Shown here: piece by piece, positions 1-64,000 of the stretch | Layout of the letters: each line of letters starts with the position of its first letter | How positions within the stretch are numbered: the stretch's first letter is position 1 | IMG/VR virus record: IMGVR_UViG_3300045988_035487 | Span: 1 to 64,000 of that record | Length of the DNA stretch: 64,000 nt | Strand: one strand, 5' to 3' | Source of the DNA: a virus | Program-made: the position numbers and the translations under genes | Notes under the pieces: model-generated | The model's input: the letters and a program-made list of their open reading frames with translations, nothing else | The model's database searches: none | Told to the model about the DNA's origin: nothing

Positions 1-7958: not shown

Positions 7959-8046
7959 GGAGAGTTGGGTGAGTGGCTTAAACCAGTCCCCTGCTAAGGG
8001 ACCGAACCTCAAAAGGGTTCCGCTGGTTCGAATCCAGCACTCTCCG
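7959..8046 (+). tRNA. tRNA-Ser(GCT), type II
   Basis: Acceptor GGAGAGT/ACTCTCC. Anticodon stem GTCCC/GGGAC with loop CTGCTAA. Long variable arm CGAACCTCAAAAGGGTTCCG. T arm GCTGG-TTCGAAT-CCAGC. Confidence 0.85.
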
Positions 8047-8098
8047 CGCTGGCTAATAAGAGTTTGCGAAAATCATTATTAACCTAATTATTAGAATT

Positions 8099-8386
8099 AT
8101 GGTGAAGGTATTAAATTCAAGAGAATTGAGGAGTATAGATTTAAAATCTATTCCTGATGCAGTTATCTTAGCTTTTAATACTTTAATAGTTAAGAACTGG
8201 AGTGGTAAAGCTTCTGAATTTAAGCAATCAGATGTAATAGCCTATGTAGCATCTGAAGGTCTAACTGAAGAAGAAGTAATTAAGAACCATTGGTTAGATG
8301 TAGAACCTCTATATCGAGAGAATGGTTTTGATGTGAAGTATGTAAGATGTCCAGAAGGCAATAAGTTTGTATTCTGGAAGGCTTAA
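8099..8386 (+). CDS. hypothetical protein
   Basis: 95-aa ORF. Confidence 0.5.
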   Translation: MVKVLNSRELRSIDLKSIPDAVILAFNTLIVKNWSGKASEFKQSDVIAYVASEGLTEEEVIKNHWLDVEPLYRENGFDVKYVRCPEGNKFVFWKA

Positions 8387-8394
8387 TAAGGTAT

Positions 8395-8467
8395 ACTGGA
8401 TTCGACTAGTGGTTTAGGTCGACGCACTTTCTATGCGTAAACAGGGGTTCGAATCCCCTATCCAGTG
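8395..8467 (+). tRNA. tRNA-Glu(TTC)
   Basis: Acceptor ACTGGAT/ATCCAGT. Anticodon stem ACGCA/TGCGT with loop CTTTCTA. T arm AGGGG-TTCGAAT-CCCCT. Confidence 0.8.
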
Positions 8468-8496
8468 CATTAGTAATGAATTAATAATTACAGCTT

Positions 8497-9390
8497 ATGA
8501 AAGAATGTAACAAAGTATTCTTTGGCGAGAAGGGATTAACCCAAACTTCTGCCAATCACCTGGCTAATATAGCTAAGGAAACAGTAGAATCTAATAGACA
8601 AGCTTTAGATTCTGTAGGGTTTGTGAATGTCAATATTAGCTTGCTAAGTGGAGGTAACTCTAGGACTGTGAAGACAGGTAGAAATGAGGCATATCTTGAT
8701 AATGTGCCCACATTACTTCAAGAAGTTGCTAATATGAATGCCTTCTGTGCATGGATTCGTGAAGCTATTAAGGCTAGAGAAGAAGAACTTGAAATTATTA
8801 ACAGGTACACTTGGGATGTATATGCTACAGATGTAGCTGGATTCAAGTTGGACACCCCGATTAAGGGTCATATCCTTACCGAAGAGGAAGCAATTGCTTC
8901 ATTGAGCATTGCAGAACGTATGGAATATTACAGACTAGAAGCAGAAGCATCTGCTATTGGTAAGTATATTCATCCAATGCGTCCGTTTGCAAACGCCCGT
9001 AGAGCTTTAATGGATGCCTATACTAATCCTACTAAAGTTGAAGGTTCTGGTACTGACACAATCGTGTACTCGTATGACCCGTCTGTTAGTAGCGATAAGG
9101 TAGAGAATACATTCTTTGCATTACAGCAGAAACACAGAGACATATCAGCCAGACTTAATAAGATTAAGTTTAAGATTGATAAAATGGTAAAGGATTCTGA
9201 ATATGAAGTCAATCAGGCTTATAAACAAGCTGTTGATAGATTCAATTTGGATGCCAAAACCCTGTCTCAACAATGTGAAACTTGGAAAGTTGAAGAACGT
9301 AAGAAACTATTGGAACTTAAGATAGTAATTCCTAATGAGTTACAAGCAACTTATGAATTGCTAACTAAGATTTCCAATCCAGATAAATAG
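8497..9390 (+). CDS. hypothetical protein
   Basis: 297-aa ORF. Confidence 0.5.
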   Translation: MKECNKVFFGEKGLTQTSANHLANIAKETVESNRQALDSVGFVNVNISLLSGGNSRTVKTGRNEAYLDNVPTLLQEVANMNAFCAWIREAIKAREEELEIINRYTWDVYATDVAGFKLDTPIKGHILTEEEAIASLSIAERMEYYRLEAEASAIGKYIHPMRPFANARRALMDAYTNPTKVEGSGTDTIVYSYDPSVSSDKVENTFFALQQKHRDISARLNKIKFKIDKMVKDSEYEVNQAYKQAVDRFNLDAKTLSQQCETWKVEERKKLLELKIVIPNELQATYELLTKISNPDK

Positions 9391-9673
9391 GTGCTACAGT
9401 CTTGAATCTCATTGGATTCTAACATAGCTTTGCGTGAGTAGTATGAATTGCATCAAAGACTCTAGTCGATGCATTGTCGACAAATTAATCGTGTTCTGTA
9501 TTTCATACAGGGACGATTTCCAGCATAATTAAGTATTATTAATTCAAACCCTGTCAGTCTATTGCGAAGTTACAAAATTCCTTTGACTTTGCCCTAGATA
9601 GCAATAGGCTGGTCTTTGACTTTAATCTTAATTTTGTCATAGTTGCAATTAACTACTCACGACTATTTAACAT

Positions 9674-9745
9674 ACTGCTATCTACTAAGGGTTAGGTAAT
9701 CAGTCTCTCACACTGAAAATACGGGTTCGAATCCCGTTGGCAGTA
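9674..9745 (+). tRNA. tRNA-Glu(CTC) (tentative)
   Basis: Acceptor ACTGCTA/TGGCAGT (one G-U). 3-bp D stem. Anticodon stem TCAGT/ACTGA with loop CTCTCAC. T arm ACGGG-TTCGAAT-CCCGT. Confidence 0.55.
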
Positions 9746-10050
9746 CCTCGTACATAATCCTTCCAATCAGGTAACTGGTTAGGCAATAATAATCATGTAC
9801 ACTCTAAGGCAACGTAAGGGATGGAAGCTTAGACGGTAGCTAGCACTGTAGTACGCAATGGTGGGATAGAAACGGCTAGCACCCACTTTCTATGAATTGC
9901 CATGTCCCATTTGGCACATCTGAATAGTGATTGTGAGTTGGACACACGATTACAGTAAGAGAATGACTCAGCTAGCGGGAAGGGACAATATCTGAATAAC
10001 TGATTGCTAGTCCAAGCATAGGTTTTGAGGGTAGGTTAAGCAAGCTTCAT

Positions 10051-10124
10051 GGTGCATTCGTTCAGTGGTCTAGGACGCCACCCTGTCACGGTGGATATCA
10101 CGAGTTCGAATCTCGTATGCACCG
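10051..10124 (+). tRNA. tRNA-Asp(GTC)
   Basis: Acceptor GGTGCAT/ATGCACC. Anticodon stem CCACC/GGTGG with loop CTGTCAC. T arm ACGAG-TTCGAAT-CTCGT. Confidence 0.85.
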
Positions 10125-10182
10125 CTTTCTTTGATTTACAAAGGAGATGTCAGCACACTTGGTAACATCGTCTCCTGTTTAT

Positions 10183-10265
10183 GCCGACTTCGCATAGTGG
10201 TTGATTGCACGTGACTTGTAATCACGAGAGGAAACTCCACGTCAGTTCGAATCTGACAGTCGGCT
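10183..10265 (+). tRNA. type II (long variable arm, 3-bp D stem) tRNA with apparent anticodon TGT
   Basis: Acceptor GCCGACT/AGTCGGC. D arm GCA-TAGTGGTTGAT-TGC. Anticodon stem CGTGA/TCACG with loop CTTGTAA. 14-nt variable arm containing a GAG-GAAA-CTC hairpin. T arm GTCAG-TTCGAAT-CTGAC. 83 nt in total. Confidence 0.55.
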
Positions 10266-10352
10266 CGATTGTAATCCTAGATGATTACAGTTAGATTATA
10301 AATTACCACACAGAGATGCTTATTGAATTTAACATGTTAAATGTAAGTGTAA

Positions 10353-10733
10353 ATGAGCAGTTTTAAAGAGAAATTAAGTAAGAGTGGACAAAGTGTACTT
10401 GATGCAAGAGCACAGAATCTGTACGAATTGGCTAAAATCGAGGAAGACAGATTTGTTCAGGATTGTAAGTTGAAAGTACTCCGCATTCAGGGAGAAATCA
10501 ACAAACACAATGACCTGGCTGTTAAATCAAGAGACTCTTTGAATCCGGGAGAAGGACTGAATCCGGCTGAATGGGTAAGAACAAGACATGAATTGGCACG
10601 TAAACTACGTGTTGCAAAGATTGAACTTGCTCTAGCTATGCAAGTCGATGCAGAAGAATTTCCCGCTGATGCATCAGAATCCATTAATTTGGATGACGTG
10701 AAAGATGACGCTGCTGCAATTGTAAATGAATAA
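10353..10733 (+). CDS. hypothetical protein
   Basis: 126-aa ORF with an acidic C-terminus. Confidence 0.5.
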   Translation: MSSFKEKLSKSGQSVLDARAQNLYELAKIEEDRFVQDCKLKVLRIQGEINKHNDLAVKSRDSLNPGEGLNPAEWVRTRHELARKLRVAKIELALAMQVDAEEFPADASESINLDDVKDDAAAIVNE

Positions 10734-10736
10734 TTT

Positions 10737-11669
10737 ATGGGAGCAGGTAGTTATTCTAGAATTGCTTATGATGTAGAGGCCAGCAGTAGAGGTTTGTACA
10801 CCTCTACTAGGGATGAACTCTTTAGTAGCCATGCCATTAACGCATGTAATACTGCTGCATCGCTTAACAACAATGTTAGGCAGTATAACACGCAGATAAG
10901 GCAAGAAATGGTTAACGTGGGTGTTCGTGAATCTCGTGATTCTAAAGAACATCCTTTCTCTACTCCGATAATCATTGCGCTAGACGTTACTGGTTCAATG
11001 ATGGACACACCTTATGAAATGATTAGAGACCAATTCCCTAAGATTATGGACTCTCTCATTCAACTAGGTGTACGTGACCCACAAATCATGTTTATGGCAG
11101 TTGGGGACCACGTTTATGACCGATATCCAATTCAAATTGGCCAGTTTGAGTCTGATACAGCTAAAATCCTTGACACTTTACAATCATTCGTGATTGAAGG
11201 TGGTGGAGGAGGTAATAGAGGTGAAAGCTATCTACTAGCTCATATTGTGGCAGGTTATCATACCGAAACTGATTCCTGGTTTGAAAGACACACTAAGGGA
11301 TTCCTATTTACTATTGGAGATGAACCAAATCTCGATAAGGTAGAGGGGTGTTACTTAGAACGTGTTCTAGGGTATCAAAAAGGTGCTAAAACCATTACTT
11401 GTCAAGAAGCCCTTGACAAAGCAAAGGAACAGTACCATGTATTCCACATTCACATTACTAATGCCAGTCATGGCTCAAGGGTTGCTGAATCTTGGAAGAC
11501 TTTACTTGGACAGAATGTATTGACATGTGCATCTGGAGAAGTAGACAAGGTGATTGTCACCGCAATTAAAGAGAACTATGAGGAGCCTGTTGAAGGCTTA
11601 GCTCCTAGTGCTTCTGTTAGTCAGGAATGGCAGGATGTGCCGTCTGATAATAATGACAAATTTTATTAA
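10737..11669 (+). CDS. von Willebrand factor A (vWA) domain protein
   Basis: MIDAS-like motif IIIALDVTGSMMD, followed by a Rossmann-like alternation of hydrophobic strands. Confidence 0.55.
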   Translation: MGAGSYSRIAYDVEASSRGLYTSTRDELFSSHAINACNTAASLNNNVRQYNTQIRQEMVNVGVRESRDSKEHPFSTPIIIALDVTGSMMDTPYEMIRDQFPKIMDSLIQLGVRDPQIMFMAVGDHVYDRYPIQIGQFESDTAKILDTLQSFVIEGGGGGNRGESYLLAHIVAGYHTETDSWFERHTKGFLFTIGDEPNLDKVEGCYLERVLGYQKGAKTITCQEALDKAKEQYHVFHIHITNASHGSRVAESWKTLLGQNVLTCASGEVDKVIVTAIKENYEEPVEGLAPSASVSQEWQDVPSDNNDKFY

Positions 11670-11703
11670 ACTGAAATGATTAGTATTGTATTAGGAACAG
11701 TAC

Positions 11704-12453
11704 ATGGGTAAGAAATTGACCGAGGAGGAAGTAATATCTAGGTTTAGAGATGTTCATGGAGACAAATACGACTATAGTAAAGTCGTCTATGTAGATATGA
11801 ACTCTAAAGTAACCATTATATGTCCGGAGCATGGAGAGTTTGAACAAACTCCCGCCAAACACATTAATAGGAAGCATGGATGCCCTAAATGTAAGGGTAC
11901 TAAACTAAGAAACCACTTCTCTTCTACTACCGAAGAATTTGTAAGGAAGGCTGTTAGCAAACATGGCGACAGATATAACTACTCTAAAGTAGAGTATGTT
12001 AATTCTAGAACTAAGGTTTGTATCATGTGCAAAAAGCACGGGGAATTTTACGTAACTCCAGATAACCATCTAAAAGGACGTGGATGTCCTAGATGCAAAC
12101 AGTCTCGTGGAGAGAACATGATTGAAGCGTGGTTACAACGAAATAATATTCGTTATGAACGACAATTCGTATTGATTAACCAGGAGATAGACAGGCCCTC
12201 ACATAGATTAGTTATTGATTTCTTTGTAAAGCATAAAGGACGTCAGTATTTCATAGAGTACGATGGGGAACAGCACTTCAGCCCAACCTATAGATTCTAT
12301 GATAGCATGGCTGATTTCCAAATGCAGCAATACAGGGACCAGCTACTTAATGATTTCTGTGATAGACATAAGGATGCAGTTACCTTGATAAGGGTGAATT
12401 GTAGACAATGTGAAGCAGAGATAACTCATACATTAAGTAGCACAATAGCATAA
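11704..12453 (+). CDS. triple zinc-ribbon repeat protein with C-terminal restriction-endonuclease-like (DUF559/Vsr-like) domain
   Basis: The motif C-x-HGEF...GCPxCK occurs three times. The C-terminus (ERQFVLINQEIDRPSHRLVIDFFVKHKGRQYFIEYDGEQHF) resembles a PD-(D/E)XK homing or Vsr-like nuclease. Confidence 0.45.
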   Translation: MGKKLTEEEVISRFRDVHGDKYDYSKVVYVDMNSKVTIICPEHGEFEQTPAKHINRKHGCPKCKGTKLRNHFSSTTEEFVRKAVSKHGDRYNYSKVEYVNSRTKVCIMCKKHGEFYVTPDNHLKGRGCPRCKQSRGENMIEAWLQRNNIRYERQFVLINQEIDRPSHRLVIDFFVKHKGRQYFIEYDGEQHFSPTYRFYDSMADFQMQQYRDQLLNDFCDRHKDAVTLIRVNCRQCEAEITHTLSSTIA

Positions 12454-12457
12454 TTTT

Positions 12458-13525
12458 ATGATAAATATAGTTTTAGGTAGTTTCTTCGGCGATTGCGGTA
12501 AGGGACAGACAGTTCACAACTTATGTAACAAGTACATAGGTAAGCGAGAGTCTGTGTTAGTAGTCAGGTTTAGTGGTGGACATCAAGTAGGACATACTGT
12601 AAAGCATGGAGACATGATGCACACCTTTAGTAACTTTGGCAGCGGAACCTTACTTGGAGTGCCGACGTATTGGTCCGAATACTGTACTGTAGACCCAATT
12701 ACCTCTATGTTAGAGGGTGCAGACTTAGCTAAAATGGGAGTTCATCCCATTGTTCAGTATCACCCTCACTGCCAAGTTGTAATTCCCTTCGATGTCTATT
12801 CCCAAGTTAATAATGAAGAGAACTTACGACATGGTACTGTAGGTACAGGGTTTAAAGCTTGTTTGGACCGAGTTAAGGCAGGATACAGCTTAACAGTTGT
12901 AGATTGTATGAATCCTTACATACTACGTGAGAAATTAAATGCCATAGTGGATAACTATTACAACATGTCTAGTAAATATCCCTCGATAGACCTAGACAAC
13001 TGGTGTAGGTTAGCACATGCTTATTTCTTACATACAGGTACGGTTAATGAAGATTGCTTGTTAAACTATGACAACCTAGTGTTTGAAGGTTCACAGGGAA
13101 TATTGCTTGACCAAAGATTCGGCATAATGCCTTATTGCACTCCGTCTAATACAACTTCACAAAACGCTTACGAGCTGTTGCGGAAAGCAGGCATACGTAA
13201 AGAAATCCAAACTTGTTATGTAACTCGTCCTTATATAACAAGGCATGGTAACGGCCCATTTCCTTCTGGAATGTCTGTTAGGGATGTCGATGACCCTAAT
13301 AATAAGTTCAACGATTTCCAGAAGACGCTTAGGGCTATTGATTTCGACAAAGACCTATTCGCACACAGTGTACGCATTAACCGTTCATTTAAAGTTCCTT
13401 ATAGGAATGAACGAACGGAGAAATTGTACGTATCACATTGGGATGAAGCATCTGACGCAGAGCAAGAAATGCTAGCGAATCTATGGATGTCGATACAGCC
13501 CATGATATTCGATAAGTTAGTTTAG
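12458..13525 (+). CDS. adenylosuccinate synthetase (PurA) family enzyme, short form (PurZ-like candidate)
   Basis: Matches PurA motifs: GDCGKGQ (P-loop GDEGKGK), VVRFSGGHQVGHTV (VVRYQGGHNAGHTL), GTVGTGFK, VFEGSQGILLDQRFGIMPYCTPSNTT, RPYITRHGNGPFPS. Only 355 aa, against about 430 aa for cellular PurA. Confidence 0.75.
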   Translation: MINIVLGSFFGDCGKGQTVHNLCNKYIGKRESVLVVRFSGGHQVGHTVKHGDMMHTFSNFGSGTLLGVPTYWSEYCTVDPITSMLEGADLAKMGVHPIVQYHPHCQVVIPFDVYSQVNNEENLRHGTVGTGFKACLDRVKAGYSLTVVDCMNPYILREKLNAIVDNYYNMSSKYPSIDLDNWCRLAHAYFLHTGTVNEDCLLNYDNLVFEGSQGILLDQRFGIMPYCTPSNTTSQNAYELLRKAGIRKEIQTCYVTRPYITRHGNGPFPSGMSVRDVDDPNNKFNDFQKTLRAIDFDKDLFAHSVRINRSFKVPYRNERTEKLYVSHWDEASDAEQEMLANLWMSIQPMIFDKLV

Positions 13526-13545
13526 GAGTCTTCGGACTCCTTTTA
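13525..13545 (+). terminator. hairpin GGAGTC-TTCG-GACTCC + TTTT
   Basis: Perfect 6-bp stem with tetraloop and a T-run, immediately after the purA-like stop. Confidence 0.55.
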
Positions 13546-13546
13546 C

Positions 13547-13618
13547 TGGGCTATGGTGTAGTGGTAGTCACACAAGGTTTTGGCTCTTGTAGCCCAGGTT
13601 CGAATCCTGGTAGCCCAA
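13547..13618 (+). tRNA. tRNA-Gln(TTG)
   Basis: Acceptor TGGGCTA/TAGCCCA. Anticodon stem CAAGG/TCTTG with loop TTTTGGC. T arm CCAGG-TTCGAAT-CCTGG. Confidence 0.75.
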
Positions 13619-13714
13619 CTACTAATTATTTCAGTTTAAAATAGAATTTATCATGAAGTCACTAACAACACTACTCTTTGAGAACTGTTAATTGTGAGTA
13701 AACATGGGCGTTCG

Positions 13715-13788
13715 GGGCCCGTATCTCAATCGGTTAGAGAAACTGACTCATAATCAGGAGGTTGTCGGTTCAAGTCCGGCCGGGCCCA
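13715..13788 (+). tRNA. tRNA-Met(CAT)
   Basis: Acceptor GGGCCCG/CGGGCCC. Anticodon loop CTCATAA. T arm GTCGG-TTCAAGT-CCGGC. Confidence 0.75.
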
Positions 13789-13800
13789 CACAGTTAATAG

Positions 13801-14073
13801 TTGAATCGAATGAGTACGGTAGTAGGTAGCATTGACGGCTACGATGTCATTTATGTGGAAGGCAAGAATATGATATTCTGTAAGAATACTATATTACCCT
13901 TTCCACTCATTAAAAGAATTATCAGAGGAGGTCTATGTAGGGAAACAATCGAAGAGAAGAACCTGACTATCACTCAAGACGGTTCTATTATTCAACTTGG
14001 TTGTTTAACTACAACAAGAGAGAATTGTGAGGCAATCATTAAAGAAGTAAATAAGATTAATAAACCTAATTAA
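13801..14073 (+). CDS. hypothetical protein
   Basis: 90-aa ORF. Confidence 0.4.
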   Translation: MNRMSTVVGSIDGYDVIYVEGKNMIFCKNTILPFPLIKRIIRGGLCRETIEEKNLTITQDGSIIQLGCLTTTRENCEAIIKEVNKINKPN

Positions 14074-14076
14074 GTA

Positions 14077-15534
14077 ATGGCAAAGAACATTATTCCGCAA
14101 GGAACTACAGCTGCTATTAAGCAGAGAGTTAACAAGTACGAGGAAACTCAGAAACAGAGAATGATTGAAGTGCTCCAAAGCAACGTGAAGTATGCTGATG
14201 CTCTGGGATTCATCGAAGGTGAAATCAAACAGTCCAAGAAAATGGCAAGTTTCAAATACTCGCTGCTTTGTTGGAAACCGGACGGTGTATATCAGTTGAA
14301 CAGAGCAATCAATGAAATCTTCGGTTCTGCCGTTAGTAAGGAGGATAACAGTCCTTCTGGAAACAGCAATATTGATACCGTAGACGTTGTTCTGGCAGAC
14401 GGTTCTCGTACCAAGGTTCCGTTTGGTAAAATCAGCCTTGAAGAATTGGGAGAAGATTCTGAAATCAACATCAACTATGACAATGACCGTCATTTGCTCC
14501 TTATTAAAGGACAATGCCAGTTCAAATACCAGTCATTAATTGATGACATTGTTGACAGAACTAAAGAGCTATTAGCATCAGAATCTATCTACAAAAACCA
14601 GGCTTTGGAAATCAGCAATCTGTCTGAACCTACTATCATGACACTTGCCGGCATTGAGAAACAATTCATGGTTCTTTCTAAGAAGACTGAATTTGAATTG
14701 CAACCGCTACGCTCAAGAATCTTGTATCCGGAGAAATGTCTGGCTAAAGGTATTCCATTGAAGTACGGTTGTTTGCTGGAAGGTAAATATGGTACAGGTA
14801 AGACCTTGCTGGCATTTAAGCTGGCTAAAGATGCTGTGACAAACGGCTGGTCATTCGTGTATTTGAAGAATCCTTCTCTTCTTGCAGAAACTCTGCGCAT
14901 GTGTAAAGTTGTTGACCGTTCGGGTCATGGTGTTGTCGTATTTGTTGAAGATATTGACCAAGTAACTAGAGGTAACAGAGATGCTGCAATGCAAGACATC
15001 CTGAATACTCTGGACGGTGGTGATACCAAAGATATGAACGTAATCACCTTGTTCACTACTAATCACATTGAATTGATTGAACCTACCTTCTTGAGAGGTA
15101 AGAGAATCGGCTCTGTGATTACTATGGACTGCCTGGACGCTGAAACTGCGGAGAAATTCATCCGTTCTACCTTCACCGCTGAAGAAGGATATACAATCGA
15201 CGATGATTTGAGTGAAGTATGTAACTACATTCAAGAAGCTGAAATTGCTCCGGCATTTATGGCTGAAATCGTTGAATCAACCAAATCCAAACTCATCTTT
15301 ACAGAAGAAACCCATGTAACATCGTTCCATATCAAAGCTAGCGTTGAATCTTATCAACGTCAACTTGGACTCGCATCCAAGAAAGCTGTTGTGGAAACTC
15401 CGGCTGAAAGATTGGTAAATGCTCTCAAACTCGTTCTGGGTACAGAGAAGCTTGAAGCAATTACTCAGATGTGTGAGTATGAGTGGGAACTTGACCGTAA
15501 GGACTATTCTACGGAGAAGAAGGACAACAAATAA
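14077..15534 (+). CDS. AAA+ ATPase (classic AAA family) with unique N-terminal domain
   Basis: Walker A LEGKYGTGKTLLA. Walker B VVFVEDIDQV. Sensor region FTTNHIELIEPTFLRGKRIG. 485 aa. Confidence 0.75.
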   Translation: MAKNIIPQGTTAAIKQRVNKYEETQKQRMIEVLQSNVKYADALGFIEGEIKQSKKMASFKYSLLCWKPDGVYQLNRAINEIFGSAVSKEDNSPSGNSNIDTVDVVLADGSRTKVPFGKISLEELGEDSEININYDNDRHLLLIKGQCQFKYQSLIDDIVDRTKELLASESIYKNQALEISNLSEPTIMTLAGIEKQFMVLSKKTEFELQPLRSRILYPEKCLAKGIPLKYGCLLEGKYGTGKTLLAFKLAKDAVTNGWSFVYLKNPSLLAETLRMCKVVDRSGHGVVVFVEDIDQVTRGNRDAAMQDILNTLDGGDTKDMNVITLFTTNHIELIEPTFLRGKRIGSVITMDCLDAETAEKFIRSTFTAEEGYTIDDDLSEVCNYIQEAEIAPAFMAEIVESTKSKLIFTEETHVTSFHIKASVESYQRQLGLASKKAVVETPAERLVNALKLVLGTEKLEAITQMCEYEWELDRKDYSTEKKDNK

Positions 15535-15539
15535 ACCTT

Positions 15540-15570
15540 GGAGGGCGGGAGTAATCTCGCTCTCCTTTTA
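15540..15570 (+). terminator. rho-independent terminator (GGAGGGCG...CGCTCTCC + TTTTATT)
   Basis: 8-bp GC-rich stem (one G-U) followed by a T-run, 6 nt after the AAA ATPase stop. Confidence 0.6.
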
Positions 15571-15581
15571 TTAACAACTAA

Positions 15582-15800
15582 ATGAAACATTTATTGGTAT
15601 TCCTATTAGTCTTATTAATGTCTGCAACTAAGGTGGATACTACACCTAGAGACTTTCATGTAAGTATAGTAGGAGAAGAGAAAGTAGAACAATTTGAATC
15701 CAAATTCCCTCAAATAGTTAAGGACGAAGCTGTGTATATTGCATATCTCCAGCGATACTATAAGGGACATGAAGATGAATTTATCGATTTGATAAAGTAA
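15582..15800 (+). CDS. small secreted protein (N-terminal signal peptide)
   Basis: Begins MKHLLVFLLVLLMSATKV. Confidence 0.35.
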   Translation: MKHLLVFLLVLLMSATKVDTTPRDFHVSIVGEEKVEQFESKFPQIVKDEAVYIAYLQRYYKGHEDEFIDLIK

Positions 15801-15804
15801 CAAT

Positions 15805-15886
15805 GGGGTAGTGCTGGAATTGGCAGACAGGCTTGGTTTAGGCCCAAGTGTCTTCGGGCGTGTGAGTTCGAGTCTCACCTACCCTA
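15805..15886 (+). tRNA. tRNA-Leu(TAG), type II
   Basis: Acceptor GGGGTAG/CTACCCT. Anticodon stem CTTGG/CCAAG with loop TTTAGGC. Long variable arm TGTCTTCGGGCGTG. T arm GTGAG-TTCGAGT-CTCAC. Confidence 0.8.
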
Positions 15887-16065
15887 CTAGATTATTAACT
15901 ATTAAATGTATTTAATTATGGTAGAAACTTTAAGTGAGCTGCTTGAAAATGCAGCTAACGTAGCAGAGGACAACGGTGGTAAGCTTTCTATAGCAAGTGC
16001 GGCAGTATTAATTGCTGAAGCTTACGAGTTAGGAATGGATAAGGCAACTAAATTATTGACAGAAG

Positions 16066-16524
16066 ATGCCGACAATTGTTGATATGAGACCACCAGCTAA
16101 CACTTTCAGACATACAACTTTGATAGTAATATGGCTGGTGGTGTGCTTAGTAGGACTAGGAGGATGTAAATCTAACTTAGTTAAAGAAACCTGTATTGAC
16201 AAACCTGTGTGGACTACAGTAGTTGCTAAGGACTGTTATACCGAAACAGTTAATCAACAGACGCATACTGTATATGAGCTTACACTAATAGCCGACGGTA
16301 GGGACAATCAGTTCAAACTACGTGTAGACAAACCAACCTATGATAGAGCTTTTATTAATAACAAGCCTAATAGGCTTAGCTTTAATCTTAATAGAAGTGA
16401 TTATGGGACTGGTTGGGAACCACTAATTGTTGCATTATACTTCATTATGCTCGTTGGCGGGCTAGCATGTGTGATAATTGAAGGTATAAAATACATGATT
16501 GATATTAAAGAACATTTATCATAG
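16066..16524 (+). CDS. membrane protein
   Basis: Two TM segments, LIVIWLVVCLVGLGG and LIVALYFIMLVGGLACVII. Confidence 0.45.
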   Translation: MPTIVDMRPPANTFRHTTLIVIWLVVCLVGLGGCKSNLVKETCIDKPVWTTVVAKDCYTETVNQQTHTVYELTLIADGRDNQFKLRVDKPTYDRAFINNKPNRLSFNLNRSDYGTGWEPLIVALYFIMLVGGLACVIIEGIKYMIDIKEHLS

Positions 16525-17332
16525 TATGGAGAAATTGAGTGCAGATGCGTTACGTTTAGCCTTAGTAACAGCATCTATGGAGTACTATAAGAAGTACGTA
16601 GAAGGCAATCAAGACTTTGACAATTCCGAGCAAATCAAAGAGGAGCTTGATAAGTTGGAAGCAGCAGGTTTAGGTAGAACTAAGAATGCAGAAACTCTTA
16701 GGACTATTCTCGAGTCTAAGAAGTATAAGTCAGCTTTAGGTCCAGAGAAATTAGACCTGAAGAAGGTTAACGAAATAACATCCTGGATTAAAGAATCGTA
16801 TCCTGATGCACTGGTTGTAACTTACGAGGATTTCTTTGCAATCCTGAAGAAGTACAATTTGTATTGTGGTCCAATATCGGCCTTCAGCGGATTCATTCCA
16901 AGTGAGAATGTGTCACAAATAGCAAAGGCTTCTAACGCTTTGAACTCTTTAAATCTTAACTACGTCAGTTGGGTTGAAGCTGCGAGAATAGATTCAAGAA
17001 TGTCTAAGGACATGACCAAACGGCTTGTTGAGTATTTCTCTAGATTCCCATTTGTATTCAAAGGTATTGACCGTGGTTATCAGTACATGAGGTCTATAGG
17101 TGGAAGTTATAAGGAGGAAGATTACCTACATCTTGGCACCTCATATCTAGACCATAGTGCTTGGTTAATTGCCGCGCCTTATGATACTATGGAGAATAAT
17201 ATTCGCATAGAAATCTTCTCTAAAGCTGAAGAAGACCGTAAAAGAAGGTTGGAAGACCCAATAGTATTTAGGGCTACCAAAATAGGTATTGTTATCGTGT
17301 CTATGTGGGGTGGTTGCAGAACACCTCTTTAG
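16499..17332 (+). CDS. hypothetical protein, paralog family member 1 of 3
   Basis: Shares the motifs L(E/K)AAGLG..KNA, YxGxIPxENVxxIxK and IxIVSMWGG with ORFs 18730 and 21614. Confidence 0.55.
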   Translation: MILKNIYHSMEKLSADALRLALVTASMEYYKKYVEGNQDFDNSEQIKEELDKLEAAGLGRTKNAETLRTILESKKYKSALGPEKLDLKKVNEITSWIKESYPDALVVTYEDFFAILKKYNLYCGPISAFSGFIPSENVSQIAKASNALNSLNLNYVSWVEAARIDSRMSKDMTKRLVEYFSRFPFVFKGIDRGYQYMRSIGGSYKEEDYLHLGTSYLDHSAWLIAAPYDTMENNIRIEIFSKAEEDRKRRLEDPIVFRATKIGIVIVSMWGGCRTPL

Positions 17333-17379
17333 GAATGACTATTAGTGTTTGACTATTAGTATTCTAACCACTGCTCCAT

Positions 17380-17462
17380 GCGGTTGTAGTGTAAAGGAGG
17401 GCACATCACTAATTTTAGTATGCGCACAAGTGATAGATTGGGTTCGATTCCCGACAGCCGCT
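17380..17462 (+). tRNA. tRNA-like gene with expanded (18-nt) anticodon loop; possible intron-containing tRNA
   Basis: Acceptor GCGGTTG/CAGCCGC. D arm GTGT-AAAGGAGG-GCAC. T arm TTGGG-TTCGATT-CCCGA. The anticodon stem ATCACT/AGTGAT encloses TAATTTTAGTATGCGCACA, so no canonical 7-nt loop can be assigned. Confidence 0.45.
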
Positions 17463-17494
17463 CACCCTGAACCCTGTAATTCTAATCCTATAAG

Positions 17495-17746
17495 ATGTTT
17501 GGAAAGAAACAATCAGCCGAACCGGCTAAAGTAACAAGTACCTCACTAGCCGAAGAATCAGCTAAGATTATTGATGTATTTGAGAAAGCTGTTACCAATC
17601 TTAAAGAGGTAGCATCTAAAGCTCAAGCAGAGAAAGAGGTTAGAGAACAAGAGATTATCGAATTACAAACTGAAGCTGCAAACCTTGAAGCAGTTTCTAA
17701 CAAAGCAACAGCCATGGCCGAGAAGATTGGTGGGTTGCTATCATAA
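17495..17746 (+). CDS. hypothetical coiled-coil protein
   Basis: 83-aa ORF. Confidence 0.4.
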   Translation: MFGKKQSAEPAKVTSTSLAEESAKIIDVFEKAVTNLKEVASKAQAEKEVREQEIIELQTEAANLEAVSNKATAMAEKIGGLLS

Positions 17747-17750
17747 CATT

Positions 17751-18215
17751 ATGGACAAAATCAGAGACGTATCAGAAATTGATTTCAAAGTAGAAGAAGT
17801 AATGAAAGCTAAATCTTTCAATGACTTCGTGAACGGAAATGTAGAGAAAGCTTTCTATTTGGGCTTCTTTAGAAATGAATTGCAACAACCTCTATCTGTT
17901 GCTATGCAAATTAGAGGTGATGAAGGCATAGCCTTAGTAAAGAGTTTTGACGAAGCAATGCAGAAGGCTAGACCTTATGTAGAAGAAATGTCTGCTATAG
18001 CTGATGATGCTATGGCTAAAGAGGAGTTCACAATGTTAGATGTAGTTAATGAAGTCTCTGACAAGGTTAACTACAAACAGGAGGAAGACAAATTCTATGT
18101 CATCTTTATCTTAGGTATGTGGGTTAAGCACCTTATTGATGAAGATGTCATATCCGAAACTGAAGAAGATGAGGATGATGAGGATTTTGTTGAGAATCCT
18201 AATGCCGACGCATAA
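17751..18215 (+). CDS. hypothetical protein with acidic C-terminal tail
   Basis: Start moved to the internal ATG at 17751 to remove the overlap. Ends EEDEDDEDFVENPNADA. Confidence 0.45.
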   Translation: MDKIRDVSEIDFKVEEVMKAKSFNDFVNGNVEKAFYLGFFRNELQQPLSVAMQIRGDEGIALVKSFDEAMQKARPYVEEMSAIADDAMAKEEFTMLDVVNEVSDKVNYKQEEDKFYVIFILGMWVKHLIDEDVISETEEDEDDEDFVENPNADA

Positions 18216-18609
18216 GTACAGAATATACTGTGATGGTGCCTATTCTCCTGCGAGAAATCAAGGGGGAATAGGCTTTGTCATTTTAGAGGATGACAAGAAG
18301 ATATTCCAGTATAGTAAGATGTATAAGAACAGCACCAATCAGCGAATGGAGCAAATGGCTGTCATAGTTGCCCTGGAATCCATAAAGGAACCTTCTGAAA
18401 TTACAATAGTAACAGATTCTATGTATATTGTAGGAACTCTTACTAAAGGGTGGAAGAGGAAAGCCAATACTGATTTGTGGGAACGTCTTGATAAGGCTGT
18501 GAACAGGCATAAAGTAGTGTCTGTTGAGTGGTGTAAAGGTCATGCAAGTGATGAACATAATAAGGAAGCCGACAAGCTTGCTTATAATGCTAGTAACGAA
18601 ATAGGATAA
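18202..18609 (+). CDS. rnhA: ribonuclease H
   Basis: YCDGAY, MEQMAVIVALE, TDSMYIV and GHASDEHNKEADKLA match the RNase H1 DEDD catalytic residues. Start is taken at the internal ATG. Confidence 0.75.
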   Translation: MPTHKYRIYCDGAYSPARNQGGIGFVILEDDKKIFQYSKMYKNSTNQRMEQMAVIVALESIKEPSEITIVTDSMYIVGTLTKGWKRKANTDLWERLDKAVNRHKVVSVEWCKGHASDEHNKEADKLAYNASNEIG

Positions 18610-18729
18610 ACCTATGAAATACAAGAAGAAAGTACAACGTCTTAAAGACCGACAGGCTTGGTGGGATAAGCAATCTGATTCATTTAAGAGAGCTACTACC
18701 AGACCAGGTTCAGTTAAACAAAAGTAATT

Positions 18730-19545
18730 ATGAACAATTTTAGTCCTTCTACAGATACGTCTGTAGGCACAAAGAGATTCACAGCCCAAGAAGTGCAATT
18801 AGCTTATACTCTAATGGCTGTAGAGTACATGAAGACTATTAAGGGTCTGAATCCGAATCATCAACTAGTTGATAAGGCTGTCAAACTGAAAGCTTTAGGA
18901 TTTACTAATTCTAAAGAAGTAGGTGATGCTATCACTTCGGAAGAGGACCTTAAAGTCTTAAAATGTTATAGCTTTTTGCAAAGACATTTCCCTGGCTCAT
19001 TGATACTTAAGGAGGAGGATTTCATTAATCTGAATGTTAAGTATGGATTAGTTGTTGGAAGACTATCAGCTTATAAAGGTTCTGTACCTGATGAGAACAT
19101 TGATGAAATCTCCAAGGTAATGGCTACTGCTCAAGCACTTGAAGCAAATGAGTATGTTAACTATAGCGGAAACGGTTCACCTTTACGGTATGTTACTGGT
19201 ATGCAAGTTGCTACTCACCCTATGCCTATTGATAGCATGTCCTATCCGGTTGGAAGGTACTTCATTAGGCAGGAACCTTCCCATATTGGACTTATGTATT
19301 TGAGTAGAAATAAGGCTAGAATGAATGCATATCCATTCTTTCATATCCTTAATAAAGCCAAGGCACATGATGTGAACATTGCTGATTCAAAAGAATGTAG
19401 CAGTGCTGACTTATTCATTGCCGCTCCTATTGAAGAAATGAATGAAACGATGCGGTTTACAGTTCCGGAAAGGAAGATTATTCCTATCAATAATGACCCA
19501 TTTGTATTTCAAGTAACTCCAATAGGGGGTAATGATTCACTCTAA
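18730..19545 (+). CDS. hypothetical protein, paralog family member 2 of 3
   Basis: See 16499. Confidence 0.55.
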   Translation: MNNFSPSTDTSVGTKRFTAQEVQLAYTLMAVEYMKTIKGLNPNHQLVDKAVKLKALGFTNSKEVGDAITSEEDLKVLKCYSFLQRHFPGSLILKEEDFINLNVKYGLVVGRLSAYKGSVPDENIDEISKVMATAQALEANEYVNYSGNGSPLRYVTGMQVATHPMPIDSMSYPVGRYFIRQEPSHIGLMYLSRNKARMNAYPFFHILNKAKAHDVNIADSKECSSADLFIAAPIEEMNETMRFTVPERKIIPINNDPFVFQVTPIGGNDSL

Positions 19546-19601
19546 ATGGGGAGTAGAAGCCGAAGACAATATATTCGACAATATTAAACCTTTATAAGAT
19601 T

Positions 19602-21614
19602 ATGGAATTTGTCAAGTTTAAAAGAGCAGTCCATGCGCAGTTTAATCGACTAGCTGCTGGTGCAGACATGCTCTTTCTGACTAATGTAGACAAGGATGCA
19701 TTATGGGATTGTTATCTTAATTCCTTTCCGGAGGAAGAGAGACAGTCTCATAATTGCAACAATTGTAAACATTATATCAGACATTATGGTAGAGTTGTCG
19801 CCATTAAAGACAATAAAGTAGTAACCATGTGGGAGAACCTACAGTTGGATGAACCTTATGCTACTGTAGCTAGAAATCTCGATGCATTAGTGAAATCAAA
19901 ACCAGTTGTAGATGTTTTTATCACTCGTGATTATGAACTAGGAATTGATAGAAACAATGCCTATATTGACAGTTTGCAAGGTCCTAAAGTAATTACCTGG
20001 AATCATCTTTACTATCATATGCCAAATCAATTGGTGTATACAGGAACTGAATCCGTATCTGCTGTAATGGGGACTTTACGCACAACTAAGGAAGTGTTCA
20101 AACGTGCACTGGAGGAATTAACTGTCGATTCTATAGAAACAGTTCTGGACTTAATAGGTCAGAATGCTTTATATAGAGGAGAACAGTTTAAAAATGACTT
20201 AAGTGTATTCCTGGGTCATAAAAGACACTATGATTCATTACCTGATGAAGAGAAAGACAACTGGTGTTGGGCAAACTTCAATCGTGTAGGATGTGCACGC
20301 ATTCGTAATACGGCAATTGGTACATTGTTGGTAAATATATCATCAGGACTTGAACTGGACGATTGTGTGACTGCATACGAACGTATCATGGCTCCAGAGA
20401 ACTATCAAAGACCTAAGTCAATTGTTACTAAAAGAATGATTGAGGAAGCACAGAAGAAAGTGCAGGAACTAGGTCTTATGGATTCTCTACCTCGTAGACA
20501 TGCTGCCTTAGAGGATATAACAGTCAACAATGTTATATTCGCTAACCGTGATGCCAAGAAGGTAATGGCCGGAAACATATTCGAGGAACTGGCCGCAGAC
20601 ACTAAAGTTAATCCTAAGAAGTTTGACAAGTTAACTGAAATTAGCATTGATGATTTCATTGCTAATGTGGTACCCACTGCCACTAACATAGAAGTGTTAA
20701 TGGAGAGTAGGCTGTCTAATAACTTAGTAACTCTTACAGCTCCTGTTAATAAGGATGCCAAGAATCTATTTAAATGGCCAAACAACTTTGCTTGGACATA
20801 TAATGGAGGAGTAGCTGATTCTATTAAAGAGAAAGTAAGAGCTGCTGGTGGTCAGACTGAAGGCTTCTTAAGATGTTCGTTGGCATGGTCTAACTATGAT
20901 GACTTGGATTTGCATGTCGTTGAACCTAATAATCTTGAAATTTATTACTCCAACAGAATCGGCAGAAGTGGTGGTAAGCTAGACGTGGATGAAAATGCTG
21001 GATATGGCAAAACTCGTAAACCCGTTGAGAACATTATATGGGTTGACGAACGTAAGATGCTTAAAGGTAATTACACCGTATATGTTAATAACTTCTGTTG
21101 TAGAGAATCTGTTGACACAGGCTTTACATTGGAAATAGAACACAATGGAGAAGTCCGACAATTTGTCTATGACAAGCCCGTTAAACATAAAGAGAATGTT
21201 AAAGTGGCCGAGATTACTTATAGTAAATCTAAAGGCATCCAAATAAGAGAGCTAATACCCAGTACTAGCAATTCGTCAATAGGCATATGGAATATTGATA
21301 CTAACAAGTTCCATAAGGTGAACGTGATGATGCTGTCTCCCAATTATTGGGATGAGCAGGGTATTGGCAATAAACATTACTTCTTTATGTTGGATGATTG
21401 CAAGAATCCGGAGCCTGTTCGTGGATTCTTTAACGAATATCTTAACAGTGAGCTAACTCCTCACCGTAAGGTATTTGAGGTTCTAGCTGATAAGATGAAG
21501 ACTCCTTACCAAGAACATCAATTGAGTGGATTAGGATTCTCATCTACTATGCGTAATTCCGTTATTGTTAAAGTGGACGGAACATTTAGTAGAACTTTAA
21601 AAGTCAATTTCTGA
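19602..21614 (+). CDS. large hypothetical protein
   Basis: 670-aa ORF with a CNNCKHY Cys motif near the N-terminus. No family recognised. Confidence 0.55.
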   Translation: MEFVKFKRAVHAQFNRLAAGADMLFLTNVDKDALWDCYLNSFPEEERQSHNCNNCKHYIRHYGRVVAIKDNKVVTMWENLQLDEPYATVARNLDALVKSKPVVDVFITRDYELGIDRNNAYIDSLQGPKVITWNHLYYHMPNQLVYTGTESVSAVMGTLRTTKEVFKRALEELTVDSIETVLDLIGQNALYRGEQFKNDLSVFLGHKRHYDSLPDEEKDNWCWANFNRVGCARIRNTAIGTLLVNISSGLELDDCVTAYERIMAPENYQRPKSIVTKRMIEEAQKKVQELGLMDSLPRRHAALEDITVNNVIFANRDAKKVMAGNIFEELAADTKVNPKKFDKLTEISIDDFIANVVPTATNIEVLMESRLSNNLVTLTAPVNKDAKNLFKWPNNFAWTYNGGVADSIKEKVRAAGGQTEGFLRCSLAWSNYDDLDLHVVEPNNLEIYYSNRIGRSGGKLDVDENAGYGKTRKPVENIIWVDERKMLKGNYTVYVNNFCCRESVDTGFTLEIEHNGEVRQFVYDKPVKHKENVKVAEITYSKSKGIQIRELIPSTSNSSIGIWNIDTNKFHKVNVMMLSPNYWDEQGIGNKHYFFMLDDCKNPEPVRGFFNEYLNSELTPHRKVFEVLADKMKTPYQEHQLSGLGFSSTMRNSVIVKVDGTFSRTLKVNF

Positions 21615-22552
21615 TGTTTAGATTTCTAAAACGCAATGATTCTGAAGTTATAACTCCAGAAGTGGTTGACGTGCCGGTGATGACTATTCAGTCCAACATA
21701 GCTATGGCTCTTGCTTTATGTATGGAGGAATATCTACGTTCTGTTTCCAAGACATCAGTTGATATTCCTAATAGAGATACATTAGTAAGAGAATACAACA
21801 CGTTGGTTGATGCTGGGCTAGGTAGCTCAAAGAATGCCAGGCTATTACAGGCTAAAATATCTGAATATAATCAGATAGCTCTGGATGCCATGCGCGCTAA
21901 GAACTTATTTAATTTCGTAAAGCGTGCAAGAGAGGTGTTCGGAGAGAGTACTCTTCTGGTTGGCTCTAAACAGTTTGATGAAGTTTGTAAGAAATATAAA
22001 CTTGTCAAAGGTCTACTAAAACAGTACACTGGAATAATTCCTGACCGTAATATCAGAGAAATCATAAAAGTTAAGCGCAAGCTTAATGGTGAAGGACCCA
22101 TGTTCTCTGATTTAGGATTGGGGTATGTTAATGGAGCATATTATTATGTTACAGGTATTAACTACGGATACAGTGACAGTGAAACTATGTTGAACAATCT
22201 GAAGAAATACATAGAATCACACAATCACATAGTTATTGGCCCTGATACAGAAGGCACACTCAGGCTGTCCAGTATAGTTAACAAGAATCCTGGTCTTCCT
22301 GCTGATGTAAAGGGTTTTAGCTACCCTAACATAGTTTCTTTTGATTCTGTTAAGATAAGCAAAAATGAGCTGTTTGTAGCCTGTCCTCCTGGTCAATTAA
22401 ACAACCCAGAGGTTACAATCACTAAGAAGGCAGTAGACCCTATTGTGTACCAGCCTTGTGCTTATGGTATTCTCATTCACAGTATGTGGGGAGAAGAGTC
22501 AGAGGACAAAGTGTTTGAAGAATATAAACGTATTAACAATTTAATGCTATAA
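21614..22552 (+). CDS. hypothetical protein, paralog family member 3 of 3
   Basis: See 16499. The C-terminus YGILIHSMWGEE matches IGIVIVSMWGG. Confidence 0.55.
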   Translation: MFRFLKRNDSEVITPEVVDVPVMTIQSNIAMALALCMEEYLRSVSKTSVDIPNRDTLVREYNTLVDAGLGSSKNARLLQAKISEYNQIALDAMRAKNLFNFVKRAREVFGESTLLVGSKQFDEVCKKYKLVKGLLKQYTGIIPDRNIREIIKVKRKLNGEGPMFSDLGLGYVNGAYYYVTGINYGYSDSETMLNNLKKYIESHNHIVIGPDTEGTLRLSSIVNKNPGLPADVKGFSYPNIVSFDSVKISKNELFVACPPGQLNNPEVTITKKAVDPIVYQPCAYGILIHSMWGEESEDKVFEEYKRINNLML

Positions 22553-22554
22553 TT

Positions 22555-22929
22555 ATGTTTGAGAAAGCATCTAGAATGAAATTGCGTTTTAACACGCAAC
22601 GTGGAGTTCTTTCTGTTGAAGACTTGTGGGATTTACCCTTAATTCAACTTGACAATATTGCAATTGCTCTTAACAAGAAATTGCAAGAGTCTAAAACTGA
22701 AAGCTTCATCAAAACCCGGACTAAGGACACTACCGAACTTGAACTGAAATTCAATATTGCAAAACACATTATTGATGTTAAGTTGCAAGAACAGGAAGAC
22801 CGTCTACTTGAAAGTGAGAAGAAAGCTAAGCGTCAGAAGATTCTTGACCTTATGGCTAAGAAACAAGACGCTGAACTCGAAGGCAAATCTCTGGAAGAAT
22901 TAGCTAAAGAACTTGAAGCACTTAATTGA
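22555..22929 (+). CDS. hypothetical protein
   Basis: 124-aa ORF, charged and helical. Confidence 0.5.
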   Translation: MFEKASRMKLRFNTQRGVLSVEDLWDLPLIQLDNIAIALNKKLQESKTESFIKTRTKDTTELELKFNIAKHIIDVKLQEQEDRLLESEKKAKRQKILDLMAKKQDAELEGKSLEELAKELEALN

Positions 22930-23192
22930 TTATGGACTTTGAGAAAGAAATAAAGAAATGGCAGAAGGTGAACAGTTCTGAAACTAAAGCCCAGCTCTTT
23001 GAAGCAGTAGATTACATCTGCGCTGATGAGCCTAATGGATTAGTAGGAGTAACTGGTTTGCTATTTGATGCCGATAAACTCAAGAGGAGTATCAATGCTG
23101 CGCTTTCCAGGAGAGCGGAAGCTAACGTGGTTACACGTAGATATGGTTTGCGTCAGCAGGTGCTATACTTGATGTACTATGGCGAAGAGTGA
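22926..23192 (+). CDS. hypothetical protein
   Basis: 88-aa ORF. Confidence 0.45.
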   Translation: MIMDFEKEIKKWQKVNSSETKAQLFEAVDYICADEPNGLVGVTGLLFDADKLKRSINAALSRRAEANVVTRRYGLRQQVLYLMYYGEE

Positions 23193-23339
23193 CTATAAGT
23201 GCTCTTGCGCTGGAAGAGGCTAAACTTTAAAGGAAGCATGTAAGTAATACTGTGAGTTATGCTGACAGACCGTCCACGTGAAAAGCCCAGTACGTGATAC
23301 TGGCAAGGGCGGCCGTTAAATCGGAATTGCTTCCTGTAT

Positions 23340-23411
23340 GGTCCCATAGTTCAATGGATAGAACGCTGGTCTACGGAACCTGAAATGGCAGTTCGACTCT
23401 GCCTGGGACTA
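23340..23411 (+). tRNA. tRNA-Arg(ACG)
   Basis: Acceptor GGTCCCA/TGGGACT. D arm GTTC-AATGGATA-GAAC. Anticodon loop CTACGGA (the stem has one U-U). T arm GGCAG-TTCGACT-CTGCC. Confidence 0.65.
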
Positions 23412-23431
23412 CTAACTTAATAAGGAAAGAG

Positions 23432-24034
23432 ATGACTAACTTAGAAATTATTAAAAGATTAAAGACTGCTAAAGACTTGTACGATAAAGATACAAAGCCA
23501 GGTAGTGATAAGAATGGTGGTATGTGCCACTATATGAAGCAAGCATTCAACGGAGTGTTTAAAGAAGGAATACCTCCCTCTTATAATGAATTAGTGGCAT
23601 TAATTCCGGAGTTTAACCCAGAGTTTCTAGGAGGTAATGTCAAACAAGAAGAAGTGGCTAGACTTGTCTTCTGGTGGCCAGTAGATGAGAAGAAACATAG
23701 GCTTGTAGCTTTTGATAAGCTCATCCATTGGTACACAGAAAGAATCAATAAGCACGCTATCTTACTAAAAGCTAAGAAGCTGTTTGAAGACCATTCAGAA
23801 TACTGGGGAATGTGCTTTTGTATCGAGCATGCTATGGCTGGAACCGAACGAGGAATCAACATCTACGATGAATGTGATGTAGTTGCCATGTTCCCCGAGT
23901 TCAATAGAGAGTTTTTAGGTGCGCCTAAAGACAGGTATGGTAAGGCATTTTGGTGGACTCCCGATGACGAGAAGGGTCACAATGCTAGGATTGAAGCATT
24001 TGATAAACTGATTAAGTATTACGAAGGAAGATGA
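23432..24034 (+). CDS. hypothetical protein made of two tandem homologous domains
   Basis: Internal duplication: PEFNPEFLGG...FWWPVDEKKHRLVAFDKLIHWY and PEFNREFLGA...FWWTPDDEKGHNARIEAFDKLIKYY. Confidence 0.5.
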   Translation: MTNLEIIKRLKTAKDLYDKDTKPGSDKNGGMCHYMKQAFNGVFKEGIPPSYNELVALIPEFNPEFLGGNVKQEEVARLVFWWPVDEKKHRLVAFDKLIHWYTERINKHAILLKAKKLFEDHSEYWGMCFCIEHAMAGTERGINIYDECDVVAMFPEFNREFLGAPKDRYGKAFWWTPDDEKGHNARIEAFDKLIKYYEGR

Positions 24035-24396
24035 ACTGGATAAAAAGAATCATGAATAAGTTATTTATTGATAATGAGTCTTATGACATTGAAGAGGACA
24101 ATATCACTATCTCACAAATCAAGCGTAAAATTTACGTAAATGGTAAATTAATATCTGAAACGAATAAGGATAGTGTACATATCAGTTTTACTGGTAATGT
24201 AAAAGAACTTAACTGCAACACATGTGATATTGACGGAGACGCATTTACTGTACATGGTAATAGTGTTAAAGTTAAAGGCAATGTGGGAGGTTCTATAGAA
24301 GCTAACAGTATTGAGGTTGGTGGTAATGTACAAGGAGACATCGATGCTAATTCTGTTAAAATAAAAGGCAGACATACTGGGAGTATTAACGTATAA
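24031..24396 (+). CDS. bactofilin-like (beta-helical polymer-forming) protein
   Basis: Repetitive beta-helix segment VHGNSVKVKGNVGGSIEANSIEVGGNVQGDIDANSVKIKG. Confidence 0.5.
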   Translation: MNWIKRIMNKLFIDNESYDIEEDNITISQIKRKIYVNGKLISETNKDSVHISFTGNVKELNCNTCDIDGDAFTVHGNSVKVKGNVGGSIEANSIEVGGNVQGDIDANSVKIKGRHTGSINV

Positions 24397-24404
24397 CGTA
24401 AAGG

Positions 24405-24478
24405 GGTCTAGTAGCTCAGTAGAATAGAGCGTCCCTCTCCTAAAGGGAAGGTCACGAGTTTGAATCTCGTCTGGACCA
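24405..24478 (+). tRNA. tRNA-Arg(CCT)
   Basis: Acceptor GGTCTAG/CTGGACC. D arm GCTC-AGTAGAATA-GAGC. Anticodon stem TCCCT/AGGGA with loop CTCCTAA. T arm ACGAG-TTTGAAT-CTCGT. Confidence 0.85.
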
Positions 24479-24498
24479 CAAACCAATTATTAGTTATT

Positions 24499-24822
24499 AT
24501 GAAGAATATCTTTAATTTTGGTAAATTGTTGGAAGGTGAATCTATGAATGCGGACGAGGCATATTCAGTTGCCACTTACAATGAAGTGGTGACACAAGAA
24601 ACTCTAGTTAAGAGGTTTCTAGATACTACTGACCAACTTATTAAGGCTAAGAGTGAGAACAATTACTTTAGTCTTGTTATGGATTTGAATGATGATGTAG
24701 CTAAAGCCAAGGATGAAATTCTTAAATACTACGAAGATAAACGATTCTTCGTTAAGGTTATTGATAAAGAAGGATATCCTGGCTTAGTTGGAGAATATCT
24801 ATTCATATCCTGGAAGAAGTAA
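24499..24822 (+). CDS. hypothetical protein
   Basis: The ORF 24460..24822 was trimmed to the ATG at 24499 so that it no longer overlaps tRNA-Arg. Confidence 0.5.
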   Translation: MKNIFNFGKLLEGESMNADEAYSVATYNEVVTQETLVKRFLDTTDQLIKAKSENNYFSLVMDLNDDVAKAKDEILKYYEDKRFFVKVIDKEGYPGLVGEYLFISWKK

Positions 24823-24975
24823 ATTTCTTTATTCTAACATAACCACAGGCATAATTGAGAGTGAAATGCCTGTTTAAGCAGTCCCCACTGCTGTAATGGT
24901 GATTTGATTACCATACATTATCTTAAGCCCTTGAGGGTTGGTGTGAATAGACTATTCACATGTTCTTAACATTAA

Positions 24976-25344
24976 TTGTTAACGACAATGACATTCGATG
25001 AACAAGACTCTCTTATAGAGTCATTGAACGCGGCTTATGATAAAGCCGGAACTATTACAGATGAAGACATCAAAGAACTGTTTGCTAAGAAGAATGTAAT
25101 CGCTGATGAAGATGAGCAGACTTCTTACGAGTTCGATGAGTTCTTTGCAGAAGTAGTAAGCAAATGGGCACAAGACGGGCTGACTGATGAGAAAGCTCAA
25201 TTATTGCTCAATCTTATTGATAGCGCTGACGGTAGTGTGGACGATTCTGAAGACGCAATGTTGGAAGAATTATCTATGGCTGAACTGACTGGCGTGGACA
25301 TATCTGAAATATTAAAAGATAAGTTCCCAGACTACTTTGAATAG
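24976..25344 (+). CDS. hypothetical acidic protein
   Basis: 122-aa ORF, very rich in D and E. Confidence 0.5.
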   Translation: MLTTMTFDEQDSLIESLNAAYDKAGTITDEDIKELFAKKNVIADEDEQTSYEFDEFFAEVVSKWAQDGLTDEKAQLLLNLIDSADGSVDDSEDAMLEELSMAELTGVDISEILKDKFPDYFE

Positions 25345-25617
25345 TTCTTATGTATGGTGATAGGTTATGGAATAGACATTCCAGCCAGAATATCACTAGG
25401 GGGGGGGTGTAGGCTCTTCTTCGTTGCTCCTAGCAACACACCTAATGCCAGGAATTGGCATTATTGTTATCAGTTTATGGTAACGGACTTTAGGCTACGT
25501 TATATTTAATGTAGTGCTAATCGCGCAGAACGATATTCGTACTGCCGTTTAGGGTCAAATTCAGATTAGTTATTAGATTATTCTTTACTTCTAATGAGGT
25601 AAGGTCTACTCTAGTGA

Positions 25618-25923
25618 TTGTCTGGGTTTGGCCCTTCTTTTTTAACTTTAGATATGCAGAGGTTTAAATATGAAGACAATGAACTAATACCCATTTTACA
25701 GGCAGGAGACCTTATCACTGTAAACGGTAGTCCGGTGGAAATCGTTGACAGTGGTTGCGCGTGCTTTGGCTGTTACTTTAAAGCCAGTGACTGTACTATG
25801 GAGTGTAGATGTCCACTTGACGGAGACTTGATATTTCGAAAGGTGGAAAAGAAGATTAAACAAGATGAGAGGGTTGAGCAAACTAAAAGCGTGGCTAAAG
25901 AGGAAGGGGTTTACTTCTACTAA
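25618..25923 (+). CDS. hypothetical Cys-rich protein
   Basis: 101-aa ORF with CACFGCYFKASDCTMECRC. Confidence 0.45.
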   Translation: MSGFGPSFLTLDMQRFKYEDNELIPILQAGDLITVNGSPVEIVDSGCACFGCYFKASDCTMECRCPLDGDLIFRKVEKKIKQDERVEQTKSVAKEEGVYFY

Positions 25924-26341
25924 TTATAAGGGAGATTCGGAGTACTATACATTAAATGGATTCTCTGCTACTGTGAGGTTAGCAGACCATGTAGGAAGAG
26001 AAGGAACTGAAACTGATAAATATATAAATATCATTCCAGACGGAGTTGATAGATATGTATTTATTTATGACAGAATATCTACTTCTATGAGCCATAAGGA
26101 ACTTATTAAGGCATTAGATGCTTTAATATATCTGCATGGTAAAATTCCCAAGTATTTCGAGAACAGAGACCTTATTAAGAAGAGATATGAAGATGCTGTT
26201 TCCAGCGTCCAATCCCATTTAGCCAGAAGGACGGTAGACCAACGAGCAGTGTTGGTTAAGGGCGTTAGTACCTTAGAACCCGTCATACTCGAGTTGCAGA
26301 AACTATGTTGTCAATTTAGAGTAGAGAAAGAGAAATTGTGA
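25865..26341 (+). CDS. hypothetical protein
   Basis: 158-aa ORF. Confidence 0.5.
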   Translation: MRGLSKLKAWLKRKGFTSTNYKGDSEYYTLNGFSATVRLADHVGREGTETDKYINIIPDGVDRYVFIYDRISTSMSHKELIKALDALIYLHGKIPKYFENRDLIKKRYEDAVSSVQSHLARRTVDQRAVLVKGVSTLEPVILELQKLCCQFRVEKEKL

Positions 26342-26550
26342 TTGTAATATTAATAGTACTTGCACTATATGGTGTATCTTACTTATTAGACATTGTACTA
26401 AACTACATGCTTGCATATTATGACCTAGATGAAGAATACTTCTGGGAAGTTGTAGAAGAAGATGTAGGTTGGTGGATGACATGTCCAGTCATATCACCAT
26501 TCGTATACTTATGGCTAATAGGTAAGGTATTAGAAGAACAATCAGATTAA
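26338..26550 (+). CDS. small membrane protein
   Basis: 70-aa ORF with an N-terminal TM helix. Confidence 0.4.
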   Translation: MIVILIVLALYGVSYLLDIVLNYMLAYYDLDEEYFWEVVEEDVGWWMTCPVISPFVYLWLIGKVLEEQSD

Positions 26551-26579
26551 ACTAATACTAACTTTACGGATAATCAAGT

Positions 26580-26852
26580 ATGATTATTGAAGAAGCTGAC
26601 TTTAGAATGGAATCTATAGGTGACAATTTACACTTCTGGGACCTATCTGTACTAAAAACTATTAAATCCAAGGACGGAGAACGTCAGGAGTTTAAAGTTA
26701 TTGGTTATGGACTTCCCATATCTGCATGTCTTCAAAGAATAGCGGATTATAGAATAGAGTGTAAGCACCCAGATGCCATGTCTCTGAAAGAATATATTCA
26801 AGATTACAAACAAGAAGTAACTAGATTAGAAGAGTTAACTAAAGGAATTTAA
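26580..26852 (+). CDS. hypothetical protein
   Basis: 90-aa ORF. Confidence 0.45.
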   Translation: MIIEEADFRMESIGDNLHFWDLSVLKTIKSKDGERQEFKVIGYGLPISACLQRIADYRIECKHPDAMSLKEYIQDYKQEVTRLEELTKGI

Positions 26853-26855
26853 GCT

Positions 26856-27032
26856 ATGGCTTCACGTAAGAAAGGTACGGCACCTCATAAGCCGAAGAAG
26901 GTGTATGAATCTGTTAAGTTAATGAATTGTGCAAGGTGTGGTAGGGATACTACTCACACGCTGTTCGATTATGACAACAGGCTTTACAAATGTAATGTCT
27001 GTGGGACAGTTTATACTAAACGTGATAAATAA
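26856..27032 (+). CDS. small zinc-ribbon protein (CxxC...CxxC)
   Basis: 58-aa ORF MASRKKGTAPHKPKK...CARCG...CNVCG. Not in the supplied track because it is under 60 aa. Confidence 0.4.
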   Translation: MASRKKGTAPHKPKKVYESVKLMNCARCGRDTTHTLFDYDNRLYKCNVCGTVYTKRDK

Positions 27033-27062
27033 CTAATATTTAACTCATTAAACTTATCAGTA

Positions 27063-27521
27063 ATGAAGAAGGAAACTATCAAAGAGACTCCAGAGGAGAG
27101 ATTCAAAAGACTAAGAATCAAGGATTTGACCGATGATGCTTTCATGGTGGCAGAGCATTTAAGACAGCCATCTGTAACACCACGTGACCCAAGTGTGTGG
27201 AGTAAAACTCCTAAAGAACGTAAGTTGTGGAAACGCTATAGACGATTCCCTGCCCCAAGCTATCAATGGCCGGCTCCTGCCAAATCTATTCCTATTCCTG
27301 GAACTCTGGTCGTGTATGTAAAGGGTGGTAACTTTACTACTGGTAAAATGAATCCAAAGACCAACAAACCTATACCAAAGAACACATTTAGCCATAAATG
27401 TATTCAATCTGACATCCCTTTCTTATTAAGTAAATATAAGACAGAGAAGTCCCAGGTTACTAAATATTCTTGGAATGGCAAAACCTACGCCCCCGACTGT
27501 CTACCATTCTGGGGACGTTAA
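27063..27521 (+). CDS. hypothetical protein
   Basis: 152-aa ORF, basic. Confidence 0.5.
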   Translation: MKKETIKETPEERFKRLRIKDLTDDAFMVAEHLRQPSVTPRDPSVWSKTPKERKLWKRYRRFPAPSYQWPAPAKSIPIPGTLVVYVKGGNFTTGKMNPKTNKPIPKNTFSHKCIQSDIPFLLSKYKTEKSQVTKYSWNGKTYAPDCLPFWGR

Positions 27522-27819
27522 ACTAACAGTGTATCCTTCCTTTCTATATGAAGTACAACTATACCTCATTAGGAAGGATAGGGTAGAATGTGTAGGTTCT
27601 AAGTTCTATACTACTGATAAGCCTATTAAGGTAAGGGAATCGCAGTTTATTAAAGTCGACGATGAGATTACATGTGCTAAGTATATTACTTGGCTAGCAG
27701 CTCCCCTAGATTATTTAATGAACAACAATTTTAAAGTGTTAGAACGTGAGAATGCTAGACAAAGACGGAAATCCAATACAGGAGAAGACAAGCGAAGGAG
27801 TTCAAACCGTAGGCGCTGA
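27475..27819 (+). CDS. hypothetical protein
   Basis: 114-aa ORF overlapping both neighbours. Uncertain. Confidence 0.3.
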   Translation: MAKPTPPTVYHSGDVKLTVYPSFLYEVQLYLIRKDRVECVGSKFYTTDKPIKVRESQFIKVDDEITCAKYITWLAAPLDYLMNNNFKVLERENARQRRKSNTGEDKRRSSNRRR

Positions 27820-27826
27820 ACCTACT

Positions 27827-28387
27827 ATGAAGTATACGGAGCAGGTGATTGATAAGTCTAGACGTGTTTGTCCACTATCAACTGTAATGGTTGAGATGTT
27901 GGTAAAACAGATGTCAGCCGAACTTGCCAACCATGCTCTGTATATGACCTTTGCCAATTACTTTGAAGTAGAAGGGTTACCAAAGCTAGGTATTTACTGG
28001 AGAGGTCGTGCTAGGGAAGAATATTTGCATCATTCTTGGATATTTGAATATCTAACCACTAACGATGCTCTATTCCAATATCCGCCTGTTCCAGCCATTA
28101 ATGTTGAAATCACTGACAGAATCATGCCCTTTGCTGCTACAGTAGATAGGGAGATTGAGACTACTCGTGGTATTAATAAGATTGTAGACCAGGCTCAGAA
28201 AGAAAGTGATTGGGCTACATTCCAATGGTTGAATGGAGAGGATGAGGATGAAGGTATGTTAGTTAAAGAGCAAGTAGAAGAAGAATCTATTAGCCGTACT
28301 ATTCTTGATATGGCTAGAGAGCAGGCTACTTGGCTTCGTAAAGAGAATGCAATACTTGATTTCTATAATGGTCTAGGTCGCAAGTAA
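27827..28387 (+). CDS. ferritin-like diiron protein
   Basis: Ferritin-like helices with E...E..H motifs (ELANHALYMTFANYF, GRAREEYLHHSWIFEYL, KEQVEEE). Start is taken at the internal ATG at 27827. Confidence 0.5.
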   Translation: MKYTEQVIDKSRRVCPLSTVMVEMLVKQMSAELANHALYMTFANYFEVEGLPKLGIYWRGRAREEYLHHSWIFEYLTTNDALFQYPPVPAINVEITDRIMPFAATVDREIETTRGINKIVDQAQKESDWATFQWLNGEDEDEGMLVKEQVEEESISRTILDMAREQATWLRKENAILDFYNGLGRK

Positions 28388-28451
28388 TTGCCTAAAATCA
28401 GATTAACTTATCTAAAGAGATTACATTTAGAAACATTTAATCTACAAGTTT

Positions 28452-28979
28452 ATGAAAGAAAGAGTTGAGTATAGAGTTGACAGTTTTGTTGATTTTACTG
28501 GCATGGAACGTAAGTTCGTAATGGTTGCATTGTCACAGGAAGTATGTGCTGAAATTGACCCAGATACAGAGAACTGGGATGAAGATGCACTCTTAAGTGA
28601 TAAATGTCTGTCCATTGGCGTGTCTGTATGTCAACCAGAAGATGAGTTTGATGAGAATATGGGAGTTCAAATAGCTCTTGGTAAGGCTCGTAAACTGCAT
28701 AATCATGCTCTATACAGCACTGACCCCGGATTGATTAACCGTGGTGTAGTTAATGCTCTTCTTGACCAGGAAGTAGCATTCTTCAAACAATGTCCTGGCA
28801 AGTATCTGAAAGGATATGATACAGCTAAGGCTATCTATGAAGAAGGACATAAAATGGTCGAACTAGAAGCATCACTATCTGATGAAGAACGTACATGCTT
28901 GGATACCTTATTAACTTCTAAGAATGATAGAGTGGATGTTATCTATGATATCTATAACTACTATCAGTCTCAGAAATGA
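28452..28979 (+). CDS. hypothetical protein
   Basis: 175-aa ORF. Confidence 0.5.
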   Translation: MKERVEYRVDSFVDFTGMERKFVMVALSQEVCAEIDPDTENWDEDALLSDKCLSIGVSVCQPEDEFDENMGVQIALGKARKLHNHALYSTDPGLINRGVVNALLDQEVAFFKQCPGKYLKGYDTAKAIYEEGHKMVELEASLSDEERTCLDTLLTSKNDRVDVIYDIYNYYQSQK

Positions 28980-29293
28980 AATTTAAGGATGCTTTCGTTG
29001 GAGGTGTGATTGCTGCTGCTATATGCCTTGGTATAGCATGGGCTTGCAAGGATAGAAACACAGTAGTTATTCCTGACAACACTAAATATGAGCAGGCTAT
29101 AGACTCGCTTAATAAGGAAGTAAGGAAGTTAGAAATTACTAACGACAGTCTAATTAGTGTCATTACCAATTCTAAAGGTAAGATAGACACTATTAATAAT
29201 TGGTATGAAAAGGAGCTTATTGATATTACTAATCAGTCTATTGCCGCTGATGCATCTTTCTTCGCAGAATATGTATCCCAAGCTAATAAATGA
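28976..29293 (+). CDS. membrane-anchored coiled-coil protein
   Basis: N-terminal TM helix VGGVIAAAICLGIAWA, then a coiled coil. Confidence 0.45.
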   Translation: MKFKDAFVGGVIAAAICLGIAWACKDRNTVVIPDNTKYEQAIDSLNKEVRKLEITNDSLISVITNSKGKIDTINNWYEKELIDITNQSIAADASFFAEYVSQANK

Positions 29294-29618
29294 CTCATTG
29301 GTTGTGATTACTCCACAGCAATTAAAGGCTAGTAACCTTATATTTCTGGAGCATAAGAAGCTTAAGCTGGAGAGGTTTGAACTCAATAAACAGCTTGCAT
29401 CTTATGAATTACTAACTGCTAACTATGCTAAAACTGATAGTATAAGACTTCAACAACTAGCACGAGCAGAATTGCAGATGCAGATGTATGATGAAGCTAT
29501 TAGTAAGCAACAGGAGAAGATAGCTAAGATGAACAAAAAGAACAAGAGATTAACTACATTGTCAATAGGAGGATTTGCTATTAGTGTGGGCTTGCTATTA
29601 GCCTTACTAATTAAATAG
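29205..29618 (+). CDS. signal-peptide protein with coiled coil and C-terminal TM anchor
   Basis: Begins MKRSLLILLISLLPLMHLSS. C-terminal helix LSIGGFAISVGLLLALLIK. Overlaps the previous ORF, so the start is uncertain. Confidence 0.4.
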   Translation: MKRSLLILLISLLPLMHLSSQNMYPKLINDSLVVITPQQLKASNLIFLEHKKLKLERFELNKQLASYELLTANYAKTDSIRLQQLARAELQMQMYDEAISKQQEKIAKMNKKNKRLTTLSIGGFAISVGLLLALLIK

Positions 29619-29647
29619 CAGATTCTTGGCAAACTACTATTCGAAAC

Positions 29648-29854
29648 ATGGCGAACAAACTATCTGACAGTTTTGATAAGGACAGAGATGGAGTAAAGTA
29701 CAAATACCCCGAGAGAACTTGCAAAGACTGTTCTAGATATCCCTGTTTCAGAGGTATTGAGCGCAGTGTTTGTGATTTCGCCAAGTATGGTTGTGTGCAT
29801 TATAAAGACGGTGGGGTTAATAAACGACAAAATGAGCTGGTGGGCTCGGAATGA
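29648..29854 (+). CDS. small Cys-rich protein
   Basis: 68-aa ORF. Confidence 0.4.
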   Translation: MANKLSDSFDKDRDGVKYKYPERTCKDCSRYPCFRGIERSVCDFAKYGCVHYKDGGVNKRQNELVGSE

Positions 29855-30156
29855 TGATTCAATATACCATACGCGTTGAATTACTAGCTAGTAAGGAAGA
29901 TGCTGGTGGTTATATAGTCTATGCATTCAAAGATTTGTCAAACGGCACATATAAAATGTGTACCCGATGTCCTAACTGGGAAGGTCCATTCTTAAGAGTT
30001 GGTGACATCGGGTATTTGAAATGTAAGGAAGTATATGCAGGGGAAGACACATGGTATAATCCCATCACTGACTCCTTTGAGAAGTATAAATATACCGATA
30101 TATATTTCGAAGACTTTGTTTATGAGAAACCACCAGAAGGTGAGATTATACTGTAA
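29851..30156 (+). CDS. hypothetical protein
   Basis: 101-aa ORF. Confidence 0.45.
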   Translation: MMIQYTIRVELLASKEDAGGYIVYAFKDLSNGTYKMCTRCPNWEGPFLRVGDIGYLKCKEVYAGEDTWYNPITDSFEKYKYTDIYFEDFVYEKPPEGEIIL

Positions 30157-30212
30157 AAGATTATCTAAATTAACGAGATTAGACCATTATCTAAAATTAA
30201 TATGATATATCT

Positions 30213-31055
30213 ATGTTCAGAGAGAAATTGGCATCAGCTATCGATAGAAAGAATAATGACATCAACTCTTTCATTTGGAAGGGTCGTAAGCAAGAAGTAA
30301 ATGGAGTTCTAGTACAAGAGGAGAAACGCTTGGTTGATTGTACTGAAGAAGAACTTCGTGGTTTCTATGCTCATTGTGATTCTATGCTCTATAATACTAA
30401 CAAGGACTATCCTGGTCGTTATGTTCTATTGGACATTATTAAAGACCAGCGTCAGCGTTGTAACGCAGAATTGTTCTTGCGCTGGTTAGAACAGGAGCAG
30501 CATATGCCAAGGTTTAAGTTCCTAGAGGCGTTAGTCTCTTTCTTGGATATTAATAAGGACGGTATAGACCCGAAAGAGTATCCAATTGAAGGAACTATGT
30601 GCGGCTGTCCTAAAGAGTTTGGAGATATTCCAACAGAGACAGTACGCGAAGGTTGTTTGGACAGACTGGGAAAGTTCAACAAACAACACATTACTCTTAC
30701 ATTTATTCTCAAGCAAGGTCTATGGTTCACTGCTCAAGAGAGCAAGGACTTAGTGGAGAAAGACCCTAAGACAGGTCAGATAAGAGATAAGATTGAAGTG
30801 GCGAAGGAAAGACTAGGTCTGAAGCCCACAATGCCTCTTTATGTTACTCCTAAAGGACTTAGCTATTCACAGCTTCGTTCTATGGTTAATTTGAAGAGTA
30901 AGAAGTATACAGAACTAACTACTGACCAATTAAAGGTTCTTAGAAATAGAATCTTGTATTCTTTGGAAGATGAAGTGAAGTTCCATATATCTCAGTGGGA
31001 AACTCGCAAGAACCAAATTAAATTAGTATGTGATGCTAAAGGCTATACTTTATAA
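30213..31055 (+). CDS. hypothetical protein
   Basis: 280-aa ORF. Confidence 0.5.
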   Translation: MFREKLASAIDRKNNDINSFIWKGRKQEVNGVLVQEEKRLVDCTEEELRGFYAHCDSMLYNTNKDYPGRYVLLDIIKDQRQRCNAELFLRWLEQEQHMPRFKFLEALVSFLDINKDGIDPKEYPIEGTMCGCPKEFGDIPTETVREGCLDRLGKFNKQHITLTFILKQGLWFTAQESKDLVEKDPKTGQIRDKIEVAKERLGLKPTMPLYVTPKGLSYSQLRSMVNLKSKKYTELTTDQLKVLRNRILYSLEDEVKFHISQWETRKNQIKLVCDAKGYTL

Positions 31056-31208
31056 TGTACTCTGGATGCTGACCACAGTTAATCCAGATTACTATGTAGT
31101 AGGTATAAGCTACTTAACGTAACTTGTGAGAATTTACTAATATTAAATAACAGGGTTCAAGGTAATAGATTCAAATGAGTTATTAATTAAGGGCTTAGCC
31201 TATAACAA

Positions 31209-32483
31209 GTGGCAGACTTATTCGGAAACGTAAGCAGAGATGAACGCCAAGCAATTGGTGTTCAACGTTGGGTAGATAATAAGTTGCGTGGTTCTTTAGT
31301 CTATTGTACCGGTTTCGGTAAGACTAGAACTGCCATTATGTGTATGAAAAGATTCTTGGCTAAGAATCCTGGTAGAAGAATTATAATAGTAGTACCTACT
31401 GATGCACTACAGAGACAATGGCTTAGTGATTTAACAGAGCAGCAAGTCCCAATGGTGTACGAGGTACTAATAATAAACTCTGTTGTGAAACATGAGTGGA
31501 CATGTGATTTGCTAGTACTTGACGAATGTCATAAGTATGCTTCTGATTTATTTGGAAAGGTATTTGAAGTAGTCAAGTATAAAATAATTTTAGGCTTAAC
31601 TGCAACTATGGAACGACTAGACGGTAAGGATAGCTATATCAAGAAGTATTGTCCAGTAGTTGATAGAGTAGATGTTAGTGAAGCTACTGCTAGAGGCTGG
31701 CTATCTCCCTATAGGGAATATAAGGTTATGGTAGAAGTAGACAATCTAGACAAATACTATGAGTTAAACAGAGAGTTCTATGAGCATTTCGCATTCTTTG
31801 GTCATGACTTTACACTTGCTATGGCTTGTGCTACTAAATGGCAGAAGAGAATTGAGCTAGCTAAAACTATGCTTCCCGACTTTGACAAGAAACCAGATGA
31901 ATGGAAAGCTCTTAATAAGACCATTCTAATTCATGCTATGGGTTTCAATAGGACTTTGCAAGCAAGGAAGAAGTTCATTTATGAGCATCCTAAAAAGATA
32001 GAACTTACAAATATGATACTTGAGCATAGGCAAGACAAGAAATGTATTACTTTTAGTAAGACAATCAAAATTGCTGAACAAATCAAGTATGGTAAGGTAC
32101 TATCTAGTAAAGAAACTAAGAAGAAGGGAAGGATGACTTTAGAGGAGTTTAAATCAGCATCTGTGGGGGTACTTAATACTTCTAAGATGTTAGATGAAGG
32201 AGCTGACATACCAGGACTGTCAGTAGCCGTTATTCTTGGATATGATTCCAGTCCTACGTCTAAAACGCAAAGAATAGGTAGAGTTATTAGAAAGGCAGAG
32301 AATAAAGTAGCGGAAGTCTTTACTTTAGTAATCAAGGGAACTGTTGAAGAAGAATGGTTTCGCAAGAGTACTGGTAGTAAGGATTATATCACTATAGCCG
32401 ATTCTGATTTATTAAATCTACTAGAAGGGCGAGAATTTACTCCTAAGAAGAACAAAGAAACTAAAATGATATTTAGGTTCTAA
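31209..32483 (+). CDS. superfamily 2 DEAD/DEAH-box helicase (UvsW/Res-subunit-like)
   Basis: Motif I CTGFGKTRTA. Motif II LLVLDECHKY. Motifs III and VI TAT...QRIGRVIR. Apparent GTG start. Confidence 0.7.
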   Translation: MADLFGNVSRDERQAIGVQRWVDNKLRGSLVYCTGFGKTRTAIMCMKRFLAKNPGRRIIIVVPTDALQRQWLSDLTEQQVPMVYEVLIINSVVKHEWTCDLLVLDECHKYASDLFGKVFEVVKYKIILGLTATMERLDGKDSYIKKYCPVVDRVDVSEATARGWLSPYREYKVMVEVDNLDKYYELNREFYEHFAFFGHDFTLAMACATKWQKRIELAKTMLPDFDKKPDEWKALNKTILIHAMGFNRTLQARKKFIYEHPKKIELTNMILEHRQDKKCITFSKTIKIAEQIKYGKVLSSKETKKKGRMTLEEFKSASVGVLNTSKMLDEGADIPGLSVAVILGYDSSPTSKTQRIGRVIRKAENKVAEVFTLVIKGTVEEEWFRKSTGSKDYITIADSDLLNLLEGREFTPKKNKETKMIFRF

Positions 32484-32683
32484 TGTTTAGAGTGTTATAT
32501 TGCAACATAGGTGCTGAAGGGCAGCCTGATAGAACTTCGACAGTATCTACTGATGTTGATGCTGTCAAGCTATTAGAGCTGTTAGAGAAGCATTCAGAGC
32601 GTCGTATTTGCATAATGTCTGTGCATTTGGAGCGTAGCCCTCTAGATGTGCAGAGTCTTATCACGAGCCTGAAATTTAAGTAG
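32483..32683 (+). CDS. hypothetical protein
   Basis: 66-aa ORF. Confidence 0.35.
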   Translation: MFRVLYCNIGAEGQPDRTSTVSTDVDAVKLLELLEKHSERRICIMSVHLERSPLDVQSLITSLKFK

Positions 32684-32689
32684 ATTCGT

Positions 32690-32720
32690 TTTGAAATGTA
32701 ACAAGATTATCGTATCTTTG
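32690..32720 (+). promoter_or_regulatory. Bacteroidota-type promoter (-33 TTTG ... 19 nt ... -7 TAtcTTTG)
   Basis: TTTG at 32690-32693 and TATCTTTG at 32713-32720, 24 nt upstream of the ATG at 32744. Confidence 0.5.
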
Positions 32721-32743
32721 TAATCCTTAACGGTCAAAATTAC

Positions 32744-32968
32744 ATGACAACTGAAAGATTGCTTGAACTTGTGATGCTTACTAACACGTTTGATAGTATC
32801 ATTCATGCTAGTGGTGTCAACGAAAACGGTGAAATTGAATTTGAAGGTGGAATCTATGACGTCAAAGCTATGGTAGCAAGGCAGACAGAACTCTTTAAAG
32901 AGTTTATAGCTCCTTACGAAGTAGCAGGCGAAGCTTATGTGATTGAGGACACTGAGAAATCAGAATAA
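32744..32968 (+). CDS. hypothetical protein
   Basis: 74-aa ORF downstream of the promoter motif. Confidence 0.45.
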   Translation: MTTERLLELVMLTNTFDSIIHASGVNENGEIEFEGGIYDVKAMVARQTELFKEFIAPYEVAGEAYVIEDTEKSE

Positions 32969-33021
32969 CAAAGTATCACAGCTGATAGATTAGTAAGTTA
33001 TTTACTTATTAATCAGTACGC

Positions 33022-33645
33022 TTGGAGAAATTAAGTTTAACAATAGAGAATCAGTTGTTAATAATGGAGCAGTATAGGCTTACTGCTGAGGAGTTATTAA
33101 TGATTGAGTTGCTATTTTTGGCACAACCAGAAGAGGGACATAAAGACTCCCTCATCCGATATCTGGGAATGCCAATAACTAAAACCCGCCTTAGAGATGT
33201 ACTATTAAGTCTACAGGCGAAGGGAGTCATTACTAAGAAGTATAAAATTCCCGCAGAGGGTCAGACGTTTGACCCTGAATCTGTAATCTTTAATGAAAAC
33301 TTCATTAAGAATTATAGAAAGTATTCCGGAGACCTGGGAGGAGAGTTCTGGGAAGCATACCCAGATATTGTCATTATTAATGGTAGGGAGTATAGTTTAA
33401 AGAACTGGTCTAAGAAGTTTAACACTTTAGAAGACATGTTCTTTAGATATGGCAAGAATATAGGGTGGAAACTTGAGAATCATAAAAGAGTGATAGAGTT
33501 AGTCAATTGGGCTAAGCAGAATAAATGTAATCTGATAAATGTCAACATTGCTGACTTTATAATGTCTAAGGCTTGGGAAAGCATCGAGAAGTTTAAAGAT
33601 GGAACATATGAAGAATTAGTATTTGATACTATGACGGAACTATGA
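33022..33645 (+). CDS. hypothetical protein
   Basis: 207-aa ORF. Confidence 0.5.
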   Translation: MEKLSLTIENQLLIMEQYRLTAEELLMIELLFLAQPEEGHKDSLIRYLGMPITKTRLRDVLLSLQAKGVITKKYKIPAEGQTFDPESVIFNENFIKNYRKYSGDLGGEFWEAYPDIVIINGREYSLKNWSKKFNTLEDMFFRYGKNIGWKLENHKRVIELVNWAKQNKCNLINVNIADFIMSKAWESIEKFKDGTYEELVFDTMTEL

Positions 33646-34733
33646 CATATACTAGCAGACTAATCGAACTTATCAAAAGAGGTAGAGAAGGTGACAATCA
33701 AGGATTATCACTGGGAATGCCTAAGCTGGAGCATATAATTGACGGATTAACTCAAGAGACCTATTACCTAATTGCCGCAGGAACTGGTAATGGTAAAACT
33801 AGTTTCGTGCTTCACTCCTTTATATATAAGGCTCTGCTGGACTCTGATTCTGATAAGGATGTTCAGTTTATTATATTCTCTTTGGAGATGAGTGCCGAGC
33901 AGTTACTTGCTAAATTGCTCTCTCTTCATATATATGAGACTTATGGTAAACAAATATCTTTTAAAGAATTATTGTCTAGAGGCAAGGACTCCACACTCTC
34001 TGATGAGGATTATGAGTTAGTACAGGAATGTATTCCATGGCTAGAATCTATAGAGGATAGACTAATAATACATGACGGCACTCTTAATTCAGAGAAGTAT
34101 AAGTCTCTAATCATAGAGGATTTAAAGAAATTTGGAACCTTTGTTGATGAAGATACTTATGAACTTAATAATCCGAAACAAATTATCGCAGTAATTACTG
34201 ACCACTTAGGTCTAGTAAGACCGCAGTTAGGTCGGAGCAAGAAGGAGGAGATTGATACCATATCAGCATATGGTGTCTCATTTAGAAATAAATGTAAGAT
34301 ATCTCCAATCAATATTATGCAGTTCAATAGAAATGCTAATAATGCAGAACGACTAAAACAAGGCTTGCAAGAACCTGATTTGTCAGATTTAAAAGAGAGT
34401 GGTTCTCCGAGTGAAGATGCCAATGTAGTATTGGTATTATTTAATCCATTTAGAAGCAAATTGTCTACATATAGAGGATATTGCATTAAAGAGCTAAAGG
34501 ATGGTTTCAGGTCATTATTGGTTCTTAAGAATAGATTTGGTGCGTCTGATGTAGCCATTGGTGTAGGATTTTATGGTAGATGCGGTATCTTTAAAGAGCT
34601 TCCGTCTGCATCCGAAATCAATGATTATGACAAGTATAAGAATCCAGATTGGACTATTATTGATTTCCCAGACAGGGAAGTCGAGATAGAACGAACTAAG
34701 AAAGATGATTTACGCGTAACCATAACATTATGA
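33642..34733 (+). CDS. DnaB-like replicative helicase (RecA-fold)
   Basis: GLSLGMPKLEHIIDGLTQETYYLIAAGTGNGKTSFVLH matches DnaB motifs H1/Walker A. Walker B IAVITDHLGLV. Confidence 0.65.
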   Translation: MTYTSRLIELIKRGREGDNQGLSLGMPKLEHIIDGLTQETYYLIAAGTGNGKTSFVLHSFIYKALLDSDSDKDVQFIIFSLEMSAEQLLAKLLSLHIYETYGKQISFKELLSRGKDSTLSDEDYELVQECIPWLESIEDRLIIHDGTLNSEKYKSLIIEDLKKFGTFVDEDTYELNNPKQIIAVITDHLGLVRPQLGRSKKEEIDTISAYGVSFRNKCKISPINIMQFNRNANNAERLKQGLQEPDLSDLKESGSPSEDANVVLVLFNPFRSKLSTYRGYCIKELKDGFRSLLVLKNRFGASDVAIGVGFYGRCGIFKELPSASEINDYDKYKNPDWTIIDFPDREVEIERTKKDDLRVTITL

Positions 34734-34737
34734 TTTA

Positions 34738-35430
34738 ATGAGCCAAATTATAGGACTTGGAGGATTTTCGGGAAGTGGTAAGTCTAGTTCCCTACAGTAT
34801 TTAAACCCAAAGGAGACATTTATCATTAGCTGTACTCCTAAACAATTATCAATTCCAGGATTTAGGAAGAATTACAAGAAGCTAACTCAGGACAAAGACA
34901 AGAACTATGTCGGAAATTGGTATTTCAGTAATGAATTTGCCAAAGTGATGAACATCATGAATGTAGTTAATGTTAAAATGCCGGAGATTAAGGTCTTAGT
35001 AATTGATGATAGTAATTATCTTCTTTCACAAGAGGTGATGTCTAGAAGTGCAGAGAAAGGATATGACAAGCATATTGACTTTGCAAAGCACTATTATGAT
35101 TTAATAATGAAAGCTATGACTCTTAGAGAGGATTTAATTGTAGTGTTCATATCTCATATTGTAAATGACGGTAACGACTATGACCCTAAATATAAGTTAT
35201 TTACTACTGGAAAGATGTTGGATAGGTCTGTTAATATAGATGGACTGTTTAATTATTTGCTGTATGCAGAGAAGATTGTAAATGATGAAGAGGTTGACTA
35301 TAAATTCAGAACAAGGTCACTTGGTCCAGATACTTGTAGAAGTACCGCAGGATGTTTCCCAGATTTATATGTTGAACCTAATATGAAGATGGTGATTGAC
35401 ACAATCAATAAATTTGAATACGGAGAATGA
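34738..35430 (+). CDS. P-loop ATPase (Sak4-like / RecA-superfamily phage ATPase)
   Basis: Walker A GLGGFSGSGKSS. Walker B KVLVIDDSNY. Confidence 0.55.
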   Translation: MSQIIGLGGFSGSGKSSSLQYLNPKETFIISCTPKQLSIPGFRKNYKKLTQDKDKNYVGNWYFSNEFAKVMNIMNVVNVKMPEIKVLVIDDSNYLLSQEVMSRSAEKGYDKHIDFAKHYYDLIMKAMTLREDLIVVFISHIVNDGNDYDPKYKLFTTGKMLDRSVNIDGLFNYLLYAEKIVNDEEVDYKFRTRSLGPDTCRSTAGCFPDLYVEPNMKMVIDTINKFEYGE

Positions 35431-35987
35431 TAGTTAAAATGCTGTTAACTTTGGACTTTGACCCAGCTACTGGAGAGTATAAATCTCTAAAGCAGGAGAT
35501 TGTCAAAGAGGAAGTAAAGACTAGAGCAGTCAAGGAAGAGGTTCCAGAAACATCTGAACCGCAAATTACCCTAGACCCTAACAAGTACATACTTAATAAA
35601 GCAGCTGCCCAATTAATGGGAGTTGCTTGGGAAGATAGACTCAGTATTAAATATCAGAAGATTGACGGAATCACTTTCCCCGTTATAGGAACTGATGAAG
35701 CCTTTGGAACTAAGGGTGGAAACAAACTTACTAAGAGTCTGTCTGTCAGCTGTAGAGGTAAAGCTAATGACATGCTACGTCAGTATGGCGATACATTTAC
35801 AGTAACTACGATGAAAGGTCAAGACGACCTCTTCGTATTAGTTGGTAATGCTGAAAGGCCGGAAGAGCCTGAAGTAGATAACATAGAGGTATTAGAAGAT
35901 GAAAGCGACAACATTGATTTGCCGTTAGACACAGAGATTGGAGATGAGTCAGCTAAAGAGATTGACCCATTAACTTTTGAACTTTAA
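35427..35987 (+). CDS. hypothetical protein with acidic C-terminus
   Basis: 186-aa ORF. Confidence 0.5.
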   Translation: MIVKMLLTLDFDPATGEYKSLKQEIVKEEVKTRAVKEEVPETSEPQITLDPNKYILNKAAAQLMGVAWEDRLSIKYQKIDGITFPVIGTDEAFGTKGGNKLTKSLSVSCRGKANDMLRQYGDTFTVTTMKGQDDLFVLVGNAERPEEPEVDNIEVLEDESDNIDLPLDTEIGDESAKEIDPLTFEL

Positions 35988-35999
35988 TACTTATAAACT

Positions 36000-36683
36000 A
36001 TGTCAATGAATTTCAACTTAACAAACACGAACGGTACATCATCTATTAAACCAAGACTGAAACCATGGGAAATCCACGATGTTATCTTCAAGGGAATAAC
36101 ATTTAATGAGTTTAAGGGTAAGAAAGACCCTGACGCAGTATATAAGACCATGAGAATTTCATTCGAGAATGAGAATGGTGTTTATGAAGAAACAGTATTC
36201 TGTCCTAAAGAGGGAGATGATGTAAGACAAGTAAGCTCTAATAATGGAGTTGAACGTGAAAGTCCGTCCAACTTTGAGAAGTTTAAATTTATGTTAGCTC
36301 ATATTGGAGAACAACTTGCTCCTAAGAAATATGAAGCATTTAAAACTAAAACTTTTGCCCTTCCGGAAGAGTTTGAGAAATTGGTAAAGACATTTGCCGA
36401 CATCACTAAGGATGCAGTTAATAAGCATACTAATCTGAAGCTGATTGCTAATAAGAAAGGCGAACCTTGTCTGCCTTATTTCGTCAATATCAGTAAAGCA
36501 GGTGATGCATATATCTCTAACAACTGGTTAGGAGACAAAGTATTCTTCTCTGACTATGAAATCAGTCAGATGAATAAACAGAAGAGTAACGGCCCTACTG
36601 ACATGCCTGGTACAAGTTCTGACGATTTTGCAGCATCTAATGATGCAGCCACAGATAACGCAGACCTTGACTTTGAAGTGTAA
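36000..36683 (+). CDS. hypothetical protein; possible ssDNA-binding protein
   Basis: Acidic C-terminal tail ...DNADLDFEV, as in phage SSBs. Position among replication genes. Weak. Confidence 0.3.
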   Translation: MSMNFNLTNTNGTSSIKPRLKPWEIHDVIFKGITFNEFKGKKDPDAVYKTMRISFENENGVYEETVFCPKEGDDVRQVSSNNGVERESPSNFEKFKFMLAHIGEQLAPKKYEAFKTKTFALPEEFEKLVKTFADITKDAVNKHTNLKLIANKKGEPCLPYFVNISKAGDAYISNNWLGDKVFFSDYEISQMNKQKSNGPTDMPGTSSDDFAASNDAATDNADLDFEV

Positions 36684-36730
36684 TAATTAATTAGTAAATT
36701 TGAGGTTCAAACATTAAACATTGAAATAAT

Positions 36731-37735
36731 ATGGTATTGGAATATGAACCTAAAATTACTAAGAAGTATTTACTTGAAAGGCAGACTCAGGAAACTTATC
36801 TTGAGTACTATCTAGGAATCCCAGTTAAGAAAGGGTTGTTTAAATCTCCGTTGAGAAATGATAATTCTCCTACGTGTTCCTTTTATAGGAATGCGTCTGG
36901 AGACATCATATTCAATGACTTCAGCGGACAGTTCTATGGTAATTTCATTAGTGTGGTTATGTATAAGTATAGTTGTACTTACTATAAAGCATTGCAAATA
37001 ATTGCTAATGACTTTGGTTATATAACTCATAAAACATTACCTAAGAACAATAAGCCTGTAATTGCAAGTAAATCTGAATTTAAGGACGACGGACCTGCGA
37101 TTATAAGAGCTGATGTACAAGAGTTCACTGAATCTGAACTACAGTGGTGGGCACAATATGGCATTACTAAGGAGATTCTGAAGAGATTCAGAGTCTATTC
37201 TTGCAAGGCTGTCTATTTAAATGGCAGTTATTATGCCACTACTGGTCCACAGAATCCCATGTTTGGCTATTATCGTGGTAAGAACGATAAAGGGGTTGAG
37301 TTATGGAGAATCTACTTTCCATTTAGAGAAAGAGGAACTACACGGTTTCTATCTAACTGGAAGTCTATCATGTTACAGGGAGCACATCAGCTTCCGGCAG
37401 AAGGCGATTTGTTAGTAGTTACTAAGAGTATGAAAGACGTTATGTGTCTATATTCTTTAGGAATTACTGCAATAGCTCCTAATTCAGAGAATTTATTCTT
37501 AACTGAATCTCAATTCGAGAAGTTGAGTAAAAGATTTAAGAAGATAGTTGTATTCTATGATAACGACTTGCCTGGCATTCATAACATGAACCAGATAAGA
37601 AAGAAGTTTAACATAGACTGCATCTTCATTCCTAGGTCTTATGGAGCTAAAGATATATCTGACTTTCATGCTAAATATGGTAGAGAGAAGACACTTAATT
37701 TAATCGAAGAGGCATGGAGAACACTGAAGAAGTAA
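36731..37735 (+). CDS. DnaG-type DNA primase (zinc-binding + TOPRIM)
   Basis: Zinc-binding region SPTCSFYRNASGDIIFNDFSG. TOPRIM motifs LLVVTKSMKDVMCLYSLGI and VVFYDNDLPG. Confidence 0.7.
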   Translation: MVLEYEPKITKKYLLERQTQETYLEYYLGIPVKKGLFKSPLRNDNSPTCSFYRNASGDIIFNDFSGQFYGNFISVVMYKYSCTYYKALQIIANDFGYITHKTLPKNNKPVIASKSEFKDDGPAIIRADVQEFTESELQWWAQYGITKEILKRFRVYSCKAVYLNGSYYATTGPQNPMFGYYRGKNDKGVELWRIYFPFRERGTTRFLSNWKSIMLQGAHQLPAEGDLLVVTKSMKDVMCLYSLGITAIAPNSENLFLTESQFEKLSKRFKKIVVFYDNDLPGIHNMNQIRKKFNIDCIFIPRSYGAKDISDFHAKYGREKTLNLIEEAWRTLKK

Positions 37736-38109
37736 AACCGAAGAAGAAACGTAACGGTGCATATGCTAAGCGTAAAGGTAATAATTATGAACTTAAGATT
37801 ATTAAGGAATTGATAGGACTTGGTTATAAAGGCCTAAAGTCATCTCGTAGTGAGTCCAAGAATCTGGACGATGCTAAAATTGACATAGCTGAAACCGAGG
37901 ACAAATTGCCATGTTACGTACAATGTAAATGTACTAAGAACACACCGTCTATTGCTGAAATTATCAAAACATGTGGTCGTAAAGACAGACCCTTAGTAAT
38001 AATCTGGAACAAGCAGATTGACAAGGGAGTAAACATGGGCTCTGACGGAGAATACGTTATGATGAGTAAAGATTTCTTTTACGAACTTATTAAGAAGGCT
38101 GCGGAGTAA
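37714..38109 (+). CDS. PD-(D/E)XK nuclease-like protein (Hjc/RecU-like resolvase candidate)
   Basis: ELKII...DIAETED...VQCK, a pattern consistent with D...E.K catalytic residues. Small basic protein. Confidence 0.4.
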   Translation: MENTEEVKPKKKRNGAYAKRKGNNYELKIIKELIGLGYKGLKSSRSESKNLDDAKIDIAETEDKLPCYVQCKCTKNTPSIAEIIKTCGRKDRPLVIIWNKQIDKGVNMGSDGEYVMMSKDFFYELIKKAAE

Positions 38110-38220
38110 TCTGTGGCTTTCTTTGTTTAGTAATGCTTGATTAGAATATCCTATGGCAAATTTGATATATTCATATCTCGACTTACTAAATCTTGAATCA
38201 TTCAATTATTATATCTGCTG

Positions 38221-38442
38221 ATGAACACTTATATTCTGCCTTGTTATAGTCTGGACGACGGTGATTTATGGCTAGAGAAGGTAAGAGCTAGAAGCTTTAC
38301 AGAAGCTGAGGATAAGTTTATTGACTTATTCATTACAGATTATGACATAGACCCTCCAGGTGATTATGATGAGTTGGCAGGTACTATGGCTAAAGACAAA
38401 GAGATAATTATTGGTGACATATACGATATAGAGGAGTTCTAG
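38221..38442 (+). CDS. hypothetical acidic protein
   Basis: 73-aa ORF. Confidence 0.4.
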   Translation: MNTYILPCYSLDDGDLWLEKVRARSFTEAEDKFIDLFITDYDIDPPGDYDELAGTMAKDKEIIIGDIYDIEEF

Positions 38443-38461
38443 TCGTACAAGATAACAATGA

Positions 38462-38965
38462 ATGTTTAGAATAGGTTTAGATATTGACGATTGTCTAGCT
38501 GACTTTTGGGGTGCTTACTGTGAGTACTTTGATACAGCTAGTAATCCACGTATGCTTGAAGATAGTATAATTACTAGGAATGTACAACGCATTCTTAGTA
38601 AGGACAGAGACTTCTGGTTAAATCTCAAAGTGATTAACAGACCTGATTTCATCCCAGAATTGTATTGCACTAAACGTGTGAACAATAAAGCTTGGACTAA
38701 GGAATGGTTAAGGCTGAATGGATTCCCAGATAGACCAGTCTATCAGATGTATTACCAACACGGTAATAAGGCTGATATGATTAAAGGTAAAGTTGATGTC
38801 TTTATTGACGATTCTTTAAGCAACGTACTAAAATGTCAACGTTCTGGACTGCCTGCATTATTAATGCATACAGAAAGGACTATTGACTTTCCTATGTTTA
38901 AAGTGTTCTCCTTATGTAAAGATGAGATTATAGATGCTTATCAATTCATGAGGAGTTATGCTTAA
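38462..38965 (+). CDS. HAD-family 5'(3')-deoxyribonucleotidase-like protein
   Basis: N-terminal RIGLDIDDCLADF (DxDxV/L...ADF), as in 5'(3')-deoxyribonucleotidases. Confidence 0.55.
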   Translation: MFRIGLDIDDCLADFWGAYCEYFDTASNPRMLEDSIITRNVQRILSKDRDFWLNLKVINRPDFIPELYCTKRVNNKAWTKEWLRLNGFPDRPVYQMYYQHGNKADMIKGKVDVFIDDSLSNVLKCQRSGLPALLMHTERTIDFPMFKVFSLCKDEIIDAYQFMRSYA

Positions 38966-39995
38966 AGACATTAAAATTACACCACTAATTGAAACTATCA
39001 AGTTCCTTGAGATAAGTGATGAGGAGTATTTCAGTGAAGCTTATTCTGATTACATTAGTAATTCTAGATTGAAGCTTATAAACCCAGAACAAGGAGGTAG
39101 CCCAGAAGCTTATTTAGCAGGACTGGGTGCTGATGGAAGATACTCCGATTCGCTGTACTTTGGTTCGGCAGTACATGAATTAGTACTGCAACCAGAGTCT
39201 TTTATTCTTGTAGAGTCTGTAGATAGACCAACAGCTAAAGCCGGATTCATGGCTGATGAGCTGTATCCTTTATTTATAGCTAATGGTGTTGTTACTAAGG
39301 ATGAGATAGTAGTAGCGTCTGACAAGATTAGCTATTATAAAGGTAAAATGGATGAAGATAAAATGGATGCCTTACGCATCAAATGCGAGAACTATTATGC
39401 TCAACGTACAGCATATGAGTGGGGCAGCAAATATGTTGCAGACAAGGTTCCAATTTATCTTGATGCTAAATCTAGAGACAAACTACGAGAATGTATTGTA
39501 TCAGTTGAATGTAATCCACAAATACAATCCTTATTGAATCCAGACTATTTATTAGAGAAGCCAATCTCTAAGAATGAGTCTGTACTATTAATAGATGTGC
39601 TTGTTGAGCATAATGGTCTTAGTAAGGTTCTCAAACTAAAAGCTAAGTTGGATAATTTCACATATAGTCCAGAGTCGAATGAATTAGTTCTCAATGACTT
39701 AAAGACTAGTGGACATTATCTCACTAAGTTTCATGAAAGTTTTGATAAGTATCACTATGCTAGGCAAATGGCTATGTATATGTGGATGCTGAAATTGTAC
39801 ATAGAGAATGAATATAAGGCAAAGCCCACACTTAAGGCTAATATGTTAGTGGTATCAACAGTTCCGGATTTTAGGTCTGGAGTGTTTCCTGTTAATAATG
39901 GTCATATGTTGTCGGGTTTTACTGAATTTACTACATTGTTGAGGCGTGTAGCATATTACGAGCTTTATGGATACGATGCTGATGGAATACTATGA
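38958..39995 (+). CDS. PD-(D/E)XK exonuclease (lambda Exo / YqaJ / Cas4-like fold)
   Basis: LVLNDLKTSGHY...YHYARQMAMYMWML matches the E-x-K ... QxxxY motif block of RecB-family nucleases. Confidence 0.5.
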   Translation: MLKDIKITPLIETIKFLEISDEEYFSEAYSDYISNSRLKLINPEQGGSPEAYLAGLGADGRYSDSLYFGSAVHELVLQPESFILVESVDRPTAKAGFMADELYPLFIANGVVTKDEIVVASDKISYYKGKMDEDKMDALRIKCENYYAQRTAYEWGSKYVADKVPIYLDAKSRDKLRECIVSVECNPQIQSLLNPDYLLEKPISKNESVLLIDVLVEHNGLSKVLKLKAKLDNFTYSPESNELVLNDLKTSGHYLTKFHESFDKYHYARQMAMYMWMLKLYIENEYKAKPTLKANMLVVSTVPDFRSGVFPVNNGHMLSGFTEFTTLLRRVAYYELYGYDADGIL

Positions 39996-40359
39996 GCCTA
40001 CTATGAATGATTTGAAGGAATACTACAAGCAGTACTTCAGTTTAGGATGTCTGGCCTGTGATATAGGAACTAAGTTCGCTTTAATATCACTAATATGCTT
40101 TCTTACTAAGCAAGCTAGGAACAAAACTCCTAACGCAACTACTTGGCAAGTAATCCAGAAGATTAGACAGGGCAAAGAAAGTCATAATTCGGAGGGTCTT
40201 CTTAAAGGTCTCGCAGTTATATGTGATGATTTTATGAGAAACACTACCGAGTTCTTGACATTTGATTTAAAATCGGCTAAAGATATGGTTGCTAAGATTA
40301 ATGAAATTCTTGATAAAGAGCTTCCTTGGGAACCTACTACGCCAGAAACGCCATTTTAA
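39967..40359 (+). CDS. hypothetical protein
   Basis: 130-aa ORF. Confidence 0.45.
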   Translation: MDTMLMEYYEPTMNDLKEYYKQYFSLGCLACDIGTKFALISLICFLTKQARNKTPNATTWQVIQKIRQGKESHNSEGLLKGLAVICDDFMRNTTEFLTFDLKSAKDMVAKINEILDKELPWEPTTPETPF

Positions 40360-40583
40360 TTATGGTACATGACAGATATTTGAATAACATGGCTATAATT
40401 CATAGTTTGGAAGTATTAGCCAGGAAACATCCCGATATGCGTTTCCACCAGCTGTTATGGGCAGCAGGATTAATAGAGAAACGCTCTGATGAAATCGTGG
40501 ACAAGTTCTACGAGGAAAGTCGAGACACATGGGAGCAAATGACTAAAAATGAATTTTGCTTTCCGCCAAACGATAATAGTTAA
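40326..40583 (+). CDS. hypothetical protein
   Basis: 85-aa ORF. Confidence 0.4.
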   Translation: MGTYYARNAILIMVHDRYLNNMAIIHSLEVLARKHPDMRFHQLLWAAGLIEKRSDEIVDKFYEESRDTWEQMTKNEFCFPPNDNS

Positions 40584-40715
40584 ATCTTATTAACTCACTA
40601 ATTGTTGGCAATTTACTTGTGTAGTTACAAGAAATGTAGTATCTTTGTAACGCTTTCCTCTCGAAGGAGGGTCAGATTAATAGAATTAAATTTAGATTAT
40701 TTTGCATTAGAACTG

Positions 40716-40747
40716 TTTGGTAGTTTACTATTAAAGCAGTACCTTTG
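40716..40747 (+). promoter_or_regulatory. Bacteroidota-type promoter (-33 TTTG, 20-nt spacer, -7 TAccTTTG)
   Basis: TTTG at 40716-40719 and TACCTTTG at 40740-40747. A second TAtcTTTG lies at 40640-40647. The ORF 40602..41339 was therefore trimmed. Confidence 0.5.
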
Positions 40748-40802
40748 TAATACAATAACAAAGAGATATGACAATGAACTAATGTTTAAATTCCAATTAA
40801 TT

Positions 40803-41339
40803 ATGACAAACCAAGTAAATTTTAAGAACGTAGAAGTAAAAGGTTATACTAAACAAGAAGCAATCGCACAAGCACCTTTCCAAGTAATTCGTGATGCAAC
40901 TCAGGCATGGAAGACAGCTGGTAAACCTATTTCAGAGAAAGCTTTGAAAGAATTTGAAGCAGAGTATCTGGCTAAGCATACTAAGTTTGCTGCTGGCATC
41001 GGATGTTCTATCACATTTGAAGCAGGTTCTGCTGATACTCGTGAACGTCCTTATACTATGCGTGACATCAAGAACGAGAAAGGTAAACGTAAATACAAAA
41101 CTGGCTATCAGGGAATCAATCCTGCAACTGGTGAAGTATTGTTCTTGAACTTTGAAACTAAAACTAAAGCCAAAGAAATCGCTAAAGAACTTTACACTAA
41201 GAAAGGTTATACTGGCGATATCTATTGCAAGTACATCAAGGCTGTAGTTGAAGGCGAAGACGGTGCTTTTGAAGTAAAACACACTCCGTCAAAATCAGCT
41301 AAGATGGGTACATACATCTGCTTTGGGGTCGAAGGATAA
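40803..41339 (+). CDS. hypothetical protein (probably strongly expressed)
   Basis: Preceded by promoter motifs and followed by a terminator. The N-terminal 67 codons of the tracked ORF lie in the promoter region and were removed. Confidence 0.45.
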   Translation: MTNQVNFKNVEVKGYTKQEAIAQAPFQVIRDATQAWKTAGKPISEKALKEFEAEYLAKHTKFAAGIGCSITFEAGSADTRERPYTMRDIKNEKGKRKYKTGYQGINPATGEVLFLNFETKTKAKEIAKELYTKKGYTGDIYCKYIKAVVEGEDGAFEVKHTPSKSAKMGTYICFGVEG

Positions 41340-41370
41340 AATTTAACTTCTATTGACTTTAAATATCAAA

Positions 41371-41410
41371 GGGATTATCTTATGTGAATAAGGTAGTCCC
41401 TTTTCTTTTT
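41371..41410 (+). terminator. terminator-like nested hairpin + TTTTCTTTTTATT
   Basis: Outer pair GGGA/TCCC and inner pair CTTAT/ATAAG, followed by a T-run. Confidence 0.45.
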
Positions 41411-41483
41411 ATTCAGATGTGCATAACTAAAAGAGATTAGATTTTATATAAGCGCCGAAAGGTTATCTAATTTTAACTCAGAA

Positions 41484-43052
41484 ATGAGAGAAACAACAAT
41501 TACCAAGCTAATCAATCACTTACAAGAAGTTTTAAAACAGAACATTAGTTTAAATGCGTATGCAGAACAAGTAGGTCTTCCGCAGAATTACTTCTGGGTA
41601 AAGAAACAGGTAGTAAACAAAGATATAGCTGATGGCAGTATCGACAGGGAATCCTATGATACAATAATGAGTCTGTATGACAAGATTAGCAAGAGAGGTA
41701 TTATACGTCATTCTAAATCGGAAGAAATAACATCTTCTGAAGAGGAGGAAACTAGTACTGGCAAGATTACATTGGTCAGAAATGATGAAGGTAAGATTGT
41801 TAAGTATCAATTCACTATCCCGCTAAGAGACAAAGCACCATTTACTGGCAGTCTTACTAGGGATGAAATGAATATGATTCATAGACTTTACTCTTATTAT
41901 GGCTCATCCATTACACAAAGAGAAGTAAGTCGTAGCTTCCCTGAATATTCTTTAGAGGAGTTTAAGAAGATTCTTAAGGTCTTCAACATTACTAAAGCCG
42001 CAGCGCCATTCGCCCCTCATGTTATTGAGGAGAATACTATTGATGAGCTTAAAGATATGCAACTAAGGGAGAAGGAGAATGACTTCCTAAGAGGCATAGA
42101 AGCAGAACGCATCAAGAATAACGAGCGACTACTTAAGAAGTATGCCATGGAGAATGCCGAACTGAAAGCTAAAATAGCTGACGGCAAAGCTCTTATAGAA
42201 GGGCTAGACTTTAATAATCTGTATGACTGGGGACGTATGCCGACAATTTCTAACGGTAAAGACCTAATCATATGGTTGTCTGATATTCATACTGGAGCCG
42301 CAGTGTCTCCTCTATCTATTTATCAGAATCCTTATAACGAAGAAGAAATGAAGAAGAGATTTGACATGATTATAAAGAGAGTATATACTGAAGCTTATTA
42401 CATTGGTGGTGGGTTTGAGAATATAGTCATTTGTAATCTTGGAGATTCCCTTGACGGATATAATGGACAAACTACAAGAGGTGGTCATGAACTGGCTCAA
42501 AACATGAGCAATAAGGAGCAATTGCAAACTTATATTAAGTTAATGACTAGCTTTGTTAAATCTCTGATAGAGAATGTAAAGCATACCAATATGTATTATT
42601 ATTGTGTTGGCGAGTCCAATCATGATGGTGATTTTGGTTATGCTGCTAATTTGGCATTAGCTGCTGTATTAGAACAGTTTGATGTTAAATGTCAAGTATT
42701 TGACAAATTTATAGGAGAGTTTACTCTTAACGAGACTACCTATGTAATGTGTCATGGTAAAGATAATAAAGACATGTTTAAGAATCTACCATTAACTCTT
42801 GACGTGAAGACAGAGAATTTCATCAATGAATATTTGGACAATAAGGGCATCACTGGTAATGTAGTCTTTGTAAAAGGAGATTTGCATCAATCAGCTACCA
42901 CTTACGGTAGAAGATTTACCTATAAGTCAGTTGGTTCATTGTTTGGAAGTTCCGAATGGATTCACAAGAATTTTGGAAATACACTTGCATGTTGTGATTA
43001 TAGTATTGTAGATGGAAAGAACATTACAGATGGTCGTATCGTGTTACAATAA
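41484..43052 (+). CDS. calcineurin-like metallophosphoesterase domain protein with about 250-aa N-terminal coiled-coil extension
   Basis: Phosphoesterase motifs LSDIHTG, LGDSLDG, GESNHDGD and CHGKD in the C-terminal half. Confidence 0.5.
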   Translation: MRETTITKLINHLQEVLKQNISLNAYAEQVGLPQNYFWVKKQVVNKDIADGSIDRESYDTIMSLYDKISKRGIIRHSKSEEITSSEEEETSTGKITLVRNDEGKIVKYQFTIPLRDKAPFTGSLTRDEMNMIHRLYSYYGSSITQREVSRSFPEYSLEEFKKILKVFNITKAAAPFAPHVIEENTIDELKDMQLREKENDFLRGIEAERIKNNERLLKKYAMENAELKAKIADGKALIEGLDFNNLYDWGRMPTISNGKDLIIWLSDIHTGAAVSPLSIYQNPYNEEEMKKRFDMIIKRVYTEAYYIGGGFENIVICNLGDSLDGYNGQTTRGGHELAQNMSNKEQLQTYIKLMTSFVKSLIENVKHTNMYYYCVGESNHDGDFGYAANLALAAVLEQFDVKCQVFDKFIGEFTLNETTYVMCHGKDNKDMFKNLPLTLDVKTENFINEYLDNKGITGNVVFVKGDLHQSATTYGRRFTYKSVGSLFGSSEWIHKNFGNTLACCDYSIVDGKNITDGRIVLQ

Positions 43053-43062
43053 ACTATAATTT

Positions 43063-43812
43063 ATGGATTTAACACCGGAATTTGCCCAACATGTAATAGA
43101 TTCTGCTTCCAAGTATAAGGAATGTACTCTAGAAGTAGACAGACTGACCAGTCTGTTACAGGAAGCAAGACTTAAGCAGAAGGCAGCCGAATCGGAATTT
43201 AGGAAATGTTTAACCATAGAAATTGATTGCTCTAAAGCTATAGATACTTCTATCGGAAAGATTCCAATTATTGGTAAAGGAGAAGCCAAGTCTATAAATC
43301 AACGTGTTGATTCTCTTCTAGATGAGGTATTCTCTAAGGATGAAACATCCTCTAAGGAAGAGTTCCTTTGTAAAGATGGTGGTATTATAGTAGTGTCTGA
43401 AGATGAGGTATATTACCTTAAAGGTAAAGTTAAAACTCCATTAGAGAAATTCAGACCAGCTGACCACTTGGATTTGTCCGTTAGTTTGTTTTCAAGTGCC
43501 TTTACCAATAGAAAGGTTAGGATAATAAAGTTTGATGGGAAAGTGTTTTATGGAGAAGATTATAAACCAATAGGCTATTCCATATTACACCCGTACCTTG
43601 AGCTCTTAAAGAAGAACAAGGACAGAATATATAATGCTGATGCCTTACATAATGCATTGGCGTTATATGATGCATCTAATGGAAAGTTAACAATGAAGGA
43701 ATTAGCTGCTGCTGATATATTGGCAGGAGGTAATGGAGCAGCTATTAGAATTATAGCTAAGCTTGCGGAAGCAGTCAAGTTATTAGAAACAATGACTATA
43801 TATTACTTGTAA
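43063..43812 (+). CDS. hypothetical protein
   Basis: 249-aa ORF. Confidence 0.5.
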   Translation: MDLTPEFAQHVIDSASKYKECTLEVDRLTSLLQEARLKQKAAESEFRKCLTIEIDCSKAIDTSIGKIPIIGKGEAKSINQRVDSLLDEVFSKDETSSKEEFLCKDGGIIVVSEDEVYYLKGKVKTPLEKFRPADHLDLSVSLFSSAFTNRKVRIIKFDGKVFYGEDYKPIGYSILHPYLELLKKNKDRIYNADALHNALALYDASNGKLTMKELAAADILAGGNGAAIRIIAKLAEAVKLLETMTIYYL

Positions 43813-43816
43813 TTAA

Positions 43817-44596
43817 ATGCAAATAAGTATTGACCAACTCATGAATGGTAAGGCTACTAGAATAGGTAAGAGAGCATATTTACCAACTGCTGCCTATGTA
43901 GAGCCTTTTATTGAAAGAATGTCCAAGTTTACTAAAGACTTTATAGTTGAAGTAGAATTGCCTAAACAGGTCACTAGGACAGTCGATGGAGATGTTAATG
44001 CAGATGATATTACATATAATCGTGTATTGATTCAAGCTGTAATGCCAGAGAGTTGCAGCTTTGACAATCATGATGAAGTTATTGGCATGGTCTACGGACT
44101 AGATGTTCGTAAGCCAGTAGCCAAGATTTATAGAGGGGCACTTAACAGAGCATGTACAAATCTCTGTGTATTTGACCCAGAATTTCTCCAAATGCAGCCG
44201 GTTAATCCTGAAGAAGCCTTGAATTATAAAGCTGTAGAGCATTTATTAAGTCAGACTTCTGATATAAAGCTGATGTTGGAGAATCTTCATAATACTACAT
44301 GGAAGGCAGAAGATGACTTAGTAAGTCTAAATCTAGGCAAGTGGCAAAGAAATGCTATGCATATGGTTTATAATGTAGGTTATGGAGATGTCAAGATAGG
44401 AACAGACCTTGTTACTAAGGCGTATAGTTCTATGTTTGAGGACCCAGATTCTTCATATTATATTGGAGTGGGTAATGAGGTGGATATGTTTACTGTGTAC
44501 AATGCATTTACGCAGCTAATTAGTAATGACAAGGGTAAAGATTTGATGAATAGAGCAGAGAAGACTCTATTACTAAGAAACATATTAAACTTCTAA
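43817..44596 (+). CDS. hypothetical protein
   Basis: 259-aa ORF. Confidence 0.5.
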   Translation: MQISIDQLMNGKATRIGKRAYLPTAAYVEPFIERMSKFTKDFIVEVELPKQVTRTVDGDVNADDITYNRVLIQAVMPESCSFDNHDEVIGMVYGLDVRKPVAKIYRGALNRACTNLCVFDPEFLQMQPVNPEEALNYKAVEHLLSQTSDIKLMLENLHNTTWKAEDDLVSLNLGKWQRNAMHMVYNVGYGDVKIGTDLVTKAYSSMFEDPDSSYYIGVGNEVDMFTVYNAFTQLISNDKGKDLMNRAEKTLLLRNILNF

Positions 44597-44599
44597 TTA

Positions 44600-45739
44600 A
44601 TGTTAGTAATTAAGAGAGACAAAAAAGTAGAACCTTTCGACGTTAATAAGATTGATGCTGCAATTACTAAGGCATTTAACGCTGTTAACGAGCCAATTGA
44701 TTCTGATATTCTTCAGGATATTAAAGATGAGTTGTATGTTAACAATATAGTTTCAGTTGAGGAGCTTCAAGACCAGTTAGAGAAAGCTCTTATGGCATGT
44801 GATTATTATGATGTTGCCAAGGCATTCATCTTGTACAGGCGTAAAAGGGCAGAGAGCAGGGCTTTAAATGAAAAGAAACAATTCATTAAAGACTATGCTA
44901 AAGCCAAGAATGCCGCAACTGGTAGTAAATACGATGCTAATGCTAATGTTACCGAGAAGAACATTGTAACCTTAAATGGAGAATTGTTCAAAGGTGATGT
45001 TATTAAGGTAAATCGTGCAATTCTTACTGATAAAATCAGAGAGTTATATGGAGAGGAGCTAGCTAAGGAATATATCCGTATGCTGGAACAACATTTACTT
45101 TATAAGCATGATGAAACATCGATTATGCCCTACTGCGTGGCTATCACTATGTATCCCTTTCTATTGGAGGGGTTACAGCCAATTGGAGGTTTGTCTGCCA
45201 GACCCAAGAACCTGGATTCTTTCTGTGGCATGTTCGTTAATCTGGTATTTGCGATTAGTTCTCAATTTGCAGGTGCAGTAGCAACTGGAGAGTTTCTAAT
45301 GTACTTTGATTACTTTGCTCGTAAAGAGTGGGGTGATGATTACTGGAAACGTCCAGAGGAAATGGTTGACAAACACAGAAATATTGACAAGATGTTAGAG
45401 CAGAAGTTCCAGCAGATTGTATATTCAATCAATCAGCCAGCAGCTGCTCGTAACTTCCAATCAGTATTCTGGAATATCAGTTATTTTGATAAGAACTACT
45501 TTGAAGGTATCTTTGGAGAGTTCTATTTCCCAGACGGTACACAACCTCAATGGGAATCTCTTAGTTGGTTGCAGAAGAAATTTGCTAAATGGTTTAATGA
45601 GGAACGTACTAAGTGTATTTTGACATTCCCTTGGAATTTCGATGGGGAATTAAAACCTTTGTTAATTGACTTGGAACTCCTAGCATTCATAGTAATACTA
45701 GGACAACAGGGGGCAAGCAACTTCAAGTGTGCAGCCTGA
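44600..45739 (+). CDS. nrdD: anaerobic ribonucleoside-triphosphate reductase NrdD, N-terminal part (ATP-cone + first half)
   Basis: N-terminal ATP-cone (VIKRDKKVEPFDVNKIDAAITKA). The ORF ends in a stop, and the C-terminal half resumes at 46634. The last residues are probably insertion-encoded. Confidence 0.7.
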   Translation: MLVIKRDKKVEPFDVNKIDAAITKAFNAVNEPIDSDILQDIKDELYVNNIVSVEELQDQLEKALMACDYYDVAKAFILYRRKRAESRALNEKKQFIKDYAKAKNAATGSKYDANANVTEKNIVTLNGELFKGDVIKVNRAILTDKIRELYGEELAKEYIRMLEQHLLYKHDETSIMPYCVAITMYPFLLEGLQPIGGLSARPKNLDSFCGMFVNLVFAISSQFAGAVATGEFLMYFDYFARKEWGDDYWKRPEEMVDKHRNIDKMLEQKFQQIVYSINQPAAARNFQSVFWNISYFDKNYFEGIFGEFYFPDGTQPQWESLSWLQKKFAKWFNEERTKCILTFPWNFDGELKPLLIDLELLAFIVILGQQGASNFKCAA

Positions 45740-46633
45740 CAGACTAAATACAGAGGACTTTAATGCATGGTGTGTGAACATAATGGATTAAGGTGTGCGA
45801 TAGTCGGAACTGTATGGTAACATACAGAGGGGAATTGAAGCATTCCCCCGTTTATTAAGTATGTCCATTTGGATTAGTTTCTATCGGGAATAAGTTGTAC
45901 CTTTGTCTCATTAAGTGAAACAATTAACAACTTTATAACTATGGAAACTAATGACAGAATTTGTTGCATATGTGGGGCTAGTGTTGGTAACGCACTGGCA
46001 GAGTAAGTAAATTCAAAGGAGATGGACAGTATTACTGTAGAAAGCACTATTTACAAATGTACAGACATGGAGAGATTTCTCAATTCACTCAAAAGGACGC
46101 TAATGAGTGGAGAGATAACATCTGTGTATGTAGAGGAGTACATGGTGAGGTCACTGGTGAAGTGACATTCGATTTAGACAAGCGAGAGTTCTTGCAACAG
46201 TTTAAAATTTACATTAGTAGTCAAGGTTACGCAGTAACTAAGACTGATGGTAAAACTCGTCTAATTCATAAGATTCTGACTGAAACAGAAGGTTATGATG
46301 CTAAGACCGTAGTAGACCACATTAATGGAAACAGACTGGACAATAGAATGGAGAATCTTAGGGTAGTATCACAAGCAATTAACGTAGTAAACAAGCACTA
46401 CGGTAAAGTTGTGGGAGTTAGTTATCACTCTAATAGAAGGGATGGTAAGTACTGGAGGAGCTACATTAAGAAAGATGGTAAATCTACAATCGAATGGTTT
46501 GATACAGAAGAGGAAGCTATTAAGAATAGGTTACTAAGAGAGATAGAAGTCTATGGTAAGCTAGTTAGTAGTGAGAATAAGAAATACGAATACTTAATAA
46601 ATCACCCGTCTGCCGAGGGCGGGGTGTAACAGA
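45740..46633 (+). mobile_element. insertion splitting nrdD: about 320-nt structured leader plus HNH homing endonuclease ORF (group I intron or free-standing HEG)
   Basis: Lies between the two nrdD halves and contains an HNH ORF in a different frame. Phage nrd genes are often interrupted by group I introns or HEGs. Confidence 0.6.
46057..46629 (+). CDS. HNH homing endonuclease (HNH + AP2-like DNA-binding region)
   Basis: Motif DHINGNRLDNRMENLRVVSQAINVVNKHYGK. Located inside nrdD. Confidence 0.7.
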   Translation: MYRHGEISQFTQKDANEWRDNICVCRGVHGEVTGEVTFDLDKREFLQQFKIYISSQGYAVTKTDGKTRLIHKILTETEGYDAKTVVDHINGNRLDNRMENLRVVSQAINVVNKHYGKVVGVSYHSNRRDGKYWRSYIKKDGKSTIEWFDTEEEAIKNRLLREIEVYGKLVSSENKKYEYLINHPSAEGGV

Positions 46634-47671
46634 ATGGTCGAAACTGTGGCATTGCTTACTGACGGTGAAGACGTCAAGGATACTGAATGGGCAGATTACA
46701 CTGCTGAAATGTATAGTAAAGGACACTCGTTCTTTACTTATATGTCCGATAGTCCTGATTCCTTATCTTCCTGTTGCAGACTTCGTAATGAGGTTACTGA
46801 TAATCAATTCAGTTATTCTCTTGGAGCTGGTGGTATTGCTACTGGTAGTAAGTCAGTAATGACCTTAAATATCAATAGGTTAGTTCAGGATGCAGTTAAT
46901 AATGGATATGATATGATTGAGTATTTGCGTGAGAATGTGAAGAAAGTTCATAAGTTCCAAACAGCATATAATGAATTGCTTAAAGACTATTTAAAAGACG
47001 GGTTGCTTACTGTATATACAGCTGGATTCATTGATATGAAGAAGCAGTATTTGACTATAGGTGTTAATGGAGTTATTGAGGCTGCGGAGTTCTTAGGAAT
47101 CCCAGTTAATGATAATCCAACTTATAGAGAGTTTATGCAATCTATCCTTAAAACTATCAGTGATGAAAATCGTAAAGCGAGAACTAAGGAGTTAATGTTT
47201 AACACAGAATTTGTTCCAGCAGAGAACCTTGGGGTTAAACATGCTAATTGGGACAGGAAAGCAGGTTATGTAGTTCCTAGAGATTGCTATAATAGCTATT
47301 TCTATGCTGTTGAAGACACATCTCTTACCGTACTTGACAAGTTCAAATTACATGGCAAGGAATATGTACAATACTTAGACGGAGGTAGTGCATTGCATAT
47401 GAATCTCGATGAACATCTTAGTAAGGAACAGTATCGTAACTTGTTGAGAGTGGCAGCAGTCAATGGTACTAATTATTTCACATTTAATATTCCAAATACT
47501 ATTTGTAATGATTGTGGACATATTGATAAGAGGTATCTCAAGGAATGTCCAAAATGTGGGAGTAAGAACGTTGATTATGCTACTAGAGTTATTGGTTATT
47601 TGAAACGTATTAGTAACTTTAGCCAAGCAAGGCAAGAGGAAGCTAGTAGAAGATTTTATACTCATGCTTAA
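46634..47671 (+). CDS. nrdD: anaerobic ribonucleoside-triphosphate reductase NrdD, C-terminal part (glycyl-radical domain)
   Basis: SSCCRL motif, C-terminal Zn site CNDCGH...CPKCGS, and glycyl radical motif RVIGYL. Confidence 0.7.
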   Translation: MVETVALLTDGEDVKDTEWADYTAEMYSKGHSFFTYMSDSPDSLSSCCRLRNEVTDNQFSYSLGAGGIATGSKSVMTLNINRLVQDAVNNGYDMIEYLRENVKKVHKFQTAYNELLKDYLKDGLLTVYTAGFIDMKKQYLTIGVNGVIEAAEFLGIPVNDNPTYREFMQSILKTISDENRKARTKELMFNTEFVPAENLGVKHANWDRKAGYVVPRDCYNSYFYAVEDTSLTVLDKFKLHGKEYVQYLDGGSALHMNLDEHLSKEQYRNLLRVAAVNGTNYFTFNIPNTICNDCGHIDKRYLKECPKCGSKNVDYATRVIGYLKRISNFSQARQEEASRRFYTHA

Positions 47672-48245
47672 ATATGTAGGTTTCGATATAGTCTTCAGGG
47701 AAATTCCTGATGAGACTACACTAGCCATAAACATATCCAATTGTCCATGTCATTGTAAGGGCTGTCATAGCTCTTACTTGGCAGGAGACGTTGGGGAAGT
47801 CCTGACTATTACTAGAATAGAGAAACTTATTAATGAGAATAAGGGAATTACTGCCATTTGCTTTATGGGTGGCGATAACGACCCTAAGCTCATTAATCAC
47901 TATGCTGGATTAGTAAGGACGTTAACTACCACTAAAACGGCTGATAAGTTTACTATTCATAAGGAAATTAGGTTTCCCAAAGTAACCATTCCTGCCGAAA
48001 CAGAAATGGAATGGCAGCAAACAGTACCACTTGATATAAAGATTGGGTGGTATAGTGGTAGAGCTACATTGGCAGATGAAATTGATTTGTACAATTTCGA
48101 TTACATCAAGTTAGGACCTTACATAGAGGAATGTGGACCACTTGATAATCCAAATACCAATCAGAGATTATATAAAACGATAATGACTGATGACGGTCCT
48201 AAATTAAAGGATATTACCTTTAGATTTTGGAATAGAGAACTATGA
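47664..48245 (+). CDS. nrdG: anaerobic RNR activating protein NrdG (radical SAM)
   Basis: Radical SAM cluster motif CPCHCKGCHS. Adjacent to nrdD. Confidence 0.7.
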   Translation: MLKYVGFDIVFREIPDETTLAINISNCPCHCKGCHSSYLAGDVGEVLTITRIEKLINENKGITAICFMGGDNDPKLINHYAGLVRTLTTTKTADKFTIHKEIRFPKVTIPAETEMEWQQTVPLDIKIGWYSGRATLADEIDLYNFDYIKLGPYIEECGPLDNPNTNQRLYKTIMTDDGPKLKDITFRFWNREL

Positions 48246-49606
48246 GTACAATAGCTTGGTCAGACGAACAGCTATATGCTATAGATAGAATGATTAGGTT
48301 TTTAGATAGTCCAGATAGGATATTAGTTCTTACTGGCTATGCAGGAGTAGGTAAGACAGCTGTTATGAATGAATTTGTACAATATCTAGATAGTACTAGA
48401 GGTTGTGGATTCTTTAAGTTGTGTGCTCCTACTCATAAAGCTAAAGCAGTACTTGAAATGGCTACCGGCTACAGAGCTACTACATTACATAAACTGCTAG
48501 CACTTTCCCCTAAACTGGATATATTTAATTTAGACTATAAAGACTTGAAGTTCTATTCCGATGGTATGGGAGACATTCCAAACAAAGGACTAATAATCAT
48601 TGATGAGGCATCTATGGTTAGTGATGAACTTTATGATTTACTTGTAGACTATTGTGAAACACATCAGTGCAAAATCTTATTTATAGGGGATGTTGCACAG
48701 ATTGCCCCAGTTAAGAACGGAGGTCTTAGTAAAGTGTTTAGTCATGAAAATGTTGTCCGTCTAACCAAGATATTTAGGCAAGACGAGAATACAGCATTAG
48801 CACCAATATTATTAACATTAAGAGAGAATCCTATATCTAAATTCGAAACTCGAATGGGAGAGAAGGGTTCTCTCATTTGTTATAATGACACTAAGCAGTT
48901 TATGGTTGATGCAGCTAATAAGATTAATCATGGAATAAAGCATAATGATGTAAATTATACTAAGCTGATAGCTTATACTAATAAGCGAGTTAAAGGATTC
49001 AATGATTGTATACGCAGAATACTATACAATGACAATGAACCTTATCATAAATTCGAGTTTCTAACTGGCTGTGAGAACTTTGAATATAATGGAGAAATGT
49101 TCTTTAACTCTTCAGACTATATAATTACAAGCATTAGAAGAACCACTAGGAATGTACCTCATTTTACTAGACTTCCAGGGTTCGAATTGGGATTATATGA
49201 TAGCGTTGATAGACGGCTATTAGACGTATTCATAATAGACCCAACAGACATAAATCCAGACTACCTGCAAACTTTGGCACAACAGATTGAGTCTATAAGG
49301 CTAGATGCTATACAGGCGAAAAGGTGGGGTAATAGAACTAAATCTGGATATTTATGGGGTAAGTATTTTGACATGACTAAGTCCTTTGCAACCCCAGTAC
49401 CACTGTTATTTGATAATAGAGTAATTAAGCCACAAACTTTTGATTATGGATACGCTATAACAGCACATAGGAGTCAAGGCAGCTCTTACAATAATGTGTT
49501 TGTAGATACCGGTAATCTTAAGTTGGATAGAGACTTATTAGAACTACGACAGCTTCAATATGTATCTTTATCAAGAACTAAAACAGATGCTTATGTATTG
49601 ACTTAA
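48242..49606 (+). CDS. Dda/RecD-like SF1 DNA helicase
   Basis: Motif I LTGYAGVGKTAV. Motif II IIIDEASMV. C-terminus TAHRSQGSSY. Confidence 0.75.
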   Translation: MSTIAWSDEQLYAIDRMIRFLDSPDRILVLTGYAGVGKTAVMNEFVQYLDSTRGCGFFKLCAPTHKAKAVLEMATGYRATTLHKLLALSPKLDIFNLDYKDLKFYSDGMGDIPNKGLIIIDEASMVSDELYDLLVDYCETHQCKILFIGDVAQIAPVKNGGLSKVFSHENVVRLTKIFRQDENTALAPILLTLRENPISKFETRMGEKGSLICYNDTKQFMVDAANKINHGIKHNDVNYTKLIAYTNKRVKGFNDCIRRILYNDNEPYHKFEFLTGCENFEYNGEMFFNSSDYIITSIRRTTRNVPHFTRLPGFELGLYDSVDRRLLDVFIIDPTDINPDYLQTLAQQIESIRLDAIQAKRWGNRTKSGYLWGKYFDMTKSFATPVPLLFDNRVIKPQTFDYGYAITAHRSQGSSYNNVFVDTGNLKLDRDLLELRQLQYVSLSRTKTDAYVLT

Positions 49607-49611
49607 TACCT

Positions 49612-50010
49612 ATGAATTACTCAGATTTTGTAAACGAAGCTCTATGTAGAGGATTTGAACATCCAGAACGATTATACATGGTAGCTTATAAACTAGACAT
49701 GCCAGAAGTATACACTCTTTGTACAGAGGAAGAGAGCATATGGCCAGGAATATATGAATATCATATAAATGGTAAGATATTCTACATATTAACTGAACAT
49801 GAGGCATGTAGAATCGTTGATAACTATCGTAGAATGTTAGCTAGCAAATTAGCTGACCAGTCGATAGATAATGCCATTACTAGAATCACTGATGAGGAAA
49901 TGGCAGCAGCTTACTATAATGACATATTTGATGTATTTGATGTTGTTCAAGAAGTAGAGCTGGAACTAGATGGAATATTATTTCCTAAATACTATATTGT
50001 TGAATGCTAA
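49612..50010 (+). CDS. hypothetical protein
   Basis: 132-aa ORF. Confidence 0.45.
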   Translation: MNYSDFVNEALCRGFEHPERLYMVAYKLDMPEVYTLCTEEESIWPGIYEYHINGKIFYILTEHEACRIVDNYRRMLASKLADQSIDNAITRITDEEMAAAYYNDIFDVFDVVQEVELELDGILFPKYYIVEC

Positions 50011-50528
50011 CATTTAAGTATGTTTATGATAGCCAACGTCCTGATGCATTTAAGGACGCACTATCAACAATGAACGGTTACGTATTTAATTTTGAAACTT
50101 ATGACGTGAATCATTATAAGGAACGTAAGAAGGCTTTCAAGATTAAAGGGAGCTGTAGTGCTAGAGAGAATCCTTTCTTGGCTGTATATGATGATAACGA
50201 TACATTAATCAAAGCTTTCTATACAGAAGCTGGTGAATGTAATGCAAATCATGTACATACTTGGCTGCAAGACTACTTTGCTACCAATGGTAAGAAGGGC
50301 TTTATGACTATCACCAAAGTGTTGGGAACCAATAACGTTAGAATTGAAGAAGGTCATAAGGAGTCTGGATATACTAAAGCATTTATAGAAGGTGCTCCTT
50401 TAGAACTTAATTCGAATGATAGATGGTTCAAGACATCTAATGTAATTGAGATTGATTGGGAGAATAAAAGATTCACAACTATAAACTCAATTTATTCATT
50501 CAAATTCAATGAAAGTTCAAGTAATTAA
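50004..50528 (+). CDS. hypothetical protein
   Basis: 174-aa ORF. Confidence 0.45.
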
Positions 50529-51039
50529 TCTATCGGATAACAAACTTCCCCAGTATGAAACTCCTATGTCAGCAGGTATGGATATACGTGCAGACTTCAG
50601 TAGAGTAACAGTTGACAATCCTATTAAAGCTTATGGTGATTGCGAAGTTATATTTGCATCACCTAAGATGGACGGTAATAAAGTAACTATGCTTCGTCTT
50701 GACCCAGGAGCTAGAGCACTTATCCCAACTGGACTGAGAATTGCTCTTCCGGAACCTAAAGATGGATTAGTACCTAAATGTCTAGTGCAGCCTAGGAGTG
50801 GATTGGCTCTTAAGAAGGGAATTACTGTGCTTAACACACCTGGGTTAGTGGATGCAGATTTTAGAGATGAAATACATGTCATTCTTATCAATAATGGGCA
50901 TGAGGCAGTATGGATTGAGGACAAGGAACGCATTGCACAACTAGTCTTCGGATGGGCTGCTAAGGTTGAATGGGAAGAAGTTGCTAGATTAGATGAAACA
51001 GAGCGTAAAGGTGGATTTGGGCATACCGGTGAGAAATGA
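50509..51039 (+). CDS. dut: dUTP diphosphatase (dUTPase)
   Basis: Motifs [33 protein letters not shown] and GGFGHTG. Confidence 0.8.
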
Positions 51040-51257
51040 TAAGTACAGTAGAAGTAATCGAGAAGAGTAAAGCCATATCCGACATAGGATTGGAAATCCA
51101 GACACTTAATAATGCCTATGCTAATCATGCTAAGGCGATGAGTGAGACTATGGAGAAGATTAAGGAATTGAAAGCTAAACAGGATGAATTGGCTAGAAAC
51201 CTTATTCAAGAGTGTAATAAACCTTTAACTGTAGATGATTTAGACACTGACGTATAA
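51036..51257 (+). CDS. hypothetical protein
   Basis: 73-aa ORF. Confidence 0.4.
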
Positions 51258-51419
51258 AACAACAAATTATGAATTACGAAGAATTTGTAGAAACCATTGA
51301 GAAAGACGCTGAACAGTATGCTAAATCTTGCGTGTGTGATGCAGATGAACATGACGATGCAGTGGAAGCAATTGCCGCAGATTATATCGAAGGTGCAATG
51401 AGGGCTTTTGAAATCTTAA

Positions 51420-52628
51420 ATGGATAAATTAGTAACTAAAGACAACAAGGGTAAAACTAGAGTAGTCGAGATTAGTTGCGAATGGGATGACGCTCAACAT
51501 GGCTTTGTTATAAGAAGAAAGACTTATCAGTATGGTGGCAAAGTAACTGTGCAGCCAGAGATATGGATATTTCAAGGCAAAGCCAAAAGGACTGTTGCAG
51601 AACAGGCTAAGTTAGAGTATAATTCTCATCTAAAGAAGTATGCAGATAAGGGTTATAAGCTACTTCCGTCCTCTGTTAACATAGAGGATGCGAAGGCAGT
51701 TGCAGCATTTGTTGAAGAACACCTAGGTGAGGGTGTTACTGATTCAAATGGATTTAAGAAGCATATGAAAGCCAAGAAGTACGAGGAGGTAGCTACTAAG
51801 GTATTTGATAAAATCAAGTACTGGCTAGGTTCTCGTAAGATAGACGGTGTCAGATGTTCTTTCTATCTAAAGGACGGAGAGATAGTATCTGCTAGTCGGG
51901 GAGGTGGCGATTATGACGCTTCTACAGTACACCTAAGAACACATCCCAAGATGATAGAGTTATTTAATAAGATGCCAGATTTGGTTCTCGATGGTGAACT
52001 TTACATTCATGGTCGGAGCTTGCAGTATATAAGTGGTACAGCAAGATTAGAATCTGGAGAATCACGCTGTAATGAGTTGGAATATTATATCTATGATACC
52101 ATGGATGCTAATATGACAGCACAGGAAAGGTGGAATTATATATCTGACGAAATAGCTCCTATACTTGGAATTGTGGATTTTGACCCTAATGCTAATTGGA
52201 ATGAAGATGACCTGAAGGTTAGAATAGTTCCAGAAGAGGAAGTAGTAGGGTGGACTAACATTCAGAAGCTTCATGATAAATATGTCAGTGAAGGGTTTGA
52301 AGGTATAGTTATTAGAGACCCGGACAAACCATATAACTATGGAGGACGTACTAATGCCATGATTAAAGTCAAAATGTATCAAGACGACGAGTTCGAGATT
52401 GTTGGCTATAGTGACGGATTACGTCCTGAAGATATGGTGTTCATATGTAAGACTCAGGCTGGTAAGGAATTTGAAGCCAAGCCTATGGGACCTAGAGAAC
52501 TTAAGTATGAATATCTAGACAGAATGGATGAACTTATCGGTAAAATGGCTACTGTCAAGTATTTCTACTACTCTGACGATGGCAGACCATTACAACCAGT
52601 ACTTAAATGCATCCGAGACTATGAATAA
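51420..52628 (+). CDS. ATP-dependent DNA ligase
   Basis: Motif I KIDGVRC. Motif III LDGELYIHG. Motif IV EGIVIRD. Motif V MIKVK. OB-like C-terminus. Confidence 0.7.
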   Translation: MDKLVTKDNKGKTRVVEISCEWDDAQHGFVIRRKTYQYGGKVTVQPEIWIFQGKAKRTVAEQAKLEYNSHLKKYADKGYKLLPSSVNIEDAKAVAAFVEEHLGEGVTDSNGFKKHMKAKKYEEVATKVFDKIKYWLGSRKIDGVRCSFYLKDGEIVSASRGGGDYDASTVHLRTHPKMIELFNKMPDLVLDGELYIHGRSLQYISGTARLESGESRCNELEYYIYDTMDANMTAQERWNYISDEIAPILGIVDFDPNANWNEDDLKVRIVPEEEVVGWTNIQKLHDKYVSEGFEGIVIRDPDKPYNYGGRTNAMIKVKMYQDDEFEIVGYSDGLRPEDMVFICKTQAGKEFEAKPMGPRELKYEYLDRMDELIGKMATVKYFYYSDDGRPLQPVLKCIRDYE

Positions 52629-52630
52629 GT

Positions 52631-52882
52631 ATGAATTACATTGTAGTATATAGGCAGCAAGGCGAACCTAAAATGGAGTTCTTTAAATATCGCGACGAAT
52701 CAGACGTTGCATATAAAAGAAGTACATTAATTAGGAATGAAGATGATGTGATTGATATTATGCGAAAGTATTATCAACCAGATGATGATATCTTTGTTAT
52801 TAGAGAAACACTATTAAATGTAGATGATTTCTCTGATGCAGAGTTAATTAAAATACTATCTAATGCATTGATGTATCTGTGA
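52631..52882 (+). CDS. hypothetical protein
   Basis: 83-aa ORF. Confidence 0.4.
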   Translation: MNYIVVYRQQGEPKMEFFKYRDESDVAYKRSTLIRNEDDVIDIMRKYYQPDDDIFVIRETLLNVDDFSDAELIKILSNALMYL

Positions 52883-53076
52883 TTAACAAAACTTCAATAT
52901 CTATAAGCGCTAAGGTGGCAGACTTATTGACTTCTCTGGTAGGGAATACTCTATCAGAGGAGGATAAAAGTCAGCTATACGAAACTGTATTTGATTTCTA
53001 TAGAGACCTTCTTAGAGGTTATGACAGTGAGACTATCAATGAAATTCAAGAACAACTAAAAGGTGTAATATGGTAA
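52879..53076 (+). CDS. hypothetical protein
   Basis: 65-aa ORF. Confidence 0.35.
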   Translation: MINKTSISISAKVADLLTSLVGNTLSEEDKSQLYETVFDFYRDLLRGYDSETINEIQEQLKGVIW

Positions 53077-53372
53077 AAGGGAACTTTATAGAAGTAGTAA
53101 ATTCATTGGAAGCTATCAACTCCAAATGTTTCAAATTGTCTGAAATGGGAATTGATATTGCCGACAGTGATATAGTCAGTAATGCTGAATGTATAGCCAT
53201 GGCTATATTTAAGGAGAACTATACTGACGAAGGCATAGACTGGATTATGTGGTGGGTTTACGAGAAAGCCGGAGACCCAGATATAAAAGCCTATGACGAA
53301 GAGGGTAAAGAAATTATAAGCACATTGGATGAGCTTTACGAATATGTTGAATCATCCTACAAGATTGTTTAA
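53070..53372 (+). CDS. hypothetical acidic protein
   Basis: 100-aa ORF. Confidence 0.45.
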   Translation: MVKGNFIEVVNSLEAINSKCFKLSEMGIDIADSDIVSNAECIAMAIFKENYTDEGIDWIMWWVYEKAGDPDIKAYDEEGKEIISTLDELYEYVESSYKIV

Positions 53373-53389
53373 TTTTAATTTATAAGATT

Positions 53390-53593
53390 ATGAACGAGAC
53401 ATTTGACTTTGGAGAAGCTCTATCTATGATGAGAGCAGGTATGACAGTTATCAACTTAAGTAAGAGACGTTACAGAATGAAGGAAGGCAATATCATCTGT
53501 CTTCCCATAGCTGGTTCTAACCAGTACTACGTTGTTACTAAGTGGTTTCCTGATGCCATTTTAAGTCAAGATTGGAGTCTAGCTGAAGATTAG
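53390..53593 (+). CDS. hypothetical protein
   Basis: 67-aa ORF. Confidence 0.4.
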   Translation: MNETFDFGEALSMMRAGMTVINLSKRRYRMKEGNIICLPIAGSNQYYVVTKWFPDAILSQDWSLAED

Positions 53594-53620
53594 CTGTAAG
53601 CAATTATTGACTAGTTTTGA

Positions 53621-55009
53621 ATGCAATTAAATCAATCACCTAAAATCAATATTAACTATTGTGCTAAGATTGTGGAAATCCACGATTTTACACCACACCC
53701 AAACCCTAAGTGCGAGCGTCTTAAATGTGCTCATATAGACGGATATACTATTTCGGTCAGTAAAGATACAGAACCTGGAATGTATGTATATTTCCCTATA
53801 GGATGTGCTATTGACTATTCTTTCTTGTCAGCTAATAATCAGTTCAGACATGTCGAGCTGAATGCTGACAAGGAAGCAGCACCTGGGTATTTCGAAGATA
53901 ACGGAAGAGTGAAGATTATTAAGTTGCAGGGCCATGTTTCAGAAGGATTTATTATGTCTATAGAGTCCATTACTAAATGGATAAGCTCTCTTGGACATAC
54001 CGAAGCTGTAACTGGAATAGATGCCGGCACTGAATTTGATAGGGTAGGAAACCTGTTTATTTGTAAGAAGTACGTAGTAAAGAATAGAACTTCTGGCTCT
54101 AATAATAAAACTAGAACTGGTAAGCAGCCTAAAGGGTTGAGCAAGTTAGTTGACAATCAGTTTAGATTCCACTACGATACTATTCTTATTAAGAAGTGTC
54201 CACGGATAATTAAGCCAAATGATATTATTAGTATTACTAGTAAGGTCCATGGCACGTCTGGAATATCAGCAGATGTGTTGTGCAAAAGGCAATTGAAGTG
54301 GAAAGACAAGGTGGCTGGTTGGCTTACCTATGTGCCTGACACTGCGTATGACTATCTGTGGTCCTCTAGAAAGGTAGTAAAGAACCAATATTATAATAAG
54401 GAAGTTAGTGAAGGTTACTACGGCTGTGATGTGTGGGGAGAAGCTCATAAAGTATTACAGCCATTTTTAACTAAAGGATTAACTCTCTATTATGAAATTA
54501 TAGGCTGGCTTCCTACTGGAGGAGCAATTCAGTCAATGGGAGGTAAAGCTTATGATTATGGTTACGATATGCCAATATACGACCCTACTACTCAAACTAC
54601 TCCATATAAGTATAATGTGCATTTTGGTATCAGAGTGTACCGTATTACTTATACTAATCCTGACGGAATAGTGTATGAATTTAGTGCTAGACAAGTGCAA
54701 CAATGGTGTAAAGATAAGGGCCTCACTCCGGTAACAGAACTATATTATGGATATGCGAAGGATTTATATCCGGATATATCTGTATCTGAACACTGGAATG
54801 AGAATTTCATACAAAGATTAGCCGAGGACAAGAATTTCTTCATGGAAGAACTATCTCCAGAATGTCACAATGATGTGCCACATGAAGGTATAGTAATTCG
54901 TATAGAAGACGGTTTGTCTGGGGCATATAAGTTAAAATGTAATAGATTCTTATTTGCAGAATCTAAAGCATTAGATAAAGGTGAAGTTGATATAGAATCT
55001 GACCAATGA
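53621..55009 (+). CDS. RNA ligase (Rnl2-like nucleotidyltransferase) with N-terminal extension
   Basis: Motif I KVHGTSG (compare T4 Rnl2 KIHGTN). Motif IV EGIVIRIEDG. Motif V AYKLKCNRF. Confidence 0.5.
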   Translation: MQLNQSPKININYCAKIVEIHDFTPHPNPKCERLKCAHIDGYTISVSKDTEPGMYVYFPIGCAIDYSFLSANNQFRHVELNADKEAAPGYFEDNGRVKIIKLQGHVSEGFIMSIESITKWISSLGHTEAVTGIDAGTEFDRVGNLFICKKYVVKNRTSGSNNKTRTGKQPKGLSKLVDNQFRFHYDTILIKKCPRIIKPNDIISITSKVHGTSGISADVLCKRQLKWKDKVAGWLTYVPDTAYDYLWSSRKVVKNQYYNKEVSEGYYGCDVWGEAHKVLQPFLTKGLTLYYEIIGWLPTGGAIQSMGGKAYDYGYDMPIYDPTTQTTPYKYNVHFGIRVYRITYTNPDGIVYEFSARQVQQWCKDKGLTPVTELYYGYAKDLYPDISVSEHWNENFIQRLAEDKNFFMEELSPECHNDVPHEGIVIRIEDGLSGAYKLKCNRFLFAESKALDKGEVDIESDQ

Positions 55010-55380
55010 ACAGGTATATTATAACTTGCATTAATGATTTTGAGACATATAGTGGATATGCTGCATACGCAGAGAGCTTGTTCGATGAAGACATGAACAA
55101 TGCAGCTGATGCATATGCTTTCGAAATCGCAGTTGGTATAGTTCCAGATTCGTTTATAGTTACTACAGAAGGTTATGAATATCATAACATGACTGAAGAA
55201 GCTATAAGACAGGTAGTTGATAGTATCGAGTGGGAAGATTACTACAACTATAAAATTACTCCTTATGAAGGAACAGATGAAGAATTTGATAAACTCATAT
55301 TAATATATGATGGAAGACTTAGACAAAGAAATTCGGACTTTAGAGTCGATGAAGGAGAAATTGAACCAGTTCAAGGCTGA
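55006..55380 (+). CDS. hypothetical acidic protein
   Basis: 124-aa ORF. Confidence 0.45.
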   Translation: MNRYIITCINDFETYSGYAAYAESLFDEDMNNAADAYAFEIAVGIVPDSFIVTTEGYEYHNMTEEAIRQVVDSIEWEDYYNYKITPYEGTDEEFDKLILIYDGRLRQRNSDFRVDEGEIEPVQG

Positions 55381-55699
55381 GTTCGCTAAAGAAATATTTA
55401 AGAAGGCAGACGAAGGAGCTATCTCTAAGGAGGTAGCTCTTGACCTGCTGACTGTCTATGACTTATTACCAATAGCTCCTTGGATAGAACTTCCTACTTT
55501 CATGGATAGCTATGATTACTTTGATAGGTATTCAACAATCAAGTATATGAACTGCTTAGACATAGCCGATTTCAAGGATGAAGATGGTAATGTATCACAG
55601 TATACCCAATTTCCTGACCTAACGTGGGATGAAGCTATTAATGAACTATATGAGTTCGTTAAAGAGAAGCAAGTAATTGGTTGTGTGTATGATTGGTGA
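55307..55699 (+). CDS. hypothetical protein
   Basis: 130-aa ORF overlapping the previous one. Start uncertain. Confidence 0.4.
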   Translation: MMEDLDKEIRTLESMKEKLNQFKAEFAKEIFKKADEGAISKEVALDLLTVYDLLPIAPWIELPTFMDSYDYFDRYSTIKYMNCLDIADFKDEDGNVSQYTQFPDLTWDEAINELYEFVKEKQVIGCVYDW

Positions 55700-56453
55700 T
55701 TTTAAATTTTATGAAGTAGGCGGTAAGATTAGAGATGAGTTCTTGGGTCTTATCAATAAGGATGTTGACTATGTAGCTGTGCCTACAGAGGCAGTCTATA
55801 AAAAAATTCACCCATGTGAAGCTCAGCTCAGTCCAGCCCAGCTAATGTTCAAAGCATTAAAGAGTTACTTAGAGGGGCAGAAGTTTGAAATCTTCTTAGT
55901 AACTCCAGAGTGCTACACTATACGTGCTAAATTCCCAGAAGGATATAAGTATCAAGGTGTAGCAGATTTTGTAATGGCTAGAAAGGAAGTAGGATATGTT
56001 CCAGGTACTAGGACTCCTATAGTAGAACCAGGAAATCTGTATGATGATTTATCACGCAGAGATTTCACTATCAATGCTATGGCTAAAGACCCCGATACTG
56101 GAGAAATCATTGACTACTTTTATGGTAAGCATGATATAACGAATGCTTTGATAAGAACTCCCCTCGACCCTGTAACAACATTCGATGATGACCCTCTTAG
56201 GATACTTAGAGCCATTAGGTTTGCGGTTACTAAGAGATTCACAATAGAGCAAACAACTTGGCAAGCTATGGTGTTATATGATTATGATTCTAAAATGCCA
56301 GTAGTGTCAGAGGAGAGAATTAGAGAGGAACTGATTAAGTGTTTTAGATGCAATACCATTAGAACCTTAACATATCTTGATTACCTTCCAAGACTTAGAG
56401 ATTATATCTTTAGTAAGACCAATTTATGGCTTAAGCCAACTAACGAGAAATGA
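55677..56453 (+). CDS. cca: tRNA nucleotidyltransferase (CCA-adding enzyme family), minimal head/neck form
   Basis: GGKIRDEFLG...DVDYV (GGxVRD...DxD), RRDFTINAM and DPLRILRAIRFA are class II CCA/poly(A) polymerase signatures. Confidence 0.75.
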   Translation: MVVCMIGDFKFYEVGGKIRDEFLGLINKDVDYVAVPTEAVYKKIHPCEAQLSPAQLMFKALKSYLEGQKFEIFLVTPECYTIRAKFPEGYKYQGVADFVMARKEVGYVPGTRTPIVEPGNLYDDLSRRDFTINAMAKDPDTGEIIDYFYGKHDITNALIRTPLDPVTTFDDDPLRILRAIRFAVTKRFTIEQTTWQAMVLYDYDSKMPVVSEERIREELIKCFRCNTIRTLTYLDYLPRLRDYIFSKTNLWLKPTNEK

Positions 56454-56848
56454 GTAGTTATTTATCATTTTACTTAGTGCCTAGGGCACATCCGGAAGAG
56501 AAGTTGCTACTTCAATCTTTCAGCAGGTCTAACGAGGTATATCAGAGATTCTCTGACAATCTCAATATAGCATATGCTGGTAATGAGGAGAAGTATACTA
56601 AACTCACTATTAGTGATGTTGAATCAGTAATTCAAGACATTGATGCTGACATTACTAAAGCAGAAACGAGACGTACAGAATATGAGAAGTTCTGTTACGG
56701 TAATCCTGAATCTATAGAGGAGATAATATCCACTAAAGAGTATATACGAGATTTACAAAGCACAAGAGATTATATATCGTTTATACGGGACGTTTTAACT
56801 GATTTAGATTATAGTGGATTCAGTGATGTCCTATGTAATATTGATTGA
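56450..56848 (+). CDS. hypothetical protein
   Basis: 132-aa ORF. Confidence 0.45.
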   Translation: MSSYLSFYLVPRAHPEEKLLLQSFSRSNEVYQRFSDNLNIAYAGNEEKYTKLTISDVESVIQDIDADITKAETRRTEYEKFCYGNPESIEEIISTKEYIRDLQSTRDYISFIRDVLTDLDYSGFSDVLCNID

Positions 56849-57102
56849 TGGAAACATTTGAGTTCTTAGTAACATCAACAGCAATGGTAACGCTTCAAGA
56901 GCATATAAAGATACAAGCTCAAGATTTAGACGATGCCATTGCAAAGATAGAAGATAGAGATTACTATGAGGAAGATGGAGAAATTATAGGCAAAGAGTAT
57001 GAAATCATTGATTATGATAAGGTACATGAGATAGCTGACTGGAAAGATGTTGTCAAATCTAAACCTAAATCTGAAGAATCTTTATGGACAAGCGAGTATT
57101 AA
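56845..57102 (+). CDS. hypothetical acidic protein
   Basis: 85-aa ORF. Confidence 0.4.
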   Translation: MMETFEFLVTSTAMVTLQEHIKIQAQDLDDAIAKIEDRDYYEEDGEIIGKEYEIIDYDKVHEIADWKDVVKSKPKSEESLWTSEY

Positions 57103-58004
57103 TAATTTGTAGAGGTATTCAAGGTTCAGGTAAATCTACTTGGGCTAAACAATGGTGTCACGAAGACCCAGAGCACAGAGTAAGATTTAACAATGATGAT
57201 ATTCGTAACATGTTAGGTGATTACTGGGTTCCTACTAGGGAGAAGCTAGTTACTGAAGCTAAAGCTAATATGATAACGTTTGCTTTGATTAAAGGTTACG
57301 ATGTAGTAGTTGATAATATGAATCTGAATCCCAAAGAGGATGAATGGATTAGAACTCTATGTGCTAATATAGAGAAGGACAAGGGAATACATGTTGATAT
57401 AGAGTACAAGGATTTCTGGACCCCTGTTGACGAATGTATTCGCCGCGATGCTAAAAGAGAACATCCTATAGGTGAGAAGGTTATTAGGCAAACTTGGAAG
57501 CGTTATAAGGACTTCATAATCCATGAGGAAATTATGGCAGCCAAAGCTAAGTCATTAGTTCAAGATACTAACCTACCAGCAGCAATCATAGTAGATATGG
57601 ATGCAACTGTATGTTTAAATACTAGTGGTCGTCCTTTCTACGGAGAAGGTGCAGCTGAAGGTATGCTTACTGATGAGCCTATTACTCCTGTAATTGAGCT
57701 TATTAGAAACTTCTGTGATAATTATCCAGCTAAGTTAATAATTCTAACTGGTAGAGAGGATACTCCTGAAGTTCGTAAAGCTACGGAACAGTGGTTAGAG
57801 AACAATTGGTTGCATCCTGACATACTTCTCATGCGTCCTGCTAAGAGCTTTACTGCTGGTCCTATATGTAAGAAGAAACTGTATGAGGACAATATCAAAG
57901 GCAAGTTCTATATACCTTTCGTACTTGAAGACAATTGTAAGTGTGTGGAGATGTGGAGAAATGAAGGCTTGATTTGTCTACAACCGAATGAGGGTAAGTT
58001 CTAA
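57084..58004 (+). CDS. pnk: polynucleotide kinase-phosphatase (T4 Pnk-like)
   Basis: N-terminal P-loop kinase ICRGIQGSGKST. C-terminal HAD phosphatase IIVDMDATVC (DxDxT). Confidence 0.7.
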   Translation: MDKRVLIICRGIQGSGKSTWAKQWCHEDPEHRVRFNNDDIRNMLGDYWVPTREKLVTEAKANMITFALIKGYDVVVDNMNLNPKEDEWIRTLCANIEKDKGIHVDIEYKDFWTPVDECIRRDAKREHPIGEKVIRQTWKRYKDFIIHEEIMAAKAKSLVQDTNLPAAIIVDMDATVCLNTSGRPFYGEGAAEGMLTDEPITPVIELIRNFCDNYPAKLIILTGREDTPEVRKATEQWLENNWLHPDILLMRPAKSFTAGPICKKKLYEDNIKGKFYIPFVLEDNCKCVEMWRNEGLICLQPNEGKF

Positions 58005-58172
58005 TGGCAATACTTGTAGGACAACTGATTGAAATTCTCCAAAGATATGACCGAGACAGAGAAGTAACTATACATACTCTTAAAGGAGAAACTGTCGAAG
58101 TTAACGGATACTTCGTACAAAGAGATTTAAACGACAACGCATTTTATTTAACAGATTTAGATGTAATTCCAA

Positions 58173-58487
58173 GTGACTGATTTAGAGAAACGATTTCTAA
58201 AGAACACTGATGACACTGGTAGATTTATATATCAATCATTAGTGACTGGTAGGAAATACTATGTTGAACCAATCGGAGGACATTCAGATTGGGGAGATAT
58301 CAATCCTGCTACTAAGGAGGTAGAGGGAAACTATGGTGAGAAGTATAAGGGTAGTGTAAGTGAGAAAGAATCAATGATTACACCAGAGAATGGATTTGTA
58401 CTTATTGAAACCTTAGAACCTGGAGTATCACCATTGTCAGTAATTGAAGAAAGGGATAAGCAATATGAACAAATGGCTAAGAAGTAA
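58173..58487 (+). CDS. hypothetical protein
   Basis: 104-aa ORF. Confidence 0.45.
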   Translation: MTDLEKRFLKNTDDTGRFIYQSLVTGRKYYVEPIGGHSDWGDINPATKEVEGNYGEKYKGSVSEKESMITPENGFVLIETLEPGVSPLSVIEERDKQYEQMAKK

Positions 58488-58677
58488 TTTTGATGATTCT
58501 ACCATAGGTAATTTGCTTGCTATGGCAGCACCTTGGATGTTAATAGGAATGATAGTTGGGCTTATAGCTCTGTTTACATGTCCTGTTTTAATGGCAGAAT
58601 GTTTCTGTTTAGCTCTAGTCTTCATTACTATAGACAGGTATTACGAAATTAAAGGCGAGAAGAATGGTAATAGATAA
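58444..58677 (+). CDS. small membrane protein
   Basis: 77-aa ORF with two TM helices. Confidence 0.4.
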   Translation: MKKGISNMNKWLRSNFDDSTIGNLLAMAAPWMLIGMIVGLIALFTCPVLMAECFCLALVFITIDRYYEIKGEKNGNR

Positions 58678-59287
58678 TTTTGACCAAATACTAGACATTC
58701 TGGAATTTAATAATTCAGATGAGTTCTATTTCTTGCAAATTATACAACGCAAGAAAGACGGCTGTGTTACTGATACTGGTAATAACGGATATAGGACTGT
58801 TAAAACTTACTATATATTCAGTAGGGAACAGCTAGAGCGCAAAAGAGCTAAAATTACTGAATTGTGCCAGAGCAATCATGCAAGAGCATACATTACCTTG
58901 AATAGACGTAATGCTGAAGAAGTGGCATGTACTGCTATACAAGAGTATGCCAAACTAATCCAAGAAGGCAACTGCTATCAAGGATATCGCATTTGGGATT
59001 CATCTTGTGGGCATACTAGAGCTAGAGGCTACAAGCCACTATGGGTTGTGGATGTTGATAGTAAGGACGAGAACTATCTTAACACAATCATAGAAATTGT
59101 TAATAGTTGTAGAGGTGCACAAGACATCAAAGTTAAACATGTAATTCCAACTGCACATGGTTATCATCTTATAACGATAGGGTTTGATACTAATCAGTTC
59201 GCTCAACAGCTAGCTATTAGGAATCTGGATTCTATAGATATACAGAAAGATAACCCAACGTTGCTGTATTTCGATACAGCTGATTAA
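58664..59287 (+). CDS. hypothetical protein
   Basis: 207-aa ORF. Confidence 0.5.
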   Translation: MVIDNFDQILDILEFNNSDEFYFLQIIQRKKDGCVTDTGNNGYRTVKTYYIFSREQLERKRAKITELCQSNHARAYITLNRRNAEEVACTAIQEYAKLIQEGNCYQGYRIWDSSCGHTRARGYKPLWVVDVDSKDENYLNTIIEIVNSCRGAQDIKVKHVIPTAHGYHLITIGFDTNQFAQQLAIRNLDSIDIQKDNPTLLYFDTAD

Positions 59288-59347
59288 GACTCGGTGACGA
59301 GGTCTGTGGACAGATTACTTATTATTAATTCTAACAGCTATTAATTA

Positions 59348-59572
59348 ATGAGTAATTTACCAGCTGGAGCAGAACGTGACCCATTTGCTCCTTATAATGT
59401 GGAAGAGAAAGTCTTCAAAGTTGACATAAATGCTAAGGGATTAGCATGGTATGAATATTACGGACATTTGGATATAGATGAAGCCATAGAAGCTATTAAG
59501 AGCAGAATACAAGCCGCACTTAGTAGCTTAGGAGATGTTGATATTAGTACTGTTGATATTGAGGTTTCATGA
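59348..59572 (+). CDS. hypothetical protein
   Basis: 74-aa ORF. Confidence 0.4.
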   Translation: MSNLPAGAERDPFAPYNVEEKVFKVDINAKGLAWYEYYGHLDIDEAIEAIKSRIQAALSSLGDVDISTVDIEVS

Positions 59573-61707
59573 TATATCTAGTCAGTAATCAAAGGTCACT
59601 ATTTGAAACTGACGCTTATAAGGAATTATCTCTATCTGATGCTATAGACATGATTATGCCACATAGTTGGGTAGAATATGATTCGGAAACTGCTGGTTTA
59701 GACCCCTATACAAAACCATTACTGTGTACTCAGTATGGTTTAGGGGAAGACCAAATAGTCGTTGACAATGTAACTATTCCAATTGAGAAGCTTAAATGTG
59801 TCCTTGAAGACCCTACTAAGACTTTCTTAGGTTGGAATATTGCATTTGATTTAAGGTTTCTATATCACCATAAAATAGTTCCTTATAATGTATGGGATGG
59901 AATGATTGCTGAGAAGTTACTCTATCTTGGCTATCCTCCCCAGTTTCATAGTCTTTCTTTAAAAGCAGCAGCTGATAACTATCTTGGTATAGATATTGAT
60001 AAAACTGTTCGAGGGCAGATTATCACTCAAGGATTAACTATACCAGTGGTACAATATGCTGCTGGTGATGTTATGTATCTTACTAAGATTAAGGAGAAGC
60101 AAGATGCAGAATTAGAGAAGAAGGAATTAACTAAAGCTGCTGAATTTGAAATGAAGTTTACTCCAGTAATTGCCTATATGGAATATTGTGGAGCTAAACT
60201 TGACCCAGTAAAATGGAAGCAGAAGATGATTCGAGATAAAGAGGAAGTTAATAAAGCAGAAGCTAAGCTTAACGAATGGGTTGAAAATTATTATAATGAA
60301 CATAAATCTTCTGAAGGCTATATTAAAGCCTTCACAGAGGAAGTGGACATTATGCATGAGAATCAACTATTTGACAAAGTAGGTCCTCATATGGGACAAA
60401 TAAAGAGGGTTTGTAATCCACAAACTGGGCTAATTCATTATGAATATGACAAACCTTTCCCATATGTTACCAAGAATCTACAAGGCGATTTGTTCAGTGG
60501 ATTTGATGCTTCAGCTAAGTGTAACATTAACTGGTCTAGTAGTCAACAAGTAGTTCCACTATTTGAAATGTTGGGACTTAATTGTACTACCATTGATGCT
60601 AAAACTAAGCAGAAGAAGAAATCTGCTGATATTAAGTTGATAAAGCCACAAGCACATAAGTGTAGTATAGTTCCTCTTTATGTAGAATATAAGAAGGCTA
60701 AAATTCTAGTTGATACCTTTGGACAGAAGTTCATAGATAAAATTAATCCAGTAAGTGGTAGGATTCATCCAGACTATTTTCAATTAGGAGCTGATACTGG
60801 GCGGTTATCCGCTACTAACCCGTCTTTAATGAATTTGCCACATGACCCATTTACTAGGTCGTGTTTCGTTTCTGATACTGGGTATAAATGGATTAGTTGT
60901 GATTACAAAGGGCAGGAATCCTTCTTAATGGCATCTATTGCTAATGATAAGGCGATGTTGGAAGAGCTTATCTATGGTAGTGGTGACTTACACAGTCTAA
61001 CTGCCAGAATAGTATTTACAGACATCCCTGATGATACTCCACTATCTGAAGTTAAAGCTAAATACAAACCTCTTAGAGATGCTGCTAAAGGGTATGAATT
61101 TTGTTTTAATTATGGTGGAGATTGGAACACTTTAATGAAGAATTATGGTCTTACTAAGGCAAGAGCTCAAGAAGTATATAATAACTATATGTCTGGTTTC
61201 TCTGGACTAAAGAGATATCAGGAGTTTAGGAGAGAAGATGTCCTTGATAAGGGATATATCCTTCTTAATCCTATTACTAAGCATAAGGCATTTATATATG
61301 ACTGGGACAACCTGTGTAAAATCGACAGTGAACTTGGGTCTCCAGAAGCTAAGTATATGCTAGGGCGTAATGGGGACAATTATTATAAAACAAGCTCACA
61401 GCATTTGAGAAGAAGGTTATCTGATTCTATGAAGCAATCCATTAACTATCCGATACAGCATGCTGGTTCTATGTGTTTCAAATTGTCTGCAATTAAGTTC
61501 TTCAATTGGCTAAGGAAGAACAATCTGCTATTTATAGTTAAATATTGTGTTCCCGTACATGATGAACATAATGTTGAAGCACCGGATGATATTGCTGAAG
61601 AAGTAGGTAATATACTAGTTAAATGTATGGAAAGTGGAGGCGAACCATTTTGTGTACGTGCTCATTTAGGTGCTGATATATCAATTGAAGACCATTGGGT
61701 ACATTAA
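59569..61707 (+). CDS. polA: family A DNA polymerase (Pol I-like) with 3'-5' exonuclease domain
   Basis: Exo I EYDSETAGLD. Pol motif A CDYKGQESFL. Motif B RDAAKGYEFCFNYGGD. Motif C PVHDEHNVE. Confidence 0.85.
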   Translation: MIYLVSNQRSLFETDAYKELSLSDAIDMIMPHSWVEYDSETAGLDPYTKPLLCTQYGLGEDQIVVDNVTIPIEKLKCVLEDPTKTFLGWNIAFDLRFLYHHKIVPYNVWDGMIAEKLLYLGYPPQFHSLSLKAAADNYLGIDIDKTVRGQIITQGLTIPVVQYAAGDVMYLTKIKEKQDAELEKKELTKAAEFEMKFTPVIAYMEYCGAKLDPVKWKQKMIRDKEEVNKAEAKLNEWVENYYNEHKSSEGYIKAFTEEVDIMHENQLFDKVGPHMGQIKRVCNPQTGLIHYEYDKPFPYVTKNLQGDLFSGFDASAKCNINWSSSQQVVPLFEMLGLNCTTIDAKTKQKKKSADIKLIKPQAHKCSIVPLYVEYKKAKILVDTFGQKFIDKINPVSGRIHPDYFQLGADTGRLSATNPSLMNLPHDPFTRSCFVSDTGYKWISCDYKGQESFLMASIANDKAMLEELIYGSGDLHSLTARIVFTDIPDDTPLSEVKAKYKPLRDAAKGYEFCFNYGGDWNTLMKNYGLTKARAQEVYNNYMSGFSGLKRYQEFRREDVLDKGYILLNPITKHKAFIYDWDNLCKIDSELGSPEAKYMLGRNGDNYYKTSSQHLRRRLSDSMKQSINYPIQHAGSMCFKLSAIKFFNWLRKNNLLFIVKYCVPVHDEHNVEAPDDIAEEVGNILVKCMESGGEPFCVRAHLGADISIEDHWVH

Positions 61708-61708
61708 T

Positions 61709-62179
61709 ATGATTGAAGTTGAAAGAAAGTATTTAGTGAAAAACAATAGCTATAAGATGCAGGCTCAAAGAGCAGGATTGATAGTCCAGGGTTATCTTGG
61801 AGACAATCCTCTCTCCGAAACTAGGATAGCTATTAGGGACAATCATGGTTGGCTATTTATTAAAGCTAAGGGAACCCTTAGTCGTTTTGAATGGCAACAA
61901 GAAATCCCATTGTATGAAGCACAGGAGCTTCTAAAGTTCTGTCCTAATGTTATCCGTAAGGTACGCTACATAGTATATCATATGGGTAACAAATGGGAAA
62001 TTGATGAGTTCTTAGGAGAGAATGAAGGATTAGTAATTGCTGAATGTGAGTTATCACAGGCAACTCTCAACCCTCCTCTGCCTGATTTTGTAGGAGAAGA
62101 GGTTACAGAAGATACTAAGTATTATAACTATAACCTCGCGTCTAACCCTTATATGAACTGGGACGATGACTCTGAATGA
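61709..62179 (+). CDS. CYTH-domain protein (CyaB / triphosphate tunnel metalloenzyme-like)
   Basis: IEVERKYLV at the N-terminus, then WEIDEF and IAECEL acidic motifs typical of CYTH. Start is taken at the ATG just after the polA stop. Confidence 0.55.
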   Translation: MIEVERKYLVKNNSYKMQAQRAGLIVQGYLGDNPLSETRIAIRDNHGWLFIKAKGTLSRFEWQQEIPLYEAQELLKFCPNVIRKVRYIVYHMGNKWEIDEFLGENEGLVIAECELSQATLNPPLPDFVGEEVTEDTKYYNYNLASNPYMNWDDDSE

Positions 62180-62573
62180 TTTAGAGAATACAATGGTTGT
62201 TCAGATGAGAAATCAACAACTGTATCTAGTAATCACTGATTGCTTACCGCCTAATGCTTCTGAGAATAAAGACATTGTATTCTTGAGCCGGGGTGGTTAT
62301 ATGCAAGGTGCATCATATACTTTTAATATGCTCATGAATACTGATGATGAACGTTATCGGGAATGGGACATAATGAAGGTATTTAAGAGAGTGTACAGTA
62401 ACTTTGACCAAAATCACAGAGCACCCCACAGTTTAAAACATCTTGACAGTATGCTCGACCTGGTATGTATATGGGATAGAGAAAAAGATACTTGTCAGGA
62501 GGAGATAGTCAATGATAATGACTTTGTCTCCGAACAAGATGAATATAGTTCTAAAGAAGTAAAATTCTATTAA
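62166..62573 (+). CDS. hypothetical protein
   Basis: 135-aa ORF. Confidence 0.45.
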   Translation: MTLNDLENTMVVQMRNQQLYLVITDCLPPNASENKDIVFLSRGGYMQGASYTFNMLMNTDDERYREWDIMKVFKRVYSNFDQNHRAPHSLKHLDSMLDLVCIWDREKDTCQEEIVNDNDFVSEQDEYSSKEVKFY

Positions 62574-62785
62574 TGGCTTATTTCGTTGAAGCTGATGACG
62601 GGTTTGCAATTAATTTAGACGCAGTTGCTTACTTCAATGATGAATTTGTAAGGTTTGTTAACGATTGGAAGATGGAGATAAGTACCAAAACTTATCATCT
62701 ACTAAGAGATTATGTTCATTGCAAATCTAAAGAAGTAGAATTAAAGCTTAATGCGCCTAATCAAACCGAAAGTAGAACTTATTAA
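62573..62785 (+). CDS. hypothetical protein
   Basis: 70-aa ORF. Confidence 0.4.
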   Translation: MAYFVEADDGFAINLDAVAYFNDEFVRFVNDWKMEISTKTYHLLRDYVHCKSKEVELKLNAPNQTESRTY

Positions 62786-63665
62786 CCAGGAACCAGGTGT
62801 TGAAGGTCTATTCAAACACATGGAACTGTGTGCAAGGACTTGTTATAAGTCTGAAGACAAGATAACAGAAGACAGTGCTAAGAAGTTTATTAATAATGTC
62901 ATTATAGCTAGAGGACATACTGCTATGCTAGAGCATGGTACTGTATATCTCATGATTGATTGCTCTGGAAGGCTGCTTGATGTTGCAAATAAGTATGTCA
63001 ACAACAAGTATTCCGAATGGACCTTACATCCTGATGGAGTGCATTATTGTATCACGACCAACTATAGAGTGTTACTCCAAAATGGTTGGCTTGAGGACTT
63101 GCAATACTTGTGTGAACCTACAGAATATCACGTTAAACGTGTCACTGTAAGGTTTATATGTGATATGGGAGTTGCTAGAGAGTTCTGTAGACACAGACTA
63201 TTTAGCTTCGCTCAAGAAAGTACTAGGTATTGCAATTACTCTAAGGCTAAGTTTGGTAAGGAATTAAATTGTATAATACCGTGCTGGTATAAGAATATGT
63301 TCGAGGGTAATTCATATAATATAGAACTATGTCATACTTATGATTTAACTATATCTGAAGGATTGTCTCGAACTGAAGCTGCATGGATACAAGCTATGTG
63401 TGAAGCAGAAAGTACATATTTCGGATTGTTGACAGAGGGCGAGCCTGCTCAACAGGCTAGAAATGTACTACCTCTAGCACTAAAGACAGAATTAATAATG
63501 ACTGGCACTGTTGAACAATGGATAGAGTTCTTGAAATTGAGATGTGCAAATGATGCTCATCCGCAGGCAAGAGAACTTGCAATTGAATTACGAGATAGAT
63601 TACTGTTGGATGACTATATAGATATTGATGCAGAAGGGAATCTACAAGTATCGAACAGATACTAG
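62751..63665 (+). CDS. thyX: flavin-dependent thymidylate synthase ThyX
   Basis: ThyX signature [14 protein letters not shown] (RHRxxSxxxxSxRY). Confidence 0.8.
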
Positions 63666-63771
63666 GAGATATAAGCGAGAACTTCATAAGGAAGAGGCAA
63701 AACTCCTAGACTACAAGATGCACTTAGTTATCAGATTTGTATTATTCTTAAAGTATCTAATCACATTCAGA

Positions 63772-63960
63772 ATGCAGGACGCCAAAGACGCACTAGACAT
63801 GGACAAGGAATTGTCGAAAGAGGAAGAAGCATTGCTAAGGAAACATCTTGCTAACTTCCTAAGAAGAGAACCGTATGTTAGGCCTTATCCTAAAATAGGT
63901 CGTAATGCCCCTTGTCCATGTGGCAGTGGCAAGAAATATAAACATTGTTGTGGAAGATGA
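63772..63960 (+). CDS. small SEC-C motif protein
   Basis: C-terminal [20 protein letters not shown] (SEC-C metal-binding motif). Start is uncertain: the tracked ORF 63625 overlaps thyX. Confidence 0.35.
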
Positions 63961-64000
63961 CAGATAAATTTAAATTTGACCCGGAGCACACATTCTTTAC

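What the first reader, a model, noticed from the sequence alone, without database searches (positions are those of the whole stretch)
10183..10265. Type II (Ser/Leu/Tyr-like) tRNA carrying an apparent UGU (threonine) anticodon
This 83-nt tRNA has a 3-bp D stem with an 11-nt D loop and a 14-nt variable arm containing its own GAG-GAAA-CTC hairpin. These are features of Ser, Leu and Tyr tRNAs. Its 5-bp anticodon stem CGTGA/TCACG encloses CTTGTAA, giving anticodon UGU (Thr, ACA). That loop differs by one base from the Ser-UGA loop CTTGAAA seen at 2452-2538. SerRS recognises the variable arm rather than the anticodon. A Ser-bodied tRNA with a Thr anticodon could therefore mistranslate ACA, or it is a recently mutated, inactive or reassigned tRNA. 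It could also be a misfolded tRNA-Tyr (GTA is embedded in cttGTAatc).
Basis: seen in the sequence. Interest (0 to 1): 0.55.

Follow-up and report, generated by a model that had tools for sequence, protein, structure and literature searches.

The report
Threonine tRNA with an extra arm
This phage gene is a working-looking threonine tRNA with an extra hairpin arm normally seen only in serine, leucine and tyrosine tRNAs; the same design turns up in hundreds of phages (including phage T5) and some bacteria, so it is a conserved design rather than a mutant or mistranslating tRNA.

Summary
Window 10183-10265(+) is an 83-nt tRNA with anticodon UGU in a normal 7-nt loop, a 3-bp D stem and a 14-nt variable arm (GAG-GAAA-CUC).

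This is not a Ser body, a fresh Ser-UGA mutant, a misfolded Tyr or a pseudogene.
- I collected 145 distinct long-arm tRNA(UGU) sequences from phage contigs and bacterial genomes. All five helices covary, the extra arm included.
- Their acceptor ends (G1-C72, C2-G71, mostly U73) match ordinary tRNA-Thr in the same loci, not Ser, Tyr or Leu.
- The window tRNA shares its whole acceptor stem and anticodon-arm core with E. coli thrU.
- ACA codons in a conserved phage gene sit at Thr columns, as ACT codons do.
- In near-identical sister phages, an ordinary 73-nt tRNA-Thr(UGU) replaces it exactly between identical flanks.
- T5-like phages carry an 87-nt homologue. T5 tRNA-Thr(UGU) helps overcome the PARIS nuclease AriB (PMC12409363).

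Best reading: a functional, threonine-charged tRNA-Thr(UGU) of class-II-like shape. A counter-defence role for the arm is inferred, not shown.

The parts
10183..10265 (+). Whole tRNA gene: 83 nt including discriminator U73. No CCA is encoded (the next bases are CGA).
   Evidence: ARAGORN Thr(tgt); Rfam RF00005 at 57.8 bits; sequence.
10183..10189 (+). Acceptor stem 5' strand GCCGACU. It pairs with 10258-10264 (AGUCGGC), giving G1-C72, C2-G71, C3-G70, G4-C69 and A5-U68.
   Evidence: Sequence. The stem is identical to that of E. coli thrU. Across the family the stem is 100% paired with compensatory changes.
10192..10208 (+). D arm: a 3-bp stem GCA/UGC (10192-10194 with 10206-10208), an unpaired U13/U22 and the loop AGUGGUUGA. 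This is class-II-type D-arm geometry.
   Evidence: The motif GCAUAGYGGUYGAUUGC retrieves mostly long Thr(UGU).
10210..10226 (+). Anticodon arm CGUGA-CUUGUAA-UCACG. Positions 36-41 read UAAUCA, the same as in E. coli thrU and T5 tRNA-Thr.
10217..10219 (+). Anticodon TGT (UGU), which reads ACA and, by wobble, other ACN codons.
   Evidence: UGU is also the dominant anticodon when the search does not impose it.
10227..10240 (+). Variable arm AGAGGAAACUCCAC: stem GAG (10228-10230) with CUC (10235-10237), GAAA tetraloop (10231-10234), 3' tail CAC ending in C48.
   Evidence: In alignment A1 the helix at columns 46-48/53-55 is 100% paired, and all three pairs show changes on both sides, with 4-5 pair types each. 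C48 and G15 are invariant.
10241..10257 (+). T arm GUCAG-UUCGAAU-CUGAC.
10258..10265 (+). Acceptor stem 3' strand AGUCGGC plus discriminator U73.
   Evidence: U73 is found in 126 of 145 family members and in most ordinary Thr tRNAs of the same loci.
10126..10182 (+). Spacer between tRNA-Asp and this tRNA. It is identical in sister phage L346 right up to the first base of the tRNA, so it marks the left edge of the swapped cassette.
   Evidence: Pairwise alignment.
10266..10352 (+). Downstream spacer, identical in L346 from the base after the discriminator. It marks the right edge of the swapped cassette.

Best explanation
The gene encodes a functional tRNA-Thr(UGU) built on a class-II-like scaffold: a 3-bp D stem, an unpaired 13/22 position, and a 3-bp extra arm capped by GAAA. 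After transcription with the neighbouring tRNAs, end processing and CCA addition by the host, it is recognised by the host threonyl-tRNA synthetase. Recognition uses the same elements as in ordinary tRNA-Thr: G1-C72, C2-G71, G4-C69, G35 and U36. The tRNA then decodes ACA (and other ACN codons by wobble) as threonine.

The extra arm does not change amino-acid identity. It belongs to an old, widely shared lineage of tRNA-Thr(UGU) genes found in many phages, including T5-like phages, and in the chromosomes of some bacteria.

Shown here: the fold, the family, conservation of the anticodon, the Thr-type acceptor signature, ACA being used as Thr, and exact interchange with a class-I tRNA-Thr(UGU).

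Inferred (about 0.3-0.4): the arm, together with the remodelled D arm, is kept in phages because it changes the shape read by tRNA-targeting immune effectors such as PARIS AriB. These effectors attack host tRNA-Thr(UGU), so the phage copy would survive and keep translation going.
For: Fold and family
- ARAGORN and Rfam agree on the fold.
- A capped pattern scan of IMG/VR gave 88 true long tRNA(UGU) in 120 loci.
- Pooled over all scans, there are 145 unique sequences; 143 have perfect acceptor and T stems.
- All five helices covary, including the extra arm at 100% paired.

Anticodon
- The anticodon-unbiased D-arm scan gave 75 long Thr(UGU) of 93 tRNAs and no Ser(UGA).

Identity
- Long Thr(UGU): G1-C72 98%, C2-G71 99%, U73 87%. 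Short Thr(UGU/GGU/CGU/AGU) tRNAs in the same loci show the same signature.
- Ser has G2-C71 in 96% and G73 in 66%. Tyr has A73 in 94%. Leu has A73 in 99%.
- Published bacterial determinants are Thr = G1-C72, C2-G71, G4-C69, G5-C68, G34/G35/U36. C2-G71 is an antideterminant for SerRS (PMC9976931).
- The window tRNA shares its full acceptor stem and UGACUUGUAAUCA with E. coli thrU.

Codon use
- The 10 ACA codons of gene 19602-21611 align, in 97 homologues, to columns with mean Thr 0.38 and Ser 0.14. For the 23 ACT codons the values are 0.37 and 0.12. Ser codons give Thr 0.00-0.12, except AGC (n=2) at 0.32.

Orthologous slot
- Of 53 related phage loci, 19 carry the long form, 30 carry a 73-75-nt ordinary tRNA-Thr(UGU) and 4 carry none.
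- L346 has identical flanks and a replaced tRNA body.

Cellular, vertically inherited copies
- Copies occur in Spirosoma (all 6 other genomes share the upstream gene with the reference), Eremiobacterota (8 of 9 share the downstream flank; the gene lies next to the Tyr-Gly-Thr(GGU) cluster) and Kiritimatiellia.

Experimental anchor
- T5-like phages carry an 87-nt long-arm tRNA-Thr(UGU).
- T5 tRNA-Thr(UGU), expressed with T5 tRNA-Lys and tRNA-Asn, rescues E. coli and phages from PARIS, whose nuclease AriB cleaves host tRNA-Thr(UGU) (PMC12409363).
Against: - No aminoacylation or expression data exist for this tRNA or for its unknown host.
- Several bacterial Ser determinants are present: C72, R4-Y69, C11-G24, G30-C40 and a long variable region. 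Some serylation therefore cannot be excluded from sequence alone.
- ThrRS is a class II enzyme, and whether an extra arm fits it has not been tested structurally.
- The codon test rests on only 10 ACA codons in one gene, and host tRNAs also read ACA.

Against the counter-defence sub-claim:
- The same architecture is a stable chromosomal gene in bacteria.
- Only 11 of 52 long forms from the unbiased scan keep UAAUCA at positions 36-41.
- The AriB paper attributes escape to substitutions near the cleavage site and did not test T5 tRNA-Thr cleavage.
Confidence: 0.85

Rival explanations
1. A serine-accepting (or leucine-accepting) class II tRNA with a threonine anticodon that inserts the wrong amino acid at ACA, like nematode nev-tRNAs or bacterial allo-tRNAs.
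For: It has a long variable arm. SerRS ignores the anticodon (PMC9976931). Some Ser determinants are present: C72, R4-Y69, C11-G24 and G30-C40. Natural precedents exist: nev-tRNAs (PMC3333845) and allo-tRNAs (PMC7609411).
Against: C2-G71, a SerRS antideterminant, and U73 are near-universal in the family, whereas Ser tRNAs of the same loci have G2-C71 in 96% and G73 in 66%. There is no A73 for LeuRS or TyrRS. The arm stem is 3 bp against 5 bp in the window's Ser(UGA). ACA is used at conserved Thr positions. The tRNA is interchangeable with an ordinary tRNA-Thr(UGU). It is a conserved chromosomal gene in bacteria. The T5 homologue restores growth when host tRNA-Thr(UGU) is destroyed.
Confidence: 0.04
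2. A degenerate or recently mutated copy of tRNA-Ser(UGA) or tRNA-Tyr, or a predictor misfold, with no function.
For: The loop differs by one base from the Ser(UGA) loop. GUA is embedded in cuuGUAauc.
Against: There are 145 distinct sequences with intact, covarying helices. UGU is conserved without being imposed, and there are no UGA relatives. No register places GUA at positions 34-36 of a closed 7-nt loop. True tRNA-Tyr and tRNA-Ser(UGA) coexist with it.
Confidence: 0.02
3. A tRNA-shaped decoy. The molecule mainly binds and titrates a host tRNA-targeting effector rather than serving translation.
For: The AriB authors raise the possibility that overexpressed viral tRNAs act as competitive inhibitors. 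The window tRNA and T5 tRNA-Thr both keep the AriB site UAAUCA at positions 36-41.
Against: The full set of Thr identity elements and all tertiary-fold nucleotides are conserved (G15-C48, G18G19, T loop). Bacteria keep the gene in chromosomal contexts. The phage encodes no other tRNA-Thr in the window, while ACT plus ACA make up 83% of its Thr codons.
Confidence: 0.06
4. A functional tRNA-Thr whose extra arm is selectively neutral baggage inherited from a chimeric ancestor, for example a thrU-tyrU-type recombinant, with no role in defence evasion.
For: The D arm and arm geometry resemble neighbouring class II tRNA-Tyr in Eremiobacterota. thrU lies 8 nt from tyrU in E. coli. The arm is a stable chromosomal feature in bacteria. 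[quoted passage not shown]
Against: The arm helix is maintained by compensatory change over large distances. Long and short alleles are exchanged between near-identical phages, alongside biallelic tRNA-Asp and tRNA-Glu. In T5, the two arm-bearing non-class-II tRNAs, Thr(UGU) and Asn(GUU), are the ones needed beside tRNA-Lys against PARIS.
Confidence: 0.45

Closest known systems
Bacteriophage T5 tRNA-Thr(UGU) (T5-like phages, Demerecviridae)
   Same: Phage-encoded, anticodon UGU, G1-C72/C2-G71, UAAUCA at positions 36-41. It has the same class-II-like layout: 3-bp D stem, extra arm of 1 nt + 3 bp + 4-nt loop + 3 bp + tail, and UUCGAAU T loop. It has been shown to help overcome PARIS (PMC12409363).
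   Different: The T5 tRNA is 87 nt with encoded CCA, A73 and a U3-A70 acceptor stem (GCUGGGU); its arm is GGA-GUAA-UCC. The published work never mentions the arm. The window phage is unrelated to T5 and its host is unknown.
Ordinary bacterial and phage tRNA-Thr(UGU), e.g. E. coli thrU
   Same: Identical acceptor stem and anticodon-arm core; the same identity elements; the same genomic slot in sister phages.
   Different: thrU has a 4-bp D stem and a 5-nt variable loop. The window tRNA has a 3-bp D stem and a 14-nt arm.
Class II (type II) tRNAs: Ser, Leu, bacterial Tyr
   Same: Variable region longer than 10 nt with a 3-7-bp helix, a 3-bp D stem and a G15-C48 pair. The arm geometry is close to the window's own Leu(UAG) (1+3+4+3+2).
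   Different: The anticodon and acceptor-end signature are those of Thr, not Ser, Leu or Tyr.
nev-tRNAs (nematodes) and allo-tRNAs (bacteria)
   Same: A long variable arm combined with an anticodon that is not Ser, Leu or Tyr.
   Different: Those tRNAs keep the Leu or Ser (or Ala) identity of their body and mistranslate. allo-tRNAs have 8/4 or 9/3 acceptor/T stems. This tRNA is 7/5 and carries the identity elements that match its anticodon.
Type I and type II tRNA-Leu in Streptomyces coelicolor (PMC6614811)
   Same: One isoacceptor family exists in both structural classes and is served by one synthetase.
   Different: There a class II family gained a class I member. Here a class I family gained a class II member.

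Membership tests
tRNA (Rfam RF00005) | Cloverleaf that scores above the curated gathering threshold | tested here: met
   57.8 bits against a threshold of 29, full-length match 1-71; ARAGORN call.
Bacterial tRNA-Thr | Acceptor-stem determinants G1-C72, C2-G71 and G4-C69 | tested here: met
   GCCGACU/AGUCGGC. Determinant list from PMC9976931 Table 1. Family-wide: G1-C72 98%, C2-G71 99%.
Bacterial tRNA-Thr | G5-C68 | tested here: not met
   The window tRNA has A5-U68. E. coli thrU, a genuine tRNA-Thr(UGU), also has A5-U68, so this is a weak criterion.
Bacterial tRNA-Thr | Anticodon nucleotides G35 and U36 in a 7-nt loop | tested here: met
   Loop CUUGUAA.
Bacterial tRNA-Thr | Charged with threonine by ThrRS | not testable with these tools
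   Indirect evidence only: ACA is used as Thr; the slot is shared with an ordinary tRNA-Thr; the T5 homologue rescues cells depleted of tRNA-Thr(UGU).
Class II (type II) tRNA architecture | Variable region longer than 10 nt forming a helix of 3-7 bp | tested here: met
   14 nt, 3-bp stem plus GAAA. The helix is 100% paired with double changes at all 3 pairs in 51 sequences. Definition as quoted in PMC11559606.
Class II (type II) tRNA architecture | Belongs to the Ser, Leu or (bacterial) Tyr isoacceptor families | tested here: not met
   Anticodon UGU and a Thr-type acceptor end.
Bacterial tRNA-Ser | G2-C71 and G73 together with a large variable arm | tested here: not met
   The tRNA has C2-G71 and U73. 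Ser tRNAs in the same loci have G2-C71 in 96% and G73 in 66%. The arm stem is 3 bp against 5 bp in the window's Ser(UGA). C72, R4-Y69, C11-G24 and G30-C40 are present but are not specific to Ser.
Bacterial tRNA-Tyr | A73, G34 and U35 | tested here: not met
   The tRNA has U73, U34 and G35. Tyr tRNAs in the same loci have A73 in 94%.
Bacterial tRNA-Leu | Discriminator A73 (critical) | tested here: not met
   The tRNA has U73. Leu tRNAs in the same loci have A73 in 99%.
allo-tRNA | 12-bp acceptor branch in an 8/4 or 9/3 arrangement | tested here: not met
   7-bp acceptor and 5-bp T stem. Definition from PMC7609411.
Phage counter-defence tRNAs (T5 type, against PARIS AriB) | A phage-encoded copy of a tRNA species targeted by an immune nuclease | tested here: met
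   tRNA-Thr(UGU) is a prime AriB target and a secondary HepS target. The window gene is phage-encoded within a 23-tRNA array.
Phage counter-defence tRNAs (T5 type, against PARIS AriB) | Resists the effector and restores translation or infection | not testable with these tools
   Rescue has been shown only for T5 tRNAs expressed together. The host and its defences are unknown for this phage.

The most novel reading that the evidence does not exclude
Adding a class-II-type variable arm (with a remodelled D arm) to tRNAs that are normally class I is a widespread and so far unremarked phage strategy. It would make replacement tRNAs invisible to immune effectors that read tRNA shape, such as PARIS AriB. 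The arm is commonest on Thr(UGU), and I also saw it on Asn(GUU), Lys(UUU), Gly(UCC), Cys, Ile(UAU) and others. Armed and unarmed alleles are exchanged as exact cassettes within phage populations. The same design has become the resident tRNA-Thr(UGU) in a few bacterial lineages, making threonine a fourth class II family there.
Probability: 0.3. Interest if true: 0.8.

Novelty: new variant of a known kind. Interest (0 to 1): 0.6.

Why it matters
Textbooks restrict long-arm (class II) tRNAs in bacteria and phages to Ser, Leu, Tyr and Sec. This tRNA belongs to a large, covarying family in which a threonine tRNA has that shape yet keeps threonine identity. That has three consequences.

- ThrRS, the processing enzymes and the ribosome must accept a class II tRNA-Thr.
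[quoted passage not shown] The PARIS/AriB paper I read (PMC12409363) never mentions it, and my searches found no paper that does. This gives a directly testable explanation for their escape.
- Annotation pipelines and readers should not take 'long arm plus non-Ser/Leu/Tyr anticodon' as evidence of recoding or mistranslation.

The exact allele swaps at tRNA slots between near-identical phages also suggest that tRNA genes are under diversifying selection.

Tried and rejected
- Megablast of the region against cultured phages found nothing. blastn of the tRNA against E. coli genomes found nothing because the query is too short for the E-value limit. I fetched thrU by coordinates instead.
None found a paper describing a long-arm tRNA-Thr. 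The first PARIS paper does not mention tRNA-Thr. The phage-tRNA anticodon-loop paper does not mention variable arms.
[quoted passage not shown] It reads the acceptor stem, and the window tRNA carries all four of its positive determinants. I keep it only as a lead.
- Average identity of long Thr to co-resident tRNAs does not point to a clear donor family (0.56-0.67 for all). The Tyr-chimera origin therefore stays a speculation.
- The idea that long forms keep UAAUCA at positions 36-41 while short alleles mutate it holds weakly in this phage clade (5 of 7 long alleles against 1 of 12 short). It does not hold family-wide (11 of 52).
- Promoter and terminator scans around the gene give no more hits than shuffles.
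- Pfam and PHROG scans of neighbouring ORFs found no synthetase or tRNA-modifying enzyme.
- MFE folding alone mispairs the D arm, so I relied on the covariance model and on comparative data.

Full report
**1. What is there**

Window 10183-10265 (+) is an 83-nt tRNA gene. ARAGORN calls it tRNA-Thr(tgt). The Rfam tRNA covariance model matches it end to end at 57.8 bits, against a gathering score of 29. That model places CUUGUAA as the 7-nt anticodon loop and treats 11 nt of the variable region as an insertion.

Read from the sequence, the parts are:
- acceptor GCCGACU/AGUCGGC
- U8, C9
- D stem GCA/UGC with unpaired U13/U22 and loop AGUGGUUGA
- anticodon stem CGUGA/UCACG
- loop CUUGUAA
- variable region A-GAG-GAAA-CUC-CAC (14 nt)
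- T arm GUCAG-UUCGAAU-CUGAC
- discriminator U73, with no encoded CCA

The window is a phage region of about 37-40% GC with all genes on the + strand and 23 tRNA calls in the first 25 kb. Its nearest relatives among cultured phages are distant. Thousands of near-identical proteins exist in metagenomes.

**2. It is not a one-off**

A low-stringency blastn hit two cultured phages with annotated or unannotated long tRNA(UGU) genes: Pseudomonas jumbo phage HPP-Temi and a Synechococcus phage.

Of those loci, 88 carry an ARAGORN tRNA(tgt) of 81-93 nt.

That pattern imposed the anticodon, so I ran a second scan with only the D-arm motif GCATAGYGGTYGATTGC. Among 93 tRNAs in newly fetched loci I found:
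- 75 long Thr(UGU)
- 2 short Thr(UGU)
- 1 long Thr(AGU)
- 11 Gly(UCC)
- 2 Tyr, 1 Met, 1 Ser(GGA)
- no Ser(UGA)

UGU is therefore the conserved anticodon of this scaffold. The 'fresh mutant of Ser-UGA' reading fails.

**3. The structure is under selection**

Pooling all sources gives 145 unique sequences. Of these, 143 have perfect acceptor and T stems. The variable region is 11-21 nt long, most often 1 nt + 3 bp + 4-nt loop + 3 bp + 3 nt.

A gap-free alignment of the 51 members that are 83 nt long (A1) was scored against the cloverleaf plus arm:
- 99.0% of cells are paired, against 69% in shuffles.
- 22 of 23 pairs show changes on both sides.
- None of 500 shuffles reaches any of the five measures.
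- Sliding the partners by 1-3 columns drops pairing to 29-44%.
- The arm helix is 100% paired, with 4-5 pair types at each of its three pairs.
- G15 and C48 (the Levitt pair), U8, A14 and G18G19 are invariant.

This rules out a pseudogene or a predictor artefact.

**4. Amino-acid identity**

The published bacterial determinants are (PMC9976931):
- Thr: G1-C72, C2-G71, G4-C69, G5-C68 and G34/G35/U36, with N73 unimportant
- Ser: G73, C72, G2-C71, R4-Y69, C11-G24, a large variable region and G30-C40, with C2-G71 acting as an antideterminant for SerRS
- Tyr: A73, G34, U35
- Leu: A73 critical

I tested this inside my own data set.

| tRNA group | n | 1-72 | 2-71 | N73 |
|---|---|---|---|---|
| Long Thr(UGU) | 145 | G-C 98% | C-G 99% | U 87%, A 11% |
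| Short Thr (UGU, GGU, CGU, AGU), same loci | 62 | same signature | same signature | same signature |
| Ser | 110 | - | G-C 96% | G 66% |
| Tyr | 48 | - | - | A 94% |
| Leu (long) | 87 | - | - | A 99% |

The window tRNA also shares its entire acceptor stem and the 13-nt core UGACUUGUAAUCA with E. coli thrU. It is only 57-59% identical to the window's own Ser and Leu tRNAs, no closer than to its Lys or Asp tRNAs. Its acceptor end and anticodon arm, the parts that carry identity, are those of a tRNA-Thr; its D arm and variable arm are class-II-like.

**5. Does the phage read ACA as Thr?**

In 57 ORFs, threonine codons are ACT 57%, ACA 26%, ACC 12% and ACG 5%. No other tRNA-Thr is present in the window.

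For the conserved 670-aa gene at 19602-21611, I aligned 97 homologues of 70% identity or less:
- The 10 ACA codons fall in columns with mean Thr 0.38 and Ser 0.14.
- The 23 ACT codons give 0.37 and 0.12.
- Ser codons give Thr 0.00-0.12, except AGC (n=2) at 0.32.
- One ACA codon sits at a column that is 99% Thr.

The sample is small, but there is no sign that ACA is avoided at conserved Thr positions.

**6. The orthologous slot**

I used the downstream 310-aa protein to fetch 53 related phage loci. The position after tRNA-Asp holds a tRNA-Thr(UGU) in 49 of them. Nineteen carry the 84-nt long form and 30 carry an ordinary 73-75-nt class I form, with 19 distinct alleles in all.

Among 20 near-identical phages (98-100% protein identity), 14 have the long allele and 6 the short one. 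In L346 the spacers on both sides match the window to the base, while the tRNA body differs at 52 positions. This is an exact cassette replacement, not an indel of the arm.

tRNA-Asp and tRNA-Glu(CUC) nearby also occur as two alleles each, differing at 14 of 75 positions. These assort independently, while the ORFs differ by only 1-3%. The two Thr forms are therefore functionally interchangeable, and tRNA slots in this phage population look like targets of diversifying selection.

**7. Cellular copies**

It found long tRNA-Thr(UGU) in several lineages:
- Spirosoma and Spirosomataceae, including isolates S. fluviale, S. arboris and S. utsteinense
- Eremiobacterota
- Kiritimatiellia
- Acetobacteraceae-like MAGs

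Neighbouring genes are cellular, for example DUF349, an amidase, an ECF sigma factor and a lipocalin-like protein. All 6 other Spirosoma genomes share the upstream gene with the reference. Eight of nine Eremiobacterota share the downstream flank. In Eremiobacterota the gene lies 0.6-4 kb from a Tyr(GUA)-Gly(UCC)(-Thr(GGU)) cluster (Thr(GGU) seen in 3 of the 10 loci), which recalls E. coli thrU-tyrU-glyT-thrT-tufB. I could not check whether these genomes lack a class I tRNA-Thr(UGU).

**8. Link to experiments**

A query from the A73/CCA subgroup hit 113 cultured phages. Nearly all are T5-like phages of Escherichia and Salmonella, where the gene is annotated simply as tRNA-Thr.

In T5_ev212 the gene is 87 nt, with the arm A-GGA-GUAA-UCC-CGUU. 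T5 tRNA-Asn(GUU) is 83 nt with a GUC-GAAA-GAC arm.

Belukhina et al. 2025 (PMC12409363) report the following:
[quoted passage not shown] - Restoring the cleavage site in T5 tRNA-Lys does not restore cleavage.
- The second AriB monomer is predicted to sit on the D loop.

The word 'variable' does not occur in that paper. Both T5 tRNA-Thr and the window tRNA keep UAAUCA at positions 36-41, so any resistance must come from elsewhere in the molecule. tRNA-Thr is also hit by HepS (PMC13043305) and by FaRel2 (PMC11559606).

This supports two statements:
- (a) A long-arm tRNA-Thr(UGU) works in E. coli translation. The evidence is experimental but indirect.
- (b) The arm and D-arm remodelling may be what shields the phage copy. 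This is an inference of mine, at about 0.3-0.4.

Against (b): the architecture is a stable chromosomal gene in bacteria, only 11 of 52 unbiased long forms keep UAAUCA, and nobody has tested cleavage of T5 tRNA-Thr.

**9. Comparison with known systems and verdict**

The tRNA passes the tests for tRNA, for the Thr identity set (except G5-C68, which E. coli thrU also lacks) and for class II architecture. It fails the defining features of tRNA-Ser, tRNA-Tyr, tRNA-Leu and allo-tRNA. It works like an ordinary tRNA-Thr(UGU) and looks like a class II tRNA.

Unlike nev-tRNAs and allo-tRNAs, its identity elements agree with its anticodon. The nearest precedent for one identity family spanning both classes is type I and type II tRNA-Leu in Streptomyces (PMC6614811).

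I found no paper describing a class-II-like tRNA-Thr in eight full-text searches. Older subscription literature on T5 tRNAs is not in the library, so prior description cannot be excluded.

I rate it a new variant of a known kind, with interest 0.6. The mistranslation idea is out. The family, its reach into T5 and bacteria, and the cassette swapping are worth a specialist's attention.

**Limits**

Loci cover only parts of contigs. The host is unknown. There are no expression or charging data.

Noticed in passing
window 549-621 (+): A 73-nt tRNA with anticodon CUA, which ARAGORN labels 'Pyl'. It is an amber-suppressor-type tRNA and scores 62.7 bits in Rfam. TAG ends 7 of the 57 ORFs I tallied, so any recoding would be partial or timed. 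I did not examine it further.
   Followed up: no
window 12458-13525 (+): Adenylosuccinate-synthetase-like protein (Pfam PF00709, 5e-33; PHROG 1211, 6e-45). This PHROG is the family of PurZ-type enzymes, so the phage may replace adenine with 2-aminoadenine in its DNA.
   Followed up: no
window 9674-9747 and 10051-10125 (+); loci L346-L362: tRNA-Glu(CUC) and tRNA-Asp(GUC) each occur as two alleles differing at 14 of about 75 positions among near-identical phages whose ORFs differ by 1-3%. The alleles assort independently of each other and of the Thr allele. The Asp alleles differ within the anticodon stem-loop.
   Followed up: partly
window 11704-12453 (+): A 249-aa ORF with treble-clef zinc-finger domains (DUF4379, DUF723). 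It is present in some sister phages and cleanly absent in others (750 of 750 positions differ in L346, L347, L348 and L394), as expected of a mobile (homing-endonuclease-like) gene inserted in the tRNA region.
   Followed up: partly
IMG/VR loci, e.g. L030 7501-7584, L050 10680-10765, L065 3605-3691, L018 4919-5004; T5 locus L400 17163-17245 (-): Extra variable arms also occur on many other normally class I phage tRNAs: Asn(GUU), Cys(GCA), Ile(UAU), Lys(UUU), Gly(UCC), His, Met, Pro and Val. Among tRNAs co-resident with long Thr, roughly 9-33% of each type are long. Where I looked, they keep the acceptor signature of their anticodon; for example, 8 of 9 long Gly have G1-C72, C2-G71 and U73. T5 tRNA-Asn(GUU) is one of them.
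   Followed up: partly
L128, L150, L179 (Spirosoma isolates); L131, L238 and others (Eremiobacterota); L161 and others (Kiritimatiellia): Long-arm tRNA-Thr(UGU) is a syntenic chromosomal gene in several bacterial lineages. Threonine may therefore be a fourth class II family there. I could not check whether a class I copy also exists.
   Followed up: partly
window 7959-8047 (+), 7986-8062 (-), 15805-15887 (+): ARAGORN calls Ser(GCU) and Leu(UAG) here, plus an overlapping antisense Arg(UCG) that is probably a false positive. Rfam at gathering threshold listed none of the three, although it found the other class II tRNAs.
   Followed up: no
window 2452-2538 (+): The phage's tRNA-Ser(UGA) has discriminator U73 instead of the usual bacterial G73. 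Of 110 Ser tRNAs in the collected loci, 27 also have U73.
   Followed up: no
L001 1594-1680 (Pseudomonas phage HPP-Temi): An 87-nt gene annotated tRNA-Phe lies next to the long tRNA-Thr. Its predicted anticodon is AAA and its loop CGAAAAG lacks U33. This is an odd long-arm tRNA of unclear function.
   Followed up: no
L400 14881-14957 and 19050-19126 (T5); 29 unique 'Leu-short' tRNAs in the collected loci: The reverse change also occurs. Phage tRNA-Leu genes of about 77 nt lack a long arm but keep A73 (28 of 29), i.e. class I-shaped tRNA-Leu.
   Followed up: no

Follow-up and report, generated by a model that had tools for sequence, protein, structure and literature searches.

One tRNA-like gene of a phage raises the question of what a tRNA can be for when its anticodon loop has 18 nt in place of 7. 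The gene lies at positions 17380–17462 (+ strand) of the window, the 64,000-nucleotide stretch analysed here, which is the contig end of an uncultured gut phage (IMG/VR record IMGVR_UViG_3300045988_035487). The large ORFs of the window are all on the + strand and include DnaB, primase, PolA, ThyX, NrdD (split by an HNH ORF), RNase H and adenylosuccinate synthetase; bases 14–47 we take to be a Nextera adapter. We know of no description in the literature of a conserved phage tRNA gene with an 18–19-nt anticodon loop and an invariant core.

An earlier note had described a tRNA-like gene at 17380–17462 with good acceptor, D and T arms, and this description was borne out. The Rfam tRNA model RF00005 matched the element with 38.5 bits (gathering score 29), all model positions from 1 to 71 being matched, with an E-value of 2e-6 in a 900-nt search and 1.5e-4 in the whole window. 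RF00005 was the sole Rfam match at the locus; no other family, tmRNA and tRNA-like structures included, was found there. The minimum free energy (MFE) prediction is a cloverleaf, the pairing of which is also seen in orthologues. The letters of the element on the + strand are GCGGTTG TA GTGT AAAGGAGG GCAC A TCACT AATTTTAGTATGCGCACA AGTGA TAGA TTGGG TTCGATT CCCGA CAGCCGC T. These correspond to an acceptor stem (17380–17386 paired with 17455–17461), a D arm (17389–17404), an anticodon stem (17406–17410 paired with 17429–17433), a variable loop of 4 nt (17434–17437), a T arm (17438–17454) and a discriminator (17462). The element thus resembles a canonical tRNA in its 7-pair acceptor stem, 4-pair D stem, GG in the D loop, 5-pair anticodon stem, T arm with TTCGATT, U8 and A14. 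Like the phage tRNAs around it, the element does not encode CCA, and it sits inside a 23-gene phage tRNA region.

The element departs from a canonical tRNA in the anticodon loop. In the Rfam alignment an 18-nt insertion, AATTTTAGTATGCGCACA at 17411–17428 (+ strand), replaces the 7-nt anticodon loop of the model, and these bases are predicted to be unpaired and unstructured. The helix ATCACT/AGTGAT that encloses the loop has six pairs, namely the five-pair anticodon stem and a Watson-Crick 26:44 pair. The earlier note had this helix and an 18-nt loop right, but the insert that it quoted, beginning TAATTTT, counts a second time the T that is the final base of the helix. Its claim of about 11 extra nucleotides with no assignable canonical loop was confirmed. 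A loop of 18–19 nt cannot be read as a 7-nt loop in which U33 precedes an anticodon at 34–36 and a purine follows at 37. The loop opens with A-A, or with U-A in lineages 2 and 4, and C or U stands at position 37 when the register is taken from the stem. Unlike a canonical tRNA, the element has no U33/purine-37 register set by the stem and no conserved anticodon, and its discriminator and acceptor sequence are free to vary. Default ARAGORN missed the element in the window, although it found 23 other tRNA genes in the first 24.5 kb. Since the gene escapes standard tRNA finders, viral metagenomes probably hold more such elements than have been counted.

Orthologues were sought with the neighbouring protein and with sequence patterns as queries. 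The element was found in 82 loci, mostly near-identical gut-phage contigs from IMG/VR and metagenome collections. Homologues of the downstream 176-aa protein led to three lineages in addition to that of the window, L019/L093, L214/L220 (82% identity in that protein) and L217–L219 (63%), so that identity spans 63–100% over a shallow sample of four lineages. The L019 RNA reads GTGACTA TG GTGT AAAGGAAG GCAC A TCACT TAATTTTAGTATGCACACA GGTGA TAGA CTAGG TTCGATT CCTAG TGGTCAC A. That of L214 is GCAACTG TA GTGT AAGGGAAG GCAC A TCACT AATTTTAGTATGCATATA AGTGA TAGA TTGGG TTCGATT CCCAG CGGTTGC A, and L220 is the same except for the loop AGATTTTAGTATGCACATA and a T discriminator. L217 has GCAGCTA TG GTGT AAAGGAAG GCAC A TTATC TAATTTTAGTATGCACACA GATGA TAGA CTAGG TTCGATT CCTAG TAGCTGC T. 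Standard pairs occupy 168/168 pair cells (21 stem pairs in 8 distinct sequences from the four lineages). Compensatory change on both sides was observed in 8/21 pairs, 4 of them in the acceptor stem, 2 in the anticodon stem (TTATC/GATGA in L217) and 2 in the T stem. None of 500 column shuffles matched the observed covariation, and no slid structure came near it.

While 19/42 stem columns vary, an 11-nt loop core, TTTTAGTATGC at 17413–17423 (+ strand) as delimited by the orthologue alignment and a census of loops, is identical in 82/82 loci. It is thus as a sequence, not as a structure, that the loop is conserved and matters: the core (UUUUAGUAUGC as RNA) is the same everywhere while the stems vary. 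Six loop variants were counted, one of which accounts for 65/82 loci. The loop has 18 nt in the window and 19 nt in some lineages, the core being preceded by 2–3 variable bases (AA, AG, TAA or AGA) and followed by R-Y-A-Y-A (GCACA, ACACA, ATATA or ACATA). The acceptor stem varies in 6/7 pairs across orthologues, and the discriminator is A or T even among close relatives (L214 and L220); in the orthologues of the adjoining canonical tRNAs (Gln, Met and Leu) the acceptor stems are almost constant.

Neither the core nor the whole loop has a second copy in the window. No insert-free allele was present among IMG/VR contigs matching the tRNA body pattern with a free gap of 8–28 nt. A metagenome scan with the loop and T loop returned only the known lineages and variants, plus about 60 chance matches. 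One match, a hairpin CACAC/GTGTG around ATTTTAGTATGGAGAA on an unrelated metagenome contig (L067), was rejected as it is not a tRNA by ARAGORN or Rfam. A scan of 185,579 species genomes gave three chance matches and no bacterial or archaeal species representative with the element. Searching 50,697 phage records by blastn with the 2-kb region and the 83-nt gene gave nothing useful and no DNA similarity. A 16-codon frame running from an AUG in the loop to a shared TGA was also discarded: its equal length follows merely from the absence of indels, and its conserved part is the T arm.

The earlier note had proposed a small tRNA intron, and the window was examined for the means to remove one. When bulge-helix-bulge arrangements (3-nt bulge, 4-bp helix, 3-nt bulge) were enumerated, the window had two candidates, both weak, L019 had none, and no arrangement was common to two orthologues. 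A tRNA-splicing endonuclease (EndA/TSEN) domain was not detected in Pfam scans of about 50 large + strand ORFs and 51 smaller window ORFs, the scanned ORFs being 45 aa or longer. The earlier note had also put forward a self-splicing remnant. No Rfam intron family matched positions 17000–17900 at E-values up to 10, there was no group I signal, and a group I ribozyme core (P3–P9) takes about 200 nt or more, a length quite out of reach for an insert of 11–14 nt.

Intron detection with ARAGORN -i, a check that the earlier note had named, did call the element, but the amino acid and the intron position differ from one orthologue to the next. In the window the call is a forced tRNA-Val(cac) with a 13-nt intron at 32/33, which puts an A at position 33, leaves out position 26 and gives a variable loop of 3 nt. 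Across orthologues the calls are Val cac i(33,13), Val aac i(34,14) and Ile tat i(31,13). Removal of AATTTTAGTATGCA from L019 and L217 leaves the canonical loop UUCACAG (U33, CAC, A37). With the homologous 14 nt removed, the window lineage is left with only six nt, UCACAA, and L214 with UUAUAA; other removals in the window lineage leave A or G at position 33. No removal of 11–14 nt yields one canonical loop shared by all lineages. A Val(CAC) tRNA with an intron was attractive until L214 and L220 showed TAT and CAT where CAC stands next to the stem. The intron claim is therefore not upheld, given discordant calls, a CAC that is not kept, and no conserved bulge-helix-bulge, group I signal or splicing-endonuclease domain in the window ORFs. 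The k-mer for the unspliced loop is CACTAATTTTAGTATGCGCACAAGTG, and those for candidate splice junctions are CATCACTCACAAGTGAT, CATCACTACACAAGTGAT and CATCACTGCACAAGTGAT.

A profile of the downstream protein recovered relatives at 53%, about 45% and about 30–39% identity, and all of them have the slot. Its order is the end of the upstream ORF, the leader, the occupant, the trailer CCTTGAAYCTTGTAA, a 76–83-aa ORF, the query protein and RNase H. In the window the 5′ leader CACTGCTCCAT lies at 17369–17379 (+ strand); it is conserved, also in lineages with a different occupant (window, L214, L222 and L229 compared), and two leader types exist, CACTGCTYCAT or CAAGCAGCCAKCAT. The 3′ trailer, beginning CACCCTGAACCCTGTAAT (17463–17494, + strand), reaches the start codon of the next ORF and is the most widely conserved flank of the slot, a CCTTGAAYCTTGTAA-like trailer being present in 9/9 lineages compared. 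The 83-aa ORF that follows (17495–17746, + strand) is syntenic with the element in every lineage and precedes a 150–230-aa ORF and RNase H.

The occupants themselves differ. In the distant relatives L229–L233 the slot holds a normal class II tRNA-Leu(UAA). Relatives of intermediate distance differ: in L224/L225 it holds a bare acceptor/T-arm minihelix right after a stop codon (MFE -19.2 kcal/mol, z -5.6), and D-arm-less tRNA-like RNAs occupy it in L221 (MFE -34.4) and in L222/L226–L228. Those of L221 and L222 went unrecognised as tRNAs by ARAGORN and Rfam alike. Where the occupant is non-canonical, the lineage has a separate tRNA-Leu(UAA) 1–2.5 kb upstream; none was found in the stretch fetched for L221 and L224/L225, and the copy of the window genome is deleted. 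Occupants such as the minihelix and the D-arm-less RNAs indicate that the slot tolerates loss of decoding. All occupants share the flanks and the acceptor/T-arm module, the smallest substrate that RNase P, 3′ processing and the CCA enzyme accept. Because every occupant keeps this module, what the slot has in common throughout is transcript processing. Lineages 1–4 alone have, in addition, a complete D arm, an anticodon stem that covaries and the invariant core. Judged by these sequence patterns, something more than processing is selected in lineages 1–4.

The tRNA zone of the phage extends over about 37 kb, from Arg(gcg), which lies about 12 kb ahead of the first base of the window, to Arg(cct) at 24405, the upstream part being read in relatives; a further 7 kb upstream contains no tRNAs. 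In the zone and the flanks examined there is a canonical tRNA for every amino acid but Val; a CUA suppressor-type tRNA is present as well. Near-identical genomes differ in their alleles of the tRNAs for Lys, Asn, Pro, Ala, Phe and Ile. Three genes relevant to tRNA biology follow on the + strand: an RNA ligase of the DRB0094/OB-fold type (53621–55009; phrog_968 at 8e-42, TIGR02306 at 1e-6, which is well under the curated cut-off, and a weak PF21189), a CCA-adding enzyme (55677–56453; PF01743, phrog_24229) and a T4-type polynucleotide kinase-phosphatase, Pnkp (57084–58004; PF25109 with PF13671, phrog_505). These three genes are context; the enzymes may act on the element, a role that is putative.

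Several explanations compete for this element. That it is a decaying tRNA pseudogene with an insertion in the anticodon loop, the case in which the earlier note would have withdrawn its claim, would agree with its rejection by default tRNA finders and with the clearly degenerate elements in the same slot of other lineages. It is nonetheless very unlikely, and the covariation among orthologues refutes it: no stem cell is unpaired, compensation is seen in 8 pairs, the stems vary more than the insert does, and the IMG/VR contigs matching the body pattern include no insert-free allele. Clearly, from its substitution pattern, the element is a selectively maintained gene and not a decaying pseudogene. 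Could it then decode unspliced, its expanded loop making it a frameshift or suppressor tRNA or one for another kind of recoding? The core does contain three overlapping U33-type 7-mers, AUUUUAG (Lys), UUUUAGU (UUA, ochre) and UUUAGUA (UAG, Leu), and the phage has the CUA suppressor-type tRNA as well. Known functional expanded anticodon loops have 8–9 nt, however, and at 18–19 nt, with no helix to close any of the three 7-mers, the frameshift or suppressor loop suggested earlier is very unlikely. Ochre suppression would moreover be harmful, since TAA is the main stop (30/49 window ORFs), and canonical Lys and Leu tRNAs are already there. Least credible of all is that the motif works as DNA, in a promoter or a site bound by protein, or that it is an antisense guide to a phage mRNA. 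TAGTAT resembles a -10 hexamer, but no promoter or promoter-like site, nor any terminator, was called on the + strand in or near the gene, and the motif is not enriched (25 matches with at most 2 mismatches in the window against 34 expected). An antisense target is suggested by window positions 59004–59025, the one strong complement in the window, which pair with the loop and two bases on each side through 18 Watson-Crick and 2 G-U pairs of 22. This stretch encodes the conserved peptide SSCGHTRARGY (ORF 58664–59287), however, and synonymous variants in lineage 1 break a central G-C pair while the loop is unchanged.

Two further explanations deserve more weight, though we consider both unlikely. 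One is that the element is a precursor tRNA with a novel 13–14-nt intervening sequence, which an endonuclease would cut twice and the phage Pnkp and RNA ligase would reseal, the product being most plausibly tRNA-Val. In the tRNA zone of the lineage Val alone lacks a canonical tRNA, which is the strongest point in favor of decoding; L019 and L217 give the canonical UUCACAG once AATTTTAGTATGCA is gone, and ARAGORN -i calls Val in 3/4 lineages. The genes for RNA ligase, Pnkp and the CCA-adding enzyme lie 36–40 kb downstream, and ValRS identity is dominated by the anticodon, which a freely varying acceptor stem suits. “Enigmatic” conserved tRNA introns have been reported from Lak megaphages (PMC6784885). 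Against splicing stand the change of CAC to TAT (L214) and CAT (L220), the 6-nt UCACAA left in the window lineage, the absence of a bulge-helix-bulge and of an EndA domain in window ORFs of at least 45 aa, and a discriminator that switches between A and T among close relatives. Furthermore, a CAC anticodon reads GTG alone, which makes up 15% of the window Val codons, whereas the four-codon boxes of this phage are otherwise served by U34 tRNAs. The 16-kb loci of sister lineages without the odd tRNA contain no Val tRNA. The Lak introns are about 93 nt and predicted at 37/38. Finally, conservation is higher in the “intron” than in the “exons”, an unusual pattern among introns that proteins splice. 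Should the extra nucleotides be removed after all, this would be a form of tRNA splicing that is not known from bacteria or their viruses, and it would tie phage RNA-repair enzymes to routine tRNA maturation. The other explanation, about which we have similar doubts, is that the element is a cis-acting processing signal and nothing else (“tRNA punctuation”), at which RNase P and a 3′ nuclease part the upstream mRNA from that of the 83-aa ORF. The slot, leader and trailer CCTTGAAYCTTGTAA are kept in nine lineages whatever the occupant, L224/L225 are reduced to the acceptor/T-arm minihelix, and the D arm is gone in L221 and L222. For such a signal, however, acceptor and T arms would suffice. The invariant D arm is left unaccounted for, and so are the compensatory changes in the anticodon stem (TTATC/GATGA in L217) and a core that is constant in 82 loci.

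We tentatively favor the explanation that the element is a non-decoding tRNA mimic, neither a decoding tRNA nor an intron-containing precursor. More doubtful is the fuller proposal of a new class of phage tRNA mimic, in which the core UUUUAGUAUGC in the enlarged loop would titrate or misdirect a host factor that attacks or reads anticodon loops. Possibly this factor is a nuclease for which the loop is bait, a specific version that we hold less probable than the general mimic. The element belongs to a transcription unit in which tRNAs and ORFs run in one direction. Like its neighbours, it is presumably excised by RNase P and a nuclease that processes the 3′ end, and CCA is presumably added, as the phage has its own CCA-adding enzyme. 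The excised RNA would adopt the normal L-shape, with an anticodon arm offering an 18–19-nt single-stranded loop in which the core would do the work, as a ligand recognised by its sequence and held out by a stable tRNA scaffold. Its partner would most likely be a protein that engages anticodon loops, for example a host anticodon nuclease or a tRNA-targeting defence factor, which would be baited or occupied. The decoy tRNA that the earlier note listed among its alternatives would agree with all of the present results. As a secondary effect, excision would set the ends of the flanking mRNAs, the sole property that the element would have in common with the degenerate slot elements of sister lineages. 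Processing, absence of aminoacylation and bait function are all three steps that we infer.

Several observations are consistent with a non-decoding mimic. If no synthetase reads the acceptor end, a free acceptor stem and a switching discriminator are expected, as observed. Synthetases that ignore the anticodon, those for Ala, Ser and Leu, need G3:U70, a long variable arm or A73, respectively, and none of these is present or fixed in the element. Signs of an arms race over tRNAs come from the allele turnover of the tRNAs and from the RNA ligase, Pnkp and CCA-adding enzyme in the window. Three circumstantial points, the allele swaps, the non-standard 6-nt anticodon loops of L169 and L225 and the full kit of the phage for healing and sealing broken tRNAs, suggest a role in conflict over tRNAs. 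The core also contains near-copies of known loops, AUUUUAG being close to the Lys(UUU) loop and UUUAG-UAU-GC to the Leu(UAG) loop with three bases inserted. Such near-copies would suit a bait but are far from proof. Against a mimic, no single anticodon loop is closely copied, the lack of a canonical Val tRNA in the zone leaves room for a decoding role, and the evidence comes from a shallow sample of four lineages in which 65/82 loci have one loop variant.

Non-decoding tRNA-like RNAs are familiar from the tRNA-like domain of tmRNA, viral tRNA-like structures, YrlA and B. cereus tRNA-Other. As in these, the tRNA shape would serve processing or recognition by proteins and no longer decoding, and as in tmRNA, sister lineages retain the acceptor/T-arm module alone. 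Unlike them, the element keeps four arms and has no mRNA-like domain, long Ro-binding stem or 3′-terminal viral position. With archaeal and eukaryal bulge-helix-bulge pre-tRNAs the element shares extra nucleotides in the anticodon loop, their number (11–14) being within the range of the shortest introns, and the RNA ligase and kinase-phosphatase genes of the phage genome. It differs from them in lacking the bulge-helix-bulge motif, an endonuclease gene in the window and a consistent splice product, and in its invariant insert, as their introns are usually recognised by structure. The Lak megaphages (Devoto et al. 2019, PMC6784885) offer the one published precedent that we know of for conserved inserts in phage tRNAs. 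Highly conserved between cohorts and enigmatic in mechanism, these inserts make the tRNA genes overlong; their length is about 93 nt, that of Tyr GTA being at 37–129 (Supplementary Table 6, PMC6784885). Like our phage, these are gut phages with large tRNA sets, a suppressor tRNA and conserved inserts in tRNA genes. Their introns are nonetheless rejected as a match because of a different size class and position: they lie at the predicted canonical 37/38 and leave a normal anticodon, whereas the element has 11–14 extra nt and no conserved anticodon.

Phage tRNAs are now viewed as weapons in conflict over the host tRNA pool. Known countermeasures include nuclease-resistant phage tRNAs, T5 tRNAs against PARIS and retron effectors, and pseudo-ToxI decoys. 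The element resembles them as a phage-encoded small RNA in a tRNA region with allele turnover and RNA repair genes. The known ones, however, are replacement tRNAs with normal 7-nt loops or mimics of antitoxin repeats. To our knowledge, no description exists of a tRNA whose loop is enlarged into a bait. If a fixed 11-base ligand does replace the anticodon, the element would represent an RNA countermeasure or regulator of a new type and a natural counterpart of the “tRNA scaffold” of RNA engineering. Anticodon nucleases are countered by phage tRNAs (PMC10264068, PMC11464382, PMC11555353).

Comparison of the window with its close relatives also revealed a 3.35-kb deletion, the junction of which maps to 17304–17310 by BLAST of L001 against the window. 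In relatives the missing DNA carries tRNA-Met(cat) and tRNA-Leu(taa), both found in L001 and L019. A tandem TGACTATTAGTRTT repeat upstream of the element is not conserved in L019. Elsewhere in the group, other tRNAs have anticodon loops of 6 nt (L169 and L225).

The tRNA-like gene with the 18-nt anticodon loop (17380–17462, plus strand) shares sequence with another tRNA gene of the window. The tRNA-Ala(tgc) allele at 4213–4286 has TAGTGTAAA, CACATCACT and AGTGA in common with it, which together make up the D arm and the entire anticodon stem. Other genomes carry a standard Ala allele at the place of this tRNA-Ala(tgc). These observations suggest that the two genes are paralogues or have undergone gene conversion. 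Closely upstream of the tRNA-like gene lies a tandem direct repeat of two copies, (A/T)TGACTATTAGT(G/A)TT (17335–17363), which was not found in the L019 lineage, a separate lineage carrying an orthologue of the gene.

The Ala gene belongs to a region in which related phages were compared. Loci L047–L053 and window positions 800–5350 come from genomes that are 97–99% identical apart from their tRNA alleles, and clearly different alleles were observed for six tRNAs (Lys, Asn, Pro, Ala, Phe and Ile). The tRNA genes here undergo cassette-like turnover. One Asn tRNA in this comparison has a long extra arm. Relative to the close relative L001, the window is missing 3.35 kb at 17304–17310, and with it two tRNA genes, tRNA-Met(cat) and tRNA-Leu(taa), as well as small ORFs; it also has an additional 758 bp at 11700–12457. 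The addition contains a zinc-finger ORF (DUF4379/DUF723, 11704–12453), possibly a mobile endonuclease-like gene.

In the sister lineage, the D-arm-less tRNA-like element occupying the slot of the odd tRNA contains an 8-nt palindrome, TACGCGTA (approximately 7800–7815 in L222). When L226 and L228 were compared at the same place, TACGCGTA had changed to TACATGTA among the three loci with the palindrome retained.

Several other tRNA calls are unusual. tRNA-Thr(tgt) at 10183–10266 measures 84 nt and has a small additional stem-loop in the variable region, which is atypical for a Thr tRNA; sister-lineage locus L225 also has a tRNA resembling it. L225 further contains a non-standard tRNA with a 6-nt loop, GTCATG (3836–3911). 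Another lies at 758–828 of related-phage locus L169, where the allele of the upstream 'Arg(gcg)' tRNA has the 6-nt loop TTACAA, equal to the Val UAC loop lacking position 32. The ARAGORN call of tRNA-Arg(tcg) at 7986–8062 (minus strand) is very likely false, since it has mismatched stems and is antisense to tRNA-Ser(gct) at 7959–8047.

The tRNA with anticodon CTA at 549–621, labelled 'Pyl' by ARAGORN, is of the amber-suppressor type. Just 5/49 large ORFs in the window end in TAG, and the standard code gives normally open ORFs throughout.

An RNA repair and maturation cluster at 53621–58004 encodes an OB-fold RNA ligase, a CCA-adding enzyme and a T4-type polynucleotide kinase-phosphatase. The anaerobic ribonucleotide reductase NrdD (44600–47671) is split into N-terminal (44600–45739) and C-terminal (46634–47671) ORFs with an HNH endonuclease ORF (46057–46629) between them, an arrangement that looks like an intron or homing-endonuclease insertion.

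At the extreme start of the window, positions 14–47 are Nextera transposase adapter sequence, GTCTCGTGGGCTCGGAGATGTGTATAAGAGACAG. The adapter is a library artefact and marks a contig end. A small ORF call (12–209) spans this stretch.

Follow-up and report, generated by a model that had tools for sequence, protein, structure and literature searches.

A probable mobile group I intron with a frameshifted HNH endonuclease gene in a phage nrdD gene

Introduction

The nrdD (sunY) intron of phage T4, which carries the endonuclease I-TevII, resides in the gene for the large subunit of a class III ribonucleotide reductase (RNR). The DNA polymerase intron of the phages SPO1 and SP82 is also a group I intron, and it encodes the HNH nicking enzyme I-HmuI; exon co-conversion during homing has been reported for this system. 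In the nrdB gene of T4 and RB3 the intron-borne enzyme is I-TevIII, an HNH endonuclease described as defective in T4 and intact in relatives (PMC1865063). Split nrdD genes are well documented in the human-gut Jug jumbo phages and in other phages (PMC12880540; PMC3653736), and the nrdA gene of Aeromonas phage Aeh1 is split by mobE, a gene of the HNH endonuclease family (PMC3653736).

A preliminary description of the 64-kb stretch of viral DNA analyzed here (the window) had reported an nrdD gene interrupted by an HNH-containing insertion, and had proposed either a group I intron or a gene split into two polypeptides. In this report the boundaries, the RNA fold and the allelic distribution of the insertion are described, and both readings are weighed. 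All features lie on the plus strand.

Results

The interruption was confirmed: three ORFs with Pfam matches were found at 44600-45739 (ORF1), 46057-46629 and 46634-47671 (ORF2). ORF1 matches the Pfam ATP-cone and the N-terminal part of Pfam NRDD, and ORF2 the C-terminal part of NRDD (221 bits). As to their domains, the two ORFs are the enzyme halves that had been proposed, but their inner ends are not nrdD sequence. Beyond a 5′ splice site at 45631|45632, ORF1 runs on for 36 codons (WNFDGEL...KCAA) as read-through into the insertion, and the ATG of ORF2 is formed by the final 3 nt of the insertion, with the 3′ splice site at 46636|46637. Exon 1 (44600..45631, amino acids 1-344) was delimited by its ORF, its Pfam matches and the intron-less allele L001; it holds the ATP-cone and the N-terminal half of class III RNR, and its 3′ end is ...ACA TTC CCT (..TFP), with U as the final base. 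Exon 2 (46637..47671, amino acids 345-688) starts with VETVALL... and contains the SSCCRL finger loop, the Cys4 site and the glycyl-radical motif RVIGYL.

When the exon junctions were aligned to intact NrdD, as had been suggested, deletion of 45632-46636 gave a seamless, stop-free ORF of 688 amino acids (…ILTFP|VETV…), colinear with L001 and with more than 60 uninterrupted homologues. The insertion point lies between the codons of Pro344 and Val345, in a conserved TFP|VET strand that aligns to TFP|VLT of Thermotoga. The predicted ligated-exon junction is ...ACAUUCCCU|GUCGAAAC, and the L002-type intron-less allele reads ...ATTCTTACATTCCCT|GTTGAGACCATGG... at the insertion site. Once joined, the exons are predicted to encode a 688-amino acid Thermotoga-type class III RNR. 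An nrdG-like activase gene of the 4Fe-4S radical-SAM type (47664..48245; weak Pfam Fer4_12 match) shares 8 nt with the end of nrdD and forms an operon with it. An intact nrdD elsewhere had been named as an observation that would speak against the intron; no second nrdD is present within the 64-kb window. Since nrdG is next in the operon and the window has no other nrdD, a functional nrdD is expected.

The 1005-nt segment (45632..46636) begins with UGGAAUUUCGAU and ends with ...GUAACAGAAUG, with the omega-G at 46636. Phage MT835470.1, which is 98% identical, lacks precisely 45632-46636, and exactly the same segment is missing from more than 20 IMG/VR alleles (96-99% identity). With a terminal U in exon 1, a U·G pair in P1, an omega-G, a P10 pairing, restoration of the frame and intron-less alleles, the segment has the features of a group I intron. 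An intein was considered and rejected, because the exon 1 frame stops at 45737-45739 and the HNH ORF is in a different frame.

The Infernal search that the preliminary description had recommended did find the intron core: in a 1.5-kb cmscan, Rfam Intron_gpI (RF00028) gave a full-length match (1-253) with 49.3 bits and E=3.9e-11, 0.7 bit short of the gathering score of 50 bits. A gathering-threshold Rfam scan of the whole window reported tRNAs only, and the intron also went unreported in a permissive scan of the 64 kb, being seen in the 1.5-kb scan alone. A custom covariance model (R1) scores the window intron at 223 bits; by this score and the Rfam E value, the signal is well outside what chance would produce. 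No match to the intron was obtained by blastn against 50,697 GenBank phage records, and no second intron of the same family was found elsewhere in the window. The case shows that a genuine phage group I intron can score just under the Rfam gathering score and disappear in a large search space, so that routine scans undercount introns. The P1 placement of cmscan, with a 5′ splice site near 45610, was discarded because the intron-less allele sets the junction at 45631|45632; an equal upstream offset of P1 is seen when cmscan is applied to T4 sunY.

The structured RNA had been assigned to a gap of about 320 nt between ORF1 and the HNH ORF. It was instead found at 45632-45848, overlapping the tail of ORF1. 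In P1 (45625..45650), deduced from the minimum free energy (MFE) fold and pair counts, exon AUUCCCU (45625-45631) pairs with intron GGGGAAU (45644-45650) and the splice site is marked by U45631·G45644; 7 of 7 pairs are invariant in all 8 copies of the intron at this site (site A). The internal guide sequence spans 45637-45650, and its 5′ part, UUUCGAU (45637..45643), pairs with the start of exon 2, GUCGAAA (46637-46643), to form P10, with 7 of 7 pairs and a single G-C to G·U change, in L088. The cmscan alignment, the MFE fold, pair counts and model R1 define a catalytic core at 45656..45848, composed of P3 (45656-62 with 45750-56), P4 (45667-73 with 45707-15), P5 (45678-83 with 45698-703), a tentative P6 (45717-21 with 45727-32), the P7 pseudoknot with bulged A45741 (45740-46 with 45801-06), P8 (45757-73 with 45778-94), P9 with a GUAA loop (45810-16 with 45821-27) and P9.1 (45829-35 with 45842-48). 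The MFE fold by itself recovers P1, P3, P4, P5, P8, P9 and P9.1. P2 and P7.1/P7.2 are absent from the window core; AAAU alone separates P7 from P3′, which does not fit subgroup IA2, for which P7.1/P7.2 is the criterion.

The fold is conserved among the copies. In the 8 site-A copies 98.9% of the cells are paired (41-51% in the slid-partner control), with 5 compensatory pairs, each of which counts as one event because the copies form two clades only. A wider alignment (A3), which adds T4 and a paralogue from a second nrdD site (site B, see below), contains 26 compensatory pairs out of 52 and is 97.1% paired (slid controls, 33-52%), but it was fitted to the model and is biased toward pairing. 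P4 and P6 show no variation. P7 is invariant, so its support comes from homology alone. An 11-nt indel is restricted to the P5 loop. The window core differs from the L083 copy at 1 of 235 positions and from the L082 copy at 3, and all helices are intact. At the 3′ end of the intron, a P9.2-like hairpin (46605..46623) overlaps the last codons of the endonuclease gene and stops 3 nt short of its stop codon. Two of its pairs are compensatory and a further one changes from U·G to C-G, and the hairpin is maintained despite amino acid changes in the endonuclease. Another register of this hairpin (253-276 pairing) is disrupted in the variant clade, and the covarying register was preferred. Seven nt, CAGAAUG, lie between the endonuclease stop codon (46627-46629) and the splice site.

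The intron carries an HNH homing-endonuclease gene (HEG) at 45941..46629, in its 3′ peripheral region between P9.1 and P9.2. The gene starts with the ATG at 45941 and encodes 229 amino acids when intact, as it does in 7 of 7 other copies. In the window copy, one of the eight, one G is missing from a GG dinucleotide near 45992; this 1-nt deletion leads to a stop at 46004-46006 and removes the first 39 amino acids, including a CxxC...CxxH motif. What remains is an ORF of 190 amino acids (46057-46629). The HNH ORF had been placed correctly and in another frame, and it matches HNH_3, but it is the 3′ part of a longer gene. It is indeed adjacent to the ATG of ORF2; the spacing, however, is 4 nt (from the last base of the stop codon, 46629, to the ATG at 46634) and not 5. 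Pfam HNH_3 scores the window remnant at 39.5 bits and the intact L082 protein at 37.0 bits (cutoff 24.8), and the nearest solved structure to the catalytic domain is I-HmuI (PDB 1U3E, E=3e-4). A long hairpin is predicted around the HEG start codon (45872..45951; -26.4 kcal/mol, z=-2.8). Its stem is retained in the other copies, where a single pair changes from U-A to U·G, and on the folding model it may block initiation of HEG translation. A promoter scan gave 13 hits where 14.6 were expected by chance, and is uninformative on HEG expression. No HEG paralogue was found elsewhere in the window. Given the frameshift, the window copy may now be immobile.

The intron is polymorphic at its site, being carried by some alleles and missing from most. 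In the window it is flanked by an exon tract of ∼95 nt (45620-45631 and 46637-46717) that resembles a lineage otherwise 82% identical. The 3′ part (46637..46717) is 93.8% identical to L008-type nrdD and only ∼65% identical to relatives that are otherwise 98% identical; the 5′ counterpart (45620-45631) is short. Between +2 and +80 the donor-type base is present at 24 of 25 informative sites, and beyond the tract the recipient-type base is present at 347 of 350. The two ends of the tract are sharply defined and asymmetric, in keeping with co-conversion, and the footprint in the window nrdD is a very clean one. In L083 the core is 99.6% identical, compared with 77-78% for the flanking exons, and L082, an independent contig, likewise combines the intron with a 98% background, and its flanking tract is a different one, of shorter length. 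No intron-bearing L008-type contig was recovered. The footprint expected of homing (polymorphism, an element conserved above its host gene and a flanking tract) was found, with the caveat for the tract that, should the window be a metagenome assembly, an assembly path that switches between strains at the intron "bubble" could produce a similar pattern.

Close relatives carry a related intron at site B (FVP|AEN) of nrdD. This insert was unrecognised in an Rfam scan and was recognised by model R1. It has its own matching P1, GUGCCU/GGGCAC, so that the guide is GGGCAC at site B and GGGGAAU at site A, and the two HNH paralogues are 38% identical. A third site, site C (DGG|SALH), holds an unrelated GIY-YIG intron. 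Gut phages that are 85-99% identical appear to have none of the three elements, one of them (A, B or C) or two (A+B, A+C or B+C). One intron-endonuclease lineage has probably colonised two nrdD motifs, with changes in guide and nuclease and retention of the core, and segregates alongside the site-C intron. If so, these phages offer a natural series on the joint retargeting of a ribozyme and a homing endonuclease, including a window copy with a just-inactivated nuclease, and the site-A/site-B pair is a ready-made case for comparing how the guide sequence and the specificity of the endonuclease co-evolve.

Discussion

The core, the U|...G| boundary that restores a 688-amino acid ORF, and the P1 and P10 pairings support the group I intron reading. 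We consider it very likely that the segment 45632-46636 represents a mobile group I intron that is spliced out to leave one nrdD mRNA and that homed from an L008-type donor. In the course of events that we propose, the nrdD transcript of an uncultivated human-gut phage would fold into a compact ribozyme (P1 and P3-P9.1, without P2 and P7.1/P7.2), whose guide (45637-45650) would pair with the end of exon 1 through P1, with its U·G, and with the start of exon 2 through P10. Judging from the sequence, splicing would be guanosine-dependent: an external guanosine would attack after U45631, exon 1 would then attack after the terminal G46636, and the joined exons would form a single mRNA for the 688-amino acid NrdD. 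In mixed infections the intact 229-amino acid I-HmuI-like enzyme would presumably nick or cut nrdD alleles that lack the intron, and repair would then copy the intron along with adjoining parts of the exons. The window copy would have come in this way from a diverged L008-type donor and would have brought ∼81 nt of exon 2 and ∼12 nt of exon 1 with it; the 1-nt deletion would have broken its HEG later, or the base may have been lost in sequencing.

Expression of the enzyme as two polypeptides (379 amino acids from ORF1 and 345 from ORF2), with nrdD split by the HNH gene as in Aeh1 nrdA/mobE and no RNA splicing, is very improbable. Both halves are long open frames and the ORF2 ATG at 46634 comes directly after the HNH stop, yet that ATG is part of the intron and is not shared across the intron family (the site-B intron ends ...AGAAGG), and ORF2 has no evident Shine-Dalgarno sequence, its upstream bases being tied up in the P9.2 hairpin. 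ORF1 would have to bear 36 unrelated residues of intron origin, and the break would fall inside a conserved strand (TFP|VET). The preliminary description had named complete fragments free of an intron core as the mark of a split gene; the inner ORF ends are instead intronic, and a complete, covariation-supported ribozyme lies between the halves. We give just as little credence to a relic that no longer splices and would make nrdD a pseudogene in the window phage. The frameshifted HEG and an Rfam score just under the gathering score would suit such a relic, but the core is nearly identical to those of L083 and L082, with every helix intact, the nrdG partner gene is intact, and the nrdD exons are free of stops and frameshifts and ∼99% identical to intact alleles outside the recombinant tract.

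It is unlikely, though less remote, that the intron is real and that the recombinant tract, the HEG deletion or both arose from chimeric assembly or a base-calling error. The relatives are metagenome contigs, the deletion is of a single G of a GG in one of eight copies, and an L008-type contig with the intron is lacking from those recovered; against this stand the independent L082 contig, with its own tract, and tract ends of the kind that co-conversion leaves. The main conclusion, a group I intron in nrdD, would be unaffected. An annotation of the locus should merge the three ORFs and give nrdD as join(44600..45631, 46637..47671), together with an intron feature and an HNH pseudogene. Labelling two "NrdD fragments" would falsely imply a broken pathway.

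The comparison with T4 nrdD made in the preliminary description holds for the layout. Both introns interrupt a gene of the same family, they are similar in size (1033 nt in T4 and 1005 nt in the window), the core comes first and the endonuclease ORF lies in the 3′ peripheral region, and the P9 hairpin and the J8/7-P7 sequences are similar. The T4 sunY core scores 37.5 bits (E∼1e-9) with the window-derived model, and the T4 sunY intron 105 bits with RF00028. The comparison does not extend to where the intron is inserted, to its subtype or to the family of its nuclease. T4 is interrupted at position ∼143 of the Pfam NRDD profile and the window gene at ∼207-214, the sites being compared through profile coordinates with a T4 junction derived by enumeration; we set this junction at nt 538, which reproduces the NrdD sequence. 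T4 has IA2-type P7.1/P7.2, a 39-nt insert in the cmscan alignment that the window intron lacks, and its nuclease is of the GIY-YIG and not the HNH family. No BLASTP alignment was obtained between the T4 and window NrdD proteins, a HMMER search of PDB with the window NrdD did not reach T4 NrdD, and no DNA similarity was found between the two introns.

The SPO1/SP82 system shares with the window the combination of a phage group I intron and an HNH nuclease. Its host gene is different, the similarity to I-HmuI is weak (∼58 residues at the E value given above), and the N-terminal CxxC...CxxH motif of the window-type HEG does not align to I-HmuI. The T4/RB3 nrdB intron is alike in being a group I intron with an HNH endonuclease and in interrupting a phage RNR gene, and differs in that nrdB encodes the class Ia small subunit. 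The Jug phages have a GC content of 27-30%, compared with 37.6% in the window, and because of this difference the window phage probably belongs to a different group. In Aeh1 nrdA there is no intron and two polypeptides are made, whereas the window has a full ribozyme and splice-compatible exon ends. The window intron leaves the established picture of phage introns unchanged, and adds to it an nrdD insertion site distinct from that of T4, in a Thermotoga-type NrdD.

Boundaries of the insertion in nrdD

The three ORFs named in the preliminary description were all found. ORF 44600-45739 (+ strand) encodes an ATP-cone plus the N-terminal portion of Pfam NRDD, ORF 46057-46629 matches HNH_3 (39.5 bits against a cutoff of 24.8), and the C-terminal portion of NRDD (221 bits) is encoded by ORF 46634-47671. 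No second nrdD was detected in the 64-kb window. An nrdG-like gene (47664-48245) lies 3' of nrdD with an 8-nt overlap, its ATG (47664) falling within the final 8 nt of nrdD (47664-47671); this arrangement suggests that reductase and activase may be translationally coupled.

When 44400-47900 was compared with GenBank phages by megablast, the sole record obtained was MT835470.1 (uncultured phage, human faeces), which is ~98% identical and aligned in two pieces. MT835470.1 lacks exactly 45632-46636 of the window (1005 nt), with zero sliding ambiguity at base resolution. Joining of 44600-45631 to 46637-47671 gave a 688-aa protein without stops, colinear with the uninterrupted 688-aa NrdD of MT835470.1, with the junction ...ERTKCILTFP↓VETVALL.... 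The insertion is thus precise, and its removal restores the frame. From these boundaries and the exon joining it follows that the final 36 codons of ORF 44600-45739 are intron read-through, and that the ATG of ORF 46634-47671 is the final three bases of the intron. The last base of exon 1 is U and the last base of the intron is G, the two bases that are invariant at group I intron splice sites. The window NrdD is of the Thermotoga type (4COI/4U3E, E~6e-77), and its TFP↓VET aligned with TFP↓VLT of that type.

The insertion has a group I intron core

At the Rfam gathering threshold only tRNAs, and no Intron_gpI, were detected in the window. The tRNA genes number 22 (20 at the gathering threshold, plus 7959-8046 and 17380-17462 from a permissive scan), all on the + strand between 549 and 24478, with ORFs between them. 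A permissive Rfam scan of 45400-46900 revealed Intron_gpI at 45601-45827, covering the entire model (1-253) with 49.3 bits (E=3.9e-11), 0.7 bit under the gathering score of 50. The same kind of scan over all 64 kb did not report this intron, which was removed by the filters; hence, unrelated sub-threshold introns could be hidden in the window. R1, a custom covariance model built from the intron family of the window and spanning P3-P9.1, gave a single hit in the window (223 bits), a search that rules out further members of this one family only.

The P1 placement by cmscan was ~20 nt too far upstream, and since the same offset was seen with sunY, the T4 nrdD intron, P1 was redrawn from the true junction. 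P1 (45625-50) pairs exon AUUCCCU (45625-31) with intron GGGGAAU (45644-50), the splice-site pair being U45631·G45644, and in P10 the guide UUUCGAU (45637-43) pairs with GUCGAAA, the seven bases at the 5' end of exon 2. P2 is absent. The core comprises P3 (45656-62/45750-56), P4 (45667-73/45707-15), P5 (45678-83/45698-703), a tentative P6 (45717-21/45727-32), P7 (45740-46/45801-06, with bulged A45741), P8 (45757-73/45778-94) and P9 (45810-16/45821-27, with a GUAA tetraloop). P9.1 (45829-35/45842-48) precedes the HNH homing-endonuclease gene (HEG), and the 3' hairpin P9.2 (46605-11/46617-23) comes after it; CAGAAUG, the seven nt past the HEG stop codon, ends in the omega-G (46636). A minimum free energy fold without homology input recovered P1, P3, P4, P5, P8, P9 and P9.1. 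The stretch 45829-45858, made up of the P9.1 hairpin and CGUUUAUUAA, was flagged as terminator-like (+ strand); this signal is probably incidental, or it could act as an attenuator of transcription into the HEG.

A blastn search with the intron found no relatives among GenBank phages. Pattern scans of IMG/VR revealed seven further copies at the identical nrdD site (site A), with cores 99% (L082 and L083) or 87% (L085-L089) identical to that of the window. In an alignment of the site-A copies, which form two clades only, taking in exon ends, core and 3' tail, 98.9% of cells were paired, versus 41-51% with the partners slid. Two-sided changes were observed in five pairs (one each in P3, P9 and P9.1, two in P9.2), no helix was broken in any copy, an 11-nt indel was limited to the P5 loop, and P4, P6 and P7 were invariant. 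R1 also matched, at full length, a 961-nt insert at another nrdD site of close relatives (site B; 112-115 bits, E~1e-34), and the T4 sunY intron with 37.5 bits. In a wider alignment of site A, site B and T4, which was fitted to the model, left out P7 and has a tentative P6, compensatory changes were present in 26/52 pairs, and 97.1% of cells were paired versus 33-52% in slid controls.

The preliminary description had offered two readings: a group I intron, or an enzyme made as two polypeptides, as in the Aeh1 nrdA/mobE type. The boundaries, the Rfam and R1 matches, P1/P10, covariation and the restored frame support the former. Genes-in-pieces was rejected, and we consider it very likely that the insertion is a group I intron.

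The endonuclease gene is frameshifted in the window sequence

ORF 46057-46629 does encode an HNH protein, but it is not the whole gene: in 7/7 other copies the intron ORF has 229 aa and a start equivalent to window 45941, and the 190-aa ORF described earlier is the portion 3' of an internal Met. A CxxC...CxxH motif is present in the intact N-terminus, METNERICCICG...YYCRKHY.... Only in the window is a G missing near 45992 (GGTAAC-GCACTGG), and the resulting frameshift creates a stop at 46004-06. Homing-endonuclease genes decay once their target is occupied, and the frameshift fits this known phase; the absent G may alternatively be a sequencing error.

The HEG protein matched Pfam HNH_3, is closest among solved structures to I-HmuI from the Bacillus phage SPO1 (1U3E, E=3e-4), and shares at most 43% identity with its GenBank phage relatives. 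One HNH homologue, in Desulfovibrio phage 7757 (80673-81098), also lies within an nrdD range. A long hairpin predicted at 45872-45951 (-26.4 kcal/mol, z=-2.8) holds the HEG start codon, the start region AUGGAAACUAA pairing with upstream UUAGUUUCUAU, and is conserved among the remaining copies except for one U-A pair changed to U·G. On the model of the intron endonucleases of T4, this hairpin might limit translation. A promoter scan gave chance-level results.

Evidence of mobility and probable exon co-conversion

The window's insertion was present in 0/80 related IMG/VR nrdD loci. The copies found occupy at least three nrdD backgrounds, with exons 77-97% and cores 87-99.6% identical to those of the window. 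When exon 2 was compared with that of MT835470.1, 28 of 32 mismatches were clustered in the 81 nt next to the 3' splice site. In this 81-nt patch each close relative differs from the window at 26-30 positions, and the patch is 93.8% identical to locus L008, the rest of whose nrdD is only 82% identical. We scored 378 sites, all distinguishing the nrdD of locus L002 from that of L008. The window was L002-type at 175/178 sites upstream of -43 and at 172/172 beyond +81. Between +2 and +80 it was L008-type at 24/25 sites, as it was at -12. This asymmetric donor-type tract, biased to the 3' exon, is the pattern expected of exon co-conversion if homing occurred from a diverged donor. A strain-chimeric assembly could also generate it; L082, an independent contig, carries the intron in the same background with a shorter tract, which argues that the phenomenon is real.

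Further nrdD insertions in close relatives

Two further insertions were found in close relatives. The site B insert follows aa 538 (FVP↓AEN; 961 nt, 4615-5575 in L037) and recurs in L038-L041, L075, L048 and L088 (1652-1818). Its ribozyme is of the family seen in the window, with P1 retargeted (GUGCCU/GGGCAC), and the insert encodes a 232-aa HNH paralogue of the HEG (38% identity, E=9e-37); Rfam did not detect an intron in this insert. The site C insert follows aa 593 (DGG↓SALH; ~1058 nt, ~4780-5838 in L030), recurs in L031-L033, L035, L048, L050 and L082, and carries a 260-aa GIY-YIG ORF. Its 3' end matched Intron_gpI weakly (24 bits, E=1e-3), so the ORF is apparently upstream of the core. 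The pairs A+C (L082), A+B (L088) and B+C (L048) were observed; the nrdD genes of carriers are 85-99% identical, and most relatives have none of the three insertions. The insertions at A, B and C constitute a three-site polymorphism that is segregating. All three are within conserved motifs, the usual targets of homing. In L051, nrdD (3001-5053) was hit by tblastn as two segments that overlap and differ in frame (aa 1-229, 99.6%; aa 158-688, 86.5%), a pattern that points to recombination or a frameshift in this allele, or to faulty assembly.

Comparison with other phage nrdD introns

Split nrdD is common; a survey from 2013 found it split more often than any other RNR gene (PMC3653736). In gut 'Jug' jumbo phages it is fragmented in 95/104 genomes, and splicing of some introns was confirmed by metatranscriptomes (PMC12880540); the window, with a GC content of 37.6% versus 27-30%, does not fit these phages. 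Other phage nrdD genes likewise aligned as 2-3 segments separated by kilobase gaps, as in MT835492.1 (38271-41450), PV062637.1/OR395405.1 (80139-83875) and Lak phages (e.g. MK250024.1), probably further unannotated introns. The element is of a well-known kind and leaves concepts of phage introns unchanged; it is instructive for its new insertion site, its clean co-conversion tract, its freshly broken HEG and a sister intron retargeted within nrdD.

The likeness to T4 nrdD proposed in the preliminary description holds in part. The T4 nrdD annotation joins two pieces and places I-TevII inside, and with the junction set after nt 538 (...AYE↓YEVN...) the gene yields a 605-aa protein. Both genes are split with an endonuclease inside, a GIY-YIG enzyme in T4 and an HNH enzyme in the window. 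The insertion sites differ, however, lying at Pfam NRDD profile positions ~143 in T4 and ~207-214 in the window (the two proteins are too distant for BLASTP), and the window intron is not a canonical IA2 intron, because it lacks the 39-nt P7.1/P7.2 insert of sunY.

Follow-up and report, generated by a model that had tools for sequence, protein, structure and literature searches.

A candidate RNA end-repair gene set beside the replicative DNA ligase of a human-gut phage

Gene content and order of the locus

The window analyzed here, a 64,000-nucleotide stretch, comes from a human-gut phage of Bacteroidota type of about 117 kb, in which end-repair genes lie inside a DNA-replication operon. Four plus-strand ORFs, at 51420-52628 (402 aa), 53621-55009 (462 aa), 55677-56453 (258 aa), and 57084-58004 (306 aa), encode an ATP-dependent DNA ligase, an ATP-dependent RNA ligase (Rnl), a short class II tRNA nucleotidyltransferase (CCA enzyme), and a polynucleotide kinase-phosphatase (Pnkp). 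The initial annotation had described four end-healing and sealing enzymes within 6.5 kb; the ORFs lie exactly at these positions, profiles and motifs agree, and a profile search with each protein upheld all four enzyme identities through Pfam or PHROG matches.

These 6.5 kb belong to a single long operon, co-directional and tightly packed, in the module of replication and nucleotide metabolism. Every gene overlaps its neighbor or sits at most 60 nt away, and terminator-like sites are not enriched over shuffled sequence (1 observed vs 3.6 expected). The RNA-repair genes are flanked by helicase, dUTPase, and DNA ligase genes on one side and by PolA on the other. Since the gene order is conserved across 80 related viral loci, with PolA identity down to 42-56%, the clustering is not due to chance. 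Pnkp lies directly downstream of the CCA gene in 79 of these 80 loci, that is, in all that extend far enough. Even where the order is rearranged to Rnl-PolA-orf132-CCA-Pnkp-Thg1-orf207 (27 loci), the CCA-Pnkp adjacency is kept. A Thg1-like gene, of a tRNA 5'-end repair family, follows Pnkp in 31 of the 80 loci, and the relative L002 likewise has Pnkp and then a Thg1-like gene. Some relatives have no CCA gene at this position, though Rnl and Pnkp are kept.

Two further plus-strand ORFs are conserved by synteny. The first, of 132 aa (56450..56848), has no assigned function, and Pfam and PHROG searches returned no match for it. Its start overlaps the stop of the CCA gene (ATGA). It adjoins this gene on the downstream side in the present phage and on the upstream side in rearranged genomes; it is missing from a third group. 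The second, of 207 aa (58664..59287), matches phrog_14949 and has invariant residues that include D130-x-D132 and G166-x-H168; searches of PDB and Pfam, with the family profile included, gave no significant match. Because it lies downstream of Pnkp or of the Thg1-like gene in every architecture, it may be a further member of the module.

Architecture of the two ligases

The DNA ligase (51420..52628, plus strand) is matched by PF01068 (5e-16) and phrog_114 (4e-49). An N-terminal stretch of about 110 aa without an assigned domain is followed by NTase and OB domains. Motifs I (K140, KIDG), III (LDGELY), IIIa (YYIYD), IV (EGIVIR, aa 294), and V (MIKVK) are present, and in the best PDB match, to the DNA ligase 6imj (4e-12), the motif I lysines align. 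The initial annotation counted this enzyme, together with the other three, as part of a single RNA/tRNA repair toolkit. Although all four genes lie on one strand within 6.5 kb and the DNA ligase also matches PF09414 (RNA_ligase) weakly (9e-9), we regard this version as very improbable: The best scores of the 402-aa protein are to DNA ligases (PF01068, phrog_114, and PDB matches), its C-terminal region has a match to the DNA-ligase OB domain PF14743, which is weak (E=0.008) and under Pfam's cut-off, and five small ORFs lie between the DNA ligase and RNA ligase genes. Moreover, the gene follows dUTPase in all relatives, in the order of the replication module (helicase, dUTPase, PolA), and in rearranged genomes it lies away from the CCA-Pnkp-Thg1 block. 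We therefore judge it to be the replicative ligase, a neighbor of the RNA-repair set and not a member.

The RNA ligase (53621..55009, plus strand; phrog_968, 8e-42) has the Rnl5 architecture: An OB domain at the N terminus (about aa 1-150) is joined by a linker at 156-183 (pLDDT<50) to a C-terminal NTase domain. Its motifs I (K208-V-H-G-T-S), III (E292), IV (E422-G423, in EGIVIR at aa 422), and V (K437-x-K439) are invariant in the family. Both ligases hence retain the catalytic lysine, K140 in the DNA ligase and K208 in the RNA ligase, and the motifs quoted for them earlier (KIDG, KVHGTS, and EGIVIR, the last occurring in both) are found. When the AF2 model (pLDDT 84) was compared with the PDB by Foldseek, the top 13 matches were all to NgrRnl and spanned the full length (E=2.5e-14), with T4 Rnl2 at 2e-5. 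Through the OB domain and motifs IV and V, the family profile A2 matches NgrRnl (8e-7), and the match to TIGR02306 (DraRnl) reaches 1.3e-6, at 27.5 bits far under the 151-bit cut-off. The previous label "Rnl2-like" therefore fits only motif I, which is KxHGT as in Rnl2 and not KxDG as in the Rnl5 enzymes. Like NgrRnl and DraRnl, the phage ligase combines an N-terminal OB domain with a C-terminal NTase domain and has no C-terminal appendage (PMC7261155, PMC4408790, PMC5397189), and the motif I lysine, the motif III and IV glutamates, and the motif V lysine are all conserved. Unlike them, it is about 120 aa longer, with the low-confidence linker and insertions. The Rnl5 family is reported from bacteriophages; the present ligase belongs to a large clade of its own that comprises 2,545 clusters at 50% identity.

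Pnkp, the short CCA enzyme, and the tRNA genes

The bifunctional polynucleotide 5'-kinase/3'-phosphatase (57084..58004, plus strand; PF25109 5e-25, AAA_33 1e-15, phrog_505 3e-60) joins a P-loop kinase at its N terminus (GIQGSGKS, aa 11; NNDDIR, aa 36) to a HAD phosphatase at its C terminus (DMDAT, aa 171). It had been called T4-type, which is right for the architecture but not for the closest solved relative: This is Pnkp1 of the Bacteroidota bacterium Capnocytophaga gingivalis (4xrp, 3e-31, full length, vs 6e-15 for T4 Pnk, 1ltq). Pnkp1 acts in the Pnkp1-Rnl-Hen1 complex (4xrp/4xru). Unlike that complex, the scanned ORFs of the window include no Hen1 methyltransferase, and the profile of the phage RNA ligase matches none of its chains.

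Some features of these two enzymes speak against a role in tRNA repair. Rnl5 enzymes seal nicks in duplexes, and the classic ligase of anticodon-loop repair is Rnl1. Pnkp, the Rnl5-type ligase, and the DNA ligase could instead process and seal nicks in DNA or at RNA-DNA junctions, for example ribonucleotide-terminated 3' ends from phage DNA replication or repair, with tRNA not being the substrate. The genes do sit between helicase/dUTPase/DNA ligase and PolA. Rnl5 enzymes seal nicks with an RNA 3'-OH strand, and the 5'-P strand of the test substrate in PMC7261155 is DNA. According to PMC5397189, Deinococcus becomes radiation-sensitive upon loss of DraRnl; such protection suggests general nucleic-acid repair rather than tRNA repair. 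In crAss001, a Pnk kinase 61% identical to Pnkp adjoins PolA and there is no RNA ligase; together with the position of Pnkp in the replication module here, this suggests that Pnkp could serve DNA metabolism. Nevertheless, we consider this explanation unlikely: The tightest neighbors of Pnkp are the tRNA-specific CCA-adding (80 loci) and Thg1-like (31 loci) families, the block stays intact when PolA moves away, and the phage already encodes a ligase dedicated to DNA.

The short class II tRNA nucleotidyltransferase (plus strand; PF01743 1e-16, phrog_24229 2e-64) runs from ATG 55689, the start of its homologues, to 56453, giving 254 aa; the 258 aa annotated initially hold only from the upstream TTG at 55677, while the class II assignment stands. 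Its motifs are GGKIRD...DVD (earlier given as GGxVRD), RRDFTINA (aa 127), DYFYG, DDPLR, and DDDPLRILRAIRF at aa 170; RRDFTINA and the last of these had been read correctly. The protein consists of head and neck only, without body or tail. Sequence matches in the PDB span only aa 97-235, and Foldseek aligned the AF2 model (pLDDT 87) with about 240 of 370-425 target residues (TMq 0.68, TMt 0.45). It thus shares the head/neck fold and motifs A-E with class II enzymes (CCA-adding Planococcus 6qy6 and Thermotoga 3h37, A-adding Aquifex 1vfg), but lacks their tRNA-binding body and tail and has about 254 aa instead of 370-450. The nearest cellular homologues are FCB-group enzymes (36-42% identity). 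Since the family is mostly 244-270 aa long and its C-terminal peptide LWLKPTxE, unstructured in the model, is invariant, the short form represents a conserved family and not a truncation. The enzyme is putatively of the CCA-adding type, but it may add CA or only A. To our knowledge, body and tail bind tRNA in all characterized class II enzymes; their absence makes the substrate range uncertain and counts against tRNA repair.

The tRNA array reported initially is real: 22 credible genes, including a CUA-anticodon suppressor, lie at 549..24479 on the plus strand, and the phage as a whole has at least this number. The 3'-CCA is encoded in none of the 22, and position 74 is C throughout; encoded CCA is likewise absent from all 79 unique tRNAs of close relatives. 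As the tRNA genes of crAss001 are of the same CCA-less, C74 type and 8 of 8 FCB-group bacteria lack encoded CCA, this is a trait of the host lineage. The CCA enzyme and the repair set are presumed to act on the phage tRNAs. The short CCA enzyme, which retains all catalytic motifs, might then serve tRNA maturation, adding CCA to the abundant CCA-less tRNAs of the phage and relieving a limit set by the host enzyme. Maturation and repair are not mutually exclusive. We hold the maturation role to be possible but somewhat doubtful. In crAss001, which lacks a CCA enzyme of its own, that of the host suffices, and the phage enzyme is thus not simply a necessity for maturation; the FCB-group bacteria, for their part, must have a capable CCA enzyme. 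In addition, about 30-55 kb separate the CCA gene from the tRNA array, and its linkage is to the adjacent Pnkp and the Thg1-like gene. Some relatives with Rnl and Pnkp lack it at this site.

A proposed route for tRNA end repair

Based on these findings, we propose that the RNA ligase, the short CCA enzyme, and Pnkp probably constitute an RNA, most likely tRNA, end-repair set beside the replicative DNA ligase. The enzyme identities, the intact catalytic motifs, the domain architectures, and the conserved linkage are observed; from them we infer the substrates, the sequence of reactions, and the counter-defense purpose. Pnkp would turn 5'-OH and 3'-phosphate or 2',3'-cyclic-phosphate ends into 5'-P and 3'-OH ends that can be ligated and extended. 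The Rnl5-architecture ligase would seal the healed breaks in a duplex or stem context via lysyl-AMP at K208. The pairing of CCA enzyme and Pnkp fits a route of dephosphorylation and then extension, and the pairing of Pnkp and Thg1 one of phosphorylation and then 3'-5' extension: In relatives, the Thg1-like 3'-5' polymerase may rebuild tRNA 5' ends.

In T4, Pnkp and Rnl1 repair the tRNA anticodon loop against PrrC. T4, which is lytic and has tRNA genes too, resembles the present phage in having a two-domain kinase-phosphatase and an ATP-dependent RNA ligase. However, the phage ligase is not an Rnl1 (2c5u ranks only 22nd by Foldseek, E=1.5e-3), the phage Pnkp is distant from the T4 enzyme (6e-15 vs 3e-31 for Pnkp1), and we know of no CCA-adding or Thg1-like enzyme in T4. 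The concept of a phage tRNA-repair toolkit is already published: In a comparative genomics study, Iyer, Anantharaman, Krishnan, Burroughs, and Aravind (2021; PMC7824862, section 3.4.9) described RNA-repair toolkits of large phages in which tRNA arrays are accompanied by an ATP-dependent RNA ligase, a CCA-adding enzyme, and a kinase-phosphatase of PNK-HAD type, with Thg1 occurring sporadically, and interpreted them as countering attacks of the host on tRNA. The set described here follows the same logic with mostly the same parts, of which two are unusual variants. Whereas that survey concerned jumbo phages (>200 kb) with Rnl1, Rnl2, or RtcB ligases, here a gut phage of about 117 kb has an Rnl5-architecture ligase and a head-and-neck-only CCA enzyme, and the CCA, Pnkp, and Thg1-like genes form a fixed adjacent block.

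The initial suggestion of counter-defense against host tRNA-cleaving systems is plausible; it is strengthened by the CCA-Pnkp-Thg1 linkage and matches the published comparative genomics (PMC7824862). With the set, tRNAs of host and phage alike would stay functional, also after tRNA-cleaving defenses of the host have attacked. This conserved RNA-end repair set most likely keeps tRNAs usable during infection.

Two ligases of different kinds

The window encodes a DNA ligase (51420-52628), an RNA ligase (53621-55009), a tRNA nucleotidyltransferase, here called the CCA enzyme (55677/55689-56453), and a kinase-phosphatase, Pnkp (57084-58004), all on the + strand and each with strong profile support; the cluster of four end-healing and sealing enzymes described in the initial annotation stands exactly where it had been placed. 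The catalytic lysine, whose loss would have refuted that annotation, is present in both ligases (K140 and K208), K208 being invariant in its family. The DNA ligase matches PF01068 (5e-16; 59.4 bits against a gathering cut-off of 26.2) and phrog_114 (4e-49), and all of its motifs were seen: I (K140 followed by IDG), III (LDGELY), IIIa (YYIYD), IV (EGIVIR), and V (MIKVK). In the alignment with a PDB match, the DNA ligase 6imj, the motif I lysines of the two enzymes coincide. The match of the OB domain PF14743 to aa 341-399 is weak (E=0.008, below the cut-off), and the phrog_114 alignment extends to the C-terminus.

The RNA ligase matches phrog_968 (8e-42), and its motif I reads K208-V-H-G-T-S. 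We take KxHGT(N/S) to be an Rnl2-like form of this motif, as in T4 Rnl2 (KIHGTN), and this is probably why the enzyme was first called Rnl2-like. Pfam gave only a weak hint of an N-terminal OB domain, the sole NCBIfam match was TIGR02306 (the DraRnl family; aa 17-214, 27.5 bits, far under the equivalog cut-off of 151), and PDB sequence searches, whether started from the single protein or from a narrow profile (A1), returned spurious antibody matches only and no solved relative. An AlphaFold model built with 32 homologues as input (pLDDT 84) was then compared with the PDB by Foldseek. It matches 13 NgrRnl (Naegleria gruberi) entries full-length (E=2.5e-14 to 1.7e-12, TMt 0.59-0.68); T4 Rnl2 and other RNA ligases match the NTase half only (E 2e-5 or weaker; TMq 0.28 for T4 Rnl2), and Rnl1 structures rank 22nd or lower with partial alignment. 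A broader profile (A2; 37 sequences at 33-74% identity) finds NgrRnl by sequence as well (8e-7), placing aa 13-121 on NgrRnl OB residues 7-109 and aligning the EG...K segment to NgrRnl motifs IV/V. The phage enzyme opens with an OB fold of ~150 aa and closes with the NTase domain, its chain stopping ~23 aa past motif V; the Rnl2-specific C-terminal domain was not found after the NTase domain. Across the 37 relatives, K208, E292, E422, and K437/K439 (motifs I, III, IV, and V) are invariant, as is G211, while H210, T212, and S213 are each conserved in at least 90%.

From the fold search and the domain order, OB first and NTase last, we reject membership in Rnl2. Rnl5 has been defined as an N-terminal OB module followed by a C-terminal NTase domain, and it is reported to occur in bacteriophages (PMC7261155). 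On the profile alignment and the predicted fold, the phage enzyme is assigned this Rnl5 architecture, within a distinct and longer clade: it is ~120 residues longer than NgrRnl, including two segments with pLDDT<50 (156-183 and 251-268). The two also differ in motif I, where NgrRnl has K-x-D-G with an aspartate (D172) that is a catalytic-metal ligand, whereas the phage enzyme has His210 at that position. Rnl5 enzymes act on 3'-OH/5'-PO4 nicks, which they seal when the 3'-OH strand of the duplex is RNA, and prefer Mn2+. The clade of the phage ligase comprises 2,545 clusters at 50% identity, the best 150 of these 2,545 representatives being mostly 425-480 aa long; relatives are encoded by Lak megaphages of Prevotella (42% identity), by a Desulfovibrio phage, and by hundreds of actinophages, where they are annotated "RNA ligase."

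A short CCA enzyme and a Pnkp1-like kinase-phosphatase

The CCA enzyme matches PF01743 (1e-16; 61.6 bits, cut-off 23) and phrog_24229 (2e-64), and stays far under the cut-offs of the NCBIfam equivalogs (105 vs 290 bits). The class II motifs GGK[IV]RD...DVD, RRDFT[IV]NA, and DDPLR are invariant in an alignment of 37 sequences, the EDxxR motif thus opening with Asp; the window has RRDFTINA and, in place of the GGxVRD initially reported, GGKIRD. A C-terminal peptide, LWLKPTxE, is also invariant in this alignment and is unstructured in the AlphaFold model (pLDDT 87). Superposed on solved class II enzymes, the model of the 254-aa protein fits their head and neck (TMq ~0.68) and spans ~240 of their 370-425 residues (TMt ~0.45), so the tRNA-holding body and tail domains are absent. 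Apart from that one motif, the initial reading as a minimal class II tRNA nucleotidyltransferase is upheld, and the alignment and model together characterize the protein as a conserved head-and-neck-only form. Its best 120 homologues all come from gut-phage contigs, and nearly all are 241-285 aa long. The top PDB sequence matches include both A-adding and CCA-adding enzymes. A true short form is also encoded by a cultured phage, Microbacterium phage Big4 (gp255; 248 aa, 43% identical); that short CCA enzymes are general in phages was rejected, the PVP-SE1 enzyme having 417 aa. Among cellular proteins, the closest homologues (36-42% identity) are encoded on the chromosomes of Bacteroidota, Ignavibacteria, and other FCB-group bacteria. 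Our literature search found no paper characterizing any phage CCA-adding enzyme.

Pnkp consists of an N-terminal P-loop kinase and a C-terminal HAD phosphatase. It matches PF25109 (88.7 bits, cut-off 27.6) as well as AAA_33, and contains GIQGSGKS at aa 11, NNDDIR at aa 36, and DMDAT at aa 171; the features of a T4-type bifunctional Pnkp, namely a 5'-kinase with GxxGxGKS and a catalytic Asp/Arg and a HAD 3'-phosphatase with DxDxT, are therefore all present. The T4-type label given at first holds for this architecture and these motifs and fails for the nearest solved relative, which is Capnocytophaga Pnkp1 (4xrp; aligned end to end, 3e-31) and not T4 Pnk (1ltq; likewise aligned over the full length, 6e-15). 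Neither of two known repair systems is reproduced. The Pnkp1-Rnl-Hen1 complex needs Hen1 and its cognate Rnl, whereas the phage ligase is of a different type and a Pfam scan of ~50 window ORFs revealed neither Hen1, a 2'-O-methyltransferase, nor any other methyltransferase domain; the T4 Pnkp/Rnl1 system against PrrC, a host anticodon nuclease, uses an Rnl1-type ligase adapted to anticodon-loop breaks, which the phage ligase is not.

Gene order in the window and its relatives

All credible genes of the window lie on the + strand, at a GC content of 35-41%. The first 24 kb hold 22 credible tRNA genes (549-24479), and Pfam-type profile scans show that the remainder is a replication and nucleotide-metabolism module, with a DnaB-like helicase, a Toprim primase, a PD-(D/E)XK nuclease, NrdD, a RecD/PIF1-type helicase, dUTPase, the DNA ligase, PolA, a CYTH protein, and ThyX. 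NrdD, the anaerobic ribonucleotide reductase, occupies two ORFs (44600-45739 and 46634-47671) with an HNH endonuclease gene between them (46057-46629); in one relative (locus L004), it is in three pieces, interrupted by HNH and GIY-YIG endonuclease genes. These interruptions are likely intron or intein-type insertions. Within the tRNA array lies an adenylosuccinate-synthetase-like (PurA-like) gene (12458-13525; 355 aa, PF00709 5e-33), whose product is shorter than cellular PurA and has cellular enzymes as its best PDB matches (2e-20); if it were PurZ-type, 2-aminoadenine DNA would follow. Loci retrieved via this gene to sample diverged tRNA arrays were all ~99% identical, none being diverged. 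Accessory genes encode a 653-aa SPFH/Band-7 protein (5910-7871), which crAss001 also carries, an AAA+/STAND-like ATPase (14077-15534), and a ferritin-like protein (27746-28387). An unannotated 117-kb record from human faeces, MT835470.1 ("Bacteriophage sp."), is 96.9% identical to the window over the four-enzyme stretch.

From dUTPase to PolA the genes are packed, with gaps of -74 to +60 nt and many start/stop overlaps, and this stretch has a single terminator-like site, located within the ligase gene, where shuffled sequence would give 3.6. A scan of the region for sigma-70 promoters and terminators gave nothing above chance, with models that omit Bacteroidota promoters. Two relatives retrieved via the RNA ligase (56% and 74% identity) have the order helicase, dUTPase, DNA ligase, small ORFs, Rnl, small ORFs, Pnkp, PolA; both are without a CCA gene at that position, and one has a Thg1-like gene immediately after Pnkp. 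We also retrieved 80 viral loci via the CCA enzyme (71-100% identity), and the CCA gene is directly upstream of Pnkp in 79 of them, that is, in every locus extending far enough. In 27 of the 80, the order is rearranged to Rnl-PolA-orf132-CCA-Pnkp-Thg1-orf207, with a PolA 42-48% identical. The Thg1-like gene belongs to PF04446, the tRNA-His guanylyltransferase/3'-5' polymerase family. It directly follows Pnkp in 31 of the 80 loci (L026-L105) and in locus L002 (12958-13743); a search of the window ORFs did not find one. This synteny points to a stable core of CCA, Pnkp, and orf207, joined in some loci by Thg1-like, and Rnl lies close to it. The DNA ligase tracks the replication genes and is outside the CCA-Pnkp core, and we have therefore removed it from the RNA toolkit in which it was initially placed.

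Two small ORFs accompany this core. orf207 (58664-59287; 207 aa, phrog_14949) lies downstream of Pnkp or of the Thg1-like gene in every architecture and has invariant DxD and GxH residues. Our search for its fold or family matched no known one, and the impression of an AEP-primase-like DxD/GxH pattern is unsupported. Of additional note, two database entries from very short contigs (P0463 and P0477) seem to fuse orf207 with an AAA_33 kinase domain. The side of the CCA gene on which orf132 (56450-56848) lies varies with the architecture, and a third group of relatives lacks it altogether; its product may be a partner of the CCA enzyme, which has so few domains. Between the RNA ligase and CCA genes (55009-55689), near-identical relatives (L028-L043 compared) differ by an indel of ~287 bp, which is in the short state in the window and in L026/L027 and in the long state in MT835470 and most others. 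Since the ORFs at 55006-55380 and 55307-55699 overlap by 74 nt, at least one of their start calls is doubtful.

A crAss-like (Crassvirales) phage appears to carry a related version of part of the replication module: PolA (59569-61707) is 41% identical to the DNA polymerase I of crAss001, and the kinase domain of Pnkp is 61% identical to crAss001 gp61 (genes compared: gp61 and gp64). Kinase and phosphatase come from two separate genes in crAss001, whereas the window encodes one bifunctional protein. The crAss001 kinase gene adjoins its PolA gene, and neither a CCA enzyme nor an RNA ligase was found in the 100 kb searched. This pairing of kinase and polymerase without an RNA ligase keeps alive the alternative that Pnkp serves DNA metabolism.

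tRNA maturation or repair

The tRNA genes bear on what a phage CCA enzyme might be for. All 22 in the window lack an encoded CCA and have C at position 74, as do all 79 unique tRNAs of close relatives. If the CCA enzyme served only the maturation of these tRNAs, with no repair role, such CCA-less genes would be its natural substrates; in crAss001, an unrelated Bacteroides phage, however, CCA is encoded in only 2 of 22 tRNA genes (locus L108, 1682-5807; C74 in 20/22) and no CCA enzyme was found in the 100 kb searched, which suggests that the host enzyme suffices for maturation and that the phage enzyme is accessory. The pure-maturation explanation is weakened by this but keeps some probability. 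The same CCA-less C74 pattern is shown by 8 of 8 tRNA genes beside cca genes in FCB-group bacteria. We had considered the pattern as a phage-specific trait tied to the short enzyme, for example as a CA-adding specialist, and rejected this because crAss001 and the FCB group show it too; it looks like a lineage-wide 3'-processing signature. The occurrence of CCA-less tRNAs in crAss001 and FCB-group bacteria supports a Bacteroidota-type host. A host search over bacterial genome contigs gave a sole match, CALEBD010000406.1 (153 kb), which encodes a short CCA enzyme 76% identical and was assigned to an "uncultured Clostridium sp." MAG; this is probably a phage contig placed in the wrong bin, and it is unreliable as host evidence.

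Two tRNA calls deserve separate mention. The first of the window (549-621; anticodon CUA, labelled tRNA-Pyl by ARAGORN) is a candidate amber suppressor; in gut phages, such a tRNA can be a sign that TAG is recoded in late genes, and the window ORFs all read through normally under the standard code. The minus-strand tRNA-Arg(tcg) call of ARAGORN (7986-8062) overlaps the + strand tRNA-Ser(gct) (7959-8047), pairs 6/7 in its acceptor, and is most likely a false positive.

From the identity and linkage of the enzymes, we infer a mechanism for tRNA repair. T4 Pnkp converts 5'-OH to 5'-P ends, and 3'-P or 2',3'-cyclic-P to 3'-OH ends. The phage Pnkp would likewise heal broken ends, and the Rnl5-type ligase could then seal breaks held in a duplex, with K208-AMP as the intermediate. 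No ligase would be required for a break in the 3' tail: dephosphorylation by Pnkp could be followed by CCA addition, a route suggested by the fixed CCA-Pnkp adjacency. In relatives, the Thg1-like enzyme may rebuild 5' ends, for which the required 5'-phosphate would come from the Pnkp kinase. Such a toolkit has been described for large phages, with tRNA arrays, RNA ligases, PNK-HAD, a CCA-adding enzyme, and Thg1 (PMC7824862).

Repair of the acceptor end by the CCA enzyme, Pnkp, and the Thg1-like enzyme is thus offered as a testable hypothesis. Its full form, in which the fixed CCA-Pnkp-(Thg1-like) block is a pathway dedicated to such repair, seems to us improbable. In this form, Pnkp would remove 3'-phosphates and add a phosphate to 5'-OH ends, after which the 3' tail would be restored by the CCA enzyme and the 5' strand by the Thg1-like enzyme; the C-terminal peptide, orf132, or orf207 might perhaps aid a CCA enzyme without body and tail. 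The block would then have evolved in Bacteroidota phages as a resistance to defences cutting tRNA 3' tails, such as Cas12a3. Cas12a3, from an unidentified Bacteroidetes bacterium among others, cuts tRNA tails 3-5 nt from the 3' end, with loss of the discriminator (PMC12851939), so CCA addition alone would be insufficient for repair. We treat the Cas12a3 link as a lead and not as evidence.

Both the minimal CCA enzyme and the clade of long Rnl5-type ligases are of biochemical interest in themselves. A natural CCA enzyme reduced to head and neck would test how much of the enzyme tRNA recognition requires, and the conserved viral context of the Rnl5-architecture clade could give the Rnl5 family its physiological role. 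The CCA-Pnkp adjacency offers a testable candidate for the way in which phages might counter the newly discovered tRNA-tail-cleaving defences. If the module works as we propose, abundant human-gut phages of Bacteroidota-type hosts would maintain their tRNA with parts other than those of T4: an Rnl5-type ligase, a Pnkp1-like kinase-phosphatase, a minimal CCA enzyme, and, in relatives, a Thg1-like enzyme.
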